Virus record (IMG/VR): IMGVR_UViG_2651869696_000013
Reading direction: 5' to 3' (one strand)
DNA from: a virus
Taxonomy: Duplodnaviria > Heunggongvirae > Uroviricota > Caudoviricetes
Length of the DNA stretch: 31,269 nt
Part shown: piece after piece, positions 1 to 31,269 of the stretch
How the letters are laid out: each line of letters starts with the position of its first letter
Position numbering within the stretch: the first letter of the stretch is position 1
The notes under the pieces: model-generated
The model's database searches: none
The model's input: only the letters and a program-made list of their open reading frames with translations
Told to the model about the DNA's origin: nothing
Program-made: the position numbers and the translations under genes

Positions 1-996
1 TTATGGACGCATTATGGACATTCCTGACACCGGGTTAAGAGTCACTGCATCTTGTAAGAAATCCGGTGCAAAGTGTGCGTAGGTCATAGTTTGCTGAATG
101 TTAGAATGACCCAGGATGCGCTGCAATGTGATTATGTTACCTCCATTCATTATAAAATGTGTGGCAAATGTATGCCTCAAAACATGCACTGCCTGTCCGT
201 CAGGTAAATCGGGTTTTACTTCCCTGAGAGCGTTGCGCACTTTGTAGTAACTGGCATTAAAAAGCCTGCCTGAATTTTTGGTCTTGATCCGTTTAATCAG
301 GTCCTGCGAAACGGGAATTGTCCTGCGCTTTCCGTTTTTAGTTTTCATAAACGTAACCATCTGGTTAATGATGTGTTCAGCTTTTAAATTAGACACTTCA
401 CTCCAGCGTCCACCAGTAGAAAGGCAGACCAGAGTCGCATTTAATTCATCACCATCGAGCATGGATAACAGCCGTGTAATCTCTTCACTGGACAAAAAAG
501 CCATTTCTGTAACAGCTTCACGTAATCGCTTAACCTCACGGAACGGGTTGTGAGAATGGTATTCACCGGCGTCAATTAACTTGGTGAACATCCCGCTCAT
601 TATTGCCAGATGCCGATTTACGCTGGCTGGTTTTAGACCATCGTTCATCATTACAACGCGATAATCAGTTATCGTTTTCTTTGTTAGCTGGTCAGCTCTG
701 GACACTCCCATTTCTGCAAATTTGGCGATTATTGTCGTCAAACGCCCCCGTTCAATATCTCCACGCTCATGTGATTTTCCGTGATATATCCACCATCTGC
801 CTAACAACTCTGTAAGAGTTCGGCGGTCGGCTGGCTTCTCCAGCCACTCTTTGTTGTGGTAGTTAACCAGTACATGACGTTCGAATGCTTGAGCTTCACC
901 TTTAGTTTTAAATTTCCGCCTGATACGTTTTCCATCTGCACCCTGCGGTCTGACGTCCACTTCATAACGACCATCATCGAGCTTTTTAATAGACAT
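1..996 (-). CDS. int: tyrosine-recombinase integrase (P2 Int-like)
   Basis: 331-aa ORF; C-terminal HVLRHTFATH ... TMTYAHF matches the tyrosine recombinase catalytic box with active-site Tyr; position beside the C repressor as in P2. Confidence 0.9.
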   Translation of the reverse strand: MSIKKLDDGRYEVDVRPQGADGKRIRRKFKTKGEAQAFERHVLVNYHNKEWLEKPADRRTLTELLGRWWIYHGKSHERGDIERGRLTTIIAKFAEMGVSRADQLTKKTITDYRVVMMNDGLKPASVNRHLAIMSGMFTKLIDAGEYHSHNPFREVKRLREAVTEMAFLSSEEITRLLSMLDGDELNATLVCLSTGGRWSEVSNLKAEHIINQMVTFMKTKNGKRRTIPVSQDLIKRIKTKNSGRLFNASYYKVRNALREVKPDLPDGQAVHVLRHTFATHFIMNGGNIITLQRILGHSNIQQTMTYAHFAPDFLQDAVTLNPVSGMSIMRP

Positions 997-1089
997 AAAG
1001 CCCTCCGATGACGCTGTTTACTTCTACTACTTGAAAATTAATGCAATTTTCTTTCGTACATTTACTGCATACATATGCTGAATAAATCG

Positions 1090-1401
1090 TCAGCCAGTCT
1101 TTTGGTCTGAGTGGTGCAAGGTTGTTGAGTCTTGCCCAATGTGCGCGAGCGCCGGGGCTATTTGTCCGCCAGCGGGATCAGTTTCATCAAACATGAACCA
1201 GTCACGGTACTTGCGAAATCTTTCAGGCTTGAAAAATTTCATGCCTGCGTCAAAAGACATCTTTACTTTTCCCTGCTCATATCCAGCATAGGTGTTGTAG
1301 TTAATTCCAGTTAATTCAGCAACTTGCTTCCTTGTCATTCTTTCTGACTCCCGAATAAGTGCGAGTTTCTCTGCTTGAGATGTGATTTGTGTATTTGACA
1401 T
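1090..1401 (-). CDS. C: immunity repressor C (HTH)
   Basis: Start trimmed to ATG at 1401 (MSNTQITSQ...); HTH-like MTRKQVAELTGINYNTYAGYEQGK; C-terminus GQIAPALAH..GQKTG matches the P2 C C-terminus as recalled; divergent from cox. Confidence 0.75.
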   Translation of the reverse strand: MSNTQITSQAEKLALIRESERMTRKQVAELTGINYNTYAGYEQGKVKMSFDAGMKFFKPERFRKYRDWFMFDETDPAGGQIAPALAHIGQDSTTLHHSDQKTG

Positions 1402-1505
1402 GAGTTGTCGTATCTCGTAATTTATGTTGTATGCGACACACCAGAACAACGCAGAGCGGCTTCAAATAGCTCTGGTTGAATGGCACCAAAGTTGAGGATA
1501 TCAAA
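1402..1505. promoter_or_regulatory. divergent early control region (Pc/Pe-equivalent lysogeny/lytic switch)
   Basis: Inference from position between divergently oriented C and cox; promoters and operators not resolved from sequence alone. Confidence 0.4.
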
Positions 1506-1862
1506 ATGAGTATTGGATCAGAAATGAATAACGATGTTGGAGAAAAAGTATCTGATCTCACAAAAAGTAAAAAATGTGACATCAAACTTGCAGCCGCACC
1601 GTCGGATTTGCTCTCGAAAGAGGGATTTGCTCTTTACATCGGTAAGACGCCTCGTGCTGTTGCTGAAATGGCGAAAGCAGGCAAGTTACCAGCCTTTTAT
1701 ATGACGGACCCATTAAAGCCGGGCGGTCATGCTGAGTTATGGATTAATCGCCGTGAGTGGGACAAGTACGCAGCCCAACTAGTTGATGAAGCTCCGACAG
1801 AATGGCATGACTGGAAAAATCGCATTAGTTACAGCAAATCAAGACATGGCCGTGCGGCTTAA
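1506..1862 (+). CDS. cox: Cox/Apl-like early regulator-excisionase (diverged from P2 Cox)
   Basis: First gene of the rightward early operon; ATG 1506 with GAGG 8 nt upstream; segment LPAFYMTDP loosely recalls P2 Cox LPVIDMTDP; longer than P2 Cox (118 vs 91 aa). Confidence 0.55.
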   Translation: MSIGSEMNNDVGEKVSDLTKSKKCDIKLAAAPSDLLSKEGFALYIGKTPRAVAEMAKAGKLPAFYMTDPLKPGGHAELWINRREWDKYAAQLVDEAPTEWHDWKNRISYSKSRHGRAA

Positions 1863-1872
1863 GGTGGAAAGG

Positions 1873-2043
1873 ATGAACGAGCCTCGTTGTATTGCTCAGT
1901 TATTGCGTAACGAAAGCCCCAGGGCGATTGACTTCACCATTACCCACGGTAAGGGGCGTAAGGGAATCATTATCCGCACCAAAAAACAGAGTCCGTTAAA
2001 AAAGGCTCTGACCTTTCTGAAAAGCCGGAGGGTATGGAAATGA
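1873..2043 (+). CDS. small early hypothetical protein (P2 orf78 position)
   Basis: Stop overlaps B start (ATGA at 2040-2043), suggesting translational coupling; start uncertain (1846 or 1873). Confidence 0.35.
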   Translation: MNEPRCIAQLLRNESPRAIDFTITHGKGRKGIIIRTKKQSPLKKALTFLKSRRVWK

Positions 2044-2540
2044 CAGTGATGACGCTCAATCTCGTTGAAAAACAACCAGCAACTATGCGCCGGATAATTG
2101 GTAAGCATCTTGCCGTCCCTCGCTGGCAGGAGACATGTGATTATTATAATCAGATGATGGAGCGCGAACGGCTAACGGTTTGCTTCCATGCACAGTTAAA
2201 ACAGCGTCATGCAACGATGCGTTTTGAAGAAATGAACGACGTCGAACGTGAACGGCTGGTTTGTGCAATTGATGAATTGCGTGGGGCATTCTCAAAACGC
2301 CGTCAGGTCGGTGCAAGTGAGTATGCATATATTAGCTTTTTAACTGTCAGTCAGCGCCGTACTTTATTTATGCACGCACGACTGACAGAAAAAGAATTTA
2401 ATCAGCCATACTGGCGAATTAATGAAGAGTCATGTTACTGGCGTGATGCTTTATTCCGTGCATTACGTGAATTATTCAGTCTGTTTGAATATGCACCGAC
2501 AATTCTGACGTCGGTAAAACCAGAGCAATATCTGCATTAA
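2040..2540 (+). CDS. B: replication protein B-like
   Basis: 166-aa product from ATG 2040 (GGAG 9 nt upstream); position between cox and A and length as recalled for P2 B. Confidence 0.6.
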   Translation: MTVMTLNLVEKQPATMRRIIGKHLAVPRWQETCDYYNQMMERERLTVCFHAQLKQRHATMRFEEMNDVERERLVCAIDELRGAFSKRRQVGASEYAYISFLTVSQRRTLFMHARLTEKEFNQPYWRINEESCYWRDALFRALRELFSLFEYAPTILTSVKPEQYLH

Positions 2541-2603
2541 GTAATTAACCAAAGTTTTTAACGCACTTAATCGTACGGGGCTTCTTTTTGCCTGGAGAAA
2601 GTC

Positions 2604-2816
2604 ATGCATACAGTTTCTGAAAATCAGTGCGGTAAATACGCATTAATGCTGCAACAGGCCAGAACCGAAGCACAGGCCGATGCAGCAACGCGCTTTTCGT
2701 CTCATCTTGATGCCATGATTCGCCACATCACAAAGGCGGAGTTATCCCGCGTGGAGATAGTCGAGTTGCTCAGTCAGGAGTCTGCCAAATTCCATAATCT
2801 AGGACTCAATAAATAA
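2604..2816 (+). CDS. small early hypothetical protein
   Basis: 70-aa ORF with GGAGAAAG RBS; in the P2 orf80-83 block. Confidence 0.55.
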
Positions 2817-2830
2817 CAGGGAAGTTGGAG

Positions 2831-3076
2831 ATGACAAATACAAAATGGTTCAGGAAACGCTTAACAGATTATCAACTTTCATTACTTAAAAAATTAGATG
2901 ACAAGACTCCACTACATCCTTCAAGCGATGTCTTCCGCTCCTGTCCTAGTCGTGTGGAAAAAGCATTTATAGCAATGGGGAAATGGGGGCTTGTGATCAA
3001 ATCAAGAGAAGGTTTCTGTATTACCGATAATGGCCGGGAAATGATTGATTCTGCGGAGAGGGCATATAGCGAATGA
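2831..3076 (+). CDS. small early hypothetical protein
   Basis: ATG 2831 preceded by GGAG; stop overlaps next start (ATGA at 3073-3076). Confidence 0.55.
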   Translation: MTNTKWFRKRLTDYQLSLLKKLDDKTPLHPSSDVFRSCPSRVEKAFIAMGKWGLVIKSREGFCITDNGREMIDSAERAYSE

Positions 3077-3363
3077 AAAATATATTGCTTAATAACTGGC
3101 TGAAGATTTCAGTCATGAAAAATGGTGATTTGTCGCTAGCTGATATTAAACGCGATAAAAACACTGGGGATATGGTGGAATCAACTATAGCCATTTATGC
3201 GGATAAATTAAATCTCCTGTCTGATGTGGTCAATTTACTTGTTAAACGCGCTGTATTTCATAAGCAAATTTCATCCGTGGATGAACTGACAAAATTAACG
3301 ACAGAAATCGCCAGCTATTGCGCTGATGAATTTAAGAAGCTGAACGACAAAAGGAGCTGGTAA
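3073..3363 (+). CDS. small early hypothetical protein
   Basis: 96-aa ORF coupled to neighbours on both sides. Confidence 0.55.
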   Translation: MKNILLNNWLKISVMKNGDLSLADIKRDKNTGDMVESTIAIYADKLNLLSDVVNLLVKRAVFHKQISSVDELTKLTTEIASYCADEFKKLNDKRSW

Positions 3364-3587
3364 TGCCGGACAACGTAGATTTTATTCAGGAACAACAGGC
3401 TGAATTACTGGAGCGCCAGATTAACGCGGCAAGGGTAAAACATTGCGGTGTTTCTGCGCTGGTTTGCGAAGAGTGTGATGCGCTAATACCTGCTGCCCGT
3501 CGTGCGGCTTATCCGTCAGCCACGCGTTGTGTTTCCTGTCAGTCAGTCTTTGAAGCAAAAAACAAACATTACCGGAGAATGGCATGA
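3363..3587 (+). CDS. DksA/TraR-family C4 zinc-finger protein
   Basis: CxxC ... CxxC pattern (CEECDAL ... CVSCQ) in a 74-aa protein; AGGAG RBS; TAATG overlap with the upstream gene. Confidence 0.65.
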   Translation: MPDNVDFIQEQQAELLERQINAARVKHCGVSALVCEECDALIPAARRAAYPSATRCVSCQSVFEAKNKHYRRMA

Positions 3588-3859
3588 GCATTCGTATTGA
3601 AATTGGCGAACGTTATGTGGTTACCAGTGACAGCTTCCAGTTTATTCTCCACGAGAAAAAGAGAGCGGAAAGCGGTAAAAACGCCGGTCAGGAGTGGCTG
3701 GCGGTGGTTGGTTATTACCCGAAATTAAGCCAGCTCGTTTCCGGCCTGATGCATCACGATATTCTGACCGGAAGCGCAAAATCTTTTGCCGATTTAAACG
3801 CGCAGGTTGAGCAACTCAGCAAGCGTTGCTCAGAGGCTTTTGGCTCACATGGCCGTTAA
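3584..3859 (+). CDS. small early hypothetical protein
   Basis: 91-aa ORF, GGAGAA RBS, overlaps the A start. Confidence 0.55.
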   Translation: MSIRIEIGERYVVTSDSFQFILHEKKRAESGKNAGQEWLAVVGYYPKLSQLVSGLMHHDILTGSAKSFADLNAQVEQLSKRCSEAFGSHGR

Positions 3860-6134
3860 AGCCTCCGGGCGTTTTGTCCCTCCGTCAGCATTTGCCGCAG
3901 GCACCGGTAAGGCGTTTACCGGTGCTTATGCATGGAACGCGCCACGCGAGGCCGTCGGGCGCGAAAGACCCCTTACACGTGACGAGATGCGTCAGGTGCA
4001 AGGTGTTTTATCCACGATTAACCGCCTGCCTTACTTTTTGCGCTCGCTGTTTACTTCACGCTATGACTACATCCGGCGCAATAAAAGCCCGGTGCACGGG
4101 TTTTATTTCCTCACATCCACTTTTCAGCGTCGTTTATGGCCGCGCATTGAGCGCGTGAATCAGCGCCATGAAATGAACACCGACGCGTCGTTGCTGTTTC
4201 TGGCAGAGCGCGACCAGTATGCGCGCCTGCCGGGGATGAATGACAAGGAGCTGAAAAAGTTTGCCGCCCGTATCTCATCACAGCTTTTCATGATGTATGA
4301 GGAACTCTGCGATGCCTGGGTGGATGCGCATGGCGAGAAAGAATCGCTGTTTACGGATGAGGCGCAGGCTCACCTCTATGGTCATGTTGCTGGCGCTGCA
4401 CGTGCTTTCAATATTTCCCCTCTCTACTGGAAAAAATACCGTAAAGGACAGATGACCACGAGGCAGGCATATTCTGCCATTGCCCGCCTGTTTAACGATG
4501 AGTGGTGGACTCATCAGCTTAAAGGCCAGCGTATGCGCTGGCATGAGGCGTTACTGATTGCTGTCGGGGAGGTCAATAAAGACCGTTCTCCTTATGCCAG
4601 TAAACATGCCATTCGTGATGTGCGTGCGCGCCGCCAGGCAAATCTGGAGTTTCTTAAATCGTGTGACCTTGAGAACAGGGAAACCGGCGAGCGCATCGAC
4701 CTTATCAGTAAGGTGATGGGCAGTATTTCTAATCCTGAAATTCGCCGGATGGAGCTGATGAACACCATTGCCGGTATTGAGCGTTACGCCGCTGCAGAGG
4801 GTGATGTGGGGATGTTTATCACGCTGACCGCGCCGTCAAAGTATCACCCGACACGTCAGGTCGGAAAAGGCGAAAGTAAAACCGTGCAGCTTAATCACGG
4901 CTGGAATGATGAGGCATTTAATCCAAAGGATGCGCAGCGTTATCTCTGCCGTATCTGGAGCCTGATGCGCACGGCATTCAAGGATAATGATTTACAGGTC
5001 TACGGTTTGCGTGTCGTCGAGCCACACCACGACGGAACTCCGCACTGGCATATGATGCTTTTTTGTAATCCACGCCAGCGTAACCAGATTATTGAAATCA
5101 TGCGTCGCTACGCGCTCAAAGAGGATGGAGACGAAAGAGGAGCCGCGCGAAACCGTTTTCAGGCAAAACACCTTAATCGGGGCGGTGCTGCGGGGTATAT
5201 CGCGAAATACATCTCAAAAAACATCGACGGCTATGCACTGGATGGTCAGCTCGATAACGATACTGGCAGGCCGCTGAAAGATACTGCTGCGGCTGTTACC
5301 GCATGGGCGTCAACGTGGCGCATTCCGCAATTTAAAACGGTTGGTCTGCCGACAATGGGGGCTTACCGTGAACTACGCAAATTGCCTCGCGGTGTCAGCA
5401 TTGCTGATGAGTTTGACGAGCGCGTCGAGGCTGCACGCGCCGCTGCAGACAGTGGTGATTTTGCGTTGTATATCAGCGCGCAGGGCGGGGCAAATGTCCC
5501 GCGCGATTGTCAGACTGTCAGGGTCGCCCGTAGCCCGTCGGATGACGTTAACGAGTACGAGGAAGAAGTCGAGAGAGTGGTCGGCATTTACGCGCCGCAT
5601 CTCGGCGCGCGTCATATTCATATCACCAGAACGACGGACTGGCGCATTGTGCCGAAAGTTCCGGTCGTTGAGCCTTTGACTTTAAAAAGCGGCATCGCCG
5701 CGCCTCGGAGTCCTGTCAATAACTGTGGAAAGCTCAACGGTGGTGATACTTCGTTACCGGCTCCCACACCTTCTGAGCACGCCGCAGCCGTGCTTAATCT
5801 GGTTGATGACGGTGTTATTGAATGGAATGAAACTGAGGTCGTGAGGGCGCTCAGGGGCGCATTAAAACACGACCTGCGAACGCCAAACCGTCAGCAAAGA
5901 AACGGAAGCCCGTTAAAACCGCATGAAATTGCACCATCTGCCAGACTGATCCGGTCGGAACGATTGCAAATCACCCGTATCCGCGTTGACCTTGCTCAGA
6001 ACGGTATCAGGCCGCAGCGATGGGAGCTTGAGGCGCTGGCGCGTGGCGCGACCGTAAATTATGACGGGAAAAAATTCACGTATCCGGTCGCTGATGAATG
6101 GCCGGGATTCTCAACAGTAATGGAGTGGACATGA
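3849..6134 (+). CDS. A: rolling-circle replication initiator endonuclease gpA
   Basis: 761-aa product from ATG 3849 (MAVKASGRF...); HUH-like PHWHMMLF and paired tyrosines in GYIAKYISKN typical of the P2 A nickase. Confidence 0.92.
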   Translation: MAVKASGRFVPPSAFAAGTGKAFTGAYAWNAPREAVGRERPLTRDEMRQVQGVLSTINRLPYFLRSLFTSRYDYIRRNKSPVHGFYFLTSTFQRRLWPRIERVNQRHEMNTDASLLFLAERDQYARLPGMNDKELKKFAARISSQLFMMYEELCDAWVDAHGEKESLFTDEAQAHLYGHVAGAARAFNISPLYWKKYRKGQMTTRQAYSAIARLFNDEWWTHQLKGQRMRWHEALLIAVGEVNKDRSPYASKHAIRDVRARRQANLEFLKSCDLENRETGERIDLISKVMGSISNPEIRRMELMNTIAGIERYAAAEGDVGMFITLTAPSKYHPTRQVGKGESKTVQLNHGWNDEAFNPKDAQRYLCRIWSLMRTAFKDNDLQVYGLRVVEPHHDGTPHWHMMLFCNPRQRNQIIEIMRRYALKEDGDERGAARNRFQAKHLNRGGAAGYIAKYISKNIDGYALDGQLDNDTGRPLKDTAAAVTAWASTWRIPQFKTVGLPTMGAYRELRKLPRGVSIADEFDERVEAARAAADSGDFALYISAQGGANVPRDCQTVRVARSPSDDVNEYEEEVERVVGIYAPHLGARHIHITRTTDWRIVPKVPVVEPLTLKSGIAAPRSPVNNCGKLNGGDTSLPAPTPSEHAAAVLNLVDDGVIEWNETEVVRALRGALKHDLRTPNRQQRNGSPLKPHEIAPSARLIRSERLQITRIRVDLAQNGIRPQRWELEALARGATVNYDGKKFTYPVADEWPGFSTVMEWT

Positions 6135-6586
6135 TGGCAAAAATTCACGAGGTAAAGCTGCACGCAAAATATTTCGACCTTGTGCTGGAAGGAAAGAAAC
6201 GCGCAGAGTTTCGGAAAAATGACCGTAATTATGAGCGCGGGGACACGTTGATTTTGCATGAATGGGTGCAGGGTGTGTATACGGGGCGAAAGGTTGAAGC
6301 CCGGATAACAGATGTTACTGACCTGTCAGACTGGCTGGAAGATTATGTCTTGCTAAGTATTGAGCTGCTTAATACAGGTGCATATGAGATTGTGAACTGG
6401 AAAGAACTTAGTGAGCGTGGTCTGGTATTCAGAATTAATCATGAAATTATGCATCAGCTCGGCCTTGCTGTTATGTATGAACCAGAGACGGGGATGTCTG
6501 GCGGGGCAATGGTTGCCACGGATGGAGCATGGAACTATTCAGATGAACAGATGGAGCGTGCACAGCAAAACGGGTGGCTTGGATAA
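6131..6586 (+). CDS. ASCH/DUF3850-like domain protein
   Basis: ATG overlaps the A stop; N-terminal EVKLHAKYFDLVLEGKKRAEFRKNDRNYERGDTLILHEW resembles the ASCH (PUA-like) fold signature; call is by recalled similarity. Confidence 0.6.
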   Translation: MMAKIHEVKLHAKYFDLVLEGKKRAEFRKNDRNYERGDTLILHEWVQGVYTGRKVEARITDVTDLSDWLEDYVLLSIELLNTGAYEIVNWKELSERGLVFRINHEIMHQLGLAVMYEPETGMSGGAMVATDGAWNYSDEQMERAQQNGWLG

Positions 6587-6792
6587 TGCACAGAATACCA
6601 GGCGAGATACCTCAGCATAAAACTAAAAATATCAAGCTGATGGCCATTGTTCACCGTCTGCAGCGGATTATGGTCAACGAAAATCTGACGCCAGATGAGC
6701 TAGTCGGGTGTGCCGAAATAGTCCGGGATAATTACGGGCGGTTTAACCATATCGGTCAATCAAGAGTTACGCCACCACCACGAAGACGATAG
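6586..6792 (+). CDS. small hypothetical protein
   Basis: 68-aa ORF; ATG overlaps the upstream stop (TAATG); no recognisable motif. Confidence 0.4.
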   Translation: MHRIPGEIPQHKTKNIKLMAIVHRLQRIMVNENLTPDELVGCAEIVRDNYGRFNHIGQSRVTPPPRRR

Positions 6793-6913
6793 AGAACGCC
6801 GCCAGTCGTGAAACTTGTTTTCAGGGCTGGCGGGGTTGAACAACTCGCGAAGCGAGGCGTTAGTTGACAGTCATATTTTTACTGCGTTGGTGCTGGTTTT
6901 TGACGGTTGAAAG

Positions 6914-6938
6914 GAGTTAGCTCGGAGAGCTAAAGCTA
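6914..6938. repeat. nested palindrome GTTAGCTC-GGA-GAGCTAA-AGCTAAC upstream of the cargo cassette
   Basis: Read directly: TTAGCTC / GAGCTAA inverted repeat with 3-nt spacer, plus a second AGCTAAC copy that could pair alternatively. Confidence 0.3.
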
Positions 6939-7021
6939 ACAACTTACAAATATTCAAAAGTAAGCTTCCTGTTGCTAACATAAGATCGATTTTTTATGTG
7001 GATGATGCAAAAAGGATAGCT

Positions 7022-7753
7022 ATGGATATTGTAATCGCTTTTCTATCACTCGCTTTTTTCGTTGCTTTTTTCATCGGGTTAATCAAGCCATCACTGGTGC
7101 GGATGCCAAACCGTAAACGTGCAAGTGCGGTTTATCTCGGAGGTGGTTTTGCATTGAGCATAATTGGTTCAATACTCTACCCAACAGAAAAAAGCCAGCC
7201 AGTTGCTAAAACTGAAACAGCAACCGTAGCAGAACATCAGGCTCAAAAAACATTCGAATATACTGAAAAAACACTCAAGGAATATCGGAACGAGCCAAAG
7301 AAGACTCGACACGATATTGTGAATAGTTACATTAACTTTAAGAAAGTGCCAGTCACCGCATCAGATGCATTTTATGCTTGCATGAGTGAGTATACATTTA
7401 CCAAAGATGATGAGTTGAAACTCGGTGATGTTCTTGGATGGTGCTTTAATGATTATGAAAATGACCCGAATTCACTAAACAATAAAATCAATCTTGATAC
7501 ATTTCAGAGCAATTTTAGTGGTTGGGATGGTTCTTATCGTCCATTGGAAAAACTAATTAAGGATAATATGAACGATGATTCATCTTATAAACATGTGTCA
7601 ACGGTATATCATTTGGTTTTGAATAAAGACCCGCACGCCATTGTGAAAACCACATTTCGTGGCACTAATGCTTATGGAGGAGTAGTTAAACAGACTATTG
7701 CTGCGCGTGTCGACATCCGAACGGGCGAAGTCGTTTCAGTATTAGATAACTAA
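7022..7753 (+). CDS. cargo membrane protein: two N-terminal TM helices plus ~170-aa soluble domain; function unknown
   Basis: ATG 7022 with AAGGA 6 nt upstream (track start 6998 is GTG); hydrophobic stretches IVIAFLSLAFFVAFFIGLI and AVYLGGGFALSIIGSILY; AT-rich. Confidence 0.7.
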   Translation: MDIVIAFLSLAFFVAFFIGLIKPSLVRMPNRKRASAVYLGGGFALSIIGSILYPTEKSQPVAKTETATVAEHQAQKTFEYTEKTLKEYRNEPKKTRHDIVNSYINFKKVPVTASDAFYACMSEYTFTKDDELKLGDVLGWCFNDYENDPNSLNNKINLDTFQSNFSGWDGSYRPLEKLIKDNMNDDSSYKHVSTVYHLVLNKDPHAIVKTTFRGTNAYGGVVKQTIAARVDIRTGEVVSVLDN

Positions 7754-7788
7754 TCGTTGATGCCGTATTGATACTTGTTATACTAGTG

Positions 7789-7818
7789 GTGGAACGAGAC
7801 TGCAATAGTCTGTTCCAC
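7789..7818 (+). other. stem-loop between the two cargo genes
   Basis: GTGGAACGAGACT-GCAAT-AGTCTGTTCCAC, about 12 bp stem with one bulge; no downstream U-tract, so not a classic intrinsic terminator. Confidence 0.3.
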
Positions 7819-7895
7819 AACAGGAGTAATTACCTTGACTGTAAGTTGCTTTTATTGAGGGAACTATGAAGTTTAAGACTGAATTGAGTTGAAAA

Positions 7896-9155
7896 TTGCA
7901 TGACTCGGTAGTGTTTGATTTGAAAAAAGACCTGGTAAAATTAGAGGGAAACCTAAAAAATACAGATTTGTTGTTGTCGTTTCAGTTCAAAATAATAAGG
8001 AATATAATTAGAAGTGAAAGGATGATCAAAGGATTAAAGTCTTTCTTAGGGGAACTAAAGGCAACAAAAAGAAAAGGTGGTTTAAAAAAAGAACAATCTA
8101 AACTTATTAAGGAAAATATTAAGAGTGTTGAGCAGGCTATTGATGATGTGAAATTTAAAATATATATCTTCAAAATGTTTGGTGATAGTGTTGCTTTTTT
8201 GTATTTGGATAAGTTTGATATTAAGCATTTTTTCTATAATGTTGTGGATTACAGTCCCAAGGAGTCAGCGGGCTATATGGGAGGGAAGGATGGCTTAAAA
8301 GAAGAATGGGAATTGGTGAAGAAGGCCTGCAAGGCTGGTGTTCCTACGTTACTCAATGATATTACAATGAGTATGAGGCATGGTGATGTTTGTTTACTTG
8401 GTGAAGGTGCACCAGTACTGGTGGAGGTGAAATCAAGTCAAAATAAAAATGATCGTGTTGAACGTCAAAAAAATAACCTTAATAGACTGGCTGGATTTTT
8501 AGCAGAAGATAAAGCTGAAGATTTTAGAGGGATGCCATTAGTGTTAAGGAAAGAACTGTGTTTTTCAGAAGTTACATATAAAAAAGAATTTAATGAGCAT
8601 CTGAATGTATGCAGGAAAAAAGGAATTTCATGGGTAAGGCTAGAAGATGGATTTTATGTGGTATCTAATCGTGGCTGTGATCTGGATATAGCATTATCAC
8701 AGTTGGATCTTAGAGGGAGGGAAATTGCACCTATATTTTTGAATGAATATAAAAATAATCAGTTGTGGGTTCCTTTAACTCCATTTGTTAATCTTATAAA
8801 TGATGCGCGTGATTTGTGTGACTTTATAAATGGGGAGTTAACTATTCTCTGTGTTCTTGATTTGGATTGTTTTAAACAAATAGCTTTGAATGAAGGGTTT
8901 GAGCTTGTTTTTGTCGATGGTGAAGACTATTCGATGATATTTAAAGAATTAGGTAGCTCATTGATTTGGGGTGTGTCATGGCAAATGATGCTTCGCACTC
9001 CTTTAGAAATGGTGTCAATGTCTTGGTTAATTAAAGATTCAATTGATAGATTTAAACGTTTACAAAAGCAACATGCTGAGATGCAGCCTGCCACTGATGT
9101 TAATACATCCGAAACCTCCTTGTTTGAAAAATATAGGCCTCTTTTTACAAAGTAG
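7896..9155 (+). CDS. cargo protein with PD-(D/E)xK-like nuclease signature; function unknown
   Basis: Long ORF in AT-rich DNA; track start is TTG 7896, first ATG is 8022, so start is uncertain; motif GDVCLLGEGAPVLVEVK (D164 ... E177-V-K179, nt 8385-8432); no Walker A motif seen. Confidence 0.7.
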   Translation: MHDSVVFDLKKDLVKLEGNLKNTDLLLSFQFKIIRNIIRSERMIKGLKSFLGELKATKRKGGLKKEQSKLIKENIKSVEQAIDDVKFKIYIFKMFGDSVAFLYLDKFDIKHFFYNVVDYSPKESAGYMGGKDGLKEEWELVKKACKAGVPTLLNDITMSMRHGDVCLLGEGAPVLVEVKSSQNKNDRVERQKNNLNRLAGFLAEDKAEDFRGMPLVLRKELCFSEVTYKKEFNEHLNVCRKKGISWVRLEDGFYVVSNRGCDLDIALSQLDLRGREIAPIFLNEYKNNQLWVPLTPFVNLINDARDLCDFINGELTILCVLDLDCFKQIALNEGFELVFVDGEDYSMIFKELGSSLIWGVSWQMMLRTPLEMVSMSWLIKDSIDRFKRLQKQHAEMQPATDVNTSETSLFEKYRPLFTK

Positions 9156-9292
9156 TCAGATGCTGTAGGTGTATATGCTATTGCATTAATTTGCATGCAA
9201 AACAAGTAGAGGTAAAAACTCTTACAGGCTGCTTGGGGGATAGCTTTTGAATGCTAATGCATTTGCATTCAAATTGCCCCATGAAGCGGGCG

Positions 9293-9311
9293 GGCGAGGC
9301 GGGGAAAGCAC
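9293..9311. other. cos site (P2-type 19-nt cohesive end GGCGAGGCGGGGAAAGCAC)
   Basis: Exact match to the P2 cohesive-end sequence as recalled; located between the cargo region and the Q 3' end, as in P2. Confidence 0.7.
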
Positions 9312-9453
9312 TGCGCGCTGGCGGTGGTGCTGATTTTATTTTTTCAGCGTCTGAGCGCGTCGTGAAGGCGCTTAGTCTGCCCGTTGAGGCGTTGGTGTGT
9401 CTGCGGGGTGTTTTGTGCGGTGGTGAGCGTGTGAGGGCGTGATGGCGGGTTGT

Positions 9454-9475
9454 AAAAAAGCCGCCCGCAGGCGGC
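9454..9475 (-). terminator. rho-independent terminator downstream of Q
   Basis: On the minus strand: GCCGCC-UGCG-GGCGGC hairpin followed by UUUUUU, starting about 5 nt after the Q stop. Confidence 0.55.
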
Positions 9476-9480
9476 GATGT

Positions 9481-10515
9481 TCAGCCGTTGTCAGTGTCCA
9501 GTGAGTAGTTTTTAAAGCGGATGACCTCCTGACCGAGCCAGCCGTTCATCTCGCGGATCCTGTCCTGTAACGGGATAAGCTCATTGCGGACAAAGACCTT
9601 TGCCACTTTCTCAATATCTCCCAGTGACCCGACGTTCTCCGGCTTGCCGCCCATCAACTGAAAGGGGATGCGGTGTGCGTCCAGCAGGTCAGCGGCGCTG
9701 GCTTTTTTGATATTAAAAAAATCGTCCTTCGTCGCCACTTCACTGAGCGGGATAATTTTAATGCCGTCGGCTTTCCCTTGCGGGGCATAGAGAAACAGAT
9801 TTTTAAAGTTGTTGCGGCCTTTCGACTTCACCATGTTTTCGCGGAGCATTTCGATATCGTTGCGATCCTGCACGGCATCGGTGACGTACATGATGTATCC
9901 GGCATGTGCGCCGTTTTCGTAATACTTGCGGCGGAACAGCGTGGCCGACTCATTCAGCCAGGCAGAGTTAAGGGCGCTGAGATATTCCGGCAGGCCGTAC
10001 AGCTCCTGATTAATATCCGGCTCCAGCAGGTGAAACACGGAGCCGGGCGCGAAAGGTGTCGGCTCATGGAAGGACGGCACCCACCAGTAAACATCCTCTT
10101 CCACGCCACGGCGGGTATATTTTGCCGGTGAGGTTTCCAGTCTGATGACCTTACCGGTGGTGCTGTAACGCTTTTCCAGAAACGCATTACCGAACACCAG
10201 AAAATCCAGCACAAAGCGGCTGAAATCCTGCTGGGAAAGCCACGGATGCGGGATAAATGTCGAGGCCAGAATATTACGTTTGACGTAAATCGGTGAGCTG
10301 TGATGCACGGCAGCACGCAGGCTTTTTGCCAGACCGGTAAAGCTGACCGGTGGCTCATACCATCTGCCGTTACTGATGCACTCGACGTAATCCAGAATGT
10401 CACGGCGGTCGAGTACCGGCACCGGCTCACCAAAGGTGAATGCCTCCATTTTCGGGGCGCTGGCGGTCATTTTTTTTGCCGCAGGTTGCGGTGTTTTCCC
10501 TTTTTTCTTGCTCAT
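9481..10515 (-). CDS. Q: portal protein gpQ
   Basis: 344-aa ORF, P2 Q-like sequence and length; start overlaps the P stop (ATGA). Confidence 0.93.
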   Translation of the reverse strand: MSKKKGKTPQPAAKKMTASAPKMEAFTFGEPVPVLDRRDILDYVECISNGRWYEPPVSFTGLAKSLRAAVHHSSPIYVKRNILASTFIPHPWLSQQDFSRFVLDFLVFGNAFLEKRYSTTGKVIRLETSPAKYTRRGVEEDVYWWVPSFHEPTPFAPGSVFHLLEPDINQELYGLPEYLSALNSAWLNESATLFRRKYYENGAHAGYIMYVTDAVQDRNDIEMLRENMVKSKGRNNFKNLFLYAPQGKADGIKIIPLSEVATKDDFFNIKKASAADLLDAHRIPFQLMGGKPENVGSLGDIEKVAKVFVRNELIPLQDRIREMNGWLGQEVIRFKNYSLDTDNG

Positions 10516-12287
10516 CAGTAAAACTCCAGAATGGTGGATGTCAGCGGAGTGCTGATACCGGCGGTGAGTGGCTCATTTAACAGGGCGTGCATGGTCGCCC
10601 AGGCGAGGTCGGCGTGGCTGGCTTCCTCGCTGCGGCTGGCCTCATAGGTGGCGCTGCGTCCGCTGCTGGTCATGGTCTTGCGGATAGCCATAAACGAGCT
10701 GGTGATGTCGGTGGCGCTGACGTCATATTCCAGACAGCCACGGCGGATAACGTCTTTTGCCTTGAGCACCATTGCGGTTTTCATTTCCGGCGTGTAGCGG
10801 ATATCGCGCGCGGCGGGATAGAACGAGCGCACGAGCTGGAACACACCGACACCGAGGCCGGTGGCATCAATCCCGATGTATTCGACGTTGTATTTTTCGG
10901 TGAGTTTGCGGATGGATTCTGCCTGGGTGGCAAAGTCCATGCCTTTCCACTGGTGACGCTCAAGGATCCTGAATTTGCCACCGGCCACCACCGGCGGTGC
11001 CAGCACCACGCATCCGGCGCTGTCGCCACGGTGTGACGGGTCGTAACCAATCCATACCGGGCGGGAGCCGAACGGATTTGCGGCAAACGGCGCATAGTCT
11101 TCCCATTCTTCCAGCGTGTCGACCATACAGCGTTGCAGCTCCTCGAACGGGAACACCGACGCCTTGTCGTCAACAAATTCACACATGAACAGGTTTTTAA
11201 AATCGTCGGCGCTGTTTTCGCGTTTGAGCTGCTCAATGTCGAACAGCGTGCAGCCGCCTTTCAGGGCGTCCTCAATGGTGACAATCTGCCGCCACTGGCC
11301 GTCCGCACAGAGAAGCCCACCGGCAAGGGCGTTATGACTGACGTCGATTTCCACGCGTTCGGCGGCGCTGGCGCGTCCCCGGTTGAACAGTTCACCCGAC
11401 CAGAACGGGTAGGCGTCGTGCGCCAGCGTGGACGGGGTGGAGAAATAGGTCGATCGCAGGTGACTCTGTGAGGCCATACCTGATGCCACCTTACGCAGCA
11501 CCTGAAAATTCGGGATCCAGAAAATCTCGTCGACGTACAGGTCGCCGTTATGGCTCTGCGCGGTGTTGGAGTTGGTGCCGAGAAAAATCAGTTTTGCGCC
11601 GTTATTGCCCAGGACAATCGGGTCACCGGTCAGGTCAACGTCAACCAGACGGGCAAAGGCGATGATGTATTCACGGAACACATACGCCTGCGTTTTACTG
11701 GCCGACAGAAAAATCTGGTTATGACCGGTTTTCAGGGCGCGCAGCAGCGCCTCGCGGGAAAAATAAAACGTCGCGCCAATCTGGCGGGATTTCAGGATAT
11801 CGCGGATGCGGTGCTCAAGCCCGGCGCGATACCAGTGCAACTGATAATCGAAAGACTGCTCAAAGAAAATCTGCTCCAGCTTTTCGATGGCCTCGTCACT
11901 GAAAAAATTCTTTTTCGGTTTGCGCCGCCCGCCTTTGTTGCGGTTAGCGACGTTCGGATTAAGGTCTGCCTCGTTGCCGGTCTGGCTGTAGCGGTTTACC
12001 CGTGCCAGTCGTTCAATCTGGCGTCCCAGCAGGTCAATTTCCTTGAAATCACCGCCGGTTTTCTGCGGTTTGATGATGAGCTGGGTCAGCCGCGCTTCCA
12101 GACTCATTTCGACACGGCTGATGGGGGCAACGCTGTCCCAGCTGTCGCGCTGTTTCCAGCTCTGCACCGTCGGGCGTTTCATCTGCAACATGGCGGCAAT
12201 CTGCGGCACGGAAAATCCCTGCCAGTACAGCAGCGCCGCCTGACGACGCGGGTCGTGTAAAAGAGTGGTGTCTGTGGTGATGGTCAT
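10515..12287 (-). CDS. P: terminase large (ATPase) subunit gpP
   Basis: Start trimmed to ATG at 12287 (MTITTDTTLLHDPRRQ...), giving 590 aa as in P2 P. Confidence 0.93.
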   Translation of the reverse strand: MTITTDTTLLHDPRRQAALLYWQGFSVPQIAAMLQMKRPTVQSWKQRDSWDSVAPISRVEMSLEARLTQLIIKPQKTGGDFKEIDLLGRQIERLARVNRYSQTGNEADLNPNVANRNKGGRRKPKKNFFSDEAIEKLEQIFFEQSFDYQLHWYRAGLEHRIRDILKSRQIGATFYFSREALLRALKTGHNQIFLSASKTQAYVFREYIIAFARLVDVDLTGDPIVLGNNGAKLIFLGTNSNTAQSHNGDLYVDEIFWIPNFQVLRKVASGMASQSHLRSTYFSTPSTLAHDAYPFWSGELFNRGRASAAERVEIDVSHNALAGGLLCADGQWRQIVTIEDALKGGCTLFDIEQLKRENSADDFKNLFMCEFVDDKASVFPFEELQRCMVDTLEEWEDYAPFAANPFGSRPVWIGYDPSHRGDSAGCVVLAPPVVAGGKFRILERHQWKGMDFATQAESIRKLTEKYNVEYIGIDATGLGVGVFQLVRSFYPAARDIRYTPEMKTAMVLKAKDVIRRGCLEYDVSATDITSSFMAIRKTMTSSGRSATYEASRSEEASHADLAWATMHALLNEPLTAGISTPLTSTILEFY

Positions 12288-12460
12288 GAATACCTCGCCG
12301 TGATGAATACACGGCAAGGCTACTGAGTCGCGCCCCGCGATTCGCTAAGGTGCTGTTGTGTCAGTGATAAGCCATCCGGGACTGATGGCGGAGGATGCGC
12401 ATCGTCGGGAAACTGATGCCGACATGTGACTCCTCTAATCACTATTCAGGACTCCTGACA

Positions 12461-13315
12461 ATGGCAAAAAAAGTCTCAAAATTCTTTCGTATCGGCGTTG
12501 AGGGTGACACCTGTGACGGGCGTGTCATCAGTGCGCAGGATATTCAGGAAATGGCCGAAACCTTTGACCCGCGTGTCTATGGTTGCCGCATTAACCTGGA
12601 ACATCTGCGCGGCATCCTGCCTGACGGTATTTTTAAGCGTTATGGCGATGTGGCTGAACTGAAGGCCGAAAAGATTGACGATGATTCAGCGCTGAAAGGC
12701 AAATGGGCGCTGTTTGCGAAAATCACCCCGACCGATGACCTTATCGCGATGAACAAGGCCGCGCAGAAGGTCTATACCTCAATGGAAATTCAGCCGAACT
12801 TTGCCAATACCGGCAAATGTTATCTGGTGGGGCTGGCCGTCACCGATGACCCGGCAAGCCTCGGCACGGAATACCTGGAATTCTGCCGCACGGCAAAACA
12901 CAACCCCCTGAACCGCTTCAAATTAAGCCCTGAAAACCTGATTTCAGTGGCAACGCCTGTTGAGCTGGAATTTGAAGACCTGCCTGAAACCGTGTTCACC
13001 GCCCTGACCGAAAAGGTGAAATCCATTTTTGGCCGCAAACAGGCCAGCGATGACGCCCGTCTGAATGACGTGCATGAAGCGGTGACCGCTGTTGCTGAAC
13101 ATGTGCAGGAAAAACTGAGCGCCACTGAGCAGCGCCTCGCAGAGATGGAAACCGCCTTTTCTGCACTTAAGCAGGATGTGACTGACAGGGCTGATGAAAC
13201 CAGCCAGGCATTCACCCGCCTGAAAAACAGTCTCGACCACACCGAAAGTCTGACCCAGCAGCGCCGCAGCAAGGCCACCGGCGGTGGCGGTGACGCCCTG
13301 ATGACGAACTGCTGA
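12461..13315 (+). CDS. O: capsid scaffolding protein gpO
   Basis: Start at ATG 12461 (MAKKVSKFFRIGVEG...), 284 aa as in P2 O; divergent from P. Confidence 0.9.
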   Translation: MAKKVSKFFRIGVEGDTCDGRVISAQDIQEMAETFDPRVYGCRINLEHLRGILPDGIFKRYGDVAELKAEKIDDDSALKGKWALFAKITPTDDLIAMNKAAQKVYTSMEIQPNFANTGKCYLVGLAVTDDPASLGTEYLEFCRTAKHNPLNRFKLSPENLISVATPVELEFEDLPETVFTALTEKVKSIFGRKQASDDARLNDVHEAVTAVAEHVQEKLSATEQRLAEMETAFSALKQDVTDRADETSQAFTRLKNSLDHTESLTQQRRSKATGGGGDALMTNC

Positions 13316-13373
13316 CCGGCGTCAGTCAGTCCGGGAAAACCTTCACGATTAACCCTTAATTTCAGGAAAAACT

Positions 13374-14447
13374 ATGCGCCAGGAAACCCGCTTTAAATTT
13401 AATGCCTACCTGTCCCGTGTTGCCGAACTGAACGGCATCGACGCCGGTGATGTGTCGAAAAAATTCACCGTTGAACCGTCGGTCACCCAGACCCTGATGA
13501 ACACCATGCAGGAGTCCTCTGATTTTCTGACCCGCATCAACATTGTGCCGGTCAGCGAAATGAAAGGGGAAAAAATTGGTATCGGTGTCACCGGCTCCAT
13601 CGCCAGCACCACCGACACCGCCGGTGGCACCGAGCGTCAGCCGAAGGACTTCTCGAAGCTGGCGTCTAACAAGTACGAATGCGACCAGATTAACTTCGAT
13701 TTTTATATCCGCTACAAAACGCTGGACCTGTGGGCGCGTTATCAGGATTTCCAGCTCCGTATCCGTAACGCCATTATCAAACGCCAGTCCCTTGATTTCA
13801 TCATGGCCGGTTTTAACGGCGTGAGGCGTGCCGAAACCTCTGACCGCAGCAGCAATCCGATGCTGCAGGATGTGGCGGTCGGCTGGCTGCAGAAATACCG
13901 CAATGAAGCCCCGGCGCGCGTGATGAGCAAGGTCACTGACGAGGAAGGTCACACCACCTCTGAGGTTATCCGCGTGGGCAAGGGCGGTGATTATGCCAGC
14001 CTTGATGCACTGGTGATGGATGCGACCAACAACCTGATTGAACCGTGGTATCAGGAAGACCCTGACCTTGTGGTGATTGTGGGGCGTCAGCTACTGGCGG
14101 ACAAGTATTTCCCCATCGTCAACAAGGAGCAGGACAACAGCGAAATGCTGGCCGCTGACGTCATCATCAGCCAGAAACGCATCGGTAACCTGCCGGCGGT
14201 ACGCGTCCCGTACTTTCCGGCGGATGCGATGCTCATCACGAAGCTGGAAAACCTGTCCATCTACTACATGGATGACAGCCATCGCCGCGTGATTGAGGAA
14301 AACCCGAAACTCGACCGCGTGGAGAACTACGAGTCAATGAACATTGATTACGTGGTGGAAGACTATGCCGCCGGTTGTCTGGTGGAAAAAATTAAGGTCG
14401 GTGACTTCTCCACACCGGCTAAAGCGACCGCAGAGCCGGGAGCGTAA
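13374..14447 (+). CDS. N: major capsid protein gpN
   Basis: 357 aa, P2 N-like; RBS CAGGAAA before ATG. Confidence 0.93.
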   Translation: MRQETRFKFNAYLSRVAELNGIDAGDVSKKFTVEPSVTQTLMNTMQESSDFLTRINIVPVSEMKGEKIGIGVTGSIASTTDTAGGTERQPKDFSKLASNKYECDQINFDFYIRYKTLDLWARYQDFQLRIRNAIIKRQSLDFIMAGFNGVRRAETSDRSSNPMLQDVAVGWLQKYRNEAPARVMSKVTDEEGHTTSEVIRVGKGGDYASLDALVMDATNNLIEPWYQEDPDLVVIVGRQLLADKYFPIVNKEQDNSEMLAADVIISQKRIGNLPAVRVPYFPADAMLITKLENLSIYYMDDSHRRVIEENPKLDRVENYESMNIDYVVEDYAAGCLVEKIKVGDFSTPAKATAEPGA

Positions 14448-14450
14448 CCG

Positions 14451-15194
14451 ATGACGAGTCCCGCACAGCGCCACATGATGCGGGTCTCGGCAGCGATGAC
14501 CGCGCAGCGGGAAGCCGCCCCGCTGCGACATGCAACTGTCTATGAGCAGATGCTGGTTAAGCTCGCCGCAGACCAGCGCACACTGAAAGCGATTTATTCA
14601 AAAGAGCTGAAGGCCGCGAAAAAACGCGAACTGCTGCCGTTCTGGTTGCCGTGGGTGAACGGCGTGCTGGAGCAGGGCAAAGGCGCACAGGATGACATTC
14701 TGATGACGGTCATGCTGTGGCGTCTGGATACCGGCGATATTGCCGGTGCGCTGGAGATTGCCCGTTATGCCCTGAAGTACGGTCTGACCATGCCGGGTAA
14801 ACACCGCCGCACCCCGCCGTACATGTTCACCGAGGAGGTGGCGCTCGCGGCCATGCGCGCCCACTCTGCCGGTGAGTCTGTGGATACCCGCCTGCTGACG
14901 GAGACCCTTGAACTGACCGCCACGGCTGACATGCCTGATGAAGTGCGCGCAAAGCTGCACAAAATCACCGGTCTGTTTCTGCGTGACGCTGGTGATGCCG
15001 CCGGTGCGCTGGCGCACCTGCAACGTGCGACACAGCTCGACTGTCAGGCAGGCGTCAAAAAAGAGATTGAACGACTGGAGCGGGAGCTGAAACCGAAGCC
15101 GGAGCCGCAGCCCAAAGCGGCCACCCGCACTCCGCGTAAGACCCGGAGCGTGACACCGGCAAAACGTGGACGCCCGAAAAAGAAAGCCAGTTAA
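14451..15194 (+). CDS. M: terminase small/endonuclease subunit gpM
   Basis: 247 aa, P2 M-like; basic C-terminal tail. Confidence 0.9.
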   Translation: MTSPAQRHMMRVSAAMTAQREAAPLRHATVYEQMLVKLAADQRTLKAIYSKELKAAKKRELLPFWLPWVNGVLEQGKGAQDDILMTVMLWRLDTGDIAGALEIARYALKYGLTMPGKHRRTPPYMFTEEVALAAMRAHSAGESVDTRLLTETLELTATADMPDEVRAKLHKITGLFLRDAGDAAGALAHLQRATQLDCQAGVKKEIERLERELKPKPEPQPKAATRTPRKTRSVTPAKRGRPKKKAS

Positions 15195-15293
15195 CAACCG
15201 AATGCGCCCCGCGCCAGGGCGGCACGCCGGTCAGTGAGGGTGAATCACCTGACACTGCACCGGCGTCCACCGCCCGACTTTTCAGAGGTAGTC

Positions 15294-15803
15294 ATGATGA
15301 CGCTGATTATTCCGCGAAAGGAGGCTCCCGTGTCCGGTGAGGGTACGGTGGTCATCCCGCAACCGGCAGGCGACGAGCCGGTGATTAAAAACACGTTCTT
15401 TTTTCCCGATATCGACCCGAAGCGCGTCCGGGAACGTATGCGCCTTGAGCAGACCGTCGCCCCCGCCCGTCTGCGTGAGGCTATCAAGTCAGGCATGGCG
15501 GAGACGAATGCGGAGCTGTACGAGTACCGCGAACAGAAAATTGCCGCCGGTTTTACGCGTCTGGCGGACGTTCCGGCGGACGACATCGACGGTGAAAGCA
15601 TCAAAGTTTTTTACTACGAGCGCGCCGTGTGTGCGATGGCGACCGCGTCGCTTTATGAGCGTTATCGCGGCGTGGATGCCAGTGCGAAAGGCGACAAGAA
15701 GGCCGACAGCATTGACAGCACCATTGATGAACTGTGGCGGGATATGCGCTGGGCGGTGGCGCGTATCCAGGACAAGCCGCGCTGCATCGTGAGTCAAATC
15801 TGA
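15294..15803 (+). CDS. L: head completion/stabilisation protein gpL
   Basis: Start trimmed to ATG 15294 (MMTLIIPRKEAP...), 169 aa as in P2 L. Confidence 0.88.
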   Translation: MMTLIIPRKEAPVSGEGTVVIPQPAGDEPVIKNTFFFPDIDPKRVRERMRLEQTVAPARLREAIKSGMAETNAELYEYREQKIAAGFTRLADVPADDIDGESIKVFYYERAVCAMATASLYERYRGVDASAKGDKKADSIDSTIDELWRDMRWAVARIQDKPRCIVSQI

Positions 15804-16006
15804 TGAAGACCTTTGCGCTACAGGGCGAAACGCTCGACGCCATCTGTGTCCGGTATTACGGGCGCACTGAGGGCGTGGTCGAGGCCGTGCTCGCCGCAAA
15901 TCCGGGACTGGCTGAACTGGGTGCGGTGCTGCCGCACGGCACCGCCGTCGAACTGCCCGACGTTCAGACCGCGCCCGTGGCTGAAACTGTCAATCTGTGG
16001 GAGTAA
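15803..16006 (+). CDS. X: tail protein gpX
   Basis: 67 aa (MKTFALQGETLDAICVRYYGRTEG...), matches P2 X; ATG overlaps the L stop. Confidence 0.85.
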   Translation: MKTFALQGETLDAICVRYYGRTEGVVEAVLAANPGLAELGAVLPHGTAVELPDVQTAPVAETVNLWE

Positions 16007-16009
16007 CGC

Positions 16010-16291
16010 ATGACAGCAGAAGAAAAAAGCGTCCTGTCGCTTTTCATGATTGGGGTGCTGATTGTTGTCGGCAAGGTGCTTGCCGGTGGTGAACCCATCA
16101 CCCCGCGTCTGTTTATCGGGCGCATGTTGCTCGGTGGTTTTGTCTCGATGGTTGCCGGTGTTGTTCTGGTGCAGTTTCCTGACCTGTCACTGCCTGCGGT
16201 GTGCGGTATCGGCTCCATGCTGGGTATCGCCGGTTATCAGGTGATTGAGATTGCCATTCAGCGCCGTTTTAAGGGCAGGGGGAAACCGTAA
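16010..16291 (+). CDS. Y: holin gpY
   Basis: 93 aa with hydrophobic helices; first gene of the lysis cassette. Confidence 0.85.
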   Translation: MTAEEKSVLSLFMIGVLIVVGKVLAGGEPITPRLFIGRMLLGGFVSMVAGVVLVQFPDLSLPAVCGIGSMLGIAGYQVIEIAIQRRFKGRGKP

Positions 16292-16788
16292 TGCCGGTAA
16301 TTAACACGCATCAGAATATCGCGGCCTTTCTCGACATGCTGGCCGTGTCCGAAGGGACGGCGAATCATCCGCTGACGAAAAACCGGGGCTATGACGTGAT
16401 AGTCACCGGACTGGACGGGAAGCCGGAAATTTTCACTGACTACAGTGACCACCCGTTCGCGCATGGCCGACCGGCGAAGGTGTTTAACCGTCGCGGTGAA
16501 AAATCCACGGCCTCCGGTCGCTATCAGCAGCTTTACCTGTTCTGGCCGCACTACCGCAAACAGCTTGCCCTGCCGGATTTCAGTCCGTTGTCACAGGACA
16601 GGCTCGCCATTCAGTTGATCCGCGAACGCGGTGCACTGGATGACATCCGGGCGGGACGCATTGAGCGCGCCATTTCACGCTGTCGCAATATCTGGGCGTC
16701 CCTGCCGGGTGCCGGTTACGGTCAGCGTGAGCATTCACTGGAAAAACTGGTCACCGTCTGGCGTACCGCTGGCGGCGTACCGGCTTAA
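16291..16788 (+). CDS. K: endolysin gpK
   Basis: 165 aa, P2 K-like; follows the holin. Confidence 0.88.
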   Translation: MPVINTHQNIAAFLDMLAVSEGTANHPLTKNRGYDVIVTGLDGKPEIFTDYSDHPFAHGRPAKVFNRRGEKSTASGRYQQLYLFWPHYRKQLALPDFSPLSQDRLAIQLIRERGALDDIRAGRIERAISRCRNIWASLPGAGYGQREHSLEKLVTVWRTAGGVPA

Positions 16789-16802
16789 ACGGAGTAAACA
16801 CC

Positions 16803-17228
16803 ATGAAGAAATTATCCCTTTCACTGATGCTGAACGTGTCGCTGGCGCTGATGCCGGCACTGTCCCTAATTTACCCGCAGAGCGTGGCCGTCAATTTTGT
16901 CGCTGCCTGGGCGATTCTGGCGACGGTTATCTGTGTGGTTGCCGGTGGTGTCGGCGTGTATGCCACTGAGTATGTGCTGGAACGCTACGGGCGGGAGCTG
17001 CCGCCGGAATCGCTGGCCGTGAAGATTGTCACGTCGCTGTTTTTGCAGCCGGTGCCGTGGCGCAGACGGGCAGTAGCTCTGGTGGTGATGGTGGCGACGT
17101 TTATCTCGCTGGTCGCTGCCGGGTGGATTTTTACCGCACTGATTTATCTCGTGGCGTCGCTGTTTTTCCGGCTGATACGTACGGCCTGTCGTCAGCGTCT
17201 TGAGGGGCGGGAACCATGTCAAAGCTGA
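16803..17228 (+). CDS. lysA: lysis regulator LysA (membrane protein)
   Basis: 141 aa, multiple hydrophobic segments; position as P2 lysA. Confidence 0.8.
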   Translation: MKKLSLSLMLNVSLALMPALSLIYPQSVAVNFVAAWAILATVICVVAGGVGVYATEYVLERYGRELPPESLAVKIVTSLFLQPVPWRRRAVALVVMVATFISLVAAGWIFTALIYLVASLFFRLIRTACRQRLEGREPCQS

Positions 17229-17641
17229 TGATTGTGCTGGTCGTATTGTTATCACTGGCGGTGGCGGGGCTGTTTCTGGCGAAGCATGAAAACGCCAGCC
17301 TGCGCGCCTCGCTGGACAGGGCGAACAACGTCGCCAGCGGGCAGCAGACGACCATCACCATGCTGAAAAATCAGCTTCATGTTGCCCTCACCAGGGCAGA
17401 CAAAAACGAGCTGGCGCAGGTGGCACTGCGTCAGGAACTGGAGAACGCCGCGAAGCGTGAAGCACAGCGCGAGAAAACCATCACGAGGTTACTGAATGAA
17501 AACGAAGATTTTCGCCGCTGGTACGGTGCTGACCTGCCTGATGCTGTGCGCCGGTTGCACCAGCGTCCGGCCTGCACCGACGCCAGTGATTGTCGCCAAC
17601 GCCTGCCCGAAAGTGAGTCTTTGCCCGATGCCGGGCAGTGA
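17216..17641 (+). CDS. lysB: LysB, Rz-like inner-membrane spanin
   Basis: 141 aa, N-terminal TM then coiled-coil-like region; position as P2 lysB. Confidence 0.8.
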   Translation: MSKLMIVLVVLLSLAVAGLFLAKHENASLRASLDRANNVASGQQTTITMLKNQLHVALTRADKNELAQVALRQELENAAKREAQREKTITRLLNENEDFRRWYGADLPDAVRRLHQRPACTDASDCRQRLPESESLPDAGQ

Positions 17642-17786
17642 CCCGCAGACGAACGGCGATTTAAGTGCTGATATCAGGCAGCTTGAGAACGCGCTGGCAC
17701 GCTGTGCCAGCCAGGTAAAAATGATTAAACACTGTCAGGACGAAAACGATGCTCAAACCCGACAGCCTGCGCAGGGCACTGACTGA
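17496..17786 (+). CDS. lysC: LysC, Rz1-like outer-membrane lipoprotein spanin
   Basis: Embedded out of frame in the lysB 3' half; lipobox LCAGC after a signal peptide; 96 aa as in P2. Confidence 0.8.
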   Translation: MKTKIFAAGTVLTCLMLCAGCTSVRPAPTPVIVANACPKVSLCPMPGSDPQTNGDLSADIRQLENALARCASQVKMIKHCQDENDAQTRQPAQGTD

Positions 17787-18216
17787 TGCCGTCACGGTGC
17801 TGAAAACCAGCCCCGAGATGCTGCGGATATTCGTGGATAACGGGAGTATTGCCTCCACACTGGCTGCGTCGCTGTCATTCGAAAAGCGTTACACGCTCAA
17901 TGTCATTGTGACCGACTTTACCGGTGATTTTGACCTGCTCATCGTGCCGGTGCTGGCGTGGCTGCGGGAAAATCAGCCCGACATCATGACCACCGATGAA
18001 GGCCAGAAAAAGGGCTTCACGTTTTATGCAGACATCAACAATGACAGCAGCTTTGATATCAGTATCAGCCTGATGCTGACCGAGCGCACGCTGGTCAGTG
18101 AGGTGGACGGCGCGCTGCATGTGAAGAATATCCCGGAACCTCCGCCGCCGGAGCCGGTCACCCGCCCGATGGAGCTGTATATCAATGGCGAACTCGTGAG
18201 TAAGTGGGATGAATGA
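17749..18216 (+). CDS. R: tail completion protein gpR
   Basis: 155 aa, P2 R-like. Confidence 0.88.
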   Translation: MLKPDSLRRALTDAVTVLKTSPEMLRIFVDNGSIASTLAASLSFEKRYTLNVIVTDFTGDFDLLIVPVLAWLRENQPDIMTTDEGQKKGFTFYADINNDSSFDISISLMLTERTLVSEVDGALHVKNIPEPPPPEPVTRPMELYINGELVSKWDE

Positions 18217-18661
18217 GTTTAAGCGTTTTGAAGACCGGCTGACCGGACTGATTGAGTCGCTGTCACCGTCAGGGCGTCGGCGACTGAGTGCCGAACTGGC
18301 GAAACGTCTGCGGCAGAGTCAGCAGCGTCGGGTGATGGCACAGAAAGCCCCGGACGGCACACCCTACGCGCCACGCCAGCAGCAGAGCGCCAGAAAAAAG
18401 ACCGGTCGTGTTAAGCGAAAAATGTTTGCGAAACTTATCACCAGTCGTTTTTTGCATATCCGCGCCAGCCCGGAGCAGGCATCAATGGAATTTTACGGCG
18501 GGAAGTCGCCGAAAATCGCCAGTGTGCATCAGTTTGGTCTGTCGGAAGAAAACCGGAAAGACGGTAAGAAAATTGATTATCCGGCGCGTCCTCTGCTCGG
18601 CTTTACCGGTGAGGATGTGCAGATGATTGAAGAGATTATCCTGGCTCACCTCGACCGTTAG
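18209..18661 (+). CDS. S: tail completion protein gpS
   Basis: 150 aa, P2 S-like. Confidence 0.88.
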   Translation: MNEFKRFEDRLTGLIESLSPSGRRRLSAELAKRLRQSQQRRVMAQKAPDGTPYAPRQQQSARKKTGRVKRKMFAKLITSRFLHIRASPEQASMEFYGGKSPKIASVHQFGLSEENRKDGKKIDYPARPLLGFTGEDVQMIEEIILAHLDR

Positions 18662-18727
18662 TTGTGCCATTCCCGACACCTCATCGTCACATTGCCGCCG
18701 GTATGACCCGGCGGCATCCTTCCCGTT

Positions 18728-19363
18728 ATGAACACTCTCGCAAATATCCAGGAACTCGCGCGCGCACTGCGCAACATGATTCGCACCGGCCTTGTCGTCG
18801 AAACCGACCTTAACGCCGGTCGCTGCCGTGTGCAGACCGGCGGCATGTGCACCGACTGGCTTCAGTGGCTGACCTGTCGTGCCGGGCGTTCGCGCATATG
18901 GTGGGCACCTTCCGTGGGGGAGCAGGTGCTGATTCTGGCCGTGGGCGGTGAACTTGACACGGCGTTTGTTCTGCCGGGGATTTATTCCGGCGATAACCCC
19001 GCGCCGTCTGCGTCGGCGGATGCCCTGCATATCCGTTTCCCTGACGGGGCGGTGATTGAGTATGAACCTGAAACCAGTGCACTGACGGTAAGCGGAATTA
19101 AAACGGCCAGCGTGACGGCTTCTGATTCTGTTACTGCCACGGTGCCGGTGGTCATGGTGAAAGCATCAACCCGCGTCACCCTGGACACACCGGAGGTGGT
19201 CTGCACCAACAGGCTGATTACCGGCACGCTGGAAGTGCAGAAGGGCGGGACGATGCGCGGCAACATTGAACACACCGGCGGTGAACTCTCATCAAACGGG
19301 AAGGTACTGCATACCCATAAACACCCCGGCGACAGCGGCGGCACAACCGGGGGACCTCTATGA
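18728..19363 (+). CDS. V: baseplate spike/assembly protein gpV
   Basis: 211 aa, P2 V-like. Confidence 0.9.
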   Translation: MNTLANIQELARALRNMIRTGLVVETDLNAGRCRVQTGGMCTDWLQWLTCRAGRSRIWWAPSVGEQVLILAVGGELDTAFVLPGIYSGDNPAPSASADALHIRFPDGAVIEYEPETSALTVSGIKTASVTASDSVTATVPVVMVKASTRVTLDTPEVVCTNRLITGTLEVQKGGTMRGNIEHTGGELSSNGKVLHTHKHPGDSGGTTGGPL

Positions 19364-19707
19364 CAGCGCGTTATCTCGGAATGAATCGCAGTGATGGCCT
19401 GACTGTCACTGACCTTGAGCATATCAGCCAGAGTATCGGCGATATCCTGCGCACACCGGTCGGCTCACGGGTGATGCGTCGTGATTACGGCTCGTTGCTG
19501 GCGTCAATGATTGACCAGCCGCAGACCCCGGCGCTTGAGTTGCAGATTAAGGTCGCCTGTTACATGGCGGTGCTGAAATGGGAACCCCGCGTCACCCTGT
19601 CATCCGTCACCACTGAGCGCAGTTTTGACGGGCGAATGACTGTCACTTTGACCGGCCAGCACAACGACACCGGCCAGCCACTTTCGTTAACCATCCCTGT
19701 GAGTTGA
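19360..19707 (+). CDS. W: baseplate protein gpW (gp25-like)
   Basis: 115 aa, P2 W-like. Confidence 0.9.
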   Translation: MTARYLGMNRSDGLTVTDLEHISQSIGDILRTPVGSRVMRRDYGSLLASMIDQPQTPALELQIKVACYMAVLKWEPRVTLSSVTTERSFDGRMTVTLTGQHNDTGQPLSLTIPVS

Positions 19708-19711
19708 AACC

Positions 19712-20620
19712 ATGCCGATTATCGACCTGAACCAGCTACCGGCACCGGATGTGGTCGAGGAGCTGGACTTTGAAACCATTCTCGCCGAACGCAAGGCGAC
19801 ACTGATTTCCCTTTACCCGGAAGACCAGCAGGAGGCGGTCGCCCGTACCCTGACGCTGGAATCTGAGCCTCTCGTTAAACTGCTGGAGGAAAATGCTTAT
19901 CGTGAGCTTATCTGGCGTCAGCGTGTGAATGAGGCCGCACGGGCGGTGATGCTGGCCTGTGCCGCCGGTAATGACCTTGATGTGATTGGTGCCAATTACA
20001 ACACCACGCGCCTGATTATCACCCCGGCAGATGATTCGACCCTCCCGCCGACACCGGCAGTGATGGAATCTGACACCGATTATCGTCTGCGTATTCAGCA
20101 GGCGTTTGAAGGTTTAAGCGTCGCCGGGTCGGTGGGAGCCTATCAGTATCATGGTCGCAGTGCCGACGGGCGTGTCGCGGATATCTCTGTCACCAGTCCG
20201 TCTCCGGCCTGCGTCACCATCTCTGTGCTGTCACGTGAAAATAACGGTGTCGCATCCGAAGACCTGCTGGCCGTGGTGCGTAACGCCCTTAATGGCGAGG
20301 ACGTCAGGCCGGTGGCCGACCGCGTGACCGTGCAGTCTGCCGCCATCGTTGAATACCAGATAAACGCCACGCTGTATCTTTACCCTGGTCCCGAAAGCGA
20401 ACCCATCCGCGCTGCCGCTGTGAAAAAACTGGAAGCGTATATCACGGCACAGCACCGGCTGGGGCGCGACATCCGTCTGTCTGCCATTTATGCCGCTTTG
20501 CATGTGGAAGGCGTGCAGCGTGTCGAACTGGCTGCACCACTGGCCGACATCGTGCTCAACAGTACGCAGGCGTCTTTCTGTACCGAATACCGCGTCGTGA
20601 CCGGAGGCTCGGATGAGTGA
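19712..20620 (+). CDS. J: baseplate protein gpJ
   Basis: 302 aa, P2 J-like. Confidence 0.9.
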   Translation: MPIIDLNQLPAPDVVEELDFETILAERKATLISLYPEDQQEAVARTLTLESEPLVKLLEENAYRELIWRQRVNEAARAVMLACAAGNDLDVIGANYNTTRLIITPADDSTLPPTPAVMESDTDYRLRIQQAFEGLSVAGSVGAYQYHGRSADGRVADISVTSPSPACVTISVLSRENNGVASEDLLAVVRNALNGEDVRPVADRVTVQSAAIVEYQINATLYLYPGPESEPIRAAAVKKLEAYITAQHRLGRDIRLSAIYAALHVEGVQRVELAAPLADIVLNSTQASFCTEYRVVTGGSDE

Positions 20621-21224
20621 TTCGCGACTGCTGCCGACCGGCTCATCACCGCTTGAGGTCGCCGCCGCAAAAGCCTGTGCGGAAATTGAAAAAACGCCGG
20701 TCAGTATTCGTGAGCTGTGGAACCCGGATACCTGTCCGGCAAATCTGCTGCCGTGGCTGGCGTGGTCATTTTCGGTCGACAGGTGGGATGATAAATGGCC
20801 GGAAGCGACCAAACGCGCTGTTATCCGCGATGCGTATTTCATTCACTGCCATAAGGGCACTATAGGCGCAATCCGGCGTGTGGTGGAGCCGCTCGGCTAT
20901 CTGATTGAGGTGAGGGAGTGGTGGCAACTCAATGAGGAGCCGGGGACGTTCCGCATCGTTGTTGGCGTGCTTGAGCAGGGTATTACCGAGGAAATGTATC
21001 AGGAGCTGGAGCGTCTCGTTGCTGATGCAAAACCTGCAAGCCGCCATCTGACGGGACTGGCTATCAGTTTAAGTACAACCGGCAACATTTTTGCCGGTGC
21101 GGGATGCTATCACGGCGACGCCCTGACTGTTTATCCCTACACCCCGGAGGCCATTATTGTCGGAGGGGATTATTTCCCGGCCTCGGCCATTCATTTAATT
21201 GATAACCTAAGAGTAAACGCATGA
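20613..21224 (+). CDS. I: baseplate protein gpI
   Basis: 203 aa, GGAGG RBS; position and sequence as P2 I, but longer than recalled for P2. Confidence 0.85.
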
Positions 21225-22399
21225 CAGTGAAATACTACGCCATTCTGACTAATCAGGGCGCGGCACGGCTGGCTAACGCGACGATGCTCGGCAGTAAGCT
21301 GAATCTGACGCAAATGGCCGTTGGTGATGCGAATGGTGTCTTGCCGACACCAGATCCGGCACAGACAAAACTGATTAACCAGAAACACATCGCGCCGCTG
21401 AATCTTCTGAGTGTTGACCCGAACAACCAGAGCCAGATTATTGCGGAGCAAATCATCCCTGAGAACGAGGGCGGATTCTGGATCCGTGAGATAGGTCTTT
21501 ATGATGATGAAGGCGTACTCATTGCGGTGGCGAACTGCCCGGAAACGTACAAACCGCAGTTACAGGAAGGCAGTGGTCGTACCCAGACCATCCGTATGAT
21601 TCTGGTTGTCACGAATACCGAAGCCATCACGCTGAAAATCGACCCGTCGGTGGTACTGGCGACCCGTAAATACGTGGATGATAAAGTCCTGGAATTAAAG
21701 CTGTATGTGGATGACCAGATGAGAAACCACATTGTTGCACAGGATCCTCATACCCAGTATGCGCAGAAACATAATCCGACATTTACCGGAGAACCAAAAG
21801 CGCCGACGCCTGCTGCAGGAAATAACACCACGCGGATTGCGACCACTGCGTTTGTACAGGCCGCTATTACCGCTCTGATTAACGGCGCGCCAGCCACGCT
21901 GGACACACTGAAAGAAATTGCCGCAGCCATTAACAATGACCCGAAATTCAGTACCACCATTAACAATGCGCTGTCAGGTAAGCAGCCACTGGATGAGACG
22001 CTGACTCATTTGAGTGGGAAGGATGTTGCCGGTCTTCTTGCATACCTTGGTTTGGGAGAAGCGGCAAAACGGAATGTAGGGACAGGGGCGAATCAGATAC
22101 CTGATATGGGTAGCTTCACGCTTTCTGTTTCAGGTACTGGATATCAAAAATTACCATCAGGTTTTATTCTTCAGTGGGGCTCAATCGGCGCACCAGGCAT
22201 TGCACAGGATGTAGTAACCCATTTCCCGATTGCATTTCCAAACAGATGTCTGCGTGTTTTGGTCTCACAAGACTACACACCAGATAGCGGGGCTGTTGGT
22301 TATATTGCCTGTGCAGGTTTTAGTCCCGACCCGGTTAAATTTATATCCAGAGCCAGTACTCCTGGCCTCGGCGCTTCATTTTTAGCGTTAGGCTGTTAA
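21221..22399 (+). CDS. H: tail fibre protein gpH (P2-like N-terminus, invertible C-terminal module)
   Basis: N-terminus [20 protein letters not shown]... is P2 H-like; only 392 aa, and the part after the crossover site at about 22047 lies inside the invertible segment. Confidence 0.88.
22035..22060 (+). repeat. left recombination (hix/gix-like) site of the invertible segment
   Basis: TTCTTGCATACC-TT-GGTTTGGGAGAA; the 15-mer TTGGTTTGGGAGAAG (22047-22061) recurs inverted at 23932-23946; resembles the 26-bp hixL site as recalled. Confidence 0.6.
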
Positions 22400-22420
22400 T
22401 TTAGCTATATGGAGTGAAAA

Positions 22421-22861
22421 ATGAATTACATATATTCCGCGACTACAAACTCTTTCTATCCGCTGGAGATGAAAGAGGATTACACTCAAGCTGACTCATG
22501 GCCAGATGATGCTGTTGAAGTTGATGAGCAAGTGTATATTGCGTTTTCCGGATTACCGCCGAAAGGAAAAATCCGTATCGCTGGAGAAAATGGTTTTCCT
22601 GCATGGTCTGAAATTCCACCACCAACACATGAGGAACAGATTGCTGCAGCCGAACAGGAAAAGCAGCAACTGATTAATCAGGCCAACGTTTATATGAACA
22701 GTAAACAATGGCCTGGTAAAGCGGCTATTGGTCGTCTGAAAGGTGAGGAACTGGCGCAATATAATTTGTGGCTGGATTATCTGGACGCACTGGAACTGGT
22801 CGATACTTCCGGTGCGCCAGATATTGAATGGCCTACGCCTCCGGCAGTTCAGGCCAGATGA
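22421..22861 (+). CDS. G: tail fibre assembly chaperone gpG (current orientation)
   Basis: 146 aa; C-terminus ...DTSGAPDIEWPTPPA is paralogous to the G' C-terminus. Confidence 0.8.
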   Translation: MNYIYSATTNSFYPLEMKEDYTQADSWPDDAVEVDEQVYIAFSGLPPKGKIRIAGENGFPAWSEIPPPTHEEQIAAAEQEKQQLINQANVYMNSKQWPGKAAIGRLKGEELAQYNLWLDYLDALELVDTSGAPDIEWPTPPAVQAR

Positions 22862-23435
22862 CATCCGGCGCGGTGCTGGTATCTGTTGCCGTCACCGCGT
22901 CAATGTAATCCAGCACAGCGTTAAGTCGGGTGTTTTCTGTCTGCATCAGCTTCCGCCCGGCCTGCAATTTCAGTTGAATCAGACTAATGGAAGCCATTGC
23001 AGTATCAATCAGTGACTGACGCTGTGCTTCTGCCGCGCCTACTGCGGCGCTATGCTGTGCCTCAGTATCGGTCACCCATTTCTCACCATCCCATTTATCG
23101 TATGGCGTTAACGGTGCGAGAGTGGTTGTTTTTTCGGGATAGTCGCCTGGTGCTGTGATTTCTTTGGCATCTCCCGTTTCGGTGTTATAGACAATTTCAC
23201 CGCGATGGTCTGGCACATATTCCCATGAGTTAAAATCTGCTGAGCGGCAGATAGCATAACCAGCTTTATGTGTAACTGGCGCATCTAAACAAGAACATGC
23301 CGGGATACCGACGCCAACAGCAAGATATTCAGTTGATGTAGAAATATATTCCCGCGTTTCACCATCATAATTATAAACGGTAATATCTCCCGCCTTTGTG
23401 GCGATGAGTTCCTTATTTAATATAGCTTTATCCAT
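22833..23435 (-). CDS. alternative tail fibre assembly chaperone (G')
   Basis: 200 aa; C-terminus ...TDTSTAPDVIWPELPEA; convergent with G, overlapping at the 3' ends. Confidence 0.75.
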   Translation of the reverse strand: MDKAILNKELIATKAGDITVYNYDGETREYISTSTEYLAVGVGIPACSCLDAPVTHKAGYAICRSADFNSWEYVPDHRGEIVYNTETGDAKEITAPGDYPEKTTTLAPLTPYDKWDGEKWVTDTEAQHSAAVGAAEAQRQSLIDTAMASISLIQLKLQAGRKLMQTENTRLNAVLDYIDAVTATDTSTAPDVIWPELPEA

Positions 23436-23946
23436 CAGGCAGCCCTCACGATATAATTAAAGGCAATGTTACGGGGTCGATTTTCGTTTGCAGTTGGAAC
23501 AATTCTTGAAGCATCAAGGCCAATCACTTTTGGGTAAACAGCGCCGTCTGCTCTTTCTGTCACCATACTTCTGGTTAAGGAGAAATAACTATTGTTTGTA
23601 GAGGGACTCAATGGCACTATGGCCCCCTTAAACGAGCCTGCTGTTTCCCATATTGAATAATTTTCAGTGTTTACAGTTCTGAACTCACCATAGATATTAC
23701 GTATGGCATCGCCCTGAGCTGATAATATTGTTCTCCCCGCATCCGCACTACGCCCATCATCCCAGCCACGAATAAATTCACCGCGTAAATCAGGCAATTT
23801 ATTTGTCGGGTAAGCCTTTGCCAGTTCCGGGTATTCTTCAGCAGAAAAAGCTGCTCCGTTGCATTTCAGCCAGCCTGTTGGCGGAGTGGCTGAGGGCCAC
23901 GGAACAGGCACCCCAACCGGTAATGCAGAGCCTTCTCCCAAACCAA
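23435..23946 (-). CDS. promoterless alternative tail-fibre C-terminal cassette (H')
   Basis: In frame across the crossover site (..NVGLGEGSAL..); tail-collar-like motif GWLKCNGAAFSAEEYPELAKAY...LPDLRGEFIRGWDDGR; expressed only after inversion fuses it to the H N-terminus. Confidence 0.7.
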
Positions 23947-23958
23947 CGTTTATGAAAA
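23933..23958 (-). repeat. right recombination (hix/gix-like) site of the invertible segment
   Basis: Reverse complement reads TTTTCATAAACG-TT-GGTTTGGGAGAA; same right half-site as the left site. Confidence 0.6.
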
Positions 23959-24013
23959 TGCAGAGATAATGGCTAACTGGCATCATCCCCGGTTTTTATT
24001 CAGGGGATTGATC

Positions 24014-24607
24014 ATGCTTATTGGCTATGTACGCGTGTCAACAAATGACCAGAACACCGATTTGCAACGTAGTGCGCTGAACTGCGCGGGATGTGAGCGG
24101 ATTTTTGAGGATAAAATCAGCGGCACTAAGTCCGACAGACCGGGGCTGAAAAAACTGCTCAGGACACTATCGGCAGGAGACACGCTGGTAGTCTGGAAGC
24201 TGGACAGGCTGGGGCGTAGTATGCGGCATCTGGTCATTCTGGTTGAGGAGCTGCGCGAACGCGGCGTTAATTTTCGCAGCCTGACAGATGCTATTGATAC
24301 CAGCACGCCGATGGGGCGTTTTTTCTTTCATGTGATGGGTGCCCTGGCTGAAATGGAGCGAGAACTCATTGTCGAGCGGACACGCGCCGGACTGGAAGCG
24401 GCCAGAGCCAAAGGGCGTATTGGTGGCAGACGTCCGAAGCTCACCGCGAGTGAGTGGGAACAGGCAGGACGGTTGCTGGCTGCGGGTGAATCACGTCAAC
24501 GCGTGGCGCTGATTTTTGATATTGGCCTGTCCACGCTCTATAAAAAATTCCCCTCATCAGCGGCAAAGAATAAATTGTGTCATCCCTTAGCCAACCGGGA
24601 CAAATAG
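24014..24607 (+). CDS. serine DNA invertase (Hin/Gin/Cin/Pin family)
   Basis: Start at ATG 24014: MLIGYVRVSTNDQNTDLQ (catalytic Ser motif); C-terminal HTH ...GRIGGRRPKLT...VALIFDIGLSTLYKKF typical of the family. Confidence 0.9.
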   Translation: MLIGYVRVSTNDQNTDLQRSALNCAGCERIFEDKISGTKSDRPGLKKLLRTLSAGDTLVVWKLDRLGRSMRHLVILVEELRERGVNFRSLTDAIDTSTPMGRFFFHVMGALAEMERELIVERTRAGLEAARAKGRIGGRRPKLTASEWEQAGRLLAAGESRQRVALIFDIGLSTLYKKFPSSAAKNKLCHPLANRDK

Positions 24608-24666
24608 CCTGACATCTCCGGCACAACTGAAAATAACACTCACCCATTAACCACGGAGTTAAACGG

Positions 24667-25857
24667 ATGAGTGACTATCATCACGGCGTGCAGGTGCTGG
24701 AGATTAACGACGGCACCCGCGTCATTTCCACCGTATCCACCGCCATTGTTGGCATGGTCTGCACGGCCAGCGATGCGGATGCGGAAACCTTCCCCGTCAA
24801 TAAACCGGTGCTGATCACCAATGTGCAGAGCGCGATTGCAAAGGCCGGTAAAAAAGGCACGCTGGCGGCATCGTTGCAGGCCATCGCTGACCAGTCAAAA
24901 CCGGTCACCGTTGTCGTGCGCGTGGAAGACGGCACCGGCGACGACGAAGAAACGAAACTCGCGCAGACCGTTTCCAATATCATCGGCACCACTGACGAAA
25001 ACGGTCAGTACACCGGACTGAAAGCCCTGCTGGCGGCGGAGTCGGTAACCGGTGTTAAACCGCGTATTCTCGGTGTGCCGGGACTGGATACCAAAGAGGT
25101 GGCTGTTGCACTGGCATCCGTCTGTCAGAAGCTGCGCGCTTTCGGGTATATCAGCGCATGGGGCTGTAAAACCATTTCCGAGGTGAAAGCCTACCGTCAG
25201 AATTTCAGCCAGCGTGAGCTGATGGTCATCTGGCCGGATTTCCTCGCATGGGATACGGTTGCCAGTACCACCGCCACCGCGTATGCCACCGCCCGTGCGC
25301 TGGGTCTGCGTGCCAAAATCGACCAGGAGCAGGGCTGGCATAAAACGCTGTCCAACGTCGGGGTGAACGGTGTTACCGGCATCAGCGCCTCTGTATTCTG
25401 GGATTTGCAGGAGTCCGGCACCGATGCTGACCTGCTTAACGAGTCAGGCATCACAACGCTGATTCGCCGCGACGGTTTCCGCTTCTGGGGTAACCGTACC
25501 TGCTCCGATGACCCGCTGTTCCTCTTTGAAAACTACACCCGCACCGCGCAGGTGCTGGCCGACACGATGGCTGAGGCGCACATGTGGGCGGTGGACAAGC
25601 CCATCACCGCAACGCTGATTCGCGACATCGTTGACGGCATCAATGCCAAATTCCGTGAGCTGAAAACAAACGGCTATATCGTGGATGCGACCTGCTGGTT
25701 CAGCGAAGAATCCAACGATGCGGAAACCCTCAAGGCCGGAAAACTGTATATCGACTACGACTATACCCCGGTGCCTCCTCTTGAAAACCTGACCCTGCGC
25801 CAGCGTATTACCGATAAATACCTGGCAAATCTGGTCACCTCGGTTAACAGCAATTAA
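24667..25857 (+). CDS. FI: tail sheath protein gpFI
   Basis: 396 aa, P2 FI-like. Confidence 0.93.
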   Translation: MSDYHHGVQVLEINDGTRVISTVSTAIVGMVCTASDADAETFPVNKPVLITNVQSAIAKAGKKGTLAASLQAIADQSKPVTVVVRVEDGTGDDEETKLAQTVSNIIGTTDENGQYTGLKALLAAESVTGVKPRILGVPGLDTKEVAVALASVCQKLRAFGYISAWGCKTISEVKAYRQNFSQRELMVIWPDFLAWDTVASTTATAYATARALGLRAKIDQEQGWHKTLSNVGVNGVTGISASVFWDLQESGTDADLLNESGITTLIRRDGFRFWGNRTCSDDPLFLFENYTRTAQVLADTMAEAHMWAVDKPITATLIRDIVDGINAKFRELKTNGYIVDATCWFSEESNDAETLKAGKLYIDYDYTPVPPLENLTLRQRITDKYLANLVTSVNSN

Positions 25858-25869
25858 GGAGCCTGACCG

Positions 25870-26388
25870 ATGGCAATGCCGCGCAAACTCAAGTTAATGA
25901 ACGTCTTTCTGAACGGCTACAGCTATCAGGGCGTTGCAAAGTCCGTCACGCTGCCAAAACTGACCCGTAAGCTCGAAAACTATCGCGGTGCGGGGATGAA
26001 CGGCAGCGCACCGGTAGACCTCGGCCTTGATGACGATGCGCTGTCAATGGAGTGGTCGCTCGGGGGCTTCCCGGATTCGGTTATCTGGGAGCTTTACGCC
26101 GCAACCGGTGTGGATGCCGTGCCGATTCGTTTTGCAGGCTCTTACCAGCGCGACGATACCGGCGAAACGGTGGCCGTCGAGGTGGTCATGCGTGGCCGTC
26201 AGAAAGAAATCGACACCGGCGAGGGTAAACAGGGAGAAGACACTGAGTCGAAAATCTCCGTGGTCTGCACCTATTTCCGGCTGACGATGGACGGTAAGGA
26301 GCTGGTCGAAATTGACACCATCAACATGATTGAGAAGGTGAACGGCGTCGACCGGCTGGAGCAACACCGCCGCAATATCGGCCTGTGA
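25870..26388 (+). CDS. FII: tail tube protein gpFII
   Basis: 172 aa, P2 FII-like. Confidence 0.93.
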   Translation: MAMPRKLKLMNVFLNGYSYQGVAKSVTLPKLTRKLENYRGAGMNGSAPVDLGLDDDALSMEWSLGGFPDSVIWELYAATGVDAVPIRFAGSYQRDDTGETVAVEVVMRGRQKEIDTGEGKQGEDTESKISVVCTYFRLTMDGKELVEIDTINMIEKVNGVDRLEQHRRNIGL

Positions 26389-26444
26389 TTTTCATCCGGT
26401 CAGCCTGGCTGGCCGGTTAACCCTGATTCAGAAGTGAGAAAACC

Positions 26445-26720
26445 ATGAACAAAGAAAATGTCATTACCCTGGACAATCCGGTCAAACGTGGTGAGCAGGT
26501 TATCGAACAGGTCACGCTGATGAAACCCAATGCCGGGACGCTACGCGGTGTCAGTCTGGCTGCGGTTGCAAACTCCGAAGTCGATGCACTGATTAAGGTG
26601 CTGCCGCGCATGACTGCACCGATGCTGACCGAGCAGGAAGTCGCCGCGCTGGAACTGCCTGACCTTGTGGCGCTGGCCGGTAAGGTGGTCGGTTTTTTGT
26701 CGCCGAACTCGGTGCAGTGA
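26445..26720 (+). CDS. E: tail assembly chaperone gpE
   Basis: 91 aa, P2 E-like. Confidence 0.88.
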   Translation: MNKENVITLDNPVKRGEQVIEQVTLMKPNAGTLRGVSLAAVANSEVDALIKVLPRMTAPMLTEQEVAALELPDLVALAGKVVGFLSPNSVQ

Positions 26721-26872
26721 CGTTTCCAAAAAATCTCTCGGTCGATGACCTGATGGCGGATGTGGCAGTGATATTTCACTGGCCGCCATCAGAACTGTAT
26801 CCCATGAGCCTGACCGAACTCATCACATGGCGCGAAAAGGCGCTCCGGCGAAGCGGAAACACGAATGAGTAA
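26445..26872 (+). CDS. gpE+E', programmed -1 frameshift product
   Basis: Slippery GGTTTTTTG at 26691-26699; -1 frame stays open to TAA at 26870-26872, giving ...FPKNLSVDDLMADVAVIFHWPPSELYPMSLTELITWREKALRRSGNTNE; overlaps the T start. Confidence 0.8.
26692..26698 (+). promoter_or_regulatory. T6G slippery site for the E/E' -1 frameshift
   Basis: TTTTTTG heptamer near the 3' end of E, conserved position in P2-like tail chaperone genes. Confidence 0.75.
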
Positions 26873-29312
26873 CAATGTAAAATTACAGGTATTGCTCAGG
26901 GCTGTTGACCAGGCATCCCGCCCGTTTAAATCCATCCGCACAGCGAGCAAGTCGCTGTCGGGGGATATCCGGGAAACACAAAAATCACTGCGCGAGCTGA
27001 ACGGTCACGCATCCCGTATTGAGGGATTCCGCAAGACCAGTGCACAGCTTGCCGTGACTGGTCATGCACTTGAAAAGGCACGGCAGGAGGCCGAAGCCCT
27101 TGCCACACAGTTTAAAAACACCGAACGTCCGACACGTGCTCAGGCGAAAGTGCTGGAATCCGCAAAGCGTGCAGCGGAGGACTTACAGGCGAAATATAAC
27201 CGCCTGACGGATTCCGTTAAACGCCAGCAGCGGGAGCTGGCCGCTGTGGGAATTAATACCCGCAATCTTGCTCATGATGAGCAGGGACTGAAAAACCGTA
27301 TCAGTGAAACCACCGCACAGCTTAACCGTCAGCGTGACGCGCTGGCGCGTGTCAGTGCGCAACAGGCAAAACTTAACGCAGTAAAACAGCGTTATCAGGC
27401 AGGCAATGAACTGGCCGGAAATATGGCCTCAGTGGGCGCTGCCGGTGTGGGGATTGCGGCGGCGGGAACGATGGCCGGAGTTAAGCTGCTGATGCCCGGT
27501 TATGAATTTGCGCAGAAAAACTCAGAATTACAGGCTGTGCTCGGAGTGGCAAAAGACTCCGCCGAAATGGCCGCATTACGCAAACAGGCGCGCCAGCTCG
27601 GCGACAATACCGCAGCCTCGGCAGATGATGCAGCCGGTGCACAGATTATCATTGCGAAAGCGGGTGGGGATGTTGATGCCATTCAGGCGGCAACGCCGGT
27701 CACGCTGAATATGGCGCTGGCGAACCGTCGCACGATGGAAGAAAACGCCGCCCTGCTGATGGGGATGAAATCCGCCTTTCAGCTTTCAAACGATAAGGTC
27801 GCTCATATCGGGGATGTTCTCTCTATGACGATGAACAAAACCGCCGCCGATTTTGACGGTATGAGTGATGCGCTGACCTATGTCGCACCTGTGGCAAAAA
27901 ATGCCGGTGTCAGCATTGAAGAAACCGCCGCAATGGTCGGGGCGCTGCATGATGCAAAAATTACCGGTTCAATGGCGGGGACGGGAAGCCGTGCCGTGTT
28001 AAGCCGCCTGCAGGCACCGACGGGAAAAGCATGGGATGCACTCAAAGAGCTTGGAGTGAAAACCTCAGACAGCAAGGGAAACACCCGGCCAATATTTACC
28101 ATTCTGAAAGAAATGCAGGCCAGTTTTGAGAAAAACCGGCTCGGTACTGCCCAGCAGGCCGAATACATGAAAACCATTTTCGGAGAGGAGGCCAGCTCAG
28201 CCGCCGCTGTGCTGATGACTGCCGCGTCAACCGGAAAGCTGGACAAACTGACCACTGCGCTTAAAGCTTCAGACGGGAAGACCGCAGAGCTGGTAAATAT
28301 CATGCAGGACAACCTCGGCGGTGACTTTAAGGAGTTTCAGTCCGCTTATGAGGCGGTGGGGACAGACCTGTTTGACCAGCAGGAAGGCGCGCTGCGTAAG
28401 CTCACGCAGACGGCCACAAAGTATGTGTTAAAACTCGACGGCTGGATCCAGAAAAACAAATCACTGGCGTCAACCATCGGCCTCATTGTCGGTGGCGCGC
28501 TGGCGCTTACTGGCATCATCGGTGCCATTGGTCTTGTAGCCTGGCCGGTTATCACCGGCATCAATGCCATTATCGCGGCAGCAGGCGCAATGGGGGCAAT
28601 CTTCACGACGGTTGGTAGTGCTGTTATGACGGCCATCGGGGCGATTAGCTGGCCGGTTGTGGCCGTGGTGGCCGCCATTGTCGCCGGGGCGTTGCTTATC
28701 CGTAAATACTGGGAGCCTGTCAGCGCATTCTTTGGCGGTGTGGTTGAAGGGCTGAAAGCGGCATTTGCGCCGGTGGGGGAACTGTTCACGCCACTTAAGC
28801 CGGTGTTTGACTGGCTGGGCGAAAAGTTACAGGCCGCGTGGCAGTGGTTTAAAAACCTGATAGCCCCGGTCAAAGCCACCCAGGACACCCTGAGCCATTG
28901 CCGTGATACGGGCGTCATGTTCGGGCAGGCACTGGCTGACGCGCTGATGCTGCCGCTTAATGCGTTCAACAAACTGCGCAGCGGTATTGACTGGGTACTG
29001 GAAAAGCTCGGGGTCATCAACAAAGAGTCAGACACACTTGACCAGACCGCCGCCAGAACTCATGCCGCCACGTATGGCACCGGTGGTTATATTCCGGCGA
29101 CCAGCTCTTATGCAGGCTATCAGGCTTATCAGCCAGTCACGGCACCGGCTGGTCGCTCTTATGTGGACCAGAGTAAAAACGAATATCACATCAGCCTGAC
29201 GGGTGGTACTGCGCCGGGGACACAGCTTGACCGCCAGTTACAGGATGCGCTCGAAAAATACGAGCGGGATAAACGTGCGCGTGCCCGTGCCAGCATGATG
29301 CATGACGGTTAA
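26865..29312 (+). CDS. T: tail tape measure protein gpT
   Basis: 815 aa, coiled-coil N-terminus and Gly/Ala-rich hydrophobic central region; P2 T-like. Confidence 0.92.
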   Translation: MSNNVKLQVLLRAVDQASRPFKSIRTASKSLSGDIRETQKSLRELNGHASRIEGFRKTSAQLAVTGHALEKARQEAEALATQFKNTERPTRAQAKVLESAKRAAEDLQAKYNRLTDSVKRQQRELAAVGINTRNLAHDEQGLKNRISETTAQLNRQRDALARVSAQQAKLNAVKQRYQAGNELAGNMASVGAAGVGIAAAGTMAGVKLLMPGYEFAQKNSELQAVLGVAKDSAEMAALRKQARQLGDNTAASADDAAGAQIIIAKAGGDVDAIQAATPVTLNMALANRRTMEENAALLMGMKSAFQLSNDKVAHIGDVLSMTMNKTAADFDGMSDALTYVAPVAKNAGVSIEETAAMVGALHDAKITGSMAGTGSRAVLSRLQAPTGKAWDALKELGVKTSDSKGNTRPIFTILKEMQASFEKNRLGTAQQAEYMKTIFGEEASSAAAVLMTAASTGKLDKLTTALKASDGKTAELVNIMQDNLGGDFKEFQSAYEAVGTDLFDQQEGALRKLTQTATKYVLKLDGWIQKNKSLASTIGLIVGGALALTGIIGAIGLVAWPVITGINAIIAAAGAMGAIFTTVGSAVMTAIGAISWPVVAVVAAIVAGALLIRKYWEPVSAFFGGVVEGLKAAFAPVGELFTPLKPVFDWLGEKLQAAWQWFKNLIAPVKATQDTLSHCRDTGVMFGQALADALMLPLNAFNKLRSGIDWVLEKLGVINKESDTLDQTAARTHAATYGTGGYIPATSSYAGYQAYQPVTAPAGRSYVDQSKNEYHISLTGGTAPGTQLDRQLQDALEKYERDKRARARASMMHDG

Positions 29313-29326
29313 GGAGGTGACGAAAA

Positions 29327-29806
29327 ATGATGCTCGCGTTAGGTATGTTTGTTTTTATGCGCCAGACGCTGCCACACCAGACCATGCAGCGTGAATCAGA
29401 TTATCGCTGGCCGTCAAATTCCCGTATCGGTAAACGGGATGCCTTTCAGTTTCTCGGTGTAGGTGAGGAGAACATCACACTTGCCGGTGTGCTTTATCCC
29501 GAACTGACTGGCGGAAAGCTGACGATGACCACGCTCAGACTGATGGCAGAGGAAGGCCGGGCGTGGCCGTTGCTGGATGGCACCGGCATGATTTACGGCA
29601 TGTATGTCATCAGCAGGGTGAGTGAAACAGGGAGTATTTTCTTTGCAGACGGCACACCCCGGAAAATTGATTTTACGCTGTCGCTCACCCGCGTGGATGA
29701 ATCACTGGCCGCGCTTTATGGCGATATCGGTAAACAGGCGGAATCGCTCATCGGTAAGGCTGGCAGTGTGGCGACCAGATTCACGGGTATGACGGGGGCG
29801 GGATAA
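29327..29806 (+). CDS. U: tail protein gpU
   Basis: 159 aa, GGAGG RBS, P2 U-like. Confidence 0.9.
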   Translation: MMLALGMFVFMRQTLPHQTMQRESDYRWPSNSRIGKRDAFQFLGVGEENITLAGVLYPELTGGKLTMTTLRLMAEEGRAWPLLDGTGMIYGMYVISRVSETGSIFFADGTPRKIDFTLSLTRVDESLAALYGDIGKQAESLIGKAGSVATRFTGMTGAG

Positions 29807-30969
29807 TGCTGGATGCGCTGACATTTGATGCAGGCAGTACGCTGACGCCGGATTATATGCTGATGCTCGACAGCAGGGATATTACCGGCAATATCAGCGA
29901 CCGTCTGATGAGCATGACCCTGACGGATAACCGGGGCTTTGAGGCTGACCAGCTTGATATTGAACTGAATGATGCCGACGGGCAGGTCGGGCTGCCGGTT
30001 CGTGGCGCTGTCCTGACGGTGTATATCGGCTGGAAAGGTTTTGCCCTGGTATGCAAAGGGAAATTTACCGTTGATGAGATCGAACACCGGGGCGCGCCGG
30101 ATGTGGTCACCATCCGCGCCCGGAGTGCAGATTTTCGCGGGACGCTCAATTCCCGCCGTGAAGGCTCCTGGCATGACACCACGCTCGGTGCGATTGTTGA
30201 GGCGATAGCCTCCCGTAACAGGCTGGAAGCCAGTGTCGCGCCGTCACTGGCAGGAATTAAAATTCCGCACATCGACCAGTCGCAGGAGTCTGATGCGAAA
30301 TTCCTGACCCGTCTTGCAGAACGCAACGGCGGTGAGGTGTCGGTAAAAATGGGAAAACTGTTGTTTCTCAAAGCGGGGCAGGGAGTGACGGCCAGCGGTA
30401 AAAAAATCCCGCAGGTCACCATAACCCGCAGCGACGGCGACCGCCATCATTTTGCGATTGCTGACCGTGGAGCCTACACCGGTGTAACGGCAAAATGGCT
30501 ACACACCAAAGACCCGAAGCCTCAAAAGCAGAAGGTAAAACTGAAACGCAAAAAGAAAGAGAAACACCTGCGCGCACTGGAGCACCCGAAAGCGAAACCG
30601 GTCAGGCAGAAGAAAGCGCCTAAAGTACCGGAAGCGCGTGAAGGTGAATACATGGCCGGTGAGGCTGACAACGTTTTTGCCCTGACCACGGTATATGCCA
30701 CGAAAGCGCAGGCCATGCGCGCCGCTCAGGCGAAGTGGGATAAGCTGCAACGGGGCGTTGCGGAGTTCTCCATCAGTCTGGCTACCGGTCGTGCTGATAT
30801 TTACACGGAAACACCGGTTAAAGTGTCAGGCTTTAAGCGCGTCATAGACGAGCAGGACTGGACAATCACTAAGGTGACACATTTTCTGAATAATAGCGGC
30901 TTCACGACGTCCTTGGAGCTTGAGGTCAGGCTTTCTGATGTGGAGTACGAAACAGAAGATGATGAGTGA
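29806..30969 (+). CDS. D: tail protein gpD (late control D)
   Basis: 387 aa, P2 D-like. Confidence 0.9.
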   Translation: MLDALTFDAGSTLTPDYMLMLDSRDITGNISDRLMSMTLTDNRGFEADQLDIELNDADGQVGLPVRGAVLTVYIGWKGFALVCKGKFTVDEIEHRGAPDVVTIRARSADFRGTLNSRREGSWHDTTLGAIVEAIASRNRLEASVAPSLAGIKIPHIDQSQESDAKFLTRLAERNGGEVSVKMGKLLFLKAGQGVTASGKKIPQVTITRSDGDRHHFAIADRGAYTGVTAKWLHTKDPKPQKQKVKLKRKKKEKHLRALEHPKAKPVRQKKAPKVPEAREGEYMAGEADNVFALTTVYATKAQAMRAAQAKWDKLQRGVAEFSISLATGRADIYTETPVKVSGFKRVIDEQDWTITKVTHFLNNSGFTTSLELEVRLSDVEYETEDDE

Positions 30970-31050
30970 TGTTTTTATTTTATCTGTTTGTTTTATAAGG
31001 ATAAATTAACTAAAATGGCACCATCAACAAAACCGGAAGAGGTGCTCGCG

Positions 31051-31269
31051 ATGTTTCATTGTCCTTTATGCCAGCATGCCGCACATGCGCGTACAAGCCG
31101 CTATATCACTGACACGACAAAAGAGCGTTATCACCAGTGTCAGAACGTGAATTGCAGCGCCACGTTCATCACTTATGAGTCGGTACAGCGATACATCGTG
31201 AAGCCGGGAGAAGTCCACGCCGTAAGACCGCACCCGTTGCCGTCAGGGCAGCAAATTATGTGGATGTAA
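31051..31269 (+). CDS. ogr: late transcription activator Ogr (C4 zinc finger)
   Basis: Start trimmed to ATG 31051: MFHCPLCQHAAHARTSRYITDTTKERYHQCQNVNCSATF..., 72 aa; matches P2 Ogr as recalled. Confidence 0.85.
   Translation: MFHCPLCQHAAHARTSRYITDTTKERYHQCQNVNCSATFITYESVQRYIVKPGEVHAVRPHPLPSGQQIMWM

Follow-up and report, generated by a model that had tools for sequence, protein, structure and literature searches.

An AT-rich insert between A and cos

The window, which is the whole 31,269-nt stretch of Caudoviricetes DNA analysed here (IMG/VR record IMGVR_UViG_2651869696_000013) and belongs to a P2-like prophage, carries an insert with two plus-strand genes, termed gene 1 (7022-7753) and gene 2 (native frame 7866-9155). 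The A gene (3807-6134) and two small coupled ORFs lie on one side of the insert. On the other side is the P2-type cohesive-end sequence GGCGAGGCGGGGAAAGCAC, read directly from the sequence at 9293-9311 with no strand assigned, which we take to be cos from established knowledge of P2. The portal gene (9481-10515, minus strand) lies to the right of cos. The same cos string is present inside cloned P4 hotspot fragments (Table S2A in Rousset et al. 2022, PMC9122126), and window positions 9264-9341 align with the cos region near psu in a P4-like element. These positions support the earlier assignment of the locus to the P2 A-to-cos (tin/old) hotspot. The insert lies in the slot between A and cos that is occupied by old and tin in P2, and this slot is called a defence hotspot because old and tin are phage-exclusion genes. 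Genes 1 and 2 show no homology to old or tin, and the Old models of PADLOC gave no match.

The G+C content of consecutive 500-nt intervals from 7001 to 9000 was 0.39, 0.37, 0.34, and 0.35, against mostly 0.53-0.62 in the core structural region (9501-21000). The description of the insert as AT-rich was thereby borne out (34-39% at 7000-9000 versus about 53-60% in the core), and a composition foreign to the core is supported for both cargo genes.

The left anchor of the hotspot, at the end of the A operon block, is a GC-rich hairpin element (6795-6863, plus strand) with 19-nt arms at 6795-6813 and 6819-6837. Its RNA fold was calculated at -37.3 kcal/mol (z = -4.8), and none of 200 shuffled sequences was equally stable. 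P2, Wphi, and Yersinia P2-like phages all have a conserved copy of the anchor hairpin, which also recurs at other cassette junctions in loci L004, L018, and L014; the similarity of P2 and Wphi to the window was confined to this anchor of approximately 70 bp (6793-6865). The adjoining region upstream of gene 1 (6866-7021, plus strand) contains short palindromes, with inverted repeats at 6907-6949, 6942-6961, and 6955-6974.

Sequence comparison with P24A7b, P22H4, and DG341-1 revealed 94-95% identity to a block that includes 6866-7021 and ends at 7753-7764. The homology break coincides exactly with the stop codon of gene 1 and marks the left border of the gene 2 module at 7754-7765. At the right border, backbone homology to other P2-like and 186-like prophages restarts at 9243-9257, and a perfect-spacing palindrome is located there (arms 9246-9259 and 9260-9273, 93% complementary, no strand assigned). 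Module 2 extends from 7754 to about 9245 on the plus strand and carries the gene for a stand-alone protein of ~430 aa at 7866-9155, and module 1 covers about 6866-7753.

A promoter-like site for gene 2 (TTGATG, 16 nt, TG-TATACT; 7757-7784, plus strand) was found by consensus scan, with 9 of 12 matches and an extended -10 TG. It falls just inside the gene 2 module and is regarded as a lead only, because the count of such sites in the region was not above chance. Immediately downstream, a hairpin between the two genes (7786-7821, plus strand; arms 7786-7795 and 7812-7821) forms a stem of 7 + 6 pairs with one bulge. No T-run follows it, and a 5′ UTR structure and an operator are both options for its role. 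The palindromes and the stem-loop described in the sequence-only reading are present (6795-6837, 6907-6949, 7786-7821, and 9246-9273); the intergenic hairpin is locally strong, yet the 117-nt intergenic region as a whole is unremarkable in folding (z = -1.2).

Gene products and a nonsense codon in gene 2

Gene 1 encodes a 243-aa protein on the plus strand, and its coordinates (7022-7753) agree with the RefSeq call in an E. coli locus of 99.9% identity. In the AF2 model, a membrane hairpin of two N-terminal hydrophobic helices (2-21 and 31-52) is followed by a helical domain with a putative HdeA/B-like fold and a small beta-sheet domain. HdeA and HdeB are periplasmic acid-stress chaperones. The C-terminal domains of the gene 1 product most likely face the periplasm, as suggested by the positive-inside loop RMPNRKR, the invariant Cys120 and Cys141, and the putative HdeA/B-like fold. 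The earlier description of a two-TM protein agrees with the two modelled helices and with the label '2 TM' given to this gene type in the table of Rousset et al. 2022. A profile search for distant relatives only enlarged the same family, and every named match was from Enterobacterales. We regard gene 1 as a semi-conserved accessory gene of Enterobacterales P2/186-like prophages that marks where, on the left, the truly variable slot begins.

The gene 2 product was assigned to phrog_14906 in the PHROGs scan. Its family comprises 1380 clusters at 50% identity, with members in Proteobacteria, Acidobacteria, Chloroflexi, Bacteroidetes, Planctomycetes, Spirochaetes, and Actinobacteria. The protein has no signal sequence or TM segment, and its AF2 model (pLDDT 88.5, pTM 0.89) predicts three long N-terminal helices (coiled-coil), a PD-(D/E)xK-like core, and a C-terminal alpha/beta domain. 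The putative catalytic motif (8385-8432, plus strand) consists of D174 (8385-8387), E187 (8424-8426), and K189 (8430-8432), and was invariant in 22 close and 49 diverse members. These residues are D164, E177, and K179 of the sequence-only reading in full-length numbering, and the motif proposed there was therefore upheld. The spacing in the family is D-x12-E-x-K, with E187-V-K189 in this protein, and the signature of the core can be written as E147...D174-x12-E187-x-K189...Q201. The invariant residues also include G106, D107, K120, G136, K141, G143, D165, R171, and R197.

The core is predicted to fold as helix 142-156, strands 161-163, 175-177, and 184-186, helix 196-214, and strand 216-220, an alpha-beta-beta-beta-alpha-beta order. 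D174 directly precedes strand 175-177, and E187 and K189 directly follow strand 184-186; E147 lies in the first core helix, and R197 and Q201 lie in the second. Both the acidic strand residue with (D/E)-x-K and the core topology of PD-(D/E)xK enzymes are present in the predicted structure, and the core is read as a putative PD-(D/E)xK nuclease. The conserved A-G-x-x-G-G-K loop at 135-141 was rejected as a Walker A motif; K is followed by a residue other than S/T, and the model shows this loop as coil.

Scans of both proteins against PADLOC, Pfam, NCBIfam, and PHROGs returned only PHROGs of unknown function; gene 2 gave no Pfam match, and neither did the 49 diverse relatives. When the isolated core was compared with Pfam, Hjc (PF01870) and PDDEXK_9 (PF08011) were the sole recurring families, in 5 and 2 of 26 members, respectively. 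The alignment begins at the D174 strand, and none of these matches reached the Pfam cut-off (the best had an E of 0.04 and 14 bits, where 21 are required). Unlike gene 2, the archaeal Holliday junction resolvase Hjc has only ~130 aa and lacks the flanking domains. Sequence-profile searches of PDB, run both for the entire family and for the core by itself, generated only coiled-coil or chance matches, and neither the three-helix bundle at the N-terminus nor the C-terminal domain had a significant structural counterpart there.

The native frame of gene 2 consists of 429 codons (7866-9155, plus strand) and was defined from three near-identical E. coli loci, L001 (CDS 4018-5307) and L005 and L006 (equivalent coordinates), in which the start is the ATG at window position 7866 with GAGGGA just before it. 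Alignment with TUM14771 and these three loci revealed a premature TGA at codon 9 in the window (7890-7892, plus strand; C7890T), where relatives have CGA (Arg9). The sequence-only reading, in which the nonsense codon was overlooked, had placed the gene at 7896-9155 from a TTG; this start must be corrected, since the TTG is merely the first start codon past the TGA. The residual ORF in the ORF list (7896-9155, plus strand, 419 aa) begins one codon (3 nt) past the stop. Selenocysteine incorporation or readthrough at TGA 7890 is unsupported; relatives encode plain Arg.

Across 7850-7930, the window differs from every one of the 17 complete E. coli genomes in which gene 2 is present. In a collection of 15 billion proteins, the truncated allele was present on only 2-3 contigs (the exact 419-aa product on one, a 377-aa call on two), against hundreds for intact alleles, such as those of E. 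coli TUM14771 (WP_085004853) and 09-02E (WP_001704922). A second window-specific substitution relative to L001, L005, and L006 is A to G at 8494 (plus strand; E210G). Because this residue varies among family members, with G in the Citrobacter homologue P0002, the substitution is probably neutral. Re-initiation at TTG 7896 would give, at best, little protein lacking the first 10 residues, so that module 2 would be attenuated or dead in this genome.

Genes 1 and 2 move independently

Among 5426 complete E. coli genomes, 261 carried gene 1, and in only 17 was it followed by gene 2; in about 94% of its E. coli occurrences, gene 1 has other partners or none. Unrelated genes follow gene 1 in P24A7b, P22H4, DG341-1, Klebsiella (DUF2971), and Serratia. 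The single genes found downstream on the same strand are various, encoding 224-aa, 232-aa, 89-aa, DUF2971, and 322-aa products or gene 2. In Photorhabdus, gene 1 stands alone and adjoins ogr.

Homologues of gene 2 were likewise found without gene 1. In a Citrobacter P2-like prophage, a homologue is located directly past the hairpin anchor, preceded by its own AT-rich upstream region. In P4-like elements, P0005 and P0006 (49-52% identity) lie directly downstream of psu, with an integrase after the gene at the P0006 loci, and a further relative, P0004, lies between psu and int remnants. The homologue in Vibrio cholerae adjoins a serine recombinase, and that in Ramlibacter adjoins an HTH + Peptidase_M78 gene. 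At 78 gene 2-family loci across many phyla, all without gene 1, the immediate neighbours fall almost entirely in different clusters, and no conserved adjacent small ORF was found at these loci. The two genes thus move independently and do not form one module. The sequence-only reading had described a two-gene cassette and had named independent occurrence of the genes across genomes as one outcome that would refute it; this outcome was observed, and the description as a cassette is not supported.

A cooperating two-gene defence system, for example a membrane effector plus a sensor or nuclease, would be in keeping with two AT-rich genes on the same strand 112 nt apart. In E. coli P2-like prophages, gene 2 was seen only downstream of gene 1 (17 of 17 in complete genomes), and Salmonella likewise has the two side by side, under the successive locus tags EVU49_07340 and EVU49_07345. 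Because all 17 copies follow gene 1, a local functional link may exist in E. coli. By distribution, however, the two-gene system is largely refuted, given the other partners or solitary state of gene 1 in E. coli and other genera and the relatives of gene 2 that lack gene 1 in Citrobacter, P4-like elements, Vibrio, Ramlibacter, and the 78 diverse loci. The recombination break at the gene 1 stop codon, the separate upstream region in Citrobacter, and the probable periplasmic location of the folded part of gene 1, as opposed to a gene 2 product without signal sequence or TM segment, argue against it as well, and we consider it very improbable. Somewhat less improbable, though still doubtful, is a two-part system in which gene 1 is the constant half and any variable gene found downstream is its partner. 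The different single same-strand genes that follow it in many P2/186-like prophages are consistent with such pairing, but gene 1 is alone in Photorhabdus, and the conserved hairpin anchor separates it from the next gene in DG341-1 and Klebsiella. Moreover, gene 2, the only downstream gene that was traced, is widespread without gene 1, and gene 1 was curated as a single-gene system by Rousset et al. 2022.

Defence context and interpretation

Both proteins were listed earlier, as separate single-gene systems, in the P2/P4 hotspot catalogue of Rousset et al. 2022 (PMC9122126, Tables S1 and S5; nos. P2 12, P2 138, and P4 32), in entries that carry no domain or function. The gene 1 type has 210 occurrences there, full-length gene 2 (MKFKTELSRK...) has 16, and P4 system no. 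32, the P4 relative of gene 2, has 48. The exact arrangement is given in Table S5A as 'DUF3850/ASCH + hypothetical + hypothetical' with WP_000355825 and WP_001704922, and the window allele differs from the catalogue entries by R9* and E210G. This listing had been overlooked in the sequence-only reading. Neither sequence is among the systems that the same paper tabulates as evaluated. Gene 2 is also missing from the sets of cloned systems in Moura de Sousa et al. 2026 and is none of Crouga, Bandua, Aernus, Toga, Reve, or Hailong, and the fragments and accessions compared are absent from the DefensePredictor supplements. Searches with the accession and PHROG identifiers, and with 'orf97', found them in no paper text.

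In PADLOC-DB v2.0.0, which includes models for Old, Shedu, PARIS, Rst, and the PD-T4/T7/Lambda systems, neither protein matched at E <= 1, and 49 diverse relatives of gene 2 generated only two chance-level matches. The statement that neither protein belongs to a named defence system therefore holds for PADLOC, Pfam, NCBIfam, and PDB. In build, gene 2 resembles Shedu SduA and the PD-(D/E)XK DS systems of DefensePredictor, which likewise have a one-protein core amid lineage-specific domains and are borne on mobile elements; the DefensePredictor paper (PMC13092281) reports 13-14 validated systems built broadly in this way, whose domains around the core are diverse. The resemblance does not extend to sequence, as neither SduA nor the PADLOC models matched gene 2, the nuclease activity of which is a prediction.

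The gene 2 family occupies both the cos-proximal A-Q slot of P2 and the psu-int slot of P4. Elsewhere, its neighbours include Shedu, Old/Gabija/PARIS-type ATPases, LmuB, MADS genes, integrases, and a resolvase; many neighbours of the distant relatives are housekeeping genes. In published work, eight unknown loci of the P4 hotspot were picked at random, and six of them gave protection against phages (PMC13586616). Partition systems, toxins, and other cargo unrelated to defence also occur in the hotspots (Rousset et al. 2022). Since relatives also sit in the P4 psu-int hotspot and at the edges of other mobile elements, gene 2 is a credible anti-phage candidate. The earlier proposal of a candidate anti-phage locus stands for gene 2 on this ground and falls for a two-gene system.

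We favour, with a probability of approximately 0.55, the reading that the insert consists of two independent single-gene cargo modules side by side, with an anti-phage nuclease that is attenuated or dead here in module 2 and an envelope protein in module 1. Gene 2 would be a single-protein anti-phage nuclease, with flanking domains that would restrain the nuclease or sense infection. The core would then cut DNA, either that of the invader or that of the cell (abortive infection). Module 1 would act at the envelope, probably as a superinfection exclusion or lysogenic-conversion factor independent of gene 2. More tentatively, gene 2 may found a widespread, unnamed family of single-protein anti-phage nucleases with ~1400 clusters at 50% identity. 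In such a family, the N- and C-terminal domains would be a new gating of the PD-(D/E)xK core, and it would be among the few cargo families common to the P2 and P4 hotspots.

Two alternatives concern gene 2 itself. It could be a non-immune nuclease of mobile elements, namely a selfish endonuclease of the homing type spreading to slots near cos, an addiction toxin whose small antitoxin or RNA has escaped recognition, or a recombination, repair, or anti-defence factor. Its scattered occurrence as a single gene, with a promoter region of its own, at the margins of various mobile elements, the sub-threshold likeness to the Holliday junction resolvase family, the hairpin upstream of the gene, and the non-defence cargo known in the hotspots fit such a role, and the premature stop in the window copy would fit relief from toxicity. 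We nevertheless consider this unlikely, as an architecture of ~400 aa with large non-catalytic domains, atypical for small homing nucleases and resolvases, is kept across many phyla, no small ORF is conserved beside the gene, defence genes are among the neighbours, and the family is present in both P2 and P4 hotspots, in which the majority of unknown loci tested gave phage protection. That the gene 2 module is a dead pseudogene in this genome, with gene 1 alone active, is a serious possibility at somewhat below even odds. The TGA at codon 9 is private to the window allele, which is rare among the sequenced contigs as described above, and the sole in-frame restart is a TTG without an evident Shine-Dalgarno sequence. 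On the other hand, the remaining 419 codons are intact save E210G at a variable position, which suggests that the lesion is recent. Termination-reinitiation is possible at a TTG one codon (3 nt) past the stop, the lost residues precede helix 1 (which begins at residue 13; residues 1-5 are below pLDDT 50 in the full-length model), and many family members begin near the alignment position of TTG 7896.

If full-length gene 2 protects, a broadly distributed single-gene immune family has been missed entirely by PADLOC and Pfam-based tools, and a new regulatory architecture surrounds a common nuclease core. The presence of the family in P2 and P4 hotspots at about 50% identity also bears on a common cargo pool of helper phages and satellites. 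Beyond this, the locus is an ordinary example of a described hotspot that is already catalogued. Cloning 6793-9292 from this genome would yield the allele with the codon-9 stop together with an unrelated gene, and inactivity could be wrongly concluded from it. As a side possibility, the conserved 70-bp hairpin at the cassette junctions may serve as a recombination anchor for module swapping.

Layout and composition of the insert

A complete P2-like prophage makes up the window. After replication gene A (3807-6134) come a DUF3850/ASCH gene (6098-6586) and a small ORF (6574-6792), and the P2-type cohesive-end string GGCGAGGCGGGGAAAGCAC (9293-9311) precedes the portal and terminase genes, carried on the minus strand from 9481. 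As the insert has the A operon on one side and cos and portal on the other, it was assigned to the A-to-cos slot, which holds tin and old in P2 and is a hotspot for anti-phage cargo (Rousset et al. 2022, PMC9122126). The sequence-only reading had placed an AT-rich, two-gene insert at this hotspot, and the position, composition and gene content were confirmed: G+C was 0.39, 0.37, 0.34 and 0.35 in 500-nt windows over 7001-9000 versus mostly 0.53-0.62 in the structural region, and ORF calling filled the region with two same-strand ORFs, gene 1 (7022-7753) and gene 2 (native frame 7866-9155). Inverted repeats were detected at 6795-6837, 6907-6949, 7786-7821 and 9246-9273. Thus, the upstream palindromes and intergenic stem-loop described earlier are present; the 6795-6837 hairpin is strong and conserved (-37.3 kcal/mol, z = -4.8), and the intergenic one (7786-7821) forms a good local stem, although the whole 117-nt intergenic region is unremarkable (z = -1.2).

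The A-coupled pair (6098-6792), a DUF3850/ASCH plus DUF7415 protein and a 72-aa ORF, is backbone of this P2 lineage by conservation (94-95% identity in P24A7b, P22H4 and DG341-1), although the ASCH gene counts as hotspot content in Rousset's table. The RefSeq annotation of MB06102 has a hypothetical protein of 63 aa across cos (9251-9442), which is not annotated in two further near-identical loci; this ORF is probably an annotation artefact. The cos-proximal sequence 9264-9341 matches 5711-5789 of a P4-like satellite (L009), between psu and its gene 2 homologue, indicating that the cargo slot abuts cos in both element types.

A GC-rich conserved hairpin element of ~70 bp marks cassette junctions. 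It precedes gene 1 in the window (6795-6863), follows gene 1 in a 186-like prophage of Klebsiella (L018 5747-5815), and immediately precedes the gene 2 homologue of a Citrobacter P2-like prophage (L014 5818-5893); E. coli DG341-1 carries a second, diverged copy after gene 1, with compensatory stem changes (L004 5972-6019). The element may act as a terminator or serve as a recombination anchor when modules are swapped.

Separate occurrence of gene 1 and gene 2

The two genes had been proposed to form one anti-phage module; they do not form one unit, as each occurs without the other across genomes, an outcome that the sequence-only reading had itself named as refuting the proposal. The 2500-nt region was matched in 261 of 5426 complete E. 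coli genomes; it is entire in 17 of these, and the match in about 240 stops at the end of gene 1. Phages S164, P24A7b, P22H4 (where gene 1 is named Orf97) and 9W were likewise matched only through the end of gene 1, and in these partial matches the gene downstream of gene 1 is an unrelated one of 232, 89 or 224 aa. The downstream neighbour is a DUF2971 gene in Klebsiella and a 322-aa gene in Serratia, and in Photorhabdus gene 1 stands alone adjoining ogr. Pairwise blastn placed the homology break at the gene 1 stop codon (7753-7764) and the restart of backbone homology at 9243-9257.

Gene 2 relatives were found without gene 1 in several contexts. In the Citrobacter prophage, the relative is the only gene called between A and portal, directly after the conserved hairpin and its own AT-rich upstream region. 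In P4-like satellites of E. coli and Serratia-type hosts it lies directly downstream of psu, followed by an integrase in the Serratia-type satellites; in Pluralibacter it lies between psu and int remnants, in Vibrio cholerae it adjoins a serine recombinase, and in Ramlibacter an HTH plus Peptidase_M78 gene. When ORFs were called and clustered in 78 further family loci from many phyla, the sole large cluster was the gene 2 family itself, and immediate neighbours fell almost all into different clusters. In E. coli LR-45 (NZ_AP027532.1, 2749971-2753241), the match is confined to window 7283-9292 and split in two, and an IS3-family element is annotated beneath it; thus, the gene 1 part is IS-disrupted and gene 2 is kept.

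Reading frame and predicted core of gene 2

The earlier observation was largely right, but overlooked the true gene 2 start and a nonsense codon. In the near-identical loci TUM14771, MB06102 and 09-02E, gene 2 is a 429-codon CDS starting at an ATG equivalent to window 7866 and preceded by GAGGGA. The window differs from TUM14771 at 2 of 2500 positions, C7890T, which changes Arg9 (CGA) to TGA, and A8494G (E210G); the TTG at 7896, previously taken as the start, is the first start codon past the TGA. All 17 complete E. coli genomes with gene 2 differ from the window inside 7850-7930, and in a 15-billion-protein collection the truncated product was found in 2-3 contigs and intact alleles in hundreds. 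As residue 210 is variable across the family and is Gly in the Citrobacter homologue, the nonsense codon is the sole obviously damaging change; in this genome, the candidate has probably lost some or all of its activity.

A word-indexed search returned only 22 gene 2 clusters; a full HMM search returned 1380 family representatives at E <= 1e-3 (468 at E <= 1e-30); of the best 150, most span about 350-460 aa and align over their full length. Scans of 49 diverse members assigned no Pfam or PADLOC domain to any of them. Invariant residues lie within 106-201 (G106, D107, K120, G136, K141, G143, E147, D165, R171, D174, E187, K189, R197 and Q201). The AlphaFold2 model is confident (pLDDT 88.5, pTM 0.89) and comprises three long N-terminal helices (13-113), a core (H142-156, E161-163, E175-177, E184-186, H196-214, E216-220) and another alpha/beta domain to about 406. 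The PD-(D/E)xK-like motif suspected from sequence was upheld: in the model, D174 opens the second strand and E187-x-K189 closes the third, which is the canonical arrangement; from this placement, a nuclease is a well-motivated prediction.

Catalogued status and candidate functions

Rousset et al. 2022 list the exact arrangement 'DUF3850/ASCH + hypothetical + hypothetical' (WP_001704921 + WP_000355825 + WP_001704922), the gene 1 type as single-gene system no. 12 ('2 TM', 210 occurrences), gene 2 as no. 138 (16 occurrences), and its P4 relative as P4 system no. 32 (48 occurrences). Both sequences are absent from their evaluated-systems table and from the set that Moura de Sousa et al. 2026 cloned, and neither was found in the DefensePredictor supplements; the genes are therefore regarded as catalogued yet uncharacterised.

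Gene 2 is best read as stand-alone nuclease-type cargo in an already known hotspot. Defence is the leading reading, as the family occupies P2 and P4 cos-proximal hotspots alike, and genes next to its distant members include Shedu, Old/Gabija/PARIS-type ATPases, Lamassu LmuB, MADS components, integrases and a resolvase, along with many housekeeping genes, in a raw neighbour list uncorrected for genome background. There is also precedent: 6 of 8 randomly chosen unknown P4 hotspot loci were phage-protective in a 2026 study (PMC13586616), and PD-(D/E)XK was the commonest domain among systems newly validated with DefensePredictor, with different surrounding domains in each (PMC13092281). The single protein would act by itself, its core cutting DNA and the flanking domains gating or sensing. 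With about even odds, the proposal of an uncharacterised anti-phage candidate stands for gene 2 by itself, and not for the pair. Beside the gene 2 homologue in the psu-int slot of Serratia-type P4-like satellites (L015 7397-8770, L016 3162-4535), an opposite-strand 457-aa protein with no Pfam domain is another uncharacterised hotspot gene.

The 7022-7753 frame of gene 1 agrees with the RefSeq annotation of a 99.9% identical E. coli locus. The 243-aa product belongs to phrog_3403, gave no match in Pfam, PADLOC or NCBIfam, and has a family of 204 clusters, nearly all about 243 aa, in which every organism-named match is from Enterobacterales. Two N-terminal hydrophobic helices, as anticipated for a 2-TM membrane protein, flank a basic loop (RMPNRKR) and are followed by a disordered linker and, from about residue 80 onward, a domain that models well; both Cys120 and Cys141 are invariant. 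Taken together, these features suggest a membrane-anchored, envelope-acting protein whose folded part would be periplasmic, for which superinfection exclusion or lysogenic conversion are the obvious candidate roles.

Elsewhere in the prophage, an invertible tail-fibre segment (22421-24607, G+C 0.46-0.49) separates the fibre gene from the tail sheath region. Its two tail-fibre assembly genes point in opposite directions, the minus strand encodes an alternative Collar-domain C-terminus for the fibre, and a serine invertase (Resolvase plus HTH_7) occupies 23969-24607.

Follow-up and report, generated by a model that had tools for sequence, protein, structure and literature searches.

Gene A of the P2-like prophage described here is a further copy of a known, barely characterized type of phage protein, Orf97 of coliphage 186, that is already listed in a catalogue of hotspot cargo. 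This assignment ties an anonymous, common gene of the P2 hotspot to a phenotype that has been on record for 186 Orf97 for thirty years. Specifically, the GenBank record of 186 carries a note on orf97 stating that "expression from plasmid blocks 186 infection". This note, coupled with the prediction that a conserved domain of the binding type is displayed in the periplasm and with the behavior of gene A as autonomous cargo, leads us to consider it moderately probable that the gene A product is an autonomous superinfection-exclusion protein that acts at the level of the envelope and blocks a step after adsorption, at least for 186-type phages.

The analysis also supplies a testable model, in which an inner-membrane hairpin displays a disulfide-bonded periplasmic domain. 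If the proposed role is confirmed, a widely distributed superinfection-exclusion family would be added to the annotation of Enterobacterales prophages. Confirmation would likewise provide the first functional handle on a large family of extracytoplasmic domains that has no Pfam model.

The gene A locus and its counterpart in coliphage 186

The window, which is the whole stretch of 31,269 nucleotides that was analyzed, is a complete P2-like (Peduoviridae) prophage. It spans an integrase ORF at its left to gpD and ogr at its right, with gpA and the portal gene between these ends, and gene A lies in its accessory region. The site of gene A, between gpA/orf91 and the portal gene Q (Table 1), is the hotspot where P2 has tin and old, and this hotspot is known for abundant anti-phage cargo (Rousset et al., 2022; PMC9122126). 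The GC content of gene A (38.8%) and of gene B, the next gene downstream (34.1%), is far below that of the flanking gpA and portal genes (~54%), which is a composition typical of acquired cargo. Over a 3-kb stretch around the two genes, the window and a prophage of E. coli TUM14771 share 99.8% identity, with five differences in all and an identical gene A. The corresponding ORFs of TUM14771 are labeled in RefSeq as hypothetical proteins.

Table 1. Features of the window (positions in the window) and of loci elsewhere that carry relatives of genes A or B (L numbers; positions within each locus). KD, Kyte-Doolittle; AF2, AlphaFold2
Feature	Position	Strand	Remarks
gpA (replication gene)	3807-6134		
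orf91-like gene, DUF3850/ASCH	6134-6586		related to P2 orf91
Small ORF	6586-6792		directly after orf91-like gene
Upstream non-coding region	6864..7021	+	accompanies gene A in P2-like prophages of E. coli
Gene A	7022..7753	+	243 aa; orthologue, by sequence, of coliphage 186 Orf97 (phrog_3403; RefSeq WP_000355825)
TM helix 1, residues 3-21	7028..7084	+	KD 2.95; AF2 helix 2-21
Basic loop KPSLVRMPNRKRAS, residues 22-35	7085..7126	+	predicted cytoplasmic
TM helix 2, residues 34-52	7121..7177	+	KD 1.68; AF2 helix 31-52
Variable disordered linker, residues 53-77	7178..7252	+	33% identity, indels; low pLDDT
Conserved globular domain, residues 78-243	7253..7750	+	predicted periplasmic
Gene B	7866-9155	+	
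Portal gene Q	9481-10515		strand opposite to gene A
Genes following A elsewhere	L001 4461-5159; L002 4347-5045; L006 4316-4972; L005 4392-5066; L007 4315-4911; L009 4343-5125; L023 4755-5723		
B relatives in P4-like satellites / Citrobacter P2-like hotspot	L102 4001-5256; L012-L014 4001-5290; L104 4001-5290		

A conserved element of 69 nt, located at positions 6795-6863, can form a hairpin of -37 kcal/mol (z=-4.9) with no U-run behind it. P2, Wphi and other P2-like phages are homologous to the window up to a point just past this element, which defines the left edge of the variable hotspot. The element is 84% identical to its counterpart in 186, where it lies downstream of orf97, whereas the window copy lies upstream of gene A. 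Rfam gave no match over the whole window at gathering thresholds, nor over positions 6500-9500 (the 69-nt element included) at E<=1. In the same part of the prophage, the orf91-like gene encodes a C-terminal DUF7415 in addition to its DUF3850/ASCH domain, and its product comprises 150 aa versus 109 aa in P2 Orf91.

Gene A is a real and correctly delimited ORF, as claimed in a first-pass annotation that had been made from the letters of the window and its open reading frames. The frame extends from an ATG at 7022 to a TAA at 7751-7753, and the Shine-Dalgarno sequence AAGGA sits 7-11 nt before the ATG. The RefSeq protein WP_000355825 of E. coli TUM14771 is identical to the gene A product, with matching coordinates, and phrog_3403 covers residues 1-243 of 243 from the same ATG (E=1.3e-145). 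Comparison with seven orthologues yields dN/dS values of 0.05-0.16, and gene A is under strong purifying selection.

The statement that the product has no recognized motif also stands, given that searches of Pfam, NCBIfam and PADLOC (PADLOC-DB 2.0.0) returned no match to gene A at E<=1. Gene B likewise lacks a match in these collections (for PADLOC, none at E<=1), and the only PHROGs matched by either gene are families of unknown function. The soluble part had furthermore been described as rich in Asn, Asp and Lys; this enrichment is present in residues 60-243 (9.2% K, 8.2% N and 8.2% D), but it is only modest.

The earlier description placed gene A at the position of P2 tin and left homology to Tin undecided. 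The position is shared in that both genes occupy the gpA-Q hotspot, and the two proteins are of similar size (253 aa for Tin versus 243 aa). The comparison does not extend to transcription: P2 tin and old are minus-strand genes whose transcript starts have been mapped, and tin is co-transcribed with old, whereas gene A lies on the gpA strand and is not part of an old-tin transcript. A single pairwise BLASTP comparison of gene A with P2 Tin (NP_046797, from NC_001895) produced a best segment of 15.4 bits (E=1.3), and gene A was ruled out as a Tin homologue on the grounds that no similarity is detectable. Tin, which targets gp32 of T-even phages, is soluble and resides in the cytoplasm. In contrast, the gene A product is a membrane protein whose soluble domain is predicted to lie in the periplasm.

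Judged by its sequence, gene A is orthologous to orf97 of coliphage 186. When phage genomes were searched in translation, its product proved to be 78.7% identical to 186 Orf97 (NP_052294), and the alignment is free of gaps, with 243 codons in each gene. The two phages belong to one family, and both carry the gene in the cos-proximal accessory region downstream of the replication gene. The name has been used elsewhere as well: ORF47 of VHML is annotated as orf97-like, and RAST-derived annotation of two P2-like coliphages names the gene "Orf97". 186 Orf97 is annotated as blocking 186 infection, an activity that the window copy may share.

The genetic setting differs between the two phages. According to the 186 record, the SOS operon consists of the LexA-controlled promoter p95, tum, the partial terminator t95a, orf97 and the terminator t95b, so that orf97 follows tum under LexA control and is the last gene before cos. 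Gene A of the window, in contrast, precedes another cargo gene and is not a member of an SOS operon, since no tum homologue was found in the window and no LexA box was matched upstream of gene A. The non-coding region upstream of gene A, which accompanies the gene in E. coli, shows 95% column identity when eight loci are aligned, and homology to 186 begins only at 6990. A sigma-70 scan of this upstream region found no consensus match, with counts equal to the shuffled expectation, and the alignment of the eight upstream regions revealed no convincing -10 element.

The spread of gene A was surveyed by using one genome per species and checking flanks to 4 kb, which uncovered gene A relatives at 76 loci. 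Sixteen of these relatives are full-length orthologues, all from Enterobacterales. Thirteen of the orthologues lie beside gpA, tum, portal, ogr or gpD, and the other three have no such marker within 4 kb. Since seven of the 16 directly follow tum, this arrangement is a feature of a lineage and not a requirement of the family. In Peduoviridae-type prophages the gene occupies three accessory positions, which are after gpA, after tum, and beside ogr/gpD. It stands alone at the prophage end, next to ogr and gpD, in Photorhabdus and Xenorhabdus, alone with no room for a partner in Kluyvera and Erwinia tracheiphila, and alone after tail gene D in VHML.

By frequency, the gene A family ranks twelfth among the 'systems' that Rousset et al. 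(2022) catalogued in P2 hotspots of E. coli. Their Table S5B lists it as single-gene system 12, "2 TM", with 210 occurrences, and their Table S5A includes the exact protein WP_000355825 (PMC9122126). System 12 is absent from the systems cloned in that study, and the catalogue gives neither a function nor the link to 186 Orf97. Our literature search on the family returned nothing beyond the 186 record: papers on Salmonella BTP5 name orf97 only as a homologue, the supplements of Vassallo et al. (2022) contain no match to gene A, and the 2026 NAR paper on P2 and P4 does not discuss it.

Membrane anchor, topology and fold

The claim of two N-terminal transmembrane helices was borne out. Kyte-Doolittle hydrophobicity, averaged over 19 residues, peaks at both of the spans listed in Table 1, and the AlphaFold2 helices agree with them; the span assigned to the second helix shares the last two residues of the loop (34-35). 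Among 38 orthologues, the N-terminus is devoid of K or R in every sequence, and the loop between the helices carries 3-5 Lys/Arg (mean 4.7 K+R) and zero acidic residues. By the positive-inside rule, a basic loop combined with an N-terminus that lacks basic residues would place the loop in the cytoplasm and both termini in the periplasm. The loop is also the best-conserved part of the membrane anchor, with 78% identity to the window protein across the 38 orthologues, versus 33% for the linker.

In the AlphaFold2 model, pLDDT is below 50 for residues 55-74 of the linker and above 90 for the globular domain. This domain comprises a helical subdomain that contains C120 and C141, followed by a subdomain composed of a helix and a four-stranded sheet. 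The two cysteines are the only ones in the soluble domain. They are invariant in 38 of 38 orthologues and are kept in 33 of the 36 sequences of an alignment that adds distant relatives.

The relatives of the domain carry a variety of anchors. Some distant relatives have a lipoprotein signal peptide, others have a cytoplasmic zinc ribbon and one TM helix, a cytoplasmic domain of ~70 residues and one TM helix, or the same two-helix hairpin as gene A, with a conserved 'GLIKPS' turn. These anchors precede either the whole gene A domain or its C-terminal 85 residues alone, and all of the types seen would put the domain outside the cytoplasm. Together, the helices, the basic loop, the Cys pair and the anchors of relatives predict that the protein resides in the inner membrane with its soluble domain in the periplasm. 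The first-pass annotation had implied that the soluble domain faces the cytoplasm; the basic loop, the Cys pair and the lipoprotein relatives instead place residues 78-243 in the periplasm. Its broader description of a membrane-anchored accessory ('cargo') protein in the tin/old hotspot, with an unannotated soluble domain, is supported.

Modeling predicts a fold in which an HdeA/B-like helical part is followed by an NTF2-like part. The best fold matches of the domain are HdeB and HdeA, both periplasmic acid-stress chaperones, and these matches cover ~62 residues at 6-18% identity. A Foldseek comparison of the gene A model with the PDB gave nothing at E<=0.001, and a sequence-profile search of solved structures gave nothing below E=1.6. 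The likeness to HdeA and HdeB is one of fold only, and the gene A product, unlike these chaperones, is membrane-anchored and has the extra NTF2-like subdomain.

The resemblance to HdeB and HdeA nevertheless favors an alternative in which the gene A product helps the host or the phage outside exclusion, either through an HdeA/B-like chaperone or stress role in the periplasm or through SOS-induced prophage development. The second possibility is consistent with gene order in 186 and in the seven of 16 species-level orthologues noted above, because a gene that follows tum in a LexA-controlled operon would be expressed on induction. We judge this alternative rather unlikely. Pfam HdeA does not match the gene A product, and the Hde similarity is limited to the short segment of low identity described above. 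Furthermore, the phenotype noted for orf97 in the 186 record is a block of infection. Several nearby ORFs of the early operon are marked 'not essential' in that record, and orf97 carries no essentiality statement. Brumby et al. in 1996 are said to have found orf97 dispensable for induction.

Gene A and the genes that follow it

In the first-pass annotation, gene A was viewed as a membrane-tethered partner, with a sensor or effector role, of a putative nuclease encoded by gene B. Several features would fit such a two-gene defense system. The genes adjoin and are read in one direction, with 112 nt between them, and each has a low GC content; moreover, gene A is directly upstream in 16 of the 16 E. 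coli genomes that have an intact gene B. However, co-occurrence across a wider set of genomes speaks against the pairing. Of 5,426 complete E. coli genomes, 84 carry gene A and 17 carry gene B. A gene B relative was found within 4 kb of a gene A relative at none of the 76 species-level loci, and a gene A relative was found within 4 kb at none of the eight loci where B occurs in other settings. This distribution largely refutes the A+B pairing.

Other observations point the same way. Gene A has at least five other downstream neighbors, or none; a promoter-like site and a 13-bp hairpin separate it from gene B; and gene B of the window has a nonsense mutation at codon 9 while gene A is intact. 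Rousset et al. (2022) curate A and B as separate single-gene systems, with gene B listed as system 138 (16 occurrences; PMC9122126). In addition, a soluble domain that is predicted to be periplasmic would be out of reach of a cytoplasmic nuclease. We regard a two-gene system as very improbable, and conclude that the two genes are independent cassettes that lie one behind the other in a hotspot of recombination.

The promoter-like site between the two genes (positions 7757-7818) consists of TTGATG, a 16-nt spacer and TATACT, with an upstream TG as in extended -10 elements. It is followed by the hairpin, which has a one-base bulge and no U-run. This arrangement suggests that gene B has its own transcription signals.

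The nonsense codon in gene B results from a single substitution. Position 7890 of the window is T where TUM14771 has C, and the change converts CGA (Arg) to TGA at codon 9. Gene B would consequently be inactivated, or would restart at TTG 7896 or GTG 7911. Comparison of a gene B profile with solved structures returned only coiled-coil noise.

Relatives of B that occur without A were found at eight loci, distributed among P4-like satellites, a Citrobacter P2-like hotspot, Ramlibacter and Vibrio. In the satellites they stand alone between psu and int, with 52% identity in E. coli and 50% in Pluralibacter. The Citrobacter relative, which is 70% identical, also stands alone, in the order gpA-B-portal. 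The Ramlibacter relative adjoins an HTH-peptidase M78 gene, and the Vibrio relative adjoins a serine recombinase. The presence of B relatives in both P4-like satellites and a P2-like hotspot indicates that one cassette family occupies both P2 and P4 hotspots, and such sharing of cassettes is rare according to a 2026 survey (PMC13586616).

Where gene A is 92-95% identical at the DNA level, it is followed by at least five unrelated genes, which encode proteins of 198, 218/232, 224 and 260 aa in addition to B. Three of these neighbors are 2-TM proteins of ~220 aa with 24-31% mutual identity. The neighbor families are un-annotated; a neighbor of A in Serratia matches PDC-S31 (DUF2971), a candidate single-gene defense system. 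In E. coli A37, an FRG-domain gene also follows in the A locus.

This variety of neighbors could be explained if gene A were a conserved membrane module, a sensor or an anchor, that serves whichever variable gene follows it, the effectors being swappable. Every E. coli P2-type locus inspected has one same-strand gene of an unrelated family after A, the three 2-TM proteins among them, and homology between loci breaks within the last 15-45 nt of gene A. Strong conservation of the cytoplasmic loop relative to the rest of the anchor would also suit such a module. Yet gene A has no downstream partner in 186, where t95b and then cos follow, or in VHML, Photorhabdus, Xenorhabdus, Kluyvera and Erwinia. 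The partners that do occur share no common domain, and the one in Serratia matches a candidate that is itself a single-gene system. Finally, variable neighbors are to be expected where a recombination hotspot accumulates cassettes that are independent of each other (Rousset et al., 2022; PMC9122126; PMC13586616). We therefore hold a module with swappable effectors to be improbable.

A proposed role at the cell envelope

Exclusion at the envelope is the function that we favor for the gene A product, and the following mechanism is proposed. Gene A would belong to the 'morons', accessory genes of P2/186-family prophages that act autonomously, and its product would be anchored in the inner membrane by a hairpin of two helices. 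The loop, which is short and basic, would reside in the cytoplasm, and the N-terminus and the C-terminal domain of 166 residues (78-243) would reside in the periplasm, where a C120-C141 disulfide probably stabilizes the domain. In this position the protein would most likely block an envelope step in infection by an incoming phage, at least by relatives of the 186 type, and would thus be a superinfection-exclusion protein and neither a sensor in the cytoplasm nor a partner of gene B. The likeliest step would be delivery of the phage genome across the periplasm and the inner membrane. We infer that genome delivery is the blocked step, that the P2-type copy acts like 186 Orf97 although it has neither tum nor LexA control, and that gene A is expressed in the lysogen.

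As proposed, the gene A product would share the characteristics of a class of envelope exclusion proteins that includes Imm and Sp of T4, SieA of P22, gp15 of HK97, Glo of K139 and Ltp of TP-J34, in that it would be a small, phage-encoded membrane or periplasmic protein that imposes a post-adsorption block. Its fold differs from those of the known members, and Pfam, the known exclusion protein families included, shows no similarity to gene A at E<=1. K139 is a P2-like vibriophage that encodes Glo as a periplasmic exclusion/immunity protein (PMC4870250). This phage is not among the records that match gene A in the translated search.

The source of the exclusion phenotype is a one-line GenBank note on the 186 protein expressed from a plasmid. 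Overproduced membrane proteins can block infection non-specifically. The gene A product might instead be an abortive-infection protein or a toxic membrane effector, and the block of 186 might reflect membrane damage or growth arrest. The fact that the sole recorded phenotype comes from plasmid expression of 186 orf97 is consistent with such a protein, as is the observation that TM proteins in defense loci are often suicide effectors (PMC9122126). We consider this explanation unlikely, since the bulk of the gene A product is a well-folded, conserved domain that is predicted to be extracytoplasmic and bears a Cys pair, which suits a binding module better than a pore former. Moreover, some relatives of the domain are lipoproteins without any TM helix, and gene A is kept intact in prophage remnants.

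An exhaustive, profile-free search for relatives of the gene A domain identified 2,093 clusters (50% identity) at E<=0.001. They derive from Proteobacteria, Bacteroidota, Planctomycetota, Verrucomicrobiota, candidate phyla and others, and no Pfam domain covers the gene A region in any relative tested. A more far-reaching reading of these data, which we rate as a long shot, is that the Orf97 domain is the first member with a linked phenotype in a large, un-annotated family of extracytoplasmic domains and serves as a general phage device that blocks genome delivery in the periplasm. In the boldest version of this reading, the 'GLIKPS...RKR' cytoplasmic loop would signal to the variable downstream gene, and gene A would be a reusable envelope sensor with swappable effectors.

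Relatives P0143-P0290 match either residues 78-243 or residues 155-242 of the gene A product. The C-terminal 85 residues, which carry an FSxWDGS...NAYGG motif, also occur alone behind varied N-terminal anchors. P0035, a fusion of DUF5347 with A, was set aside as a probable gene-calling merger. The recurring 2-TM hairpin with the 'GLIKPS' turn resembles an anchor module that is mobile in its own right.

Follow-up and report, generated by a model that had tools for sequence, protein, structure and literature searches.

A family of putative stand-alone PD-(D/E)xK nucleases with an Hjc-like core, carried as cargo in the P2 hotspot

Introduction

The cos-proximal interval between gpA and gpQ was described as the “P2 hotspot” by Rousset et al. 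(2022), who recorded 18,150 loci and 1,650 gene arrangements for it (PMC9122126). P2 itself carries old/tin there (PMC9122126), and Old is reported to be a nuclease that excludes other phages (PMC9122126; PMC12445682). The hotspot also holds partition systems and toxins, three of the eight P2 loci studied by Rousset et al. were validated (PMC9122126), and machine-learning methods flag 15–32% of its unknown proteins as antiviral (PMC9122126, PMC13586616). For the P4 hotspot, Moura de Sousa et al. (2026) reported that six of eight randomly chosen unknown loci protected against phages (PMC13586616). Among these protective systems is Aernus 5A, from the P4 psu–int hotspot, which combines a DUF4365 PDDEXK protein with AbiGii and whose top Foldseek match is the Holliday junction resolving enzyme Hjc (PMC13586616).

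Hjc (PF01870; PDB 1hh1) is a dimeric, single-domain archaeal housekeeping enzyme of about 140 aa. Shedu is a single-gene defence, in which the PD-(D/E)xK effector SduA is held in check by an N-terminal domain, and the modification-dependent Type IV enzymes, such as Mrr or MspJI, join a PD-(D/E)xK nuclease to a specificity domain and are solitary, without a methyltransferase partner.

Here, we study a gene of a stretch of 31,269 nucleotides, hereafter called the window, which is an E. coli P2-like (Peduovirus) prophage. This gene occupies the same gpA–gpQ cos-proximal slot as old, but Old combines an ABC-ATPase with a TOPRIM nuclease, whereas searches for a Walker A motif and against Pfam and PADLOC found neither a P-loop nor an ATPase or TOPRIM domain in the product of the target gene. 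The original prediction, made from the DNA letters, had described a PD-(D/E)xK-like catalytic signature in this product and had set it apart from Old-type ATPase-nucleases; on the latter point, our searches for a Walker A motif and for ATPase/TOPRIM families agree with it. What the gene gains below is a concrete identity: a family spread over many phyla and lacking a Pfam model, a predicted Hjc-type active site with named residues, another two domains that are conserved, and the lack of a partner gene.

Results and Discussion

The gpA–gpQ Interval of the Window

In the window, the replication endonuclease gene gpA (3807–6134) is followed by a DUF3850/ASCH gene (6098–6586), a small ORF (6574–6792), a membrane-protein gene (6998–7753; hereafter cargo A) and the target ORF, which was found where it had been predicted, on the plus strand from 7896 to 9155 (TTG start, 419 aa and a stop codon). 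Beyond it lie the 19-nt P2-type cos sequence GGCGAGGCGGGGAAAGCAC (9293–9311, plus strand), which we take to be the P2 cohesive end, and the portal (9481–10515) and terminase (10515–12317) genes, both on the strand opposite to the target gene. The latter is the last cargo before cos in the gpA–gpQ hotspot, and its GC content of 35%, compared with about 55% for the backbone of the phage, identifies it as cargo of foreign origin.

An arrangement “DUF3850/ASCH + hypothetical + hypothetical” that includes cargo A appears in Table S5A of Rousset et al., where it comes with no validation (PMC9122126); of the two cargo genes, this table lists cargo A alone, as ‘hypothetical’. Linkage between the two was considered and rejected: of 5,426 E. 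coli genomes, 84 have cargo A but only 17 the target gene, and in phages P2_2H4 and P2_4A7b other genes come after cargo A.

A Widespread Family of Hypothetical Proteins

A word-indexed search retrieved 22 clusters, down to 26% identity, while an exhaustive profile search yielded 1,376 representatives at 50% identity (E ≤ 1e-3), including 467 at E ≤ 1e-30; among the 150 matches listed, the family members are mostly about 400 aa long and matched end to end. The related genome loci, which were gathered with an alignment of 23 sequences, span Alpha-, Beta- and Gammaproteobacteria, Acidobacteria, Chloroflexi, Bacteroidetes, Planctomycetes and Spirochaetes, along with Myxococcales, Nitrospinae, Streptomyces and one Firmicute. 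All named members are annotated as “hypothetical protein”.

Taken singly, the target protein has no match in Pfam, NCBIfam or PADLOC (0 matches at E ≤ 1 in PADLOC-DB v2.0.0), and in PHROGs it matches a near-identical family of unnamed function (phrog_14906, positions 11–429 of 429). When 110 diverse members were compared one by one with Pfam and PADLOC, only isolated near-noise matches were obtained, none of those in PADLOC being better than E 0.0017. These noise-level matches are mostly to PD-(D/E)xK models, i.e., PDDEXK_9, Cas4 (two models), CARF_PDDEXK (two members), REase_II, SduA and a CBASS endonuclease effector. A PDB sequence search with the single sequence and two profiles returned coiled-coil noise only, and neither the RefSeq accessions nor the PHROG identifier were found in the searchable literature or supplements, including those of DefensePredictor. 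The family is new in that it is unnamed and has no Pfam model; its probable kind, a PD-(D/E)xK nuclease carried as hotspot cargo, is familiar.

Across 168 aligned homologues, in which mean column identity is about 25%, the residues E137, D164, E177, K179 and Q191 are each 100% conserved. D97, G133 and R367 are likewise invariant, and E41, D155, T157, R161, R187, R218 and E250 are conserved in at least 98% of the sequences. The peptide on which the original prediction was built, RHGDVCLLGEGAPVLVEVKSS, is indeed present, at residues 161–181 instead of 160–180, and its numbering of D164 (8385–8387), E177 (8424–8426) and K179 (8430–8432) is right, which places the candidate catalytic motif D164-x12-E177-V-K179 at 8385–8432 on the plus strand. 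Taken alone, the bare pattern proves nothing: among shuffles of the target protein, 97% contain a loose D-x(10-20)-[DE]-x-K and 1.4% the stricter form that includes the hydrophobic context. It is conservation that lifts the motif above chance: D164, E177 and K179, like E137 and Q191, are retained in every one of the 168 sequences.

Profile-Level Homology to Hjc

The relationship to Hjc was assessed by profile–profile comparison, using the core of the family (residues 120–225 of 168 sequences) and 60 Hjc homologues, all annotated PF01870, which were gathered with a query identical to PDB 1hh1_A. With hhalign, the core matches Hjc over 83 columns with a probability of 89.8% (E 1.8e-6, score 39.5). 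In this alignment, E137/D164/E177/K179 fall on E12/D42/E55/K57 of Hjc and G133-x3-E137 on G8-x3-E12; the D-to-E spacing of 13 residues, which had been regarded as the classic one, equals that of Hjc. The full-length alignment finds the same region (70%), and the family profile compared with a single Hjc sequence gives the same register. As for the controls, the C-terminal domain reaches 1.1% and the reversed core 0.8%, while 60 column shuffles score 12.2±2.3 (maximum 18.2) vs. 39.5 for the real core (z about 12). E. coli YraN (UPF0102, PF02021), taken from the K-12 record as a second comparator, aligns in register with a non-significant 0.9%, in a comparison that has low power because the retrieved YraN set is at least 75% identical (Neff 1.65) and Hjc aligned with YraN, an accepted relative of it, gives only 13%.

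From the Hjc match and the invariance pattern, we regard the assignment of the target protein to the PD-(D/E)xK superfamily as highly probable. The protein is Hjc-like in its core without being a member of the Hjc family: the PF01870 model has no match at E ≤ 0.1 in the 110 members, and whereas Hjc is small and archaeal, the target family is bacterial, rides on mobile elements and measures about 420 aa, with an additional hairpin of 100 residues, an additional C-terminal domain of 170 residues and extra conserved residues (D97, D155, R161, R187, E250, R367).

Predicted Structure

A full-length AlphaFold2 model was computed from the 23-sequence alignment (pLDDT 88.1, pTM 0.88). The three-part layout that it suggests roughly agrees with the central motif and two flanking regions of the original prediction: an N-terminal helical part (residues 3–103; 7902–8204, plus strand), a nuclease-like core (about residues 126–217; 8271–8546, plus strand), delimited from the model, conservation and hhalign together, and a confidently modelled C-terminal alpha/beta domain (residues 229–396; 8580–9083, plus strand). 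The core blocks have pLDDT values of 83–95 and consist of alpha(132–146, with E137), beta(151–153, followed by D155), beta(165–167, preceded by D164), beta(174–176, followed by E177 and K179), alpha(186–204, with R187 and Q191) and a beta hairpin up to residue 217. As modelled, this alpha-beta-beta-beta-alpha-beta succession is the canonical restriction-endonuclease order, and the conserved residues are placed accordingly. The fold that had been proposed is supported in this respect, but not by the structure searches, which gave no significant nuclease match. Taken together, the invariant residues, the in-register match to Hjc and the order of the modelled elements uphold the predicted PD-(D/E)xK signature.

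The N-terminal part is modelled as a long antiparallel hairpin (helices 3–18, 23–60 and 65–103; pLDDT 88–97), in which Q30, E41 and G96-D97 are conserved. This hairpin seems to pack onto the core, and removing it makes the model confidence of the core collapse. For this part, searches returned coiled-coil or syntaxin-like matches only. For the C-terminal domain, in which E250, G252, P296, F310, R367, E371 and S374 are conserved, no significant structural or sequence neighbour was found, and its being a degenerate copy of the core was rejected (hhalign 1%).

If the comparison with Hjc holds, Mg2+ would be bound by E137, D164 and E177, the attacking water would be placed or activated by K179, and Q191 and the family-specific D155, R161, R187 and R190 may line the active site. 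The core would be sandwiched between the helical hairpin and the C-terminal alpha/beta domain. Judging from other single-protein nuclease systems, these two flanking parts may regulate or target the nuclease, the C-terminal domain being a candidate regulator or sensor.

Genomic Context of the Family

When the ORFs lying within 3.5 kb of the family member were clustered across 80 species-level loci, no neighbour family was found in more than three loci, and a conserved partner gene was rejected on this ground. In a Citrobacter P2-like prophage, nothing but a homologue of 70% identity lies between gpA and portal. In P4-like satellites, found in Pluralibacter and one further assembly, the interval between psu and int, which is the P4 defence hotspot, contains homologues of 50% identity; the protein clusters to which these belong also have entries from Serratia, Klebsiella, Salmonella and E. 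coli. None of 50,697 isolated phage genomes carries the target gene, and three records only do so in a plasmid collection.

Known defence genes adjoin family members in several of the 80 loci; these immediate neighbours, which are heterogeneous, include Shedu SduA (two loci), Gabija GajB (two loci), HerA, QatC/QatD, PDC-S19 and a MADS gene. Other immediate neighbours include integrases, a resolvase, a portal and ArdC. The Ramlibacter copy is found downstream of an HTH-Peptidase_M78 gene and the Vibrio cholerae copy downstream of a large serine recombinase.

Among these neighbours, Shedu (SduA, DUF4263/PF14082) resembles the target family in its size and its presence in defence islands, besides adjoining it in the two loci just mentioned. 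The nuclease is nevertheless central in the target family vs. C-terminal in Shedu, the flanking domains differ, and the 110 members produced no PF14082 match and one PADLOC SduA match (E 0.06). Aernus 5A shares with the family both the P4 psu–int hotspot and the PD-(D/E)xK class, but it is paired with a second (MtlR-like) gene, whereas the target family stands alone and has no DUF4365 or AbiGii match.

File S3 of the same P4 study shows that all six of its protective systems consist of other proteins. Besides Aernus, they comprise an AAA/SMC-head ATPase (Toga), a protein with a NERD domain (Bandua 4A), a KAP P-loop protein (Reve), a helicase-type system with ResIII/DEAD (Crouga) and a combination of NTase/HEPN with a channel, NTF/HEPN+IRK (Hailong) (PMC13586616). 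That the target family is the same as any of the six was rejected, their Pfam families being unmatched in the 110 members. DNA words conserved in the P4-type homologues are absent from both strands of the construct sequences of that study (PMC13586616), in a search that finds exact words only and could therefore miss a diverged or recoded copy.

A Probable Role in Anti-Phage Defence or Inter-Element Competition

Because the gene works alone and rides in anti-phage hotspots as well as in defence and mobile-element islands, we favour a single-gene nuclease directed against phages or competing elements, with a role in conflicts among phages and between phage and host. Its metal site would be of the Hjc type, with two acids and a lysine. 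Considered as a whole, this chain of reasoning, from a stand-alone, hotspot-borne gene to an anti-phage or inter-element competition nuclease, is in our view probably correct. The flanking domains would hold the nuclease inactive, or confer specificity on it, until a phage-derived cue or substrate appears; candidates are branched or free-ended intermediates of replication, modified DNA and a protein of the phage. Once triggered, the nuclease would cleave nucleic acid, which could be RNA instead of DNA, and so halt the infection, either by direct restriction or by abortive infection. A more specific proposal, which we put forward tentatively and consider somewhat doubtful, is that the gene is the founding member of a widespread single-gene anti-phage system, in which a resolvase-like nuclease gated by the hairpin and the C-terminal domain may detect phage DNA in the form of branched or recombination intermediates. 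If so, the non-self signal would be DNA structure, not DNA sequence. Should the family serve in defence at all, it would add a compact (1.3 kb) nuclease system, whose resolvase-like core suggests DNA structure as the trigger.

Several other readings have to be weighed against this one. A modification-dependent, Type IV-like restriction enzyme, whose core would cut phage DNA directly while its C-terminal domain recognises modified bases or some other sign of non-self DNA, with neither an activation step nor abortive infection, is a sub-variant of the defence reading. It would fit the location in a hotspot, the solitary gene, which has no methyltransferase or antitoxin neighbour in the 80 loci, and the association of a PD-(D/E)xK core with an extra domain, as is typical of Type IV enzymes. 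We nonetheless hold it to be unlikely, since the C-terminal domain has no match to SRA, EVE/ASCH, YTH or winged helix, nor any other recognisable reader domain, and the protein matches neither Mrr_cat nor any other restriction endonuclease family, apart from a single noise-level REase_II.

The gene might also serve the element's own DNA processing, as a junction resolvase or recombination nuclease involved in replication, packaging or integration, instead of defence. Its closest detectable relative is a Holliday-junction resolvase, it adjoins cos downstream of a replication gene, and many phages encode resolvases. Such a role is improbable because the distribution is patchy: only the 17 E. coli genomes mentioned above carry the gene, even though P2-like prophages are common and cargo A is found more often, and it is absent from all the phage records searched. 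Moreover, it also occurs in satellites that use the packaging machinery of their helper and in non-phage islands, over many phyla and among unrelated neighbours, its GC content is that of foreign cargo, and the protein, with its two additional conserved domains, is three times as large as a resolvase. As to a merely coincidental motif in a protein that would be no nuclease, e.g., a structural or regulatory coiled-coil protein, it would agree with the frequency of the loose motif in shuffled sequences (97%), with the lack of Pfam, PADLOC or PDB sequence matches and with structure searches that gave no significant nuclease match. It is, however, very hard to reconcile with five canonical positions that are invariant over 168 divergent sequences, with an in-register Hjc profile match at a z of about 12 over shuffles and with the canonical order of secondary-structure elements in a confident model, and we consider it most improbable. 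The preferred reading, a stand-alone nuclease of defence or competition, concerns the family; the copy in the window raises a question of its own.

Start Codon and Nonsense Allele

The start of the ORF had been proposed at TTG 7896 or ATG 8022, with a preference for the longer form. Neither is the start of the family. The homologues are 429 aa long, with the N-terminus MKFKTELSRKLHDS (MKFKTELSRK...), and begin 10 codons upstream of the TTG, at ATG 7866, which is preceded by a Shine-Dalgarno-like GAGGGA (7857–7868 including the ATG, plus strand); the RefSeq CDS of intact alleles, whose proteins include WP_085004853 (strain TUM14771) and WP_096908064, measures 1,290 nt and the Citrobacter homologue has the same start context. 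A start at ATG 8022 would cut off most of the hairpin, together with the conserved Q30 and E41, while the ORF from TTG 7896 would keep every residue conserved in the family.

What separates the two upstream starts in the window is a premature TGA at codon 9 (7890–7892, plus strand), where relatives have an Arg codon (CGA or AGA). Over an 81-nt stretch around 7890, all 17 gene-carrying complete E. coli genomes mismatch the window (16 by one base and one by two), and CGA at codon 9 was confirmed in the two alleles that were read directly. The closest allele, that of strain TUM14771, differs from the window at two places in 2,401 bp, i.e., the single C/T difference that turns CGA (Arg) into TGA and a Glu-to-Gly change at residue 200. 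Given the TGA, TTG 7896 is at best a reinitiation site, and the ORF beginning there is the remnant left by a very recent nonsense mutation, or else the product of a sequencing error. The window allele is either inactive or made only through weak reinitiation at TTG 7896.

Whether the window copy is a fresh pseudogene that makes no functional protein, whatever the family does, seems to us evenly balanced. That this copy may be dead is indicated by the codon-9 TGA, by the 17 of 17 other E. coli genomes that differ from the window there and by the weak GAG, 7 nt upstream, which is all that precedes the TTG. On the other hand, no further decay is visible, as just the two substitutions separate it from an intact allele, and the C>T at 7890 could be a sequencing error. 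Furthermore, the TTG is in frame and lies only three bases past the stop, so termination–reinitiation is conceivable and even favoured by this proximity, and conservation does not extend to the ten residues lost, distant homologues having their start near this position. Such a reading concerns the allele and not the family, and is compatible with the role in defence or competition that we prefer; the recent nonsense mutation matters to anyone cloning the gene from this source.

Upstream of the gene, directly after the stop codon of cargo A, a promoter-like site (TTGATG-16-TATACT with an upstream TG; 7757–7784, plus strand) may be the target gene's own promoter; it is a consensus match only, and the region contains no more of these sites than expected from shuffles. 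Between this site and the start codon lies a strong inverted repeat (7789–7818, plus strand) that would form a stem-loop and is not followed by a T tract, the stretch 7784–7870 having a minimum free energy of -25.8 kcal/mol (z = -2.75).

Start Region and Predicted Architecture of the Candidate Nuclease Gene

The candidate Hjc-like PD-(D/E)xK nuclease gene (7896–9155, + strand) carries a nonsense change at 7890, where the codon CGA is turned into TGA downstream of the start codon shared by its homologues (ATG 7866). This change is private to the window, being found in 0 of 17 E. coli genomes, and an in-frame TTG occurs 3 nt past the premature stop (7866–7898 for the region as a whole). The allele is either a fresh pseudogene, a case of reinitiation or the product of a sequencing error. 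Only two differences separate the copy in the window from the closest target allele. The second (8494, GAA to GGA) changes residue 200 in the 419-aa ORF from Glu to Gly; this residue lies within the helix that follows the catalytic strands, at a position devoid of conservation across the family.

AlphaFold predictions were obtained for the full-length protein and for residues 104–398, i.e., after removal of the N-terminal helical hairpin (residues 3–103). Confidence in the nuclease core dropped from 83–95 with the hairpin to below 50 without it, while that of the C-terminal domain was unchanged, which suggests that the hairpin and the core are in intimate contact in the modelled structure.

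Genomic Environment of the Candidate Nuclease Gene

A strong stem-loop (7789–7818, + strand) lies between the stop codon of cargo A, the upstream membrane-protein gene, and the start of the nuclease gene. It pairs GUGGAAC with GUUCCAC, plus an inner AGACU with AGUCU, and the surrounding 87-nt region has a folding energy of −25.8 kcal/mol (z = −2.75). No T tract is present at this stem-loop, which is therefore not a canonical terminator.

Cargo A itself (6998–7753, + strand; phrog_3403) encodes a protein of 243–251 aa with an N-terminal membrane segment, for which searches of Pfam and PADLOC returned no match. Among 5,426 E. coli genomes, 84 carry it; because its downstream genes vary between P2-like phages, it is taken as an independent module of the hotspot. 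The ASCH domain has a PUA-like fold and binds RNA or modified bases; a gene for a DUF3850/ASCH and DUF7415 protein (6098–6586, + strand) overlaps the end of the replication endonuclease gene gpA. This gene is recurrent in P2 hotspots, occupying the first position in many arrangements (Rousset, Table S5A; PMC9122126). The next small ORF (6574–6792, + strand; phrog_11386) carries a frameshift according to the annotation of strain 98207 and is intact in TUM14771. Finally, a 63-aa ORF (9251–9442, + strand) spanning the cos site (9293–9311), annotated as a hypothetical protein in some RefSeq genomes, is probably not a real gene.

Related Loci

The prophage of strain 98207 is near-identical to that of the window apart from an IS21-family element (ISEc12 istA/istB; L001 11615–13917), whose insertion separates the terminase gene from the capsid-scaffold gene. 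In Ramlibacter (L002 6846–7982), an HTH_3 and Peptidase_M78 (ImmA/IrrE-like) gene stops 19 bp upstream of the homologue, on the same strand. In Vibrio cholerae (L003 6217–7935), the homologue lies at the margin of an integrated element, immediately downstream of a large serine recombinase.

What the first reader, a model, noticed from the sequence alone, without database searches (positions are those of the whole stretch)
21221..22399. Tail fibre H is a chimera: P2-like N-terminal anchor with a short exchangeable receptor-binding C-terminus
The first ~275 residues match the P2 H N-terminus, but the protein is only 392 aa (P2 H is much longer, as recalled) and its C-terminal part lies inside the invertible segment. 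The DNA from about 22060 onward, including G and G', looks more AT-rich than the preceding H sequence, consistent with a horizontally exchanged specificity module.
Basis: partly seen in the sequence, partly recalled or inferred. Interest (0 to 1): 0.45.

Follow-up and report, generated by a model that had tools for sequence, protein, structure and literature searches.

The report
Invertible tail-fibre tip in P2-like prophage
The tail-fibre gene of this E. coli P2-like prophage has a fixed front part and two alternative receptor-binding tips on a 1.9-kb DNA segment that an adjacent invertase flips, a classical host-range switch that is real here but already well known.

Summary
H (21221-22399) is 392 aa; P2 H is 669 aa. 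H resembles P2 H only up to residue ~284, at 39-42% identity in two blocks. Third-position GC falls from 0.57 to 0.33 at 22006-22033, next to a 26-bp recombination site (22035-22060). An inverted partner site lies at 23933-23958.

The 1.9-kb segment between the sites carries two tip-plus-chaperone cassettes, and a Pin-type serine invertase gene follows (24014-24607). The cassettes are Hv+G (pyocin/AP22-type lectin-like tip) and Hv'+G' (T4 gp37-type collar tip). Flipping in silico gives an in-frame 445-aa H'. That exact protein is in NCBI. Another E. coli isolate carries the same prophage, one mismatch in 8.4 kb, in the flipped state.

The cassette is closest to the P segment of prophage e14: G' is 90% identical to TfaE, the invertase 87% to PinE, and the right site matches 26/26.

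The chimera reading is therefore supported, with three corrections. The N-terminal part is a diverged H allele, not close to P2 H. A length of 392 aa is typical (median 382 among 71 homologues). The tip is swapped by programmed inversion as well as by horizontal exchange.

This is a known kind of system: Mu G, P1 C, e14 P, and P2-like prophages of EPEC. Interest is low.

The parts
20613..21224 (+). Baseplate/tail protein gpI (203 aa). Its C-terminal ~58 residues diverge from P2 gpI and are extended by 27 aa. This is the left edge of the region that is not P2-like at DNA level (~21050).
   Evidence: Pfam Tail_P2_I. 82% identity to P2 I over residues 1-175, with the divergence concentrated after residue ~145. 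P2 DNA homology (91%) ends at 21049.
21221..22399 (+). Tail-fibre gene H in the present (+) orientation, 392 aa: constant part plus the Hv tip.
   Evidence: ORF. Pfam Phage_tail_fib 1-150 and Gp53-like_C 310-392. The exact protein is WP_072127146.1 of E. coli.
21221..21670 (+). N-terminal domain of H (aa 1-150), inferred to attach the fibre to the baseplate.
   Evidence: PF12571, 211 bits, full-length match. 42% identity to P2 H. Many homologues share only residues 1-180/185. An R2-pyocin fibre 1-164 fused to P2 H 291-669 is functional (PMC6116203).
21671..22034 (+). Shaft of the constant part (aa 151-271), with the conserved ATTAFV...LDTL..AAA...DP.F motif.
   Evidence: 39% identity to P2 H 246-387. 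PDB 9d93 tail-collar fibre gp4, E = 5.5e-7, over residues 205-270.
22035..22060 (+). Left 26-bp recombination site, TTCTTGCATACC TT GGTTTGGGAGAA. It lies in codons 272-280 (..LLAYLGLGE). The central dinucleotide is at 22047-22048.
   Evidence: The crossover is mapped to 22047-22061 by the naturally flipped isolate.
22049..23944 (.). Invertible segment (1896 bp between the two central dinucleotides) carrying two tip-plus-chaperone cassettes in opposite orientations.
   Evidence: Relatives are collinear with the in-silico flipped window. Logan contig L095 equals 22047-23946 exactly.
22061..22399 (+). Hv(+) tip (112 aa): a conserved [16 protein letters not shown] linker followed by a small C-terminal lectin-like beta-sandwich domain.
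   Evidence: Pfam Gp53-like_C, 52.9 bits. A profile of 8 tips matches PDB 4mtm (2.4e-10), 9zd7 (2.6e-8) and the R1 pyocin fibre 6cxb (4.6e-8). GC3 0.345.
22421..22861 (+). G, the tail-fibre assembly chaperone for the (+) tip (146 aa).
   Evidence: Pfam Caudo_TAP, 130 bits. Its C-terminal 96 residues are 59% identical to e14 TfaP.
22833..23435 (-). G', the tail-fibre assembly chaperone for the (-) tip (200 aa). Its 3' end overlaps that of G by 29 bp.
   Evidence: Pfam Caudo_TAP. 90% identical to e14 TfaE over 200 aa.
23435..23932 (-). Hv'(-) tip (165 aa), silent in this orientation. After inversion it is fused in frame to H residues 1-280, giving a 445-aa H'.
   Evidence: Pfam Collar. PDB 9cuy 8.5e-26 and T4 gp37 2xgf 3.6e-17. 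57% identical to e14 StfE. In-frame fusion. The exact 445-aa protein is EFN7847257.1.
23933..23958 (-). Right 26-bp recombination site, read on the minus strand: TTTTCATAAACG TT GGTTTGGGAGAA.
   Evidence: 26/26 identical to the right-hand site of the e14 P segment.
24014..24607 (+). Pin-type serine DNA invertase (197 aa, Ser9 in MLIGYVRVST), outside the segment. Its last ~7 codons run into P2-homologous DNA that in P2 lies upstream of FI.
   Evidence: Pfam Resolvase plus HTH_7. 87% identical to PinE and 79% to Gin. P2 homology resumes at 24587.

Best explanation
The locus is a two-state host-range switch of the Hin/Gin/Cin/Pin (Din) type, built into the tail-fibre gene of an E. coli P2-like prophage.

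Fixed part. H encodes a constant part (aa 1-280) made of a baseplate-attachment domain and a shaft. It ends in the motif LGLGE, whose codons form the inner half of a 26-bp recombination site.

Switch. A Pin-type serine invertase, encoded just downstream, recombines this site with an inverted partner 1.9 kb away.

- Present orientation: the V-W-J-I-H operon reads H constant + Hv (392 aa; small lectin-like tip of the AP22/R-pyocin kind), followed by chaperone G.
- After inversion: it reads H constant + Hv' (445 aa; T4 gp37-type collar tip), followed by chaperone G'.

A lysogen culture should therefore release two kinds of virion with different receptor specificity.

Evolutionary exchange. Each tip-plus-chaperone cassette, and the whole cassette with its invertase, also moves horizontally between unrelated phages. 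This explains the low GC3 and the mosaic joints.

Shown here: the sites, the reading frames, the domain families, the compositional break, and the existence of both orientations of this same prophage in nature.

Inferred: baseplate attachment by the N-terminal domain, receptor binding by the tips, chaperone pairing, dependence on Fis and an enhancer, and the different host ranges.
For: Sites and frames.
- Inverted repeat at 22044-22061 / 23932-23949.
- The 14-mer occurs exactly twice, inverted.
- 26-bp sites with a common TT centre.
- In-frame 445-aa fusion after flipping.

Invertase.
- Resolvase plus HTH_7 domains.
- 87% identical to PinE, 79% to Gin.

Two cassettes.
- Caudo_TAP in both G and G'; Gp53-like_C versus Collar tips.
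- PDB matches for the tips.

Both orientations of the same element.
- GCA_001266155.1 is 100% identical to the window over 8441 nt.
- GCA_013045985.1 matches the in-silico flipped window with 1 mismatch in 8441 nt.
- The outer half-sites stay in place, which puts the crossover within 22047-22061.
- The exact predicted H' is in NCBI.
- Assembly signatures of mixed orientation: a 1900-nt contig equal to 22047-23946, and a fold-back contig end in L093.
- In complete E. coli genomes the native junction is covered at >=80% in 36 genomes and the flipped junction in 383.

Mosaicism.
- GC3 change point at 22006-22033, p = 0.0005.
- Breakpoints at the repeat in L005, L087 and L088.
- The tip family occurs in unrelated phages.

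Published precedent.
- Inversion shown experimentally in P2-like prophages of EPEC and in e14 (PMC4272514).
Against: - Nothing here measures inversion in the strain the window comes from.
- Nothing here measures adsorption or host range.
- The Fis-dependent enhancer expected in the 5' end of the invertase gene was not demonstrated. Lower third-position variation in codons 1-15 and 21-35 is only suggestive.
- No promoter or terminator signal above chance was found.
- The low GC3 could in part reflect mutation bias or selection in fast-evolving tips rather than foreign origin.
Confidence: 0.9

Rival explanations
1. The switch is a fossil. The segment was acquired and once inverted, but in this prophage it is now fixed, so H is a static chimera and the second tip is dead cargo.
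For: Among species-representative genomes, some H genes without any invertase nearby keep a single perfect or near-perfect site at the LGLGE motif (L013, L019, L031). Fixation therefore does occur. No activity was measured here.
Against: The invertase ORF is intact and 87% identical to PinE. The inner half-sites and centres are identical. Both silent ORFs, Hv' and G', are intact. The same prophage, with 1 mismatch in 8.4 kb, exists in the other orientation, and assemblies break exactly at the sites.
Confidence: 0.05
2. H is not a chimera. It is a uniformly inherited, diverged orthologue of P2 H, and the composition shift merely reflects the amino-acid content or fast evolution of the tip.
For: The H constant part already has lower GC3 (0.56) than the neighbouring structural genes (0.60-0.72), so the decline is partly gradual.
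Against: The shift is at synonymous positions and is abrupt (0.57 to 0.33, p = 0.0005). There is no similarity to P2 H after residue 284. Relatives with 97-98% identical N-terminal parts carry unrelated tips. The tip cassette is 97% identical in a different genomic context, starting exactly at the site. P2 H itself switches at the same motif to 46% identity with Mu S.
Confidence: 0.03
3. The inversion mainly serves the host, for example as phase-variable expression of a domesticated tailocin, rather than widening phage host range.
For: P2-type tails are the ancestors of R-type bacteriocins, and carotovoricin Er changes its killing range by the same kind of inversion (reference cited in PMC4272514). 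The (+) tip belongs to the R-pyocin tip family.
Against: The window carries a complete P2 gene set: integrase, cox, replication gene A, portal, terminase, capsid, lysis and tail genes. The backbone is 91-98% identical to P2. This is an apparently intact temperate phage, not a tail-only element.
Confidence: 0.02

Closest known systems
Invertible P segment and PinE of the defective lambdoid prophage e14 (E. coli K-12: stfP-tfaP / tfaE-stfE-pinE)
   Same: Same layout and size: a ~1.8-1.9-kb segment, two tips of ~110 and ~160 aa, two Tfa chaperones whose 3' ends overlap by 29 bp, and the invertase just outside. G' is 90% identical to TfaE, Hv' 57% to StfE, and the invertase 87% to PinE. The right site is 26/26 identical and the inner half of the left site is identical.
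   Different: The constant part here is a full P2-type H (280 aa, PF12571) in an apparently complete P2-like prophage; in e14 it is the ~100-aa StfP remnant. The (+) tip and the N-terminal half of G are different alleles (about 25-27% identity to StfP). The outer half of the left site differs.
P2-like prophages and phages with an invertase next to H (Escherichia phage pro483; EPEC E2348/69 P2-like prophages; Salmonella phage MET_P1_103_31)
   Same: Same gene order: I-H-G-G'-Hv'-invertase-FI. pro483 is 91.6% identical over 79% of the region. MET_P1_103_31 is collinear with the flipped window at 95%. Inversion in P2-like prophages of EPEC has been demonstrated by sequencing and PCR (PMC4272514).
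   Different: Tip alleles differ. The pro483 (+) tip and the N-terminal half of its G, and the central insert of its Hv', are unrelated at DNA level. One EPEC prophage has three sites and four states; here there are only two sites.
Phage P2 gpH/gpG (NC_001895)
   Same: Same position after gpI in the V operon. Same N-terminal domain family and shaft motif (42% and 39% identity). The similarity ends at the same LGL(G/Q)E motif.
   Different: P2 H is 669 aa. It has two Mu-S-like repeats (aa 168-251) that are absent here, and a 282-aa tip that is 46% identical to Mu S. P2 has no invertase and only a fossil gix-like half-site, and Z/fun lies between G and FI. G here is unrelated to P2 G.
Phage Mu G segment / Gin (S-U / U'-S')
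   Same: Same mechanism and logic: a constant fibre part, two tip-plus-chaperone cassettes, and 26-bp sites inside the fibre ORF. Gin is 79% identical to the invertase here.
   Different: The Mu segment is 3 kb with ~330-aa tips, a different constant part, and a different site sequence (TTCCTGTAAACC GA GGTTTTGGATAA). The tips are unrelated to those here.
R-type pyocin fibre (PA0620 / Prf15) and phage AP22 fibre gp53 C-terminal domain
   Same: The Hv tip family matches these lectin-like beta-sandwich C-terminal domains through to the last residue (4mtm 2.4e-10; 6cxb 4.6e-8). PMC6116203 describes this domain as lectin-like and similar to polysaccharide-binding proteins.
   Different: The pyocin fibres are ~690 aa with a long shaft and knob domains before the tip. 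Here the domain follows the recombination site almost directly. No structure was modelled here.

Membership tests
Din-type (Hin/Gin/Cin/Pin) invertible tail-fibre switch | Small serine recombinase with an N-terminal catalytic domain and a C-terminal HTH, closely related to Gin/Pin | tested here: met
   Pfam Resolvase 177 bits plus HTH_7 48 bits. 87% identical to PinE and 79% to Gin. Ser9 lies in MLIGYVRVST.
Din-type (Hin/Gin/Cin/Pin) invertible tail-fibre switch | Two 26-bp sites in inverted orientation with imperfect dyad symmetry and an identical central dinucleotide | tested here: met
   Sites at 22035-22060 and 23933-23958, both ...AC(C/G) TT GGTTTGGGAGAA. The right site is identical to that of e14, and the architecture is the same as Mu gix.
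Din-type (Hin/Gin/Cin/Pin) invertible tail-fibre switch | The site lies inside the fibre ORF, so both orientations give in-frame fibres, each followed by its own chaperone | tested here: met
   392-aa and 445-aa products. Caudo_TAP genes G and G' follow each tip.
Din-type (Hin/Gin/Cin/Pin) invertible tail-fibre switch | The segment actually inverts | tested here: met
   Indirect but strong. The same prophage (1 mismatch in 8441 nt) is in the flipped state in GCA_013045985.1, with the crossover within 22047-22061. Assemblies break at the sites. The exact H' is in NCBI. Not measured in the source strain.
Din-type (Hin/Gin/Cin/Pin) invertible tail-fibre switch | Fis-dependent recombinational enhancer inside the 5' end of the invertase gene | tested here: inconclusive
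   Among 15 invertase genes, third-position entropy is lower in codons 1-15 and 21-35 (0.6-0.77) than in most of the gene (0.9-1.6). It tracks amino-acid conservation, however, and Fis binding was not modelled.
P2 gpH tail fibre | N-terminal tail-collar fibre domain (PF12571), encoded directly after gpI in the V-W-J-I-H-G operon | tested here: met
   PF12571 211 bits, residues 1-150. Gene order V, W, J, I, H.
P2 gpH tail fibre | Full-length collinearity with P2 H | tested here: not met
   Only residues 26-284 align, in two blocks at 42% and 39% identity, with P2 161-245 missing. There is no similarity after the LGLGE motif.
Gp53-like_C / R-pyocin-type lectin-like fibre tip | C-terminal ~85-100-residue domain matching the family profile through to the C-terminus | tested here: met
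   PF21882 52.9 bits against a cut-off of 24.9. The profile of 8 tips matches 4mtm 67-164 (2.4e-10) and 6cxb 48-146 (4.6e-8). The fold itself was not modelled.
T4 gp37-type collar tip (for Hv') | Phage tail collar domain, with the N- and C-terminal strands conserved, including the terminal NIAFNYIVR motif | tested here: met
   PF07484 57.7 bits. 2xgf 3.6e-17, with matches at both ends; 9cuy 8.5e-26.
Tail-fibre assembly (Tfa) chaperones | Conserved C-terminal domain with a variable N-terminal fibre-binding domain | tested here: met
   Caudo_TAP in G and G'. Only the C-terminal halves are conserved between G, TfaP, TfaE and Mu U'. In relatives the N-terminal half of G varies together with the tip. 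The domain roles are taken from PMC9608196.

The most novel reading that the evidence does not exclude
The recombination site embedded in the LGLGE-coding motif may be more than the pivot of inversion. It may also be the joint through which whole tip-plus-chaperone cassettes are swapped between co-resident, unrelated prophages (e14, P2-like, Mu-like and others). The swap would be done by invertase acting in trans, that is by site-specific recombination rather than homologous recombination.

Observations compatible with this:
- A 97%-identical cassette begins exactly at the site in another phage contig that has a different invertase.
- Partner cassettes are replaced between the sites in close relatives.
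- Single perfect sites persist in H genes that have no invertase nearby.

The idea was already raised in the 1990s literature on P1, p15B and Mu tail fibres; that statement rests on my own recollection.
Probability: 0.25. Interest if true: 0.35.

Novelty: already known. Interest (0 to 1): 0.13.

Why it matters
For annotation, H, the 'orphan' Hv' ORF and the recombinase should be described together as one phase-variable receptor-binding system. The public records call them only 'phage tail protein' and 'recombinase family protein'.

In practice, the prophage can produce two virion types. Host-range predictions from a single assembly are therefore incomplete, and assemblies may break or misjoin at the sites, as seen.

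The compact 112-aa tip fused directly behind a conserved linker is a convenient natural example for engineering P2- or pyocin-type fibres.

None of this changes current understanding.

Tried and rejected
- **NCBIfam:** no family for H, the tips or the chaperones, and only sub-threshold recombinase models for the invertase.
- **Third recombination site (multi-state shufflon, as in one EPEC prophage):** none found with up to 2 mismatches.
- **Promoter and terminator scans of 21000-24800:** not above the shuffled expectation, so not used.
- **Enhancer test by synonymous-site conservation:** inconclusive.
- **H as a truncated or decayed gene:** rejected. The exact protein is in NCBI, identical 392-aa CDSs are annotated in several E. 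coli genomes, and the median length of homologues is 382 aa.
- **P2 G versus G and G':** no meaningful similarity.
- **Haggard-Ljungquist 1992 paper (PMC206541):** not held. Its central point, that the P2 H C-terminus is homologous to Mu S from the gix site onward, was re-derived directly instead.
- **Structure prediction and the large protein searches:** not run. The alignment of tips came from loci that the structure tool does not accept, and the profile-to-PDB matches already identified both tip families.
- **AT-rich cargo ORFs (6998-7753, 7896-9155):** Pfam and PADLOC searches found nothing.
Full report
**What is at the coordinates**

The window is a P2-like (Peduovirus-type) prophage of E. 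coli. It has an integrase, cox, replication gene A, and portal, terminase, capsid, lysis and tail genes. Its backbone is 91-98% identical to P2 and to many E. coli prophages.

The gene order around the finding is as follows:

| Feature | Coordinates | Strand | Size | Pfam family |
|---|---|---|---|---|
| gpI | 20613-21224 | + | 203 aa | Tail_P2_I |
| H | 21221-22399 | + | 392 aa | Phage_tail_fib, Gp53-like_C |
| G | 22421-22861 | + | 146 aa | Caudo_TAP |
| G' | 22833-23435 | - | 200 aa | Caudo_TAP |
| Hv' (fibre-tip ORF) | 23435-23932 | - | 165 aa | Collar |
| invertase | 24014-24607 | + | 197 aa | Resolvase, HTH_7 |
| FI (sheath) | from 24667 | + | 396 aa | not scanned here |

**Checking the observation**

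- *Length.* H is 392 aa and P2 H is 669 aa.
- *Match to P2 H.* H 26-258 aligns with P2 H 27-255 at 42% identity, and H 175-284 with P2 H 246-387 at 39%. Nothing aligns after that. The N-terminal 280 residues therefore belong to the P2 H family but are a diverged allele.
- *Where P2 homology ends.* At DNA level, P2 homology stops inside gene I at 21049 and resumes only at 24587. The C-terminus of gpI diverges along with it.
- *Sources of the length difference.* There are three: P2 H 161-245, which includes two Mu-S-like repeats at 168-251, is absent here; the shaft is about 30 residues shorter; and the tip is 112 aa instead of about 282 aa.
- *Composition.* Third-position GC is 0.56 in the constant part of H. 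It is 0.35, 0.38, 0.43 and 0.38 in Hv, G, G' and Hv', then 0.57 in the invertase and 0.70 in FI. The best single change point inside H is at 22006-22033 (0.57 to 0.33; permutation p = 0.0005). That is within ten codons of the recombination site.
- *Exception inside the segment.* The centre of the segment (22700-23000) is GC-richer. It encodes the conserved C-terminal domains of both chaperones.

**The switch**

An 18-nt inverted repeat lies at 22044-22061 and 23932-23949. The 14-mer TTGGTTTGGGAGAA occurs exactly twice in 31 kb, in inverted orientation. Read as 26-bp sites:

- left: TTCTTGCATACC TT GGTTTGGGAGAA (22035-22060)
- right, on the minus strand: TTTTCATAAACG TT GGTTTGGGAGAA (23933-23958)

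The inner half-site GGT TTG GGA GAA encodes G-L-G-E of the motif LGLGE, at H residues 276-280. Flipping the DNA between the central dinucleotides fuses H 1-280 in frame to Hv', giving a 445-aa protein. No third site exists, so this is a two-state switch.

The invertase is 87% identical to PinE of e14 and 79% to Gin of Mu. The right site is 26/26 identical to the right-hand site of the e14 P segment. G' is 90% identical to e14 TfaE. Hv' is 57% identical to StfE.

**Evidence that it really flips**

- The exact 392-aa H is WP_072127146.1. The exact 445-aa protein predicted by flipping is EFN7847257.1.
- A contig of GCA_001266155.1 is 100% identical to the window over 8441 nt.
- A contig of GCA_013045985.1 matches the in-silico flipped window over 8441 nt with one mismatch. 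The outer half-sites, which differ at one base, stay where they were. The exchange therefore took place within 22047-22061, which contains the central TT.
- A 1900-nt Logan contig corresponds exactly to 22047-23946. A contig of GCA_001265185.1 ends by folding back from the right site into the constant part of H. Both are what assemblers produce when reads of both orientations are present.
- In complete E. coli genomes, the native junction is covered at 80% or more in 36 genomes and the flipped junction in 383.
- Salmonella phage MET_P1_103_31 and E. coli Z142-6 carry the flipped arrangement, with breakpoints at the repeat.
- Inversion in P2-like prophages of EPEC and in e14 has been shown experimentally (PMC4272514).

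**What the parts are**

- *N-terminal domain of H.* Residues 1-150 are the PF12571 domain. Across 77 loci from species-representative genomes, many homologues share only residues 1-180/185. Others share up to about 213-219, 257 or 278-280. These look like recurrent joints.
- *Role of that domain.* An R2-pyocin fibre 1-164 fused to P2 H 291-669 is active (PMC6116203). This supports an N-terminal baseplate-attachment module, but the role here is an inference.
- *The (+) tip.* It begins with a conserved linker ([16 protein letters not shown]) and ends in a small variable domain. A profile of eight such tips matches, right to the C-terminus, the phage AP22 fibre domain 4mtm (2.4e-10), a short tail fibre 9zd7 (2.6e-8) and the R1-pyocin fibre 6cxb (4.6e-8). 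This domain is a lectin-like beta-sandwich similar to polysaccharide-binding proteins (PMC6116203).
- *The (-) tip.* It matches a short tail fibre 9cuy (8.5e-26) and the collar of T4 gp37 (2xgf, 3.6e-17), including the terminal NIAFNYIVR motif.
- *The chaperones.* In relatives, the parts that vary are the (+) tip with the N-terminal half of G, and the central insert of Hv'. This fits the known Tfa organisation: a variable N-terminal fibre-binding domain and a conserved C-terminal domain (PMC9608196).

**Mosaic origin**

- Tips of the (+) family occur in SfI/SfII/SfIV/SfV, phi80, and Ralstonia, Vibrio and Pseudomonas phages.
- An unverified phage contig (KM389307) carries DNA 97% identical to 22044-23124. 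The identity starts exactly at the site, next to a different invertase.
- P2 H itself changes at the same motif to 46% identity with Mu S. It retains 22 nt identical to the Mu gix region. The canonical P2 H is thus a chimera with its joint at the same place.

**How common and how typical**

Among 71 complete H homologues, lengths range from 283 to 825 aa with a median of 382. A 392-aa H is therefore ordinary. An invertase lies within 5 kb in 9 of 63 loci with enough flank. Paired site-like 14-mers occur in 5 of the 9 invertase-bearing loci and in 0 of the 62 others.

**Verdict**

What is there is a standard Din/Pin-type invertible tail-fibre cassette in a P2-like prophage. It is nearly identical in organisation to the e14 P segment and to described P2-like phages such as pro483.

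The system is already known and my interest score is low. Three things remain untested here: activity in the source strain, the Fis/enhancer requirement (one search was inconclusive), and the receptors of the two tips.

Noticed in passing
window 6600-9400 (ORFs 6998-7753 + and 7896-9155 +): The most AT-rich island of the window (GC 0.29-0.39; GC3 0.30-0.33). It lies between replication gene A / an ASCH-DUF3850 ORF and the portal gene, the position where P2 carries old and tin. Its two ORFs (251 and 419 aa) have no Pfam and no PADLOC match. They are possibly uncharacterised cargo or defence genes.
   Followed up: partly
window 24560-24667: The invertase ORF runs 13-16 codons beyond where PinE and Gin end. 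It extends into DNA that is 97.7% identical to P2 from 24587 onward, the region that in P2 holds the activator-binding site of the FI promoter. The right-hand junction of the inserted cassette therefore lies inside the 3' end of the invertase ORF, and only 59 bp separate it from FI.
   Followed up: partly
window 21049-21224 (3' end of gene I): gpI is 82% identical to P2 gpI overall, but it diverges after residue ~145 and is 27 aa longer. P2 DNA homology ends at 21049. The C-terminus of gpI thus appears to have been replaced together with the N-terminal domain of H, as if the two form one interacting module.
   Followed up: partly
L003 (P2, NC_001895) H codons 373-387; L009 (Mu) G-segment boundaries: P2 H, which has no invertase, keeps 22 nt identical to the Mu gix region (CTCGGTTTACAGGAAACGGTAA) at its LGLQE motif. 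From there on it is 46% identical to Mu S. It also has two tandem ~40-aa repeats (168-207 and 212-251), each 65-67% identical to Mu S 111-150.
   Followed up: yes
L013, L019, L031 (and L015, L030) versus L048, L053: Some H genes with no invertase within 5 kb still carry a single perfect or near-perfect copy of the 14-nt site at the LGLG(E/D) motif. Others keep the amino-acid motif, but the DNA has drifted by 4-6 mismatches. Paired sites were seen only in invertase-bearing loci (5 of 9 against 0 of 62).
   Followed up: partly
L093 (GCA_001265185.1 JHQY01000024.1) locus positions 5512-5577; L095 (Logan SRR8140256 contig, 1900 nt): These look like assembly artefacts caused by the switch. One contig ends by folding back from the right site into the constant part of H. 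One contig consists of exactly the invertible segment (window 22047-23946). Seven of the 16 contigs that carry G are shorter than 2 kb.
   Followed up: yes
L011, L033, L044 (NZ_JBQPOM01..., 'Vagococcus sp. WN89Y'): Three contigs of an assembly labelled Vagococcus (a Gram-positive genus) carry enterobacterial P2-type H genes 74-86% identical to this one. This suggests a contaminated, mixed or mislabelled assembly.
   Followed up: no
window 22833-22861: The 3' ends of G and G' overlap by 29 bp on opposite strands at the centre of the segment, exactly as tfaP and tfaE do in e14. Hv' and G' overlap by one base (shared coordinate 23435), which suggests translational coupling.
   Followed up: no

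Follow-up and report, generated by a model that had tools for sequence, protein, structure and literature searches.

A probable two-state inversion switch of the Pin/Gin type for the tail-fibre tip of a P2-like prophage

Gene content of the locus

The DNA analysed here, hereafter the window, is a 31,269-nucleotide stretch from a virus of the class Caudoviricetes (IMG/VR record IMGVR_UViG_2651869696_000013) with a P2-like backbone. The P2 gene order V-W-J-I-H-G ... FI-FII-E-T-U-D is kept, Phage_GPA and P2-type integrase domains are present, gpI is 82% identical to P2 I, and the window is 96-97% identical to the Peduovirus phages S164, pro483 and P24A7b over 77-84% of 25 kb. Given its full P2-like set, namely integrase, gpA, a capsid/terminase block and tail genes, the element appears to be a complete phage, not a tailocin. 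Two AT-rich cargo genes returned no match in PADLOC, Pfam, NCBIfam or PDB. The sequence-only reading of this DNA had held that canonical P2 has no tail-fibre switch, and the reference P2 genome (NC_001895) indeed carries fun(Z) between G and FI, without an invertase. In the window, the region from H to the start of the FI operon holds the following features.

21221-22046, + strand: constant N-terminal part of the tail fibre H (about residues 1-275), not included in the invertible segment
22035-22060: left crossover site, TTCTTGCATACC-TT-GGTTTGGGAGAA, within H
22048-23945: invertible segment, about 1.9 kb, between the core dinucleotides
22049-22399, + strand: variable C-terminus of H, expressed, 113 aa (Pfam Gp53-like_C, E=5.5e-14)
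22421-22861, + strand: chaperone G, 146 aa, partner of the expressed tip (Pfam Caudo_TAP, E=9e-38)
22833-23435, - strand: chaperone G', 200 aa, silent in the present orientation (Pfam Caudo_TAP, E=1.5e-30)
23435-23944, - strand: alternative C-terminus of H, silent, with 166 aa beyond the junction (Pfam Collar, E=1.1e-15)
23933-23958: right crossover site, TTCTCCCAAACC-AA-CGTTTATGAAAA
23975-23994, + strand: stem-loop followed by a T run, a terminator-like match lying after the right site and before the invertase gene
24014-24607, + strand: serine DNA invertase, 197 aa, outside the segment (Pfam Resolvase, 2.5e-52; HTH_7, 1.1e-12)
24032-24103: predicted recombinational enhancer, in the 5' end of the invertase gene
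24035-24049 and 24084-24098: candidate Fis sites (G-N13-C), GTGTCAACAAATGAC and GCGCGGGATGTGAGC
24570-24643, + strand: P2 late promoter pF region of the FI operon, from activator site to transcription start, overlapping the last ~12 invertase codons

The module thus has the layout of an invertible cassette, in which a constant N-terminus lies outside the segment and two opposed, in-frame C-termini, each followed by its own chaperone gene, lie inside it. Residues 1-150 of H form the Pfam Phage_tail_fib N-terminal domain (E=9e-63), and the N-terminus is 42% identical to that of P2 gpH; residues 184-257 are 74% identical to P1 S, and the constant part is 98% identical to H of E. coli prophages. 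The expressed gp53-like tip falls in PHROG tail-fibre and virion structural families and shares 99-100% identity with the form expressed by E. coli prophages, and its chaperone G is 59% identical to e14 TfaP.

On the opposite strand, G' converges on G with a 29-bp overlap and is 90% identical to e14 TfaE, which is also the RefSeq name for its homologues (tfaE). The stop codon of the silent cassette overlaps the start of G', and at its other end, at the junction, the cassette has no start codon; the sequence-only reading had called this minus-strand reading frame promoterless. Its product, described from the letters as tail-collar-like, matches PHROG tail collar fibre families (E=4e-75) in addition to Pfam Collar, and is 93% identical to the C-terminus of an expressed 445-aa H in E. 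coli WP8-S18-CRE-02 (L002). With a Caudo_TAP chaperone in each cassette, the gene content fits the anticipated exchange of G for G'. None of the five genes of the module contains a stop or frameshift.

Crossover sites and in-frame exchange

The two sites share a 15-bp repeat, TTGGTTTGGGAGAAG, which the sequence-only reading had located correctly and which occurs as perfect inverted copies at 22047-22061 (+) and 23932-23946 (-). A scan of the whole 31-kb window found no third copy with up to 2 mismatches, and shuffled sequence gave a mean of 0.03 chance matches. A repeat search extended the match to 18 nt at 94% (22044-22061 and 23932-23949). The crossover sites therefore exceed chance expectation and are unique within the window.

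We described each 26-bp site as a 12-bp half-site, a 2-bp core and a second 12-bp half-site. Since the left site has TT and the right site AA at the centre, AA is the core dinucleotide of both when they are read in inverted orientation, and the central TT of the left site (22047-22048) is the expected point of exchange. Two inverted 26-bp sites with imperfect half-sites and the same core were thus found, which is the layout of the Din family. The right site is identical at 26 of 26 positions to the pinE-adjacent site of e14 in E. coli K-12, and is also identical to sites of pro483, GPEC1210 and MS 198-1. The left site matches the e14 left site at 22/26 positions, P1 cixR at 20/26 and Salmonella hix at 18/26. 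Its resemblance to hixL, pointed out previously, amounts to 18-19/26, so that the e14 sites are closer. The hixL sequence used for this comparison gave no match in a literature search, and an exact scan of genomes placed it 61 bp upstream of hin-fljB in Salmonella. Overall, the window sites agree with gix, cix and hix at 16-20 of 26 positions and share their half-site and core layout. A shufflon-like, multi-state switch using a third site was also considered and rejected: a degenerate pattern allowing up to 3 mismatches detected two sites only in the 31 kb, which therefore points to a simple two-state switch.

Inverting 22048-23945 in silico leaves H open, at 445 aa compared with 392 aa at present, and the new junction reads in frame, with ...AYLGLGE before it and GSALPVG... 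after it. This is the outcome expected from repeats in the same codon phase, as had been claimed, and the variable parts exchanged are 113 aa (present) and 166 aa (alternative), where ~113 and ~165 had been estimated.

The invertase and its control region

An intact serine invertase gene directly follows the segment, as the sequence-only reading had stated, and encodes a 197-aa protein with a resolvase catalytic domain and a C-terminal helix-turn-helix, the organization of a small serine recombinase, for which about 185-200 aa is usual. It most likely starts at ATG 24014 rather than at the first ATG of the open reading frame (23969), because the former gives the N-terminus MLIGYVRVST, as in Gin, Cin and Pin, and has AGGGGA 9 nt upstream. 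Residues 1-184 match the Mu Gin structures 3UJ3/4M6F (E=1e-94), and identities are 87% to PinE, 77% to Mu Gin, 77% to P1 Cin and 66% to Hin. NCBIfam has no specific model for the protein and gave only sub-threshold matches to other serine recombinases. The segment YVRVS9TNDQ is identical to that of Gin, and Ser9, Arg7, Asp64, Arg65 and Arg68 occupy invariant columns in an alignment of seven invertases. Ser9, which acts in Gin-type catalysis (PMC3575834), is intact, and the catalytic serine was where an inactivating mutation was to be sought as a check on the switch. Residue 114 is the wild-type Met rather than the Fis-independent M114V (PMC3575834), the sole and indirect sign bearing on the dependence on host Fis and negative supercoiling that marks the Din family. 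The C-terminus is 13 aa longer than that of PinE, runs into P2 pF promoter DNA and also differs from those of Gin and Cin; the same extension is present in the invertases, 97-98% identical, of prophages that differ from one another only by exact inversion.

Within the control region, a simple scan passed no sigma-70-like promoter for the invertase. The stem-loop at 23975-23994, TGGCATCAT...TTTTA, has conserved counterparts upstream of pinE and gin, and may serve as a stop for read-through from the late V operon. Enhancers of the Din family consist of two Fis sites that act in cis, in the 5' end of the invertase gene and about 100 bp from one crossover site. The predicted enhancer in the window is the positional homologue of the annotated P1 cin enhancer (NC_005856 31678-31749), with 55/72 positions identical, although this conservation is not independent evidence because the region is also coding. 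The candidate Fis sites occur at the gene positions of the 15-mers of pinE and gin; in cin only the second 15-mer is G-N13-C, and those of hin sit one codon further along. The first candidate is centred 97 bp from the right core, and the second has a G+C-rich centre. The window switch is predicted to depend on Fis and on the enhancer.

Downstream, the 114 bp at window positions 24587-24700 form an ungapped alignment with P2 17572-17685 that contains 2 mismatches, and the P2 annotation places the pF activator site at 17555-17583 and the transcription start at 17626-17628. Because the invertase gene ends inside the pF activator site and a conserved stem-loop precedes its start, late activation by an Ogr-type activator might be linked to expression of the invertase; one such link would be that the fibre orientation becomes frozen when late transcription starts. 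Independently of this, the pairing of this gp53-like tip with this Collar tip might recognise receptors so far unassigned to any P2-like phage. We regard these suggestions as unlikely.

Homologues seen in both orientations

Counting E. coli genomes in which an arrangement covered at least 80% of the query, we found the window arrangement in 48 and the flipped arrangement in 63, figures that count the arrangement and not an identical element because the Collar tips differ. The possibility that the flipped genomes carry the same cassette pair as the window was rejected, since their gp53-like tip is 99-100% identical to that of the window but their Collar tip only 54-57%.

Two natural pairs provide a direct view of the rearrangement. 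Over 11.4 kb, GPEC1210 and GPEC1209 differ by nothing but an exact inversion (100% identity, 0 mismatches), and the same holds for the chromosome and plasmid records of MS 198-1, again over 11.4 kb and with 0 mismatches. In both pairs the inversion ends fall inside the 15-bp repeat. For MS 198-1, both sites are identical to those of the window over the compared junction stretches, which cover each 26-bp site, and the invertase is 98% identical. The window Collar tip is 54-57% identical to that of the GPEC and MS 198-1 pairs (and 93% to L002), so that these pairs are homologues and not the same element. Each of these genomes has 5-7 matching places, and the flipping enzyme in the pairs could consequently be any of several related invertases; across E. 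coli genomes, the number of matching loci has a median of 2 and a maximum of 12. Switching is thus real in near-identical homologues, and the window copy is a single sequence in which one orientation is visible.

Comparison with known inversion systems

The novelty implied by the sequence-only reading did not hold, as P2-like phages bearing the switch are numerous and have been described before; the same system is present in pro483 and in hundreds of RefSeq prophages. In place of its label of a Hin/Gin-type switch, "Pin/Gin-type" is the better name because the sites are nearer to those of e14 and the invertase is nearer to PinE and to Gin and Cin than to Hin.

Beyond the site and protein identities given above, the P segment of e14 (stfP-tfaP / tfaE-stfE / pinE) has the same gene order as the window module, a similar size (~1.8-1.9 kb) and the same 29-bp overlap between convergent chaperone genes, and its inversion has been confirmed by sequencing and PCR (PMC4272514). 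However, e14 is a defective remnant of the lambdoid type whose stfE is a pseudogene, whereas the window module belongs to an apparently complete P2-like prophage and is fused to a P2-type H N-terminus.

P2-like loci with the switch include prophages of EPEC E2348/69, Escherichia phage pro483, the "P2" of O157:H43 T22 and RefSeq prophages, all with the same backbone, the same position between I/H and FI, and a gene annotated as "DNA invertase". Of a 3.4-kb query, pro483 matches 79% at 91.7% identity, and E. coli prophages match 92-95% at 94-96%. Inversion has been shown by sequencing and PCR in the EPEC P2-like prophages (PMC4272514), and an invertase with inversion of adjacent genes has been reported in the P2 Z/fun hotspot (bioRxiv 10.1101/2024.10.15.618418). 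The window differs from these other loci in its tip pairing, a gp53-like tip with an L002-like Collar tip, and has two sites only, whereas in one EPEC locus three repeats give four states.

The Mu G / Gin and P1 C / Cin systems likewise keep a constant fibre N-terminus outside the segment and two C-termini with their own chaperones inside it, with the invertase outside beside one site and an enhancer, annotated for P1 and predicted for the window, in the 5' end of its gene. The Mu gene order S-U / U'-S' / gin matches that of the window, and the Mu and P1 sites agree with those of the window at 16-20/26 positions. In contrast, the Mu and P1 segments are longer (3 kb and 4.2 kb, against ~1.9 kb), the Mu core dinucleotide is GA rather than AA, the fibre tips are unrelated in sequence to those of the window, and the phage backbone is different. 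Salmonella enterica Hin belongs to the same family, uses AA-core 26-bp sites (18-20/26) and has an enhancer in the 5' end of its gene at the positions predicted for the window, save for the one-codon shift of its 15-mers. Unlike the window invertase, which lies outside the segment and exchanges coding sequence, Hin lies inside its own segment and flips a flagellin-gene promoter. Together, these precedents make the window switch an ordinary one, being common, annotated and shown experimentally in E. coli prophages.

Proposed mechanism and alternative explanations

We interpret the module, with high confidence, as a two-state inversion switch of the Pin/Gin type (Din family) that sets the receptor-binding end of the tail fibre in a P2-like (Peduovirus) prophage. 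By analogy with Hin and Gin (PMC3798978, PMC3575834), invertase dimers would bind both 26-bp sites with the assistance of host Fis on the enhancer in the 5' end of the invertase gene, Ser9 would cut both sites at the central AA/TT, and rotation of one subunit pair by 180 degrees followed by religation would invert 22048-23945. Expression would be confined to whichever cassette is fused to the constant portion of H and so lies downstream of the late V-operon promoter, giving the 392-aa H with the gp53-like tip together with G in the present orientation, and the 445-aa H with the Collar tip together with the TfaE-like G' in the flipped one. It would follow from such expression in two orientations that a lysogen population produces a mixture of two virion types, probably with different receptors. 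All parts of the window copy are intact; it is probably active, and the two tips probably confer different host ranges, as the analogy with Mu and P1 suggests.

Very unlikely, in our assessment, is that the module is a fossil whose parts were inherited from an active ancestor and which no longer inverts, whether because the invertase is unexpressed, the enhancer degraded or the 13-aa extension harmful. The lack of a promoter-like site in the simple scan, the G+C-rich centre of the second candidate Fis site and an invertase C-terminus that reads into P2 promoter DNA, unlike PinE, Gin and Cin, would all fit such a decay. Yet the five genes are open throughout, the catalytic-residue columns are invariant, and the same extension is found on nearly identical invertases in prophages that differ only by exact inversion. 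In addition, the two orientations are about equally common (48 and 63 genomes), which argues for ongoing switching in the lineage.

It is extremely improbable that the orientations seen in databases reflect homologous recombination between the inverted repeats, or assembly artefacts, rather than the invertase. The orientation differences do derive from assemblies, and one pair consists of chromosome and "plasmid" records of a single assembly, which may reflect the assembler's handling of a mixed population. However, such a mixed read population would itself be evidence of switching, the shared repeat is just 15-18 bp, below the useful length for RecA-dependent recombination, and the break-points fall at sites that are identical to the one defined by experiment in e14. 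Moreover, PCR-confirmed coexisting orientations have been published for e14 and for P2-like prophages (PMC4272514).

Equally hard to credit is a working switch that benefits the host instead, with the invertase acting in trans on e14 or other prophages, or the prophage having been domesticated into a tailocin that has two killing spectra. Din invertases can complement each other, many E. coli genomes hold several matching loci (median 2, up to 12), and a tail-fibre inversion in carotovoricin Er alters its killing range, according to the title of a reference cited in PMC4272514, but the window has a full P2-like set ~97% identical to the isolated phages S164 and pro483, and action in trans would add to a tail-fibre switch rather than replace it.

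Implications for P2-like prophages

As the mechanism, the enzyme family and the occurrence in P2-like prophages are all established, the discovery value of the Pin/Gin-type switch in the window is small, and its significance lies in how such prophages are read. H has two products in these elements, one of which is invisible to gene callers, and the silent half of H appears in annotations as an independent "phage tail protein" or "hypothetical protein". Host-range prediction from a single assembly consequently sees one of two receptor-binding tips, and assemblies of the same strain may legitimately differ by inversion of the segment. The anatomy of the switch is therefore useful for practical phage work as well as for annotation.

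Two tail-fibre cassettes are exchangeable in frame in silico

The tail-fibre gene H and its chaperone G are followed by a second, convergent cassette of opposite strand and then by a serine invertase gene, the two cassettes being bounded by inverted 26-bp crossover sites.

Features of the inversion module
21221-22399, plus: tail-fibre gene H, 392 aa; Pfam Phage_tail_fib N-terminus (9e-63), Gp53-like_C at residues 310-392 (5.5e-14)
22035-22060: left crossover site, TTCTTGCATACC-TT-GGTTTGGGAGAA, laid out as a classical invertase site
22421-22861, plus: chaperone G, 146 aa; Caudo_TAP (9e-38)
22833-23435, minus: chaperone G', 200 aa; Caudo_TAP (1.5e-30), 90% identical to e14 TfaE
23435-23944, minus: silent H C-terminus; Collar domain (1.1e-15), strong matches to PHROG tail collar fibre
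23933-23958: right crossover site, TTCTCCCAAACC-AA-CGTTTATGAAAA, laid out as a classical invertase site
24014-24607, plus: invertase, 197 aa; Resolvase and HTH_7

The silent reading frame traverses the right site and lacks a start codon at the junction. When 22048-23945 was inverted in silico, H residue 279 (...AYLGLGE) became fused in frame to GSALPVG..., yielding an H of 445 aa that ends in a stop overlapping the G' start. Inversion thus trades 113 residues of H for 166 and G for G', in agreement with the sequence-only reading (~113 for ~165). The convergent G and G' genes have 29 bp in common at their 3' ends (22833-22861), as do tfaP and tfaE of e14 and the E. coli homologues. An imperfect 18-nt inverted repeat (22771-22788 and 22897-22914) also lies inside the 3' parts of G and G', where their C-terminal regions are alike (WLDYLDA and VLDYIDA).

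Crossover sites

The 15-bp inverted repeat TTGGTTTGGGAGAAG, which had been correctly placed and described from the sequence alone, occurs once per strand, at 22047-22061 (plus) and 23932-23946 (minus), and can be extended to 18 nt at 94%. No further copy was found in the 31-kb window with up to 2 mismatches allowed, dinucleotide-preserving shuffles gave a mean of 0.03 matches, and a degenerate site pattern returned no copies in the window beyond the left and right sites. In inverted reading, the central dinucleotide is AA at both sites.

The annotated Mu, P1, and E. coli K-12 records supplied the reference sites. The right site is identical to the e14 site by pinE (26/26), and the left site matches the e14 site within ycfK at 22/26. 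Matches to Mu gix were 17/26 (right) and 16/26 (left); for P1 cix, the right site scored 19/26 against both cixL and cixR, and the left site 17/26 (cixL) and 20/26 (cixR). An exact genome scan for the hixL sequence gave one match, in Salmonella enterica, lying 61 bp before a hin homologue that is followed by a flagellin gene. With 18/26 matches to Salmonella hix at the left site (20/26 at the right), the resemblance to hixL claimed earlier holds.

Invertase and predicted enhancer

Mu Gin crystal-structure sequences match invertase residues 1-184 (E=1e-94), and identity is highest to PinE of e14 (87%), followed by Gin and Cin (77% each) and Hin (66%). The catalytic serine S9, through which Gin makes its phosphoserine link (PMC3575834), is present in the motif YVRVSTNDQ, and the residues surrounding the active site fall in invariant columns among seven aligned invertases. 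The enzyme should require Fis, as wild-type enzymes do, because residue 114 is Met, unlike in the Fis-independent M114V mutant of Gin used for crystallography (PMC3575834). Its likely start is not the first ATG of the longest ORF but ATG 24014 further downstream, which aligns with the gin, cin, and pinE starts. Between the right site and this start lies a stem-loop with a T run (23975-23994). The sequence in which it sits is conserved ahead of pinE and gin, and the structure could halt late-operon read-through into the invertase gene.

The annotated P1 enhancer spans nt 19-90 of cin, and the same gene positions in the window (24032-24103) are identical to it at 55/72; since this DNA also encodes protein, its conservation does not by itself prove an enhancer. 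G-N13-C 15-mers, candidate Fis sites, occur at nt 22-36 and 71-85 of the invertase gene; at matching positions pinE and gin have both and cin only the second, while those of hin lie one codon later. The centre of the first 15-mer is 97 bp from the right-site core, close to the ~100 bp described for Hin (PMC3798978).

Both orientations occur in relatives

The window is a single sequence in which one orientation is visible, and evidence for flipping thus comes from relatives. Coverage of a 3.4-kb query reached 80% or more in 48 complete E. coli genomes for the window's arrangement and in 63 for the in silico flipped one. A query of 800 bp spanning the flipped left junction gave a single uninterrupted match at about 95% in 72 records. 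Two pairs of records are the most informative. In the first, the isolates GPEC1210 and GPEC1209 are identical over 11.4 kb save for one exactly reverse-complemented segment (0 mismatches). The same holds (11.4 kb, 0 mismatches) for the P2-like prophage of E. coli MS 198-1, carried in opposite switch orientations on the chromosome (NZ_CP146687.1) and on the 66.8-kb record "plasmid unnamed2" (NZ_CP146689.1). Inversion end-points in both pairs fall within the 15-bp repeat. In MS 198-1, both sites equal the window's over the compared junction stretches, which include each 26-bp site, and the invertase is 98% identical. Another invertase could have acted in trans in these pairs, because those genomes hold several related loci. 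Plasmid records of 210-216 kb also match P2-like tail-fibre modules; these and the 66.8-kb record may represent true prophages on plasmids, excised phage DNA or products of assembly.

The Collar tips of the GPEC and MS 198-1 pairs are only 54-57% identical to that of the window, which is itself 93% identical to the C-terminus of the expressed 445-aa H of another prophage, that of E. coli WP8-S18-CRE-02. Judging from these identities, tips have evidently been reassorted among prophages.

The module in its P2-like backbone

The window is a P2-like prophage, with an integrase, gpA, a capsid/terminase block and the gene runs V-W-J-I-H-G and FI-FII-E-T-U-D. Peduovirus phages S164, pro483, and P24A7b are 96-97% identical to it over 77-84% of 25 kb, and numerous E. 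coli prophages align with it at about 97%. Reference P2 lacks an invertase and has fun(Z) in the interval from G to FI, in line with the earlier statement that canonical P2 lacks the switch. Similarity to P2 at the nucleotide level begins again at about 24574-24587. Only 2 positions differ between window 24587-24700 and P2 17572-17685, a stretch containing the annotated activator site and transcription start of pF. The stop codon of the invertase is thus located within P2 promoter DNA, with the last ~12 codons and stop (24570-24607) in the pF activator-binding-site region, and the right-hand junction between module and P2 backbone thus falls inside the invertase ORF. Because the gene end reads into promoter DNA, the enzyme has a 13-residue C-terminal extension relative to PinE, which every P2-like homologue examined shares.

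Elsewhere in the window, an AT-rich stretch at about 7200-9000 (within 6998-9155; GC 0.34-0.38 vs about 0.55 for the backbone) separates gpA from the portal/terminase block, where P2 is known to have a cargo hotspot. This region contains two ORFs:
6998-7753: 251 aa, phrog_3403, PHROG family of unknown function
7896-9155: 419 aa, phrog_14906, PHROG family of unknown function
Neither matched Pfam, PADLOC, NCBIfam, or PDB sequences, and related phages label them hypothetical or "Orf97"; both are candidate cargo or defence genes. A 162-aa ORF (6098-6586) with DUF3850/ASCH and DUF7415 domains overlaps the end of gpA.

A known type of switch

The gene order of the module is that of e14 (stfP-tfaP / tfaE-stfE / pinE) and Mu (S-U / U'-S' / gin). 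The module also occurs, with a DNA invertase annotation, in phage pro483 and in a "P2" of O157:H43. Whole-genome sequencing has detected inversions in two EPEC P2-like prophages (Goldberg et al. 2014, PMC4272514), where coexisting variants of a four-state locus were validated by PCR and read as tail-fibre switching. According to a 2024 preprint (bioRxiv 10.1101/2024.10.15.618418), a DNA invertase is frequent in the Z/fun hotspot of P2-like phages, together with inversion of the genes next to it, and the mechanism of the Hin and Gin family is well worked out (PMC3798978, PMC3575834). For the switch, first labelled Hin/Gin-type, Pin/Gin-type is the better description by site and invertase identity. 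Taken together, the inversion sites and genes observed in the window are real, their reading as an invertible tail-fibre switch is supported, and this type of switch is already known and common.
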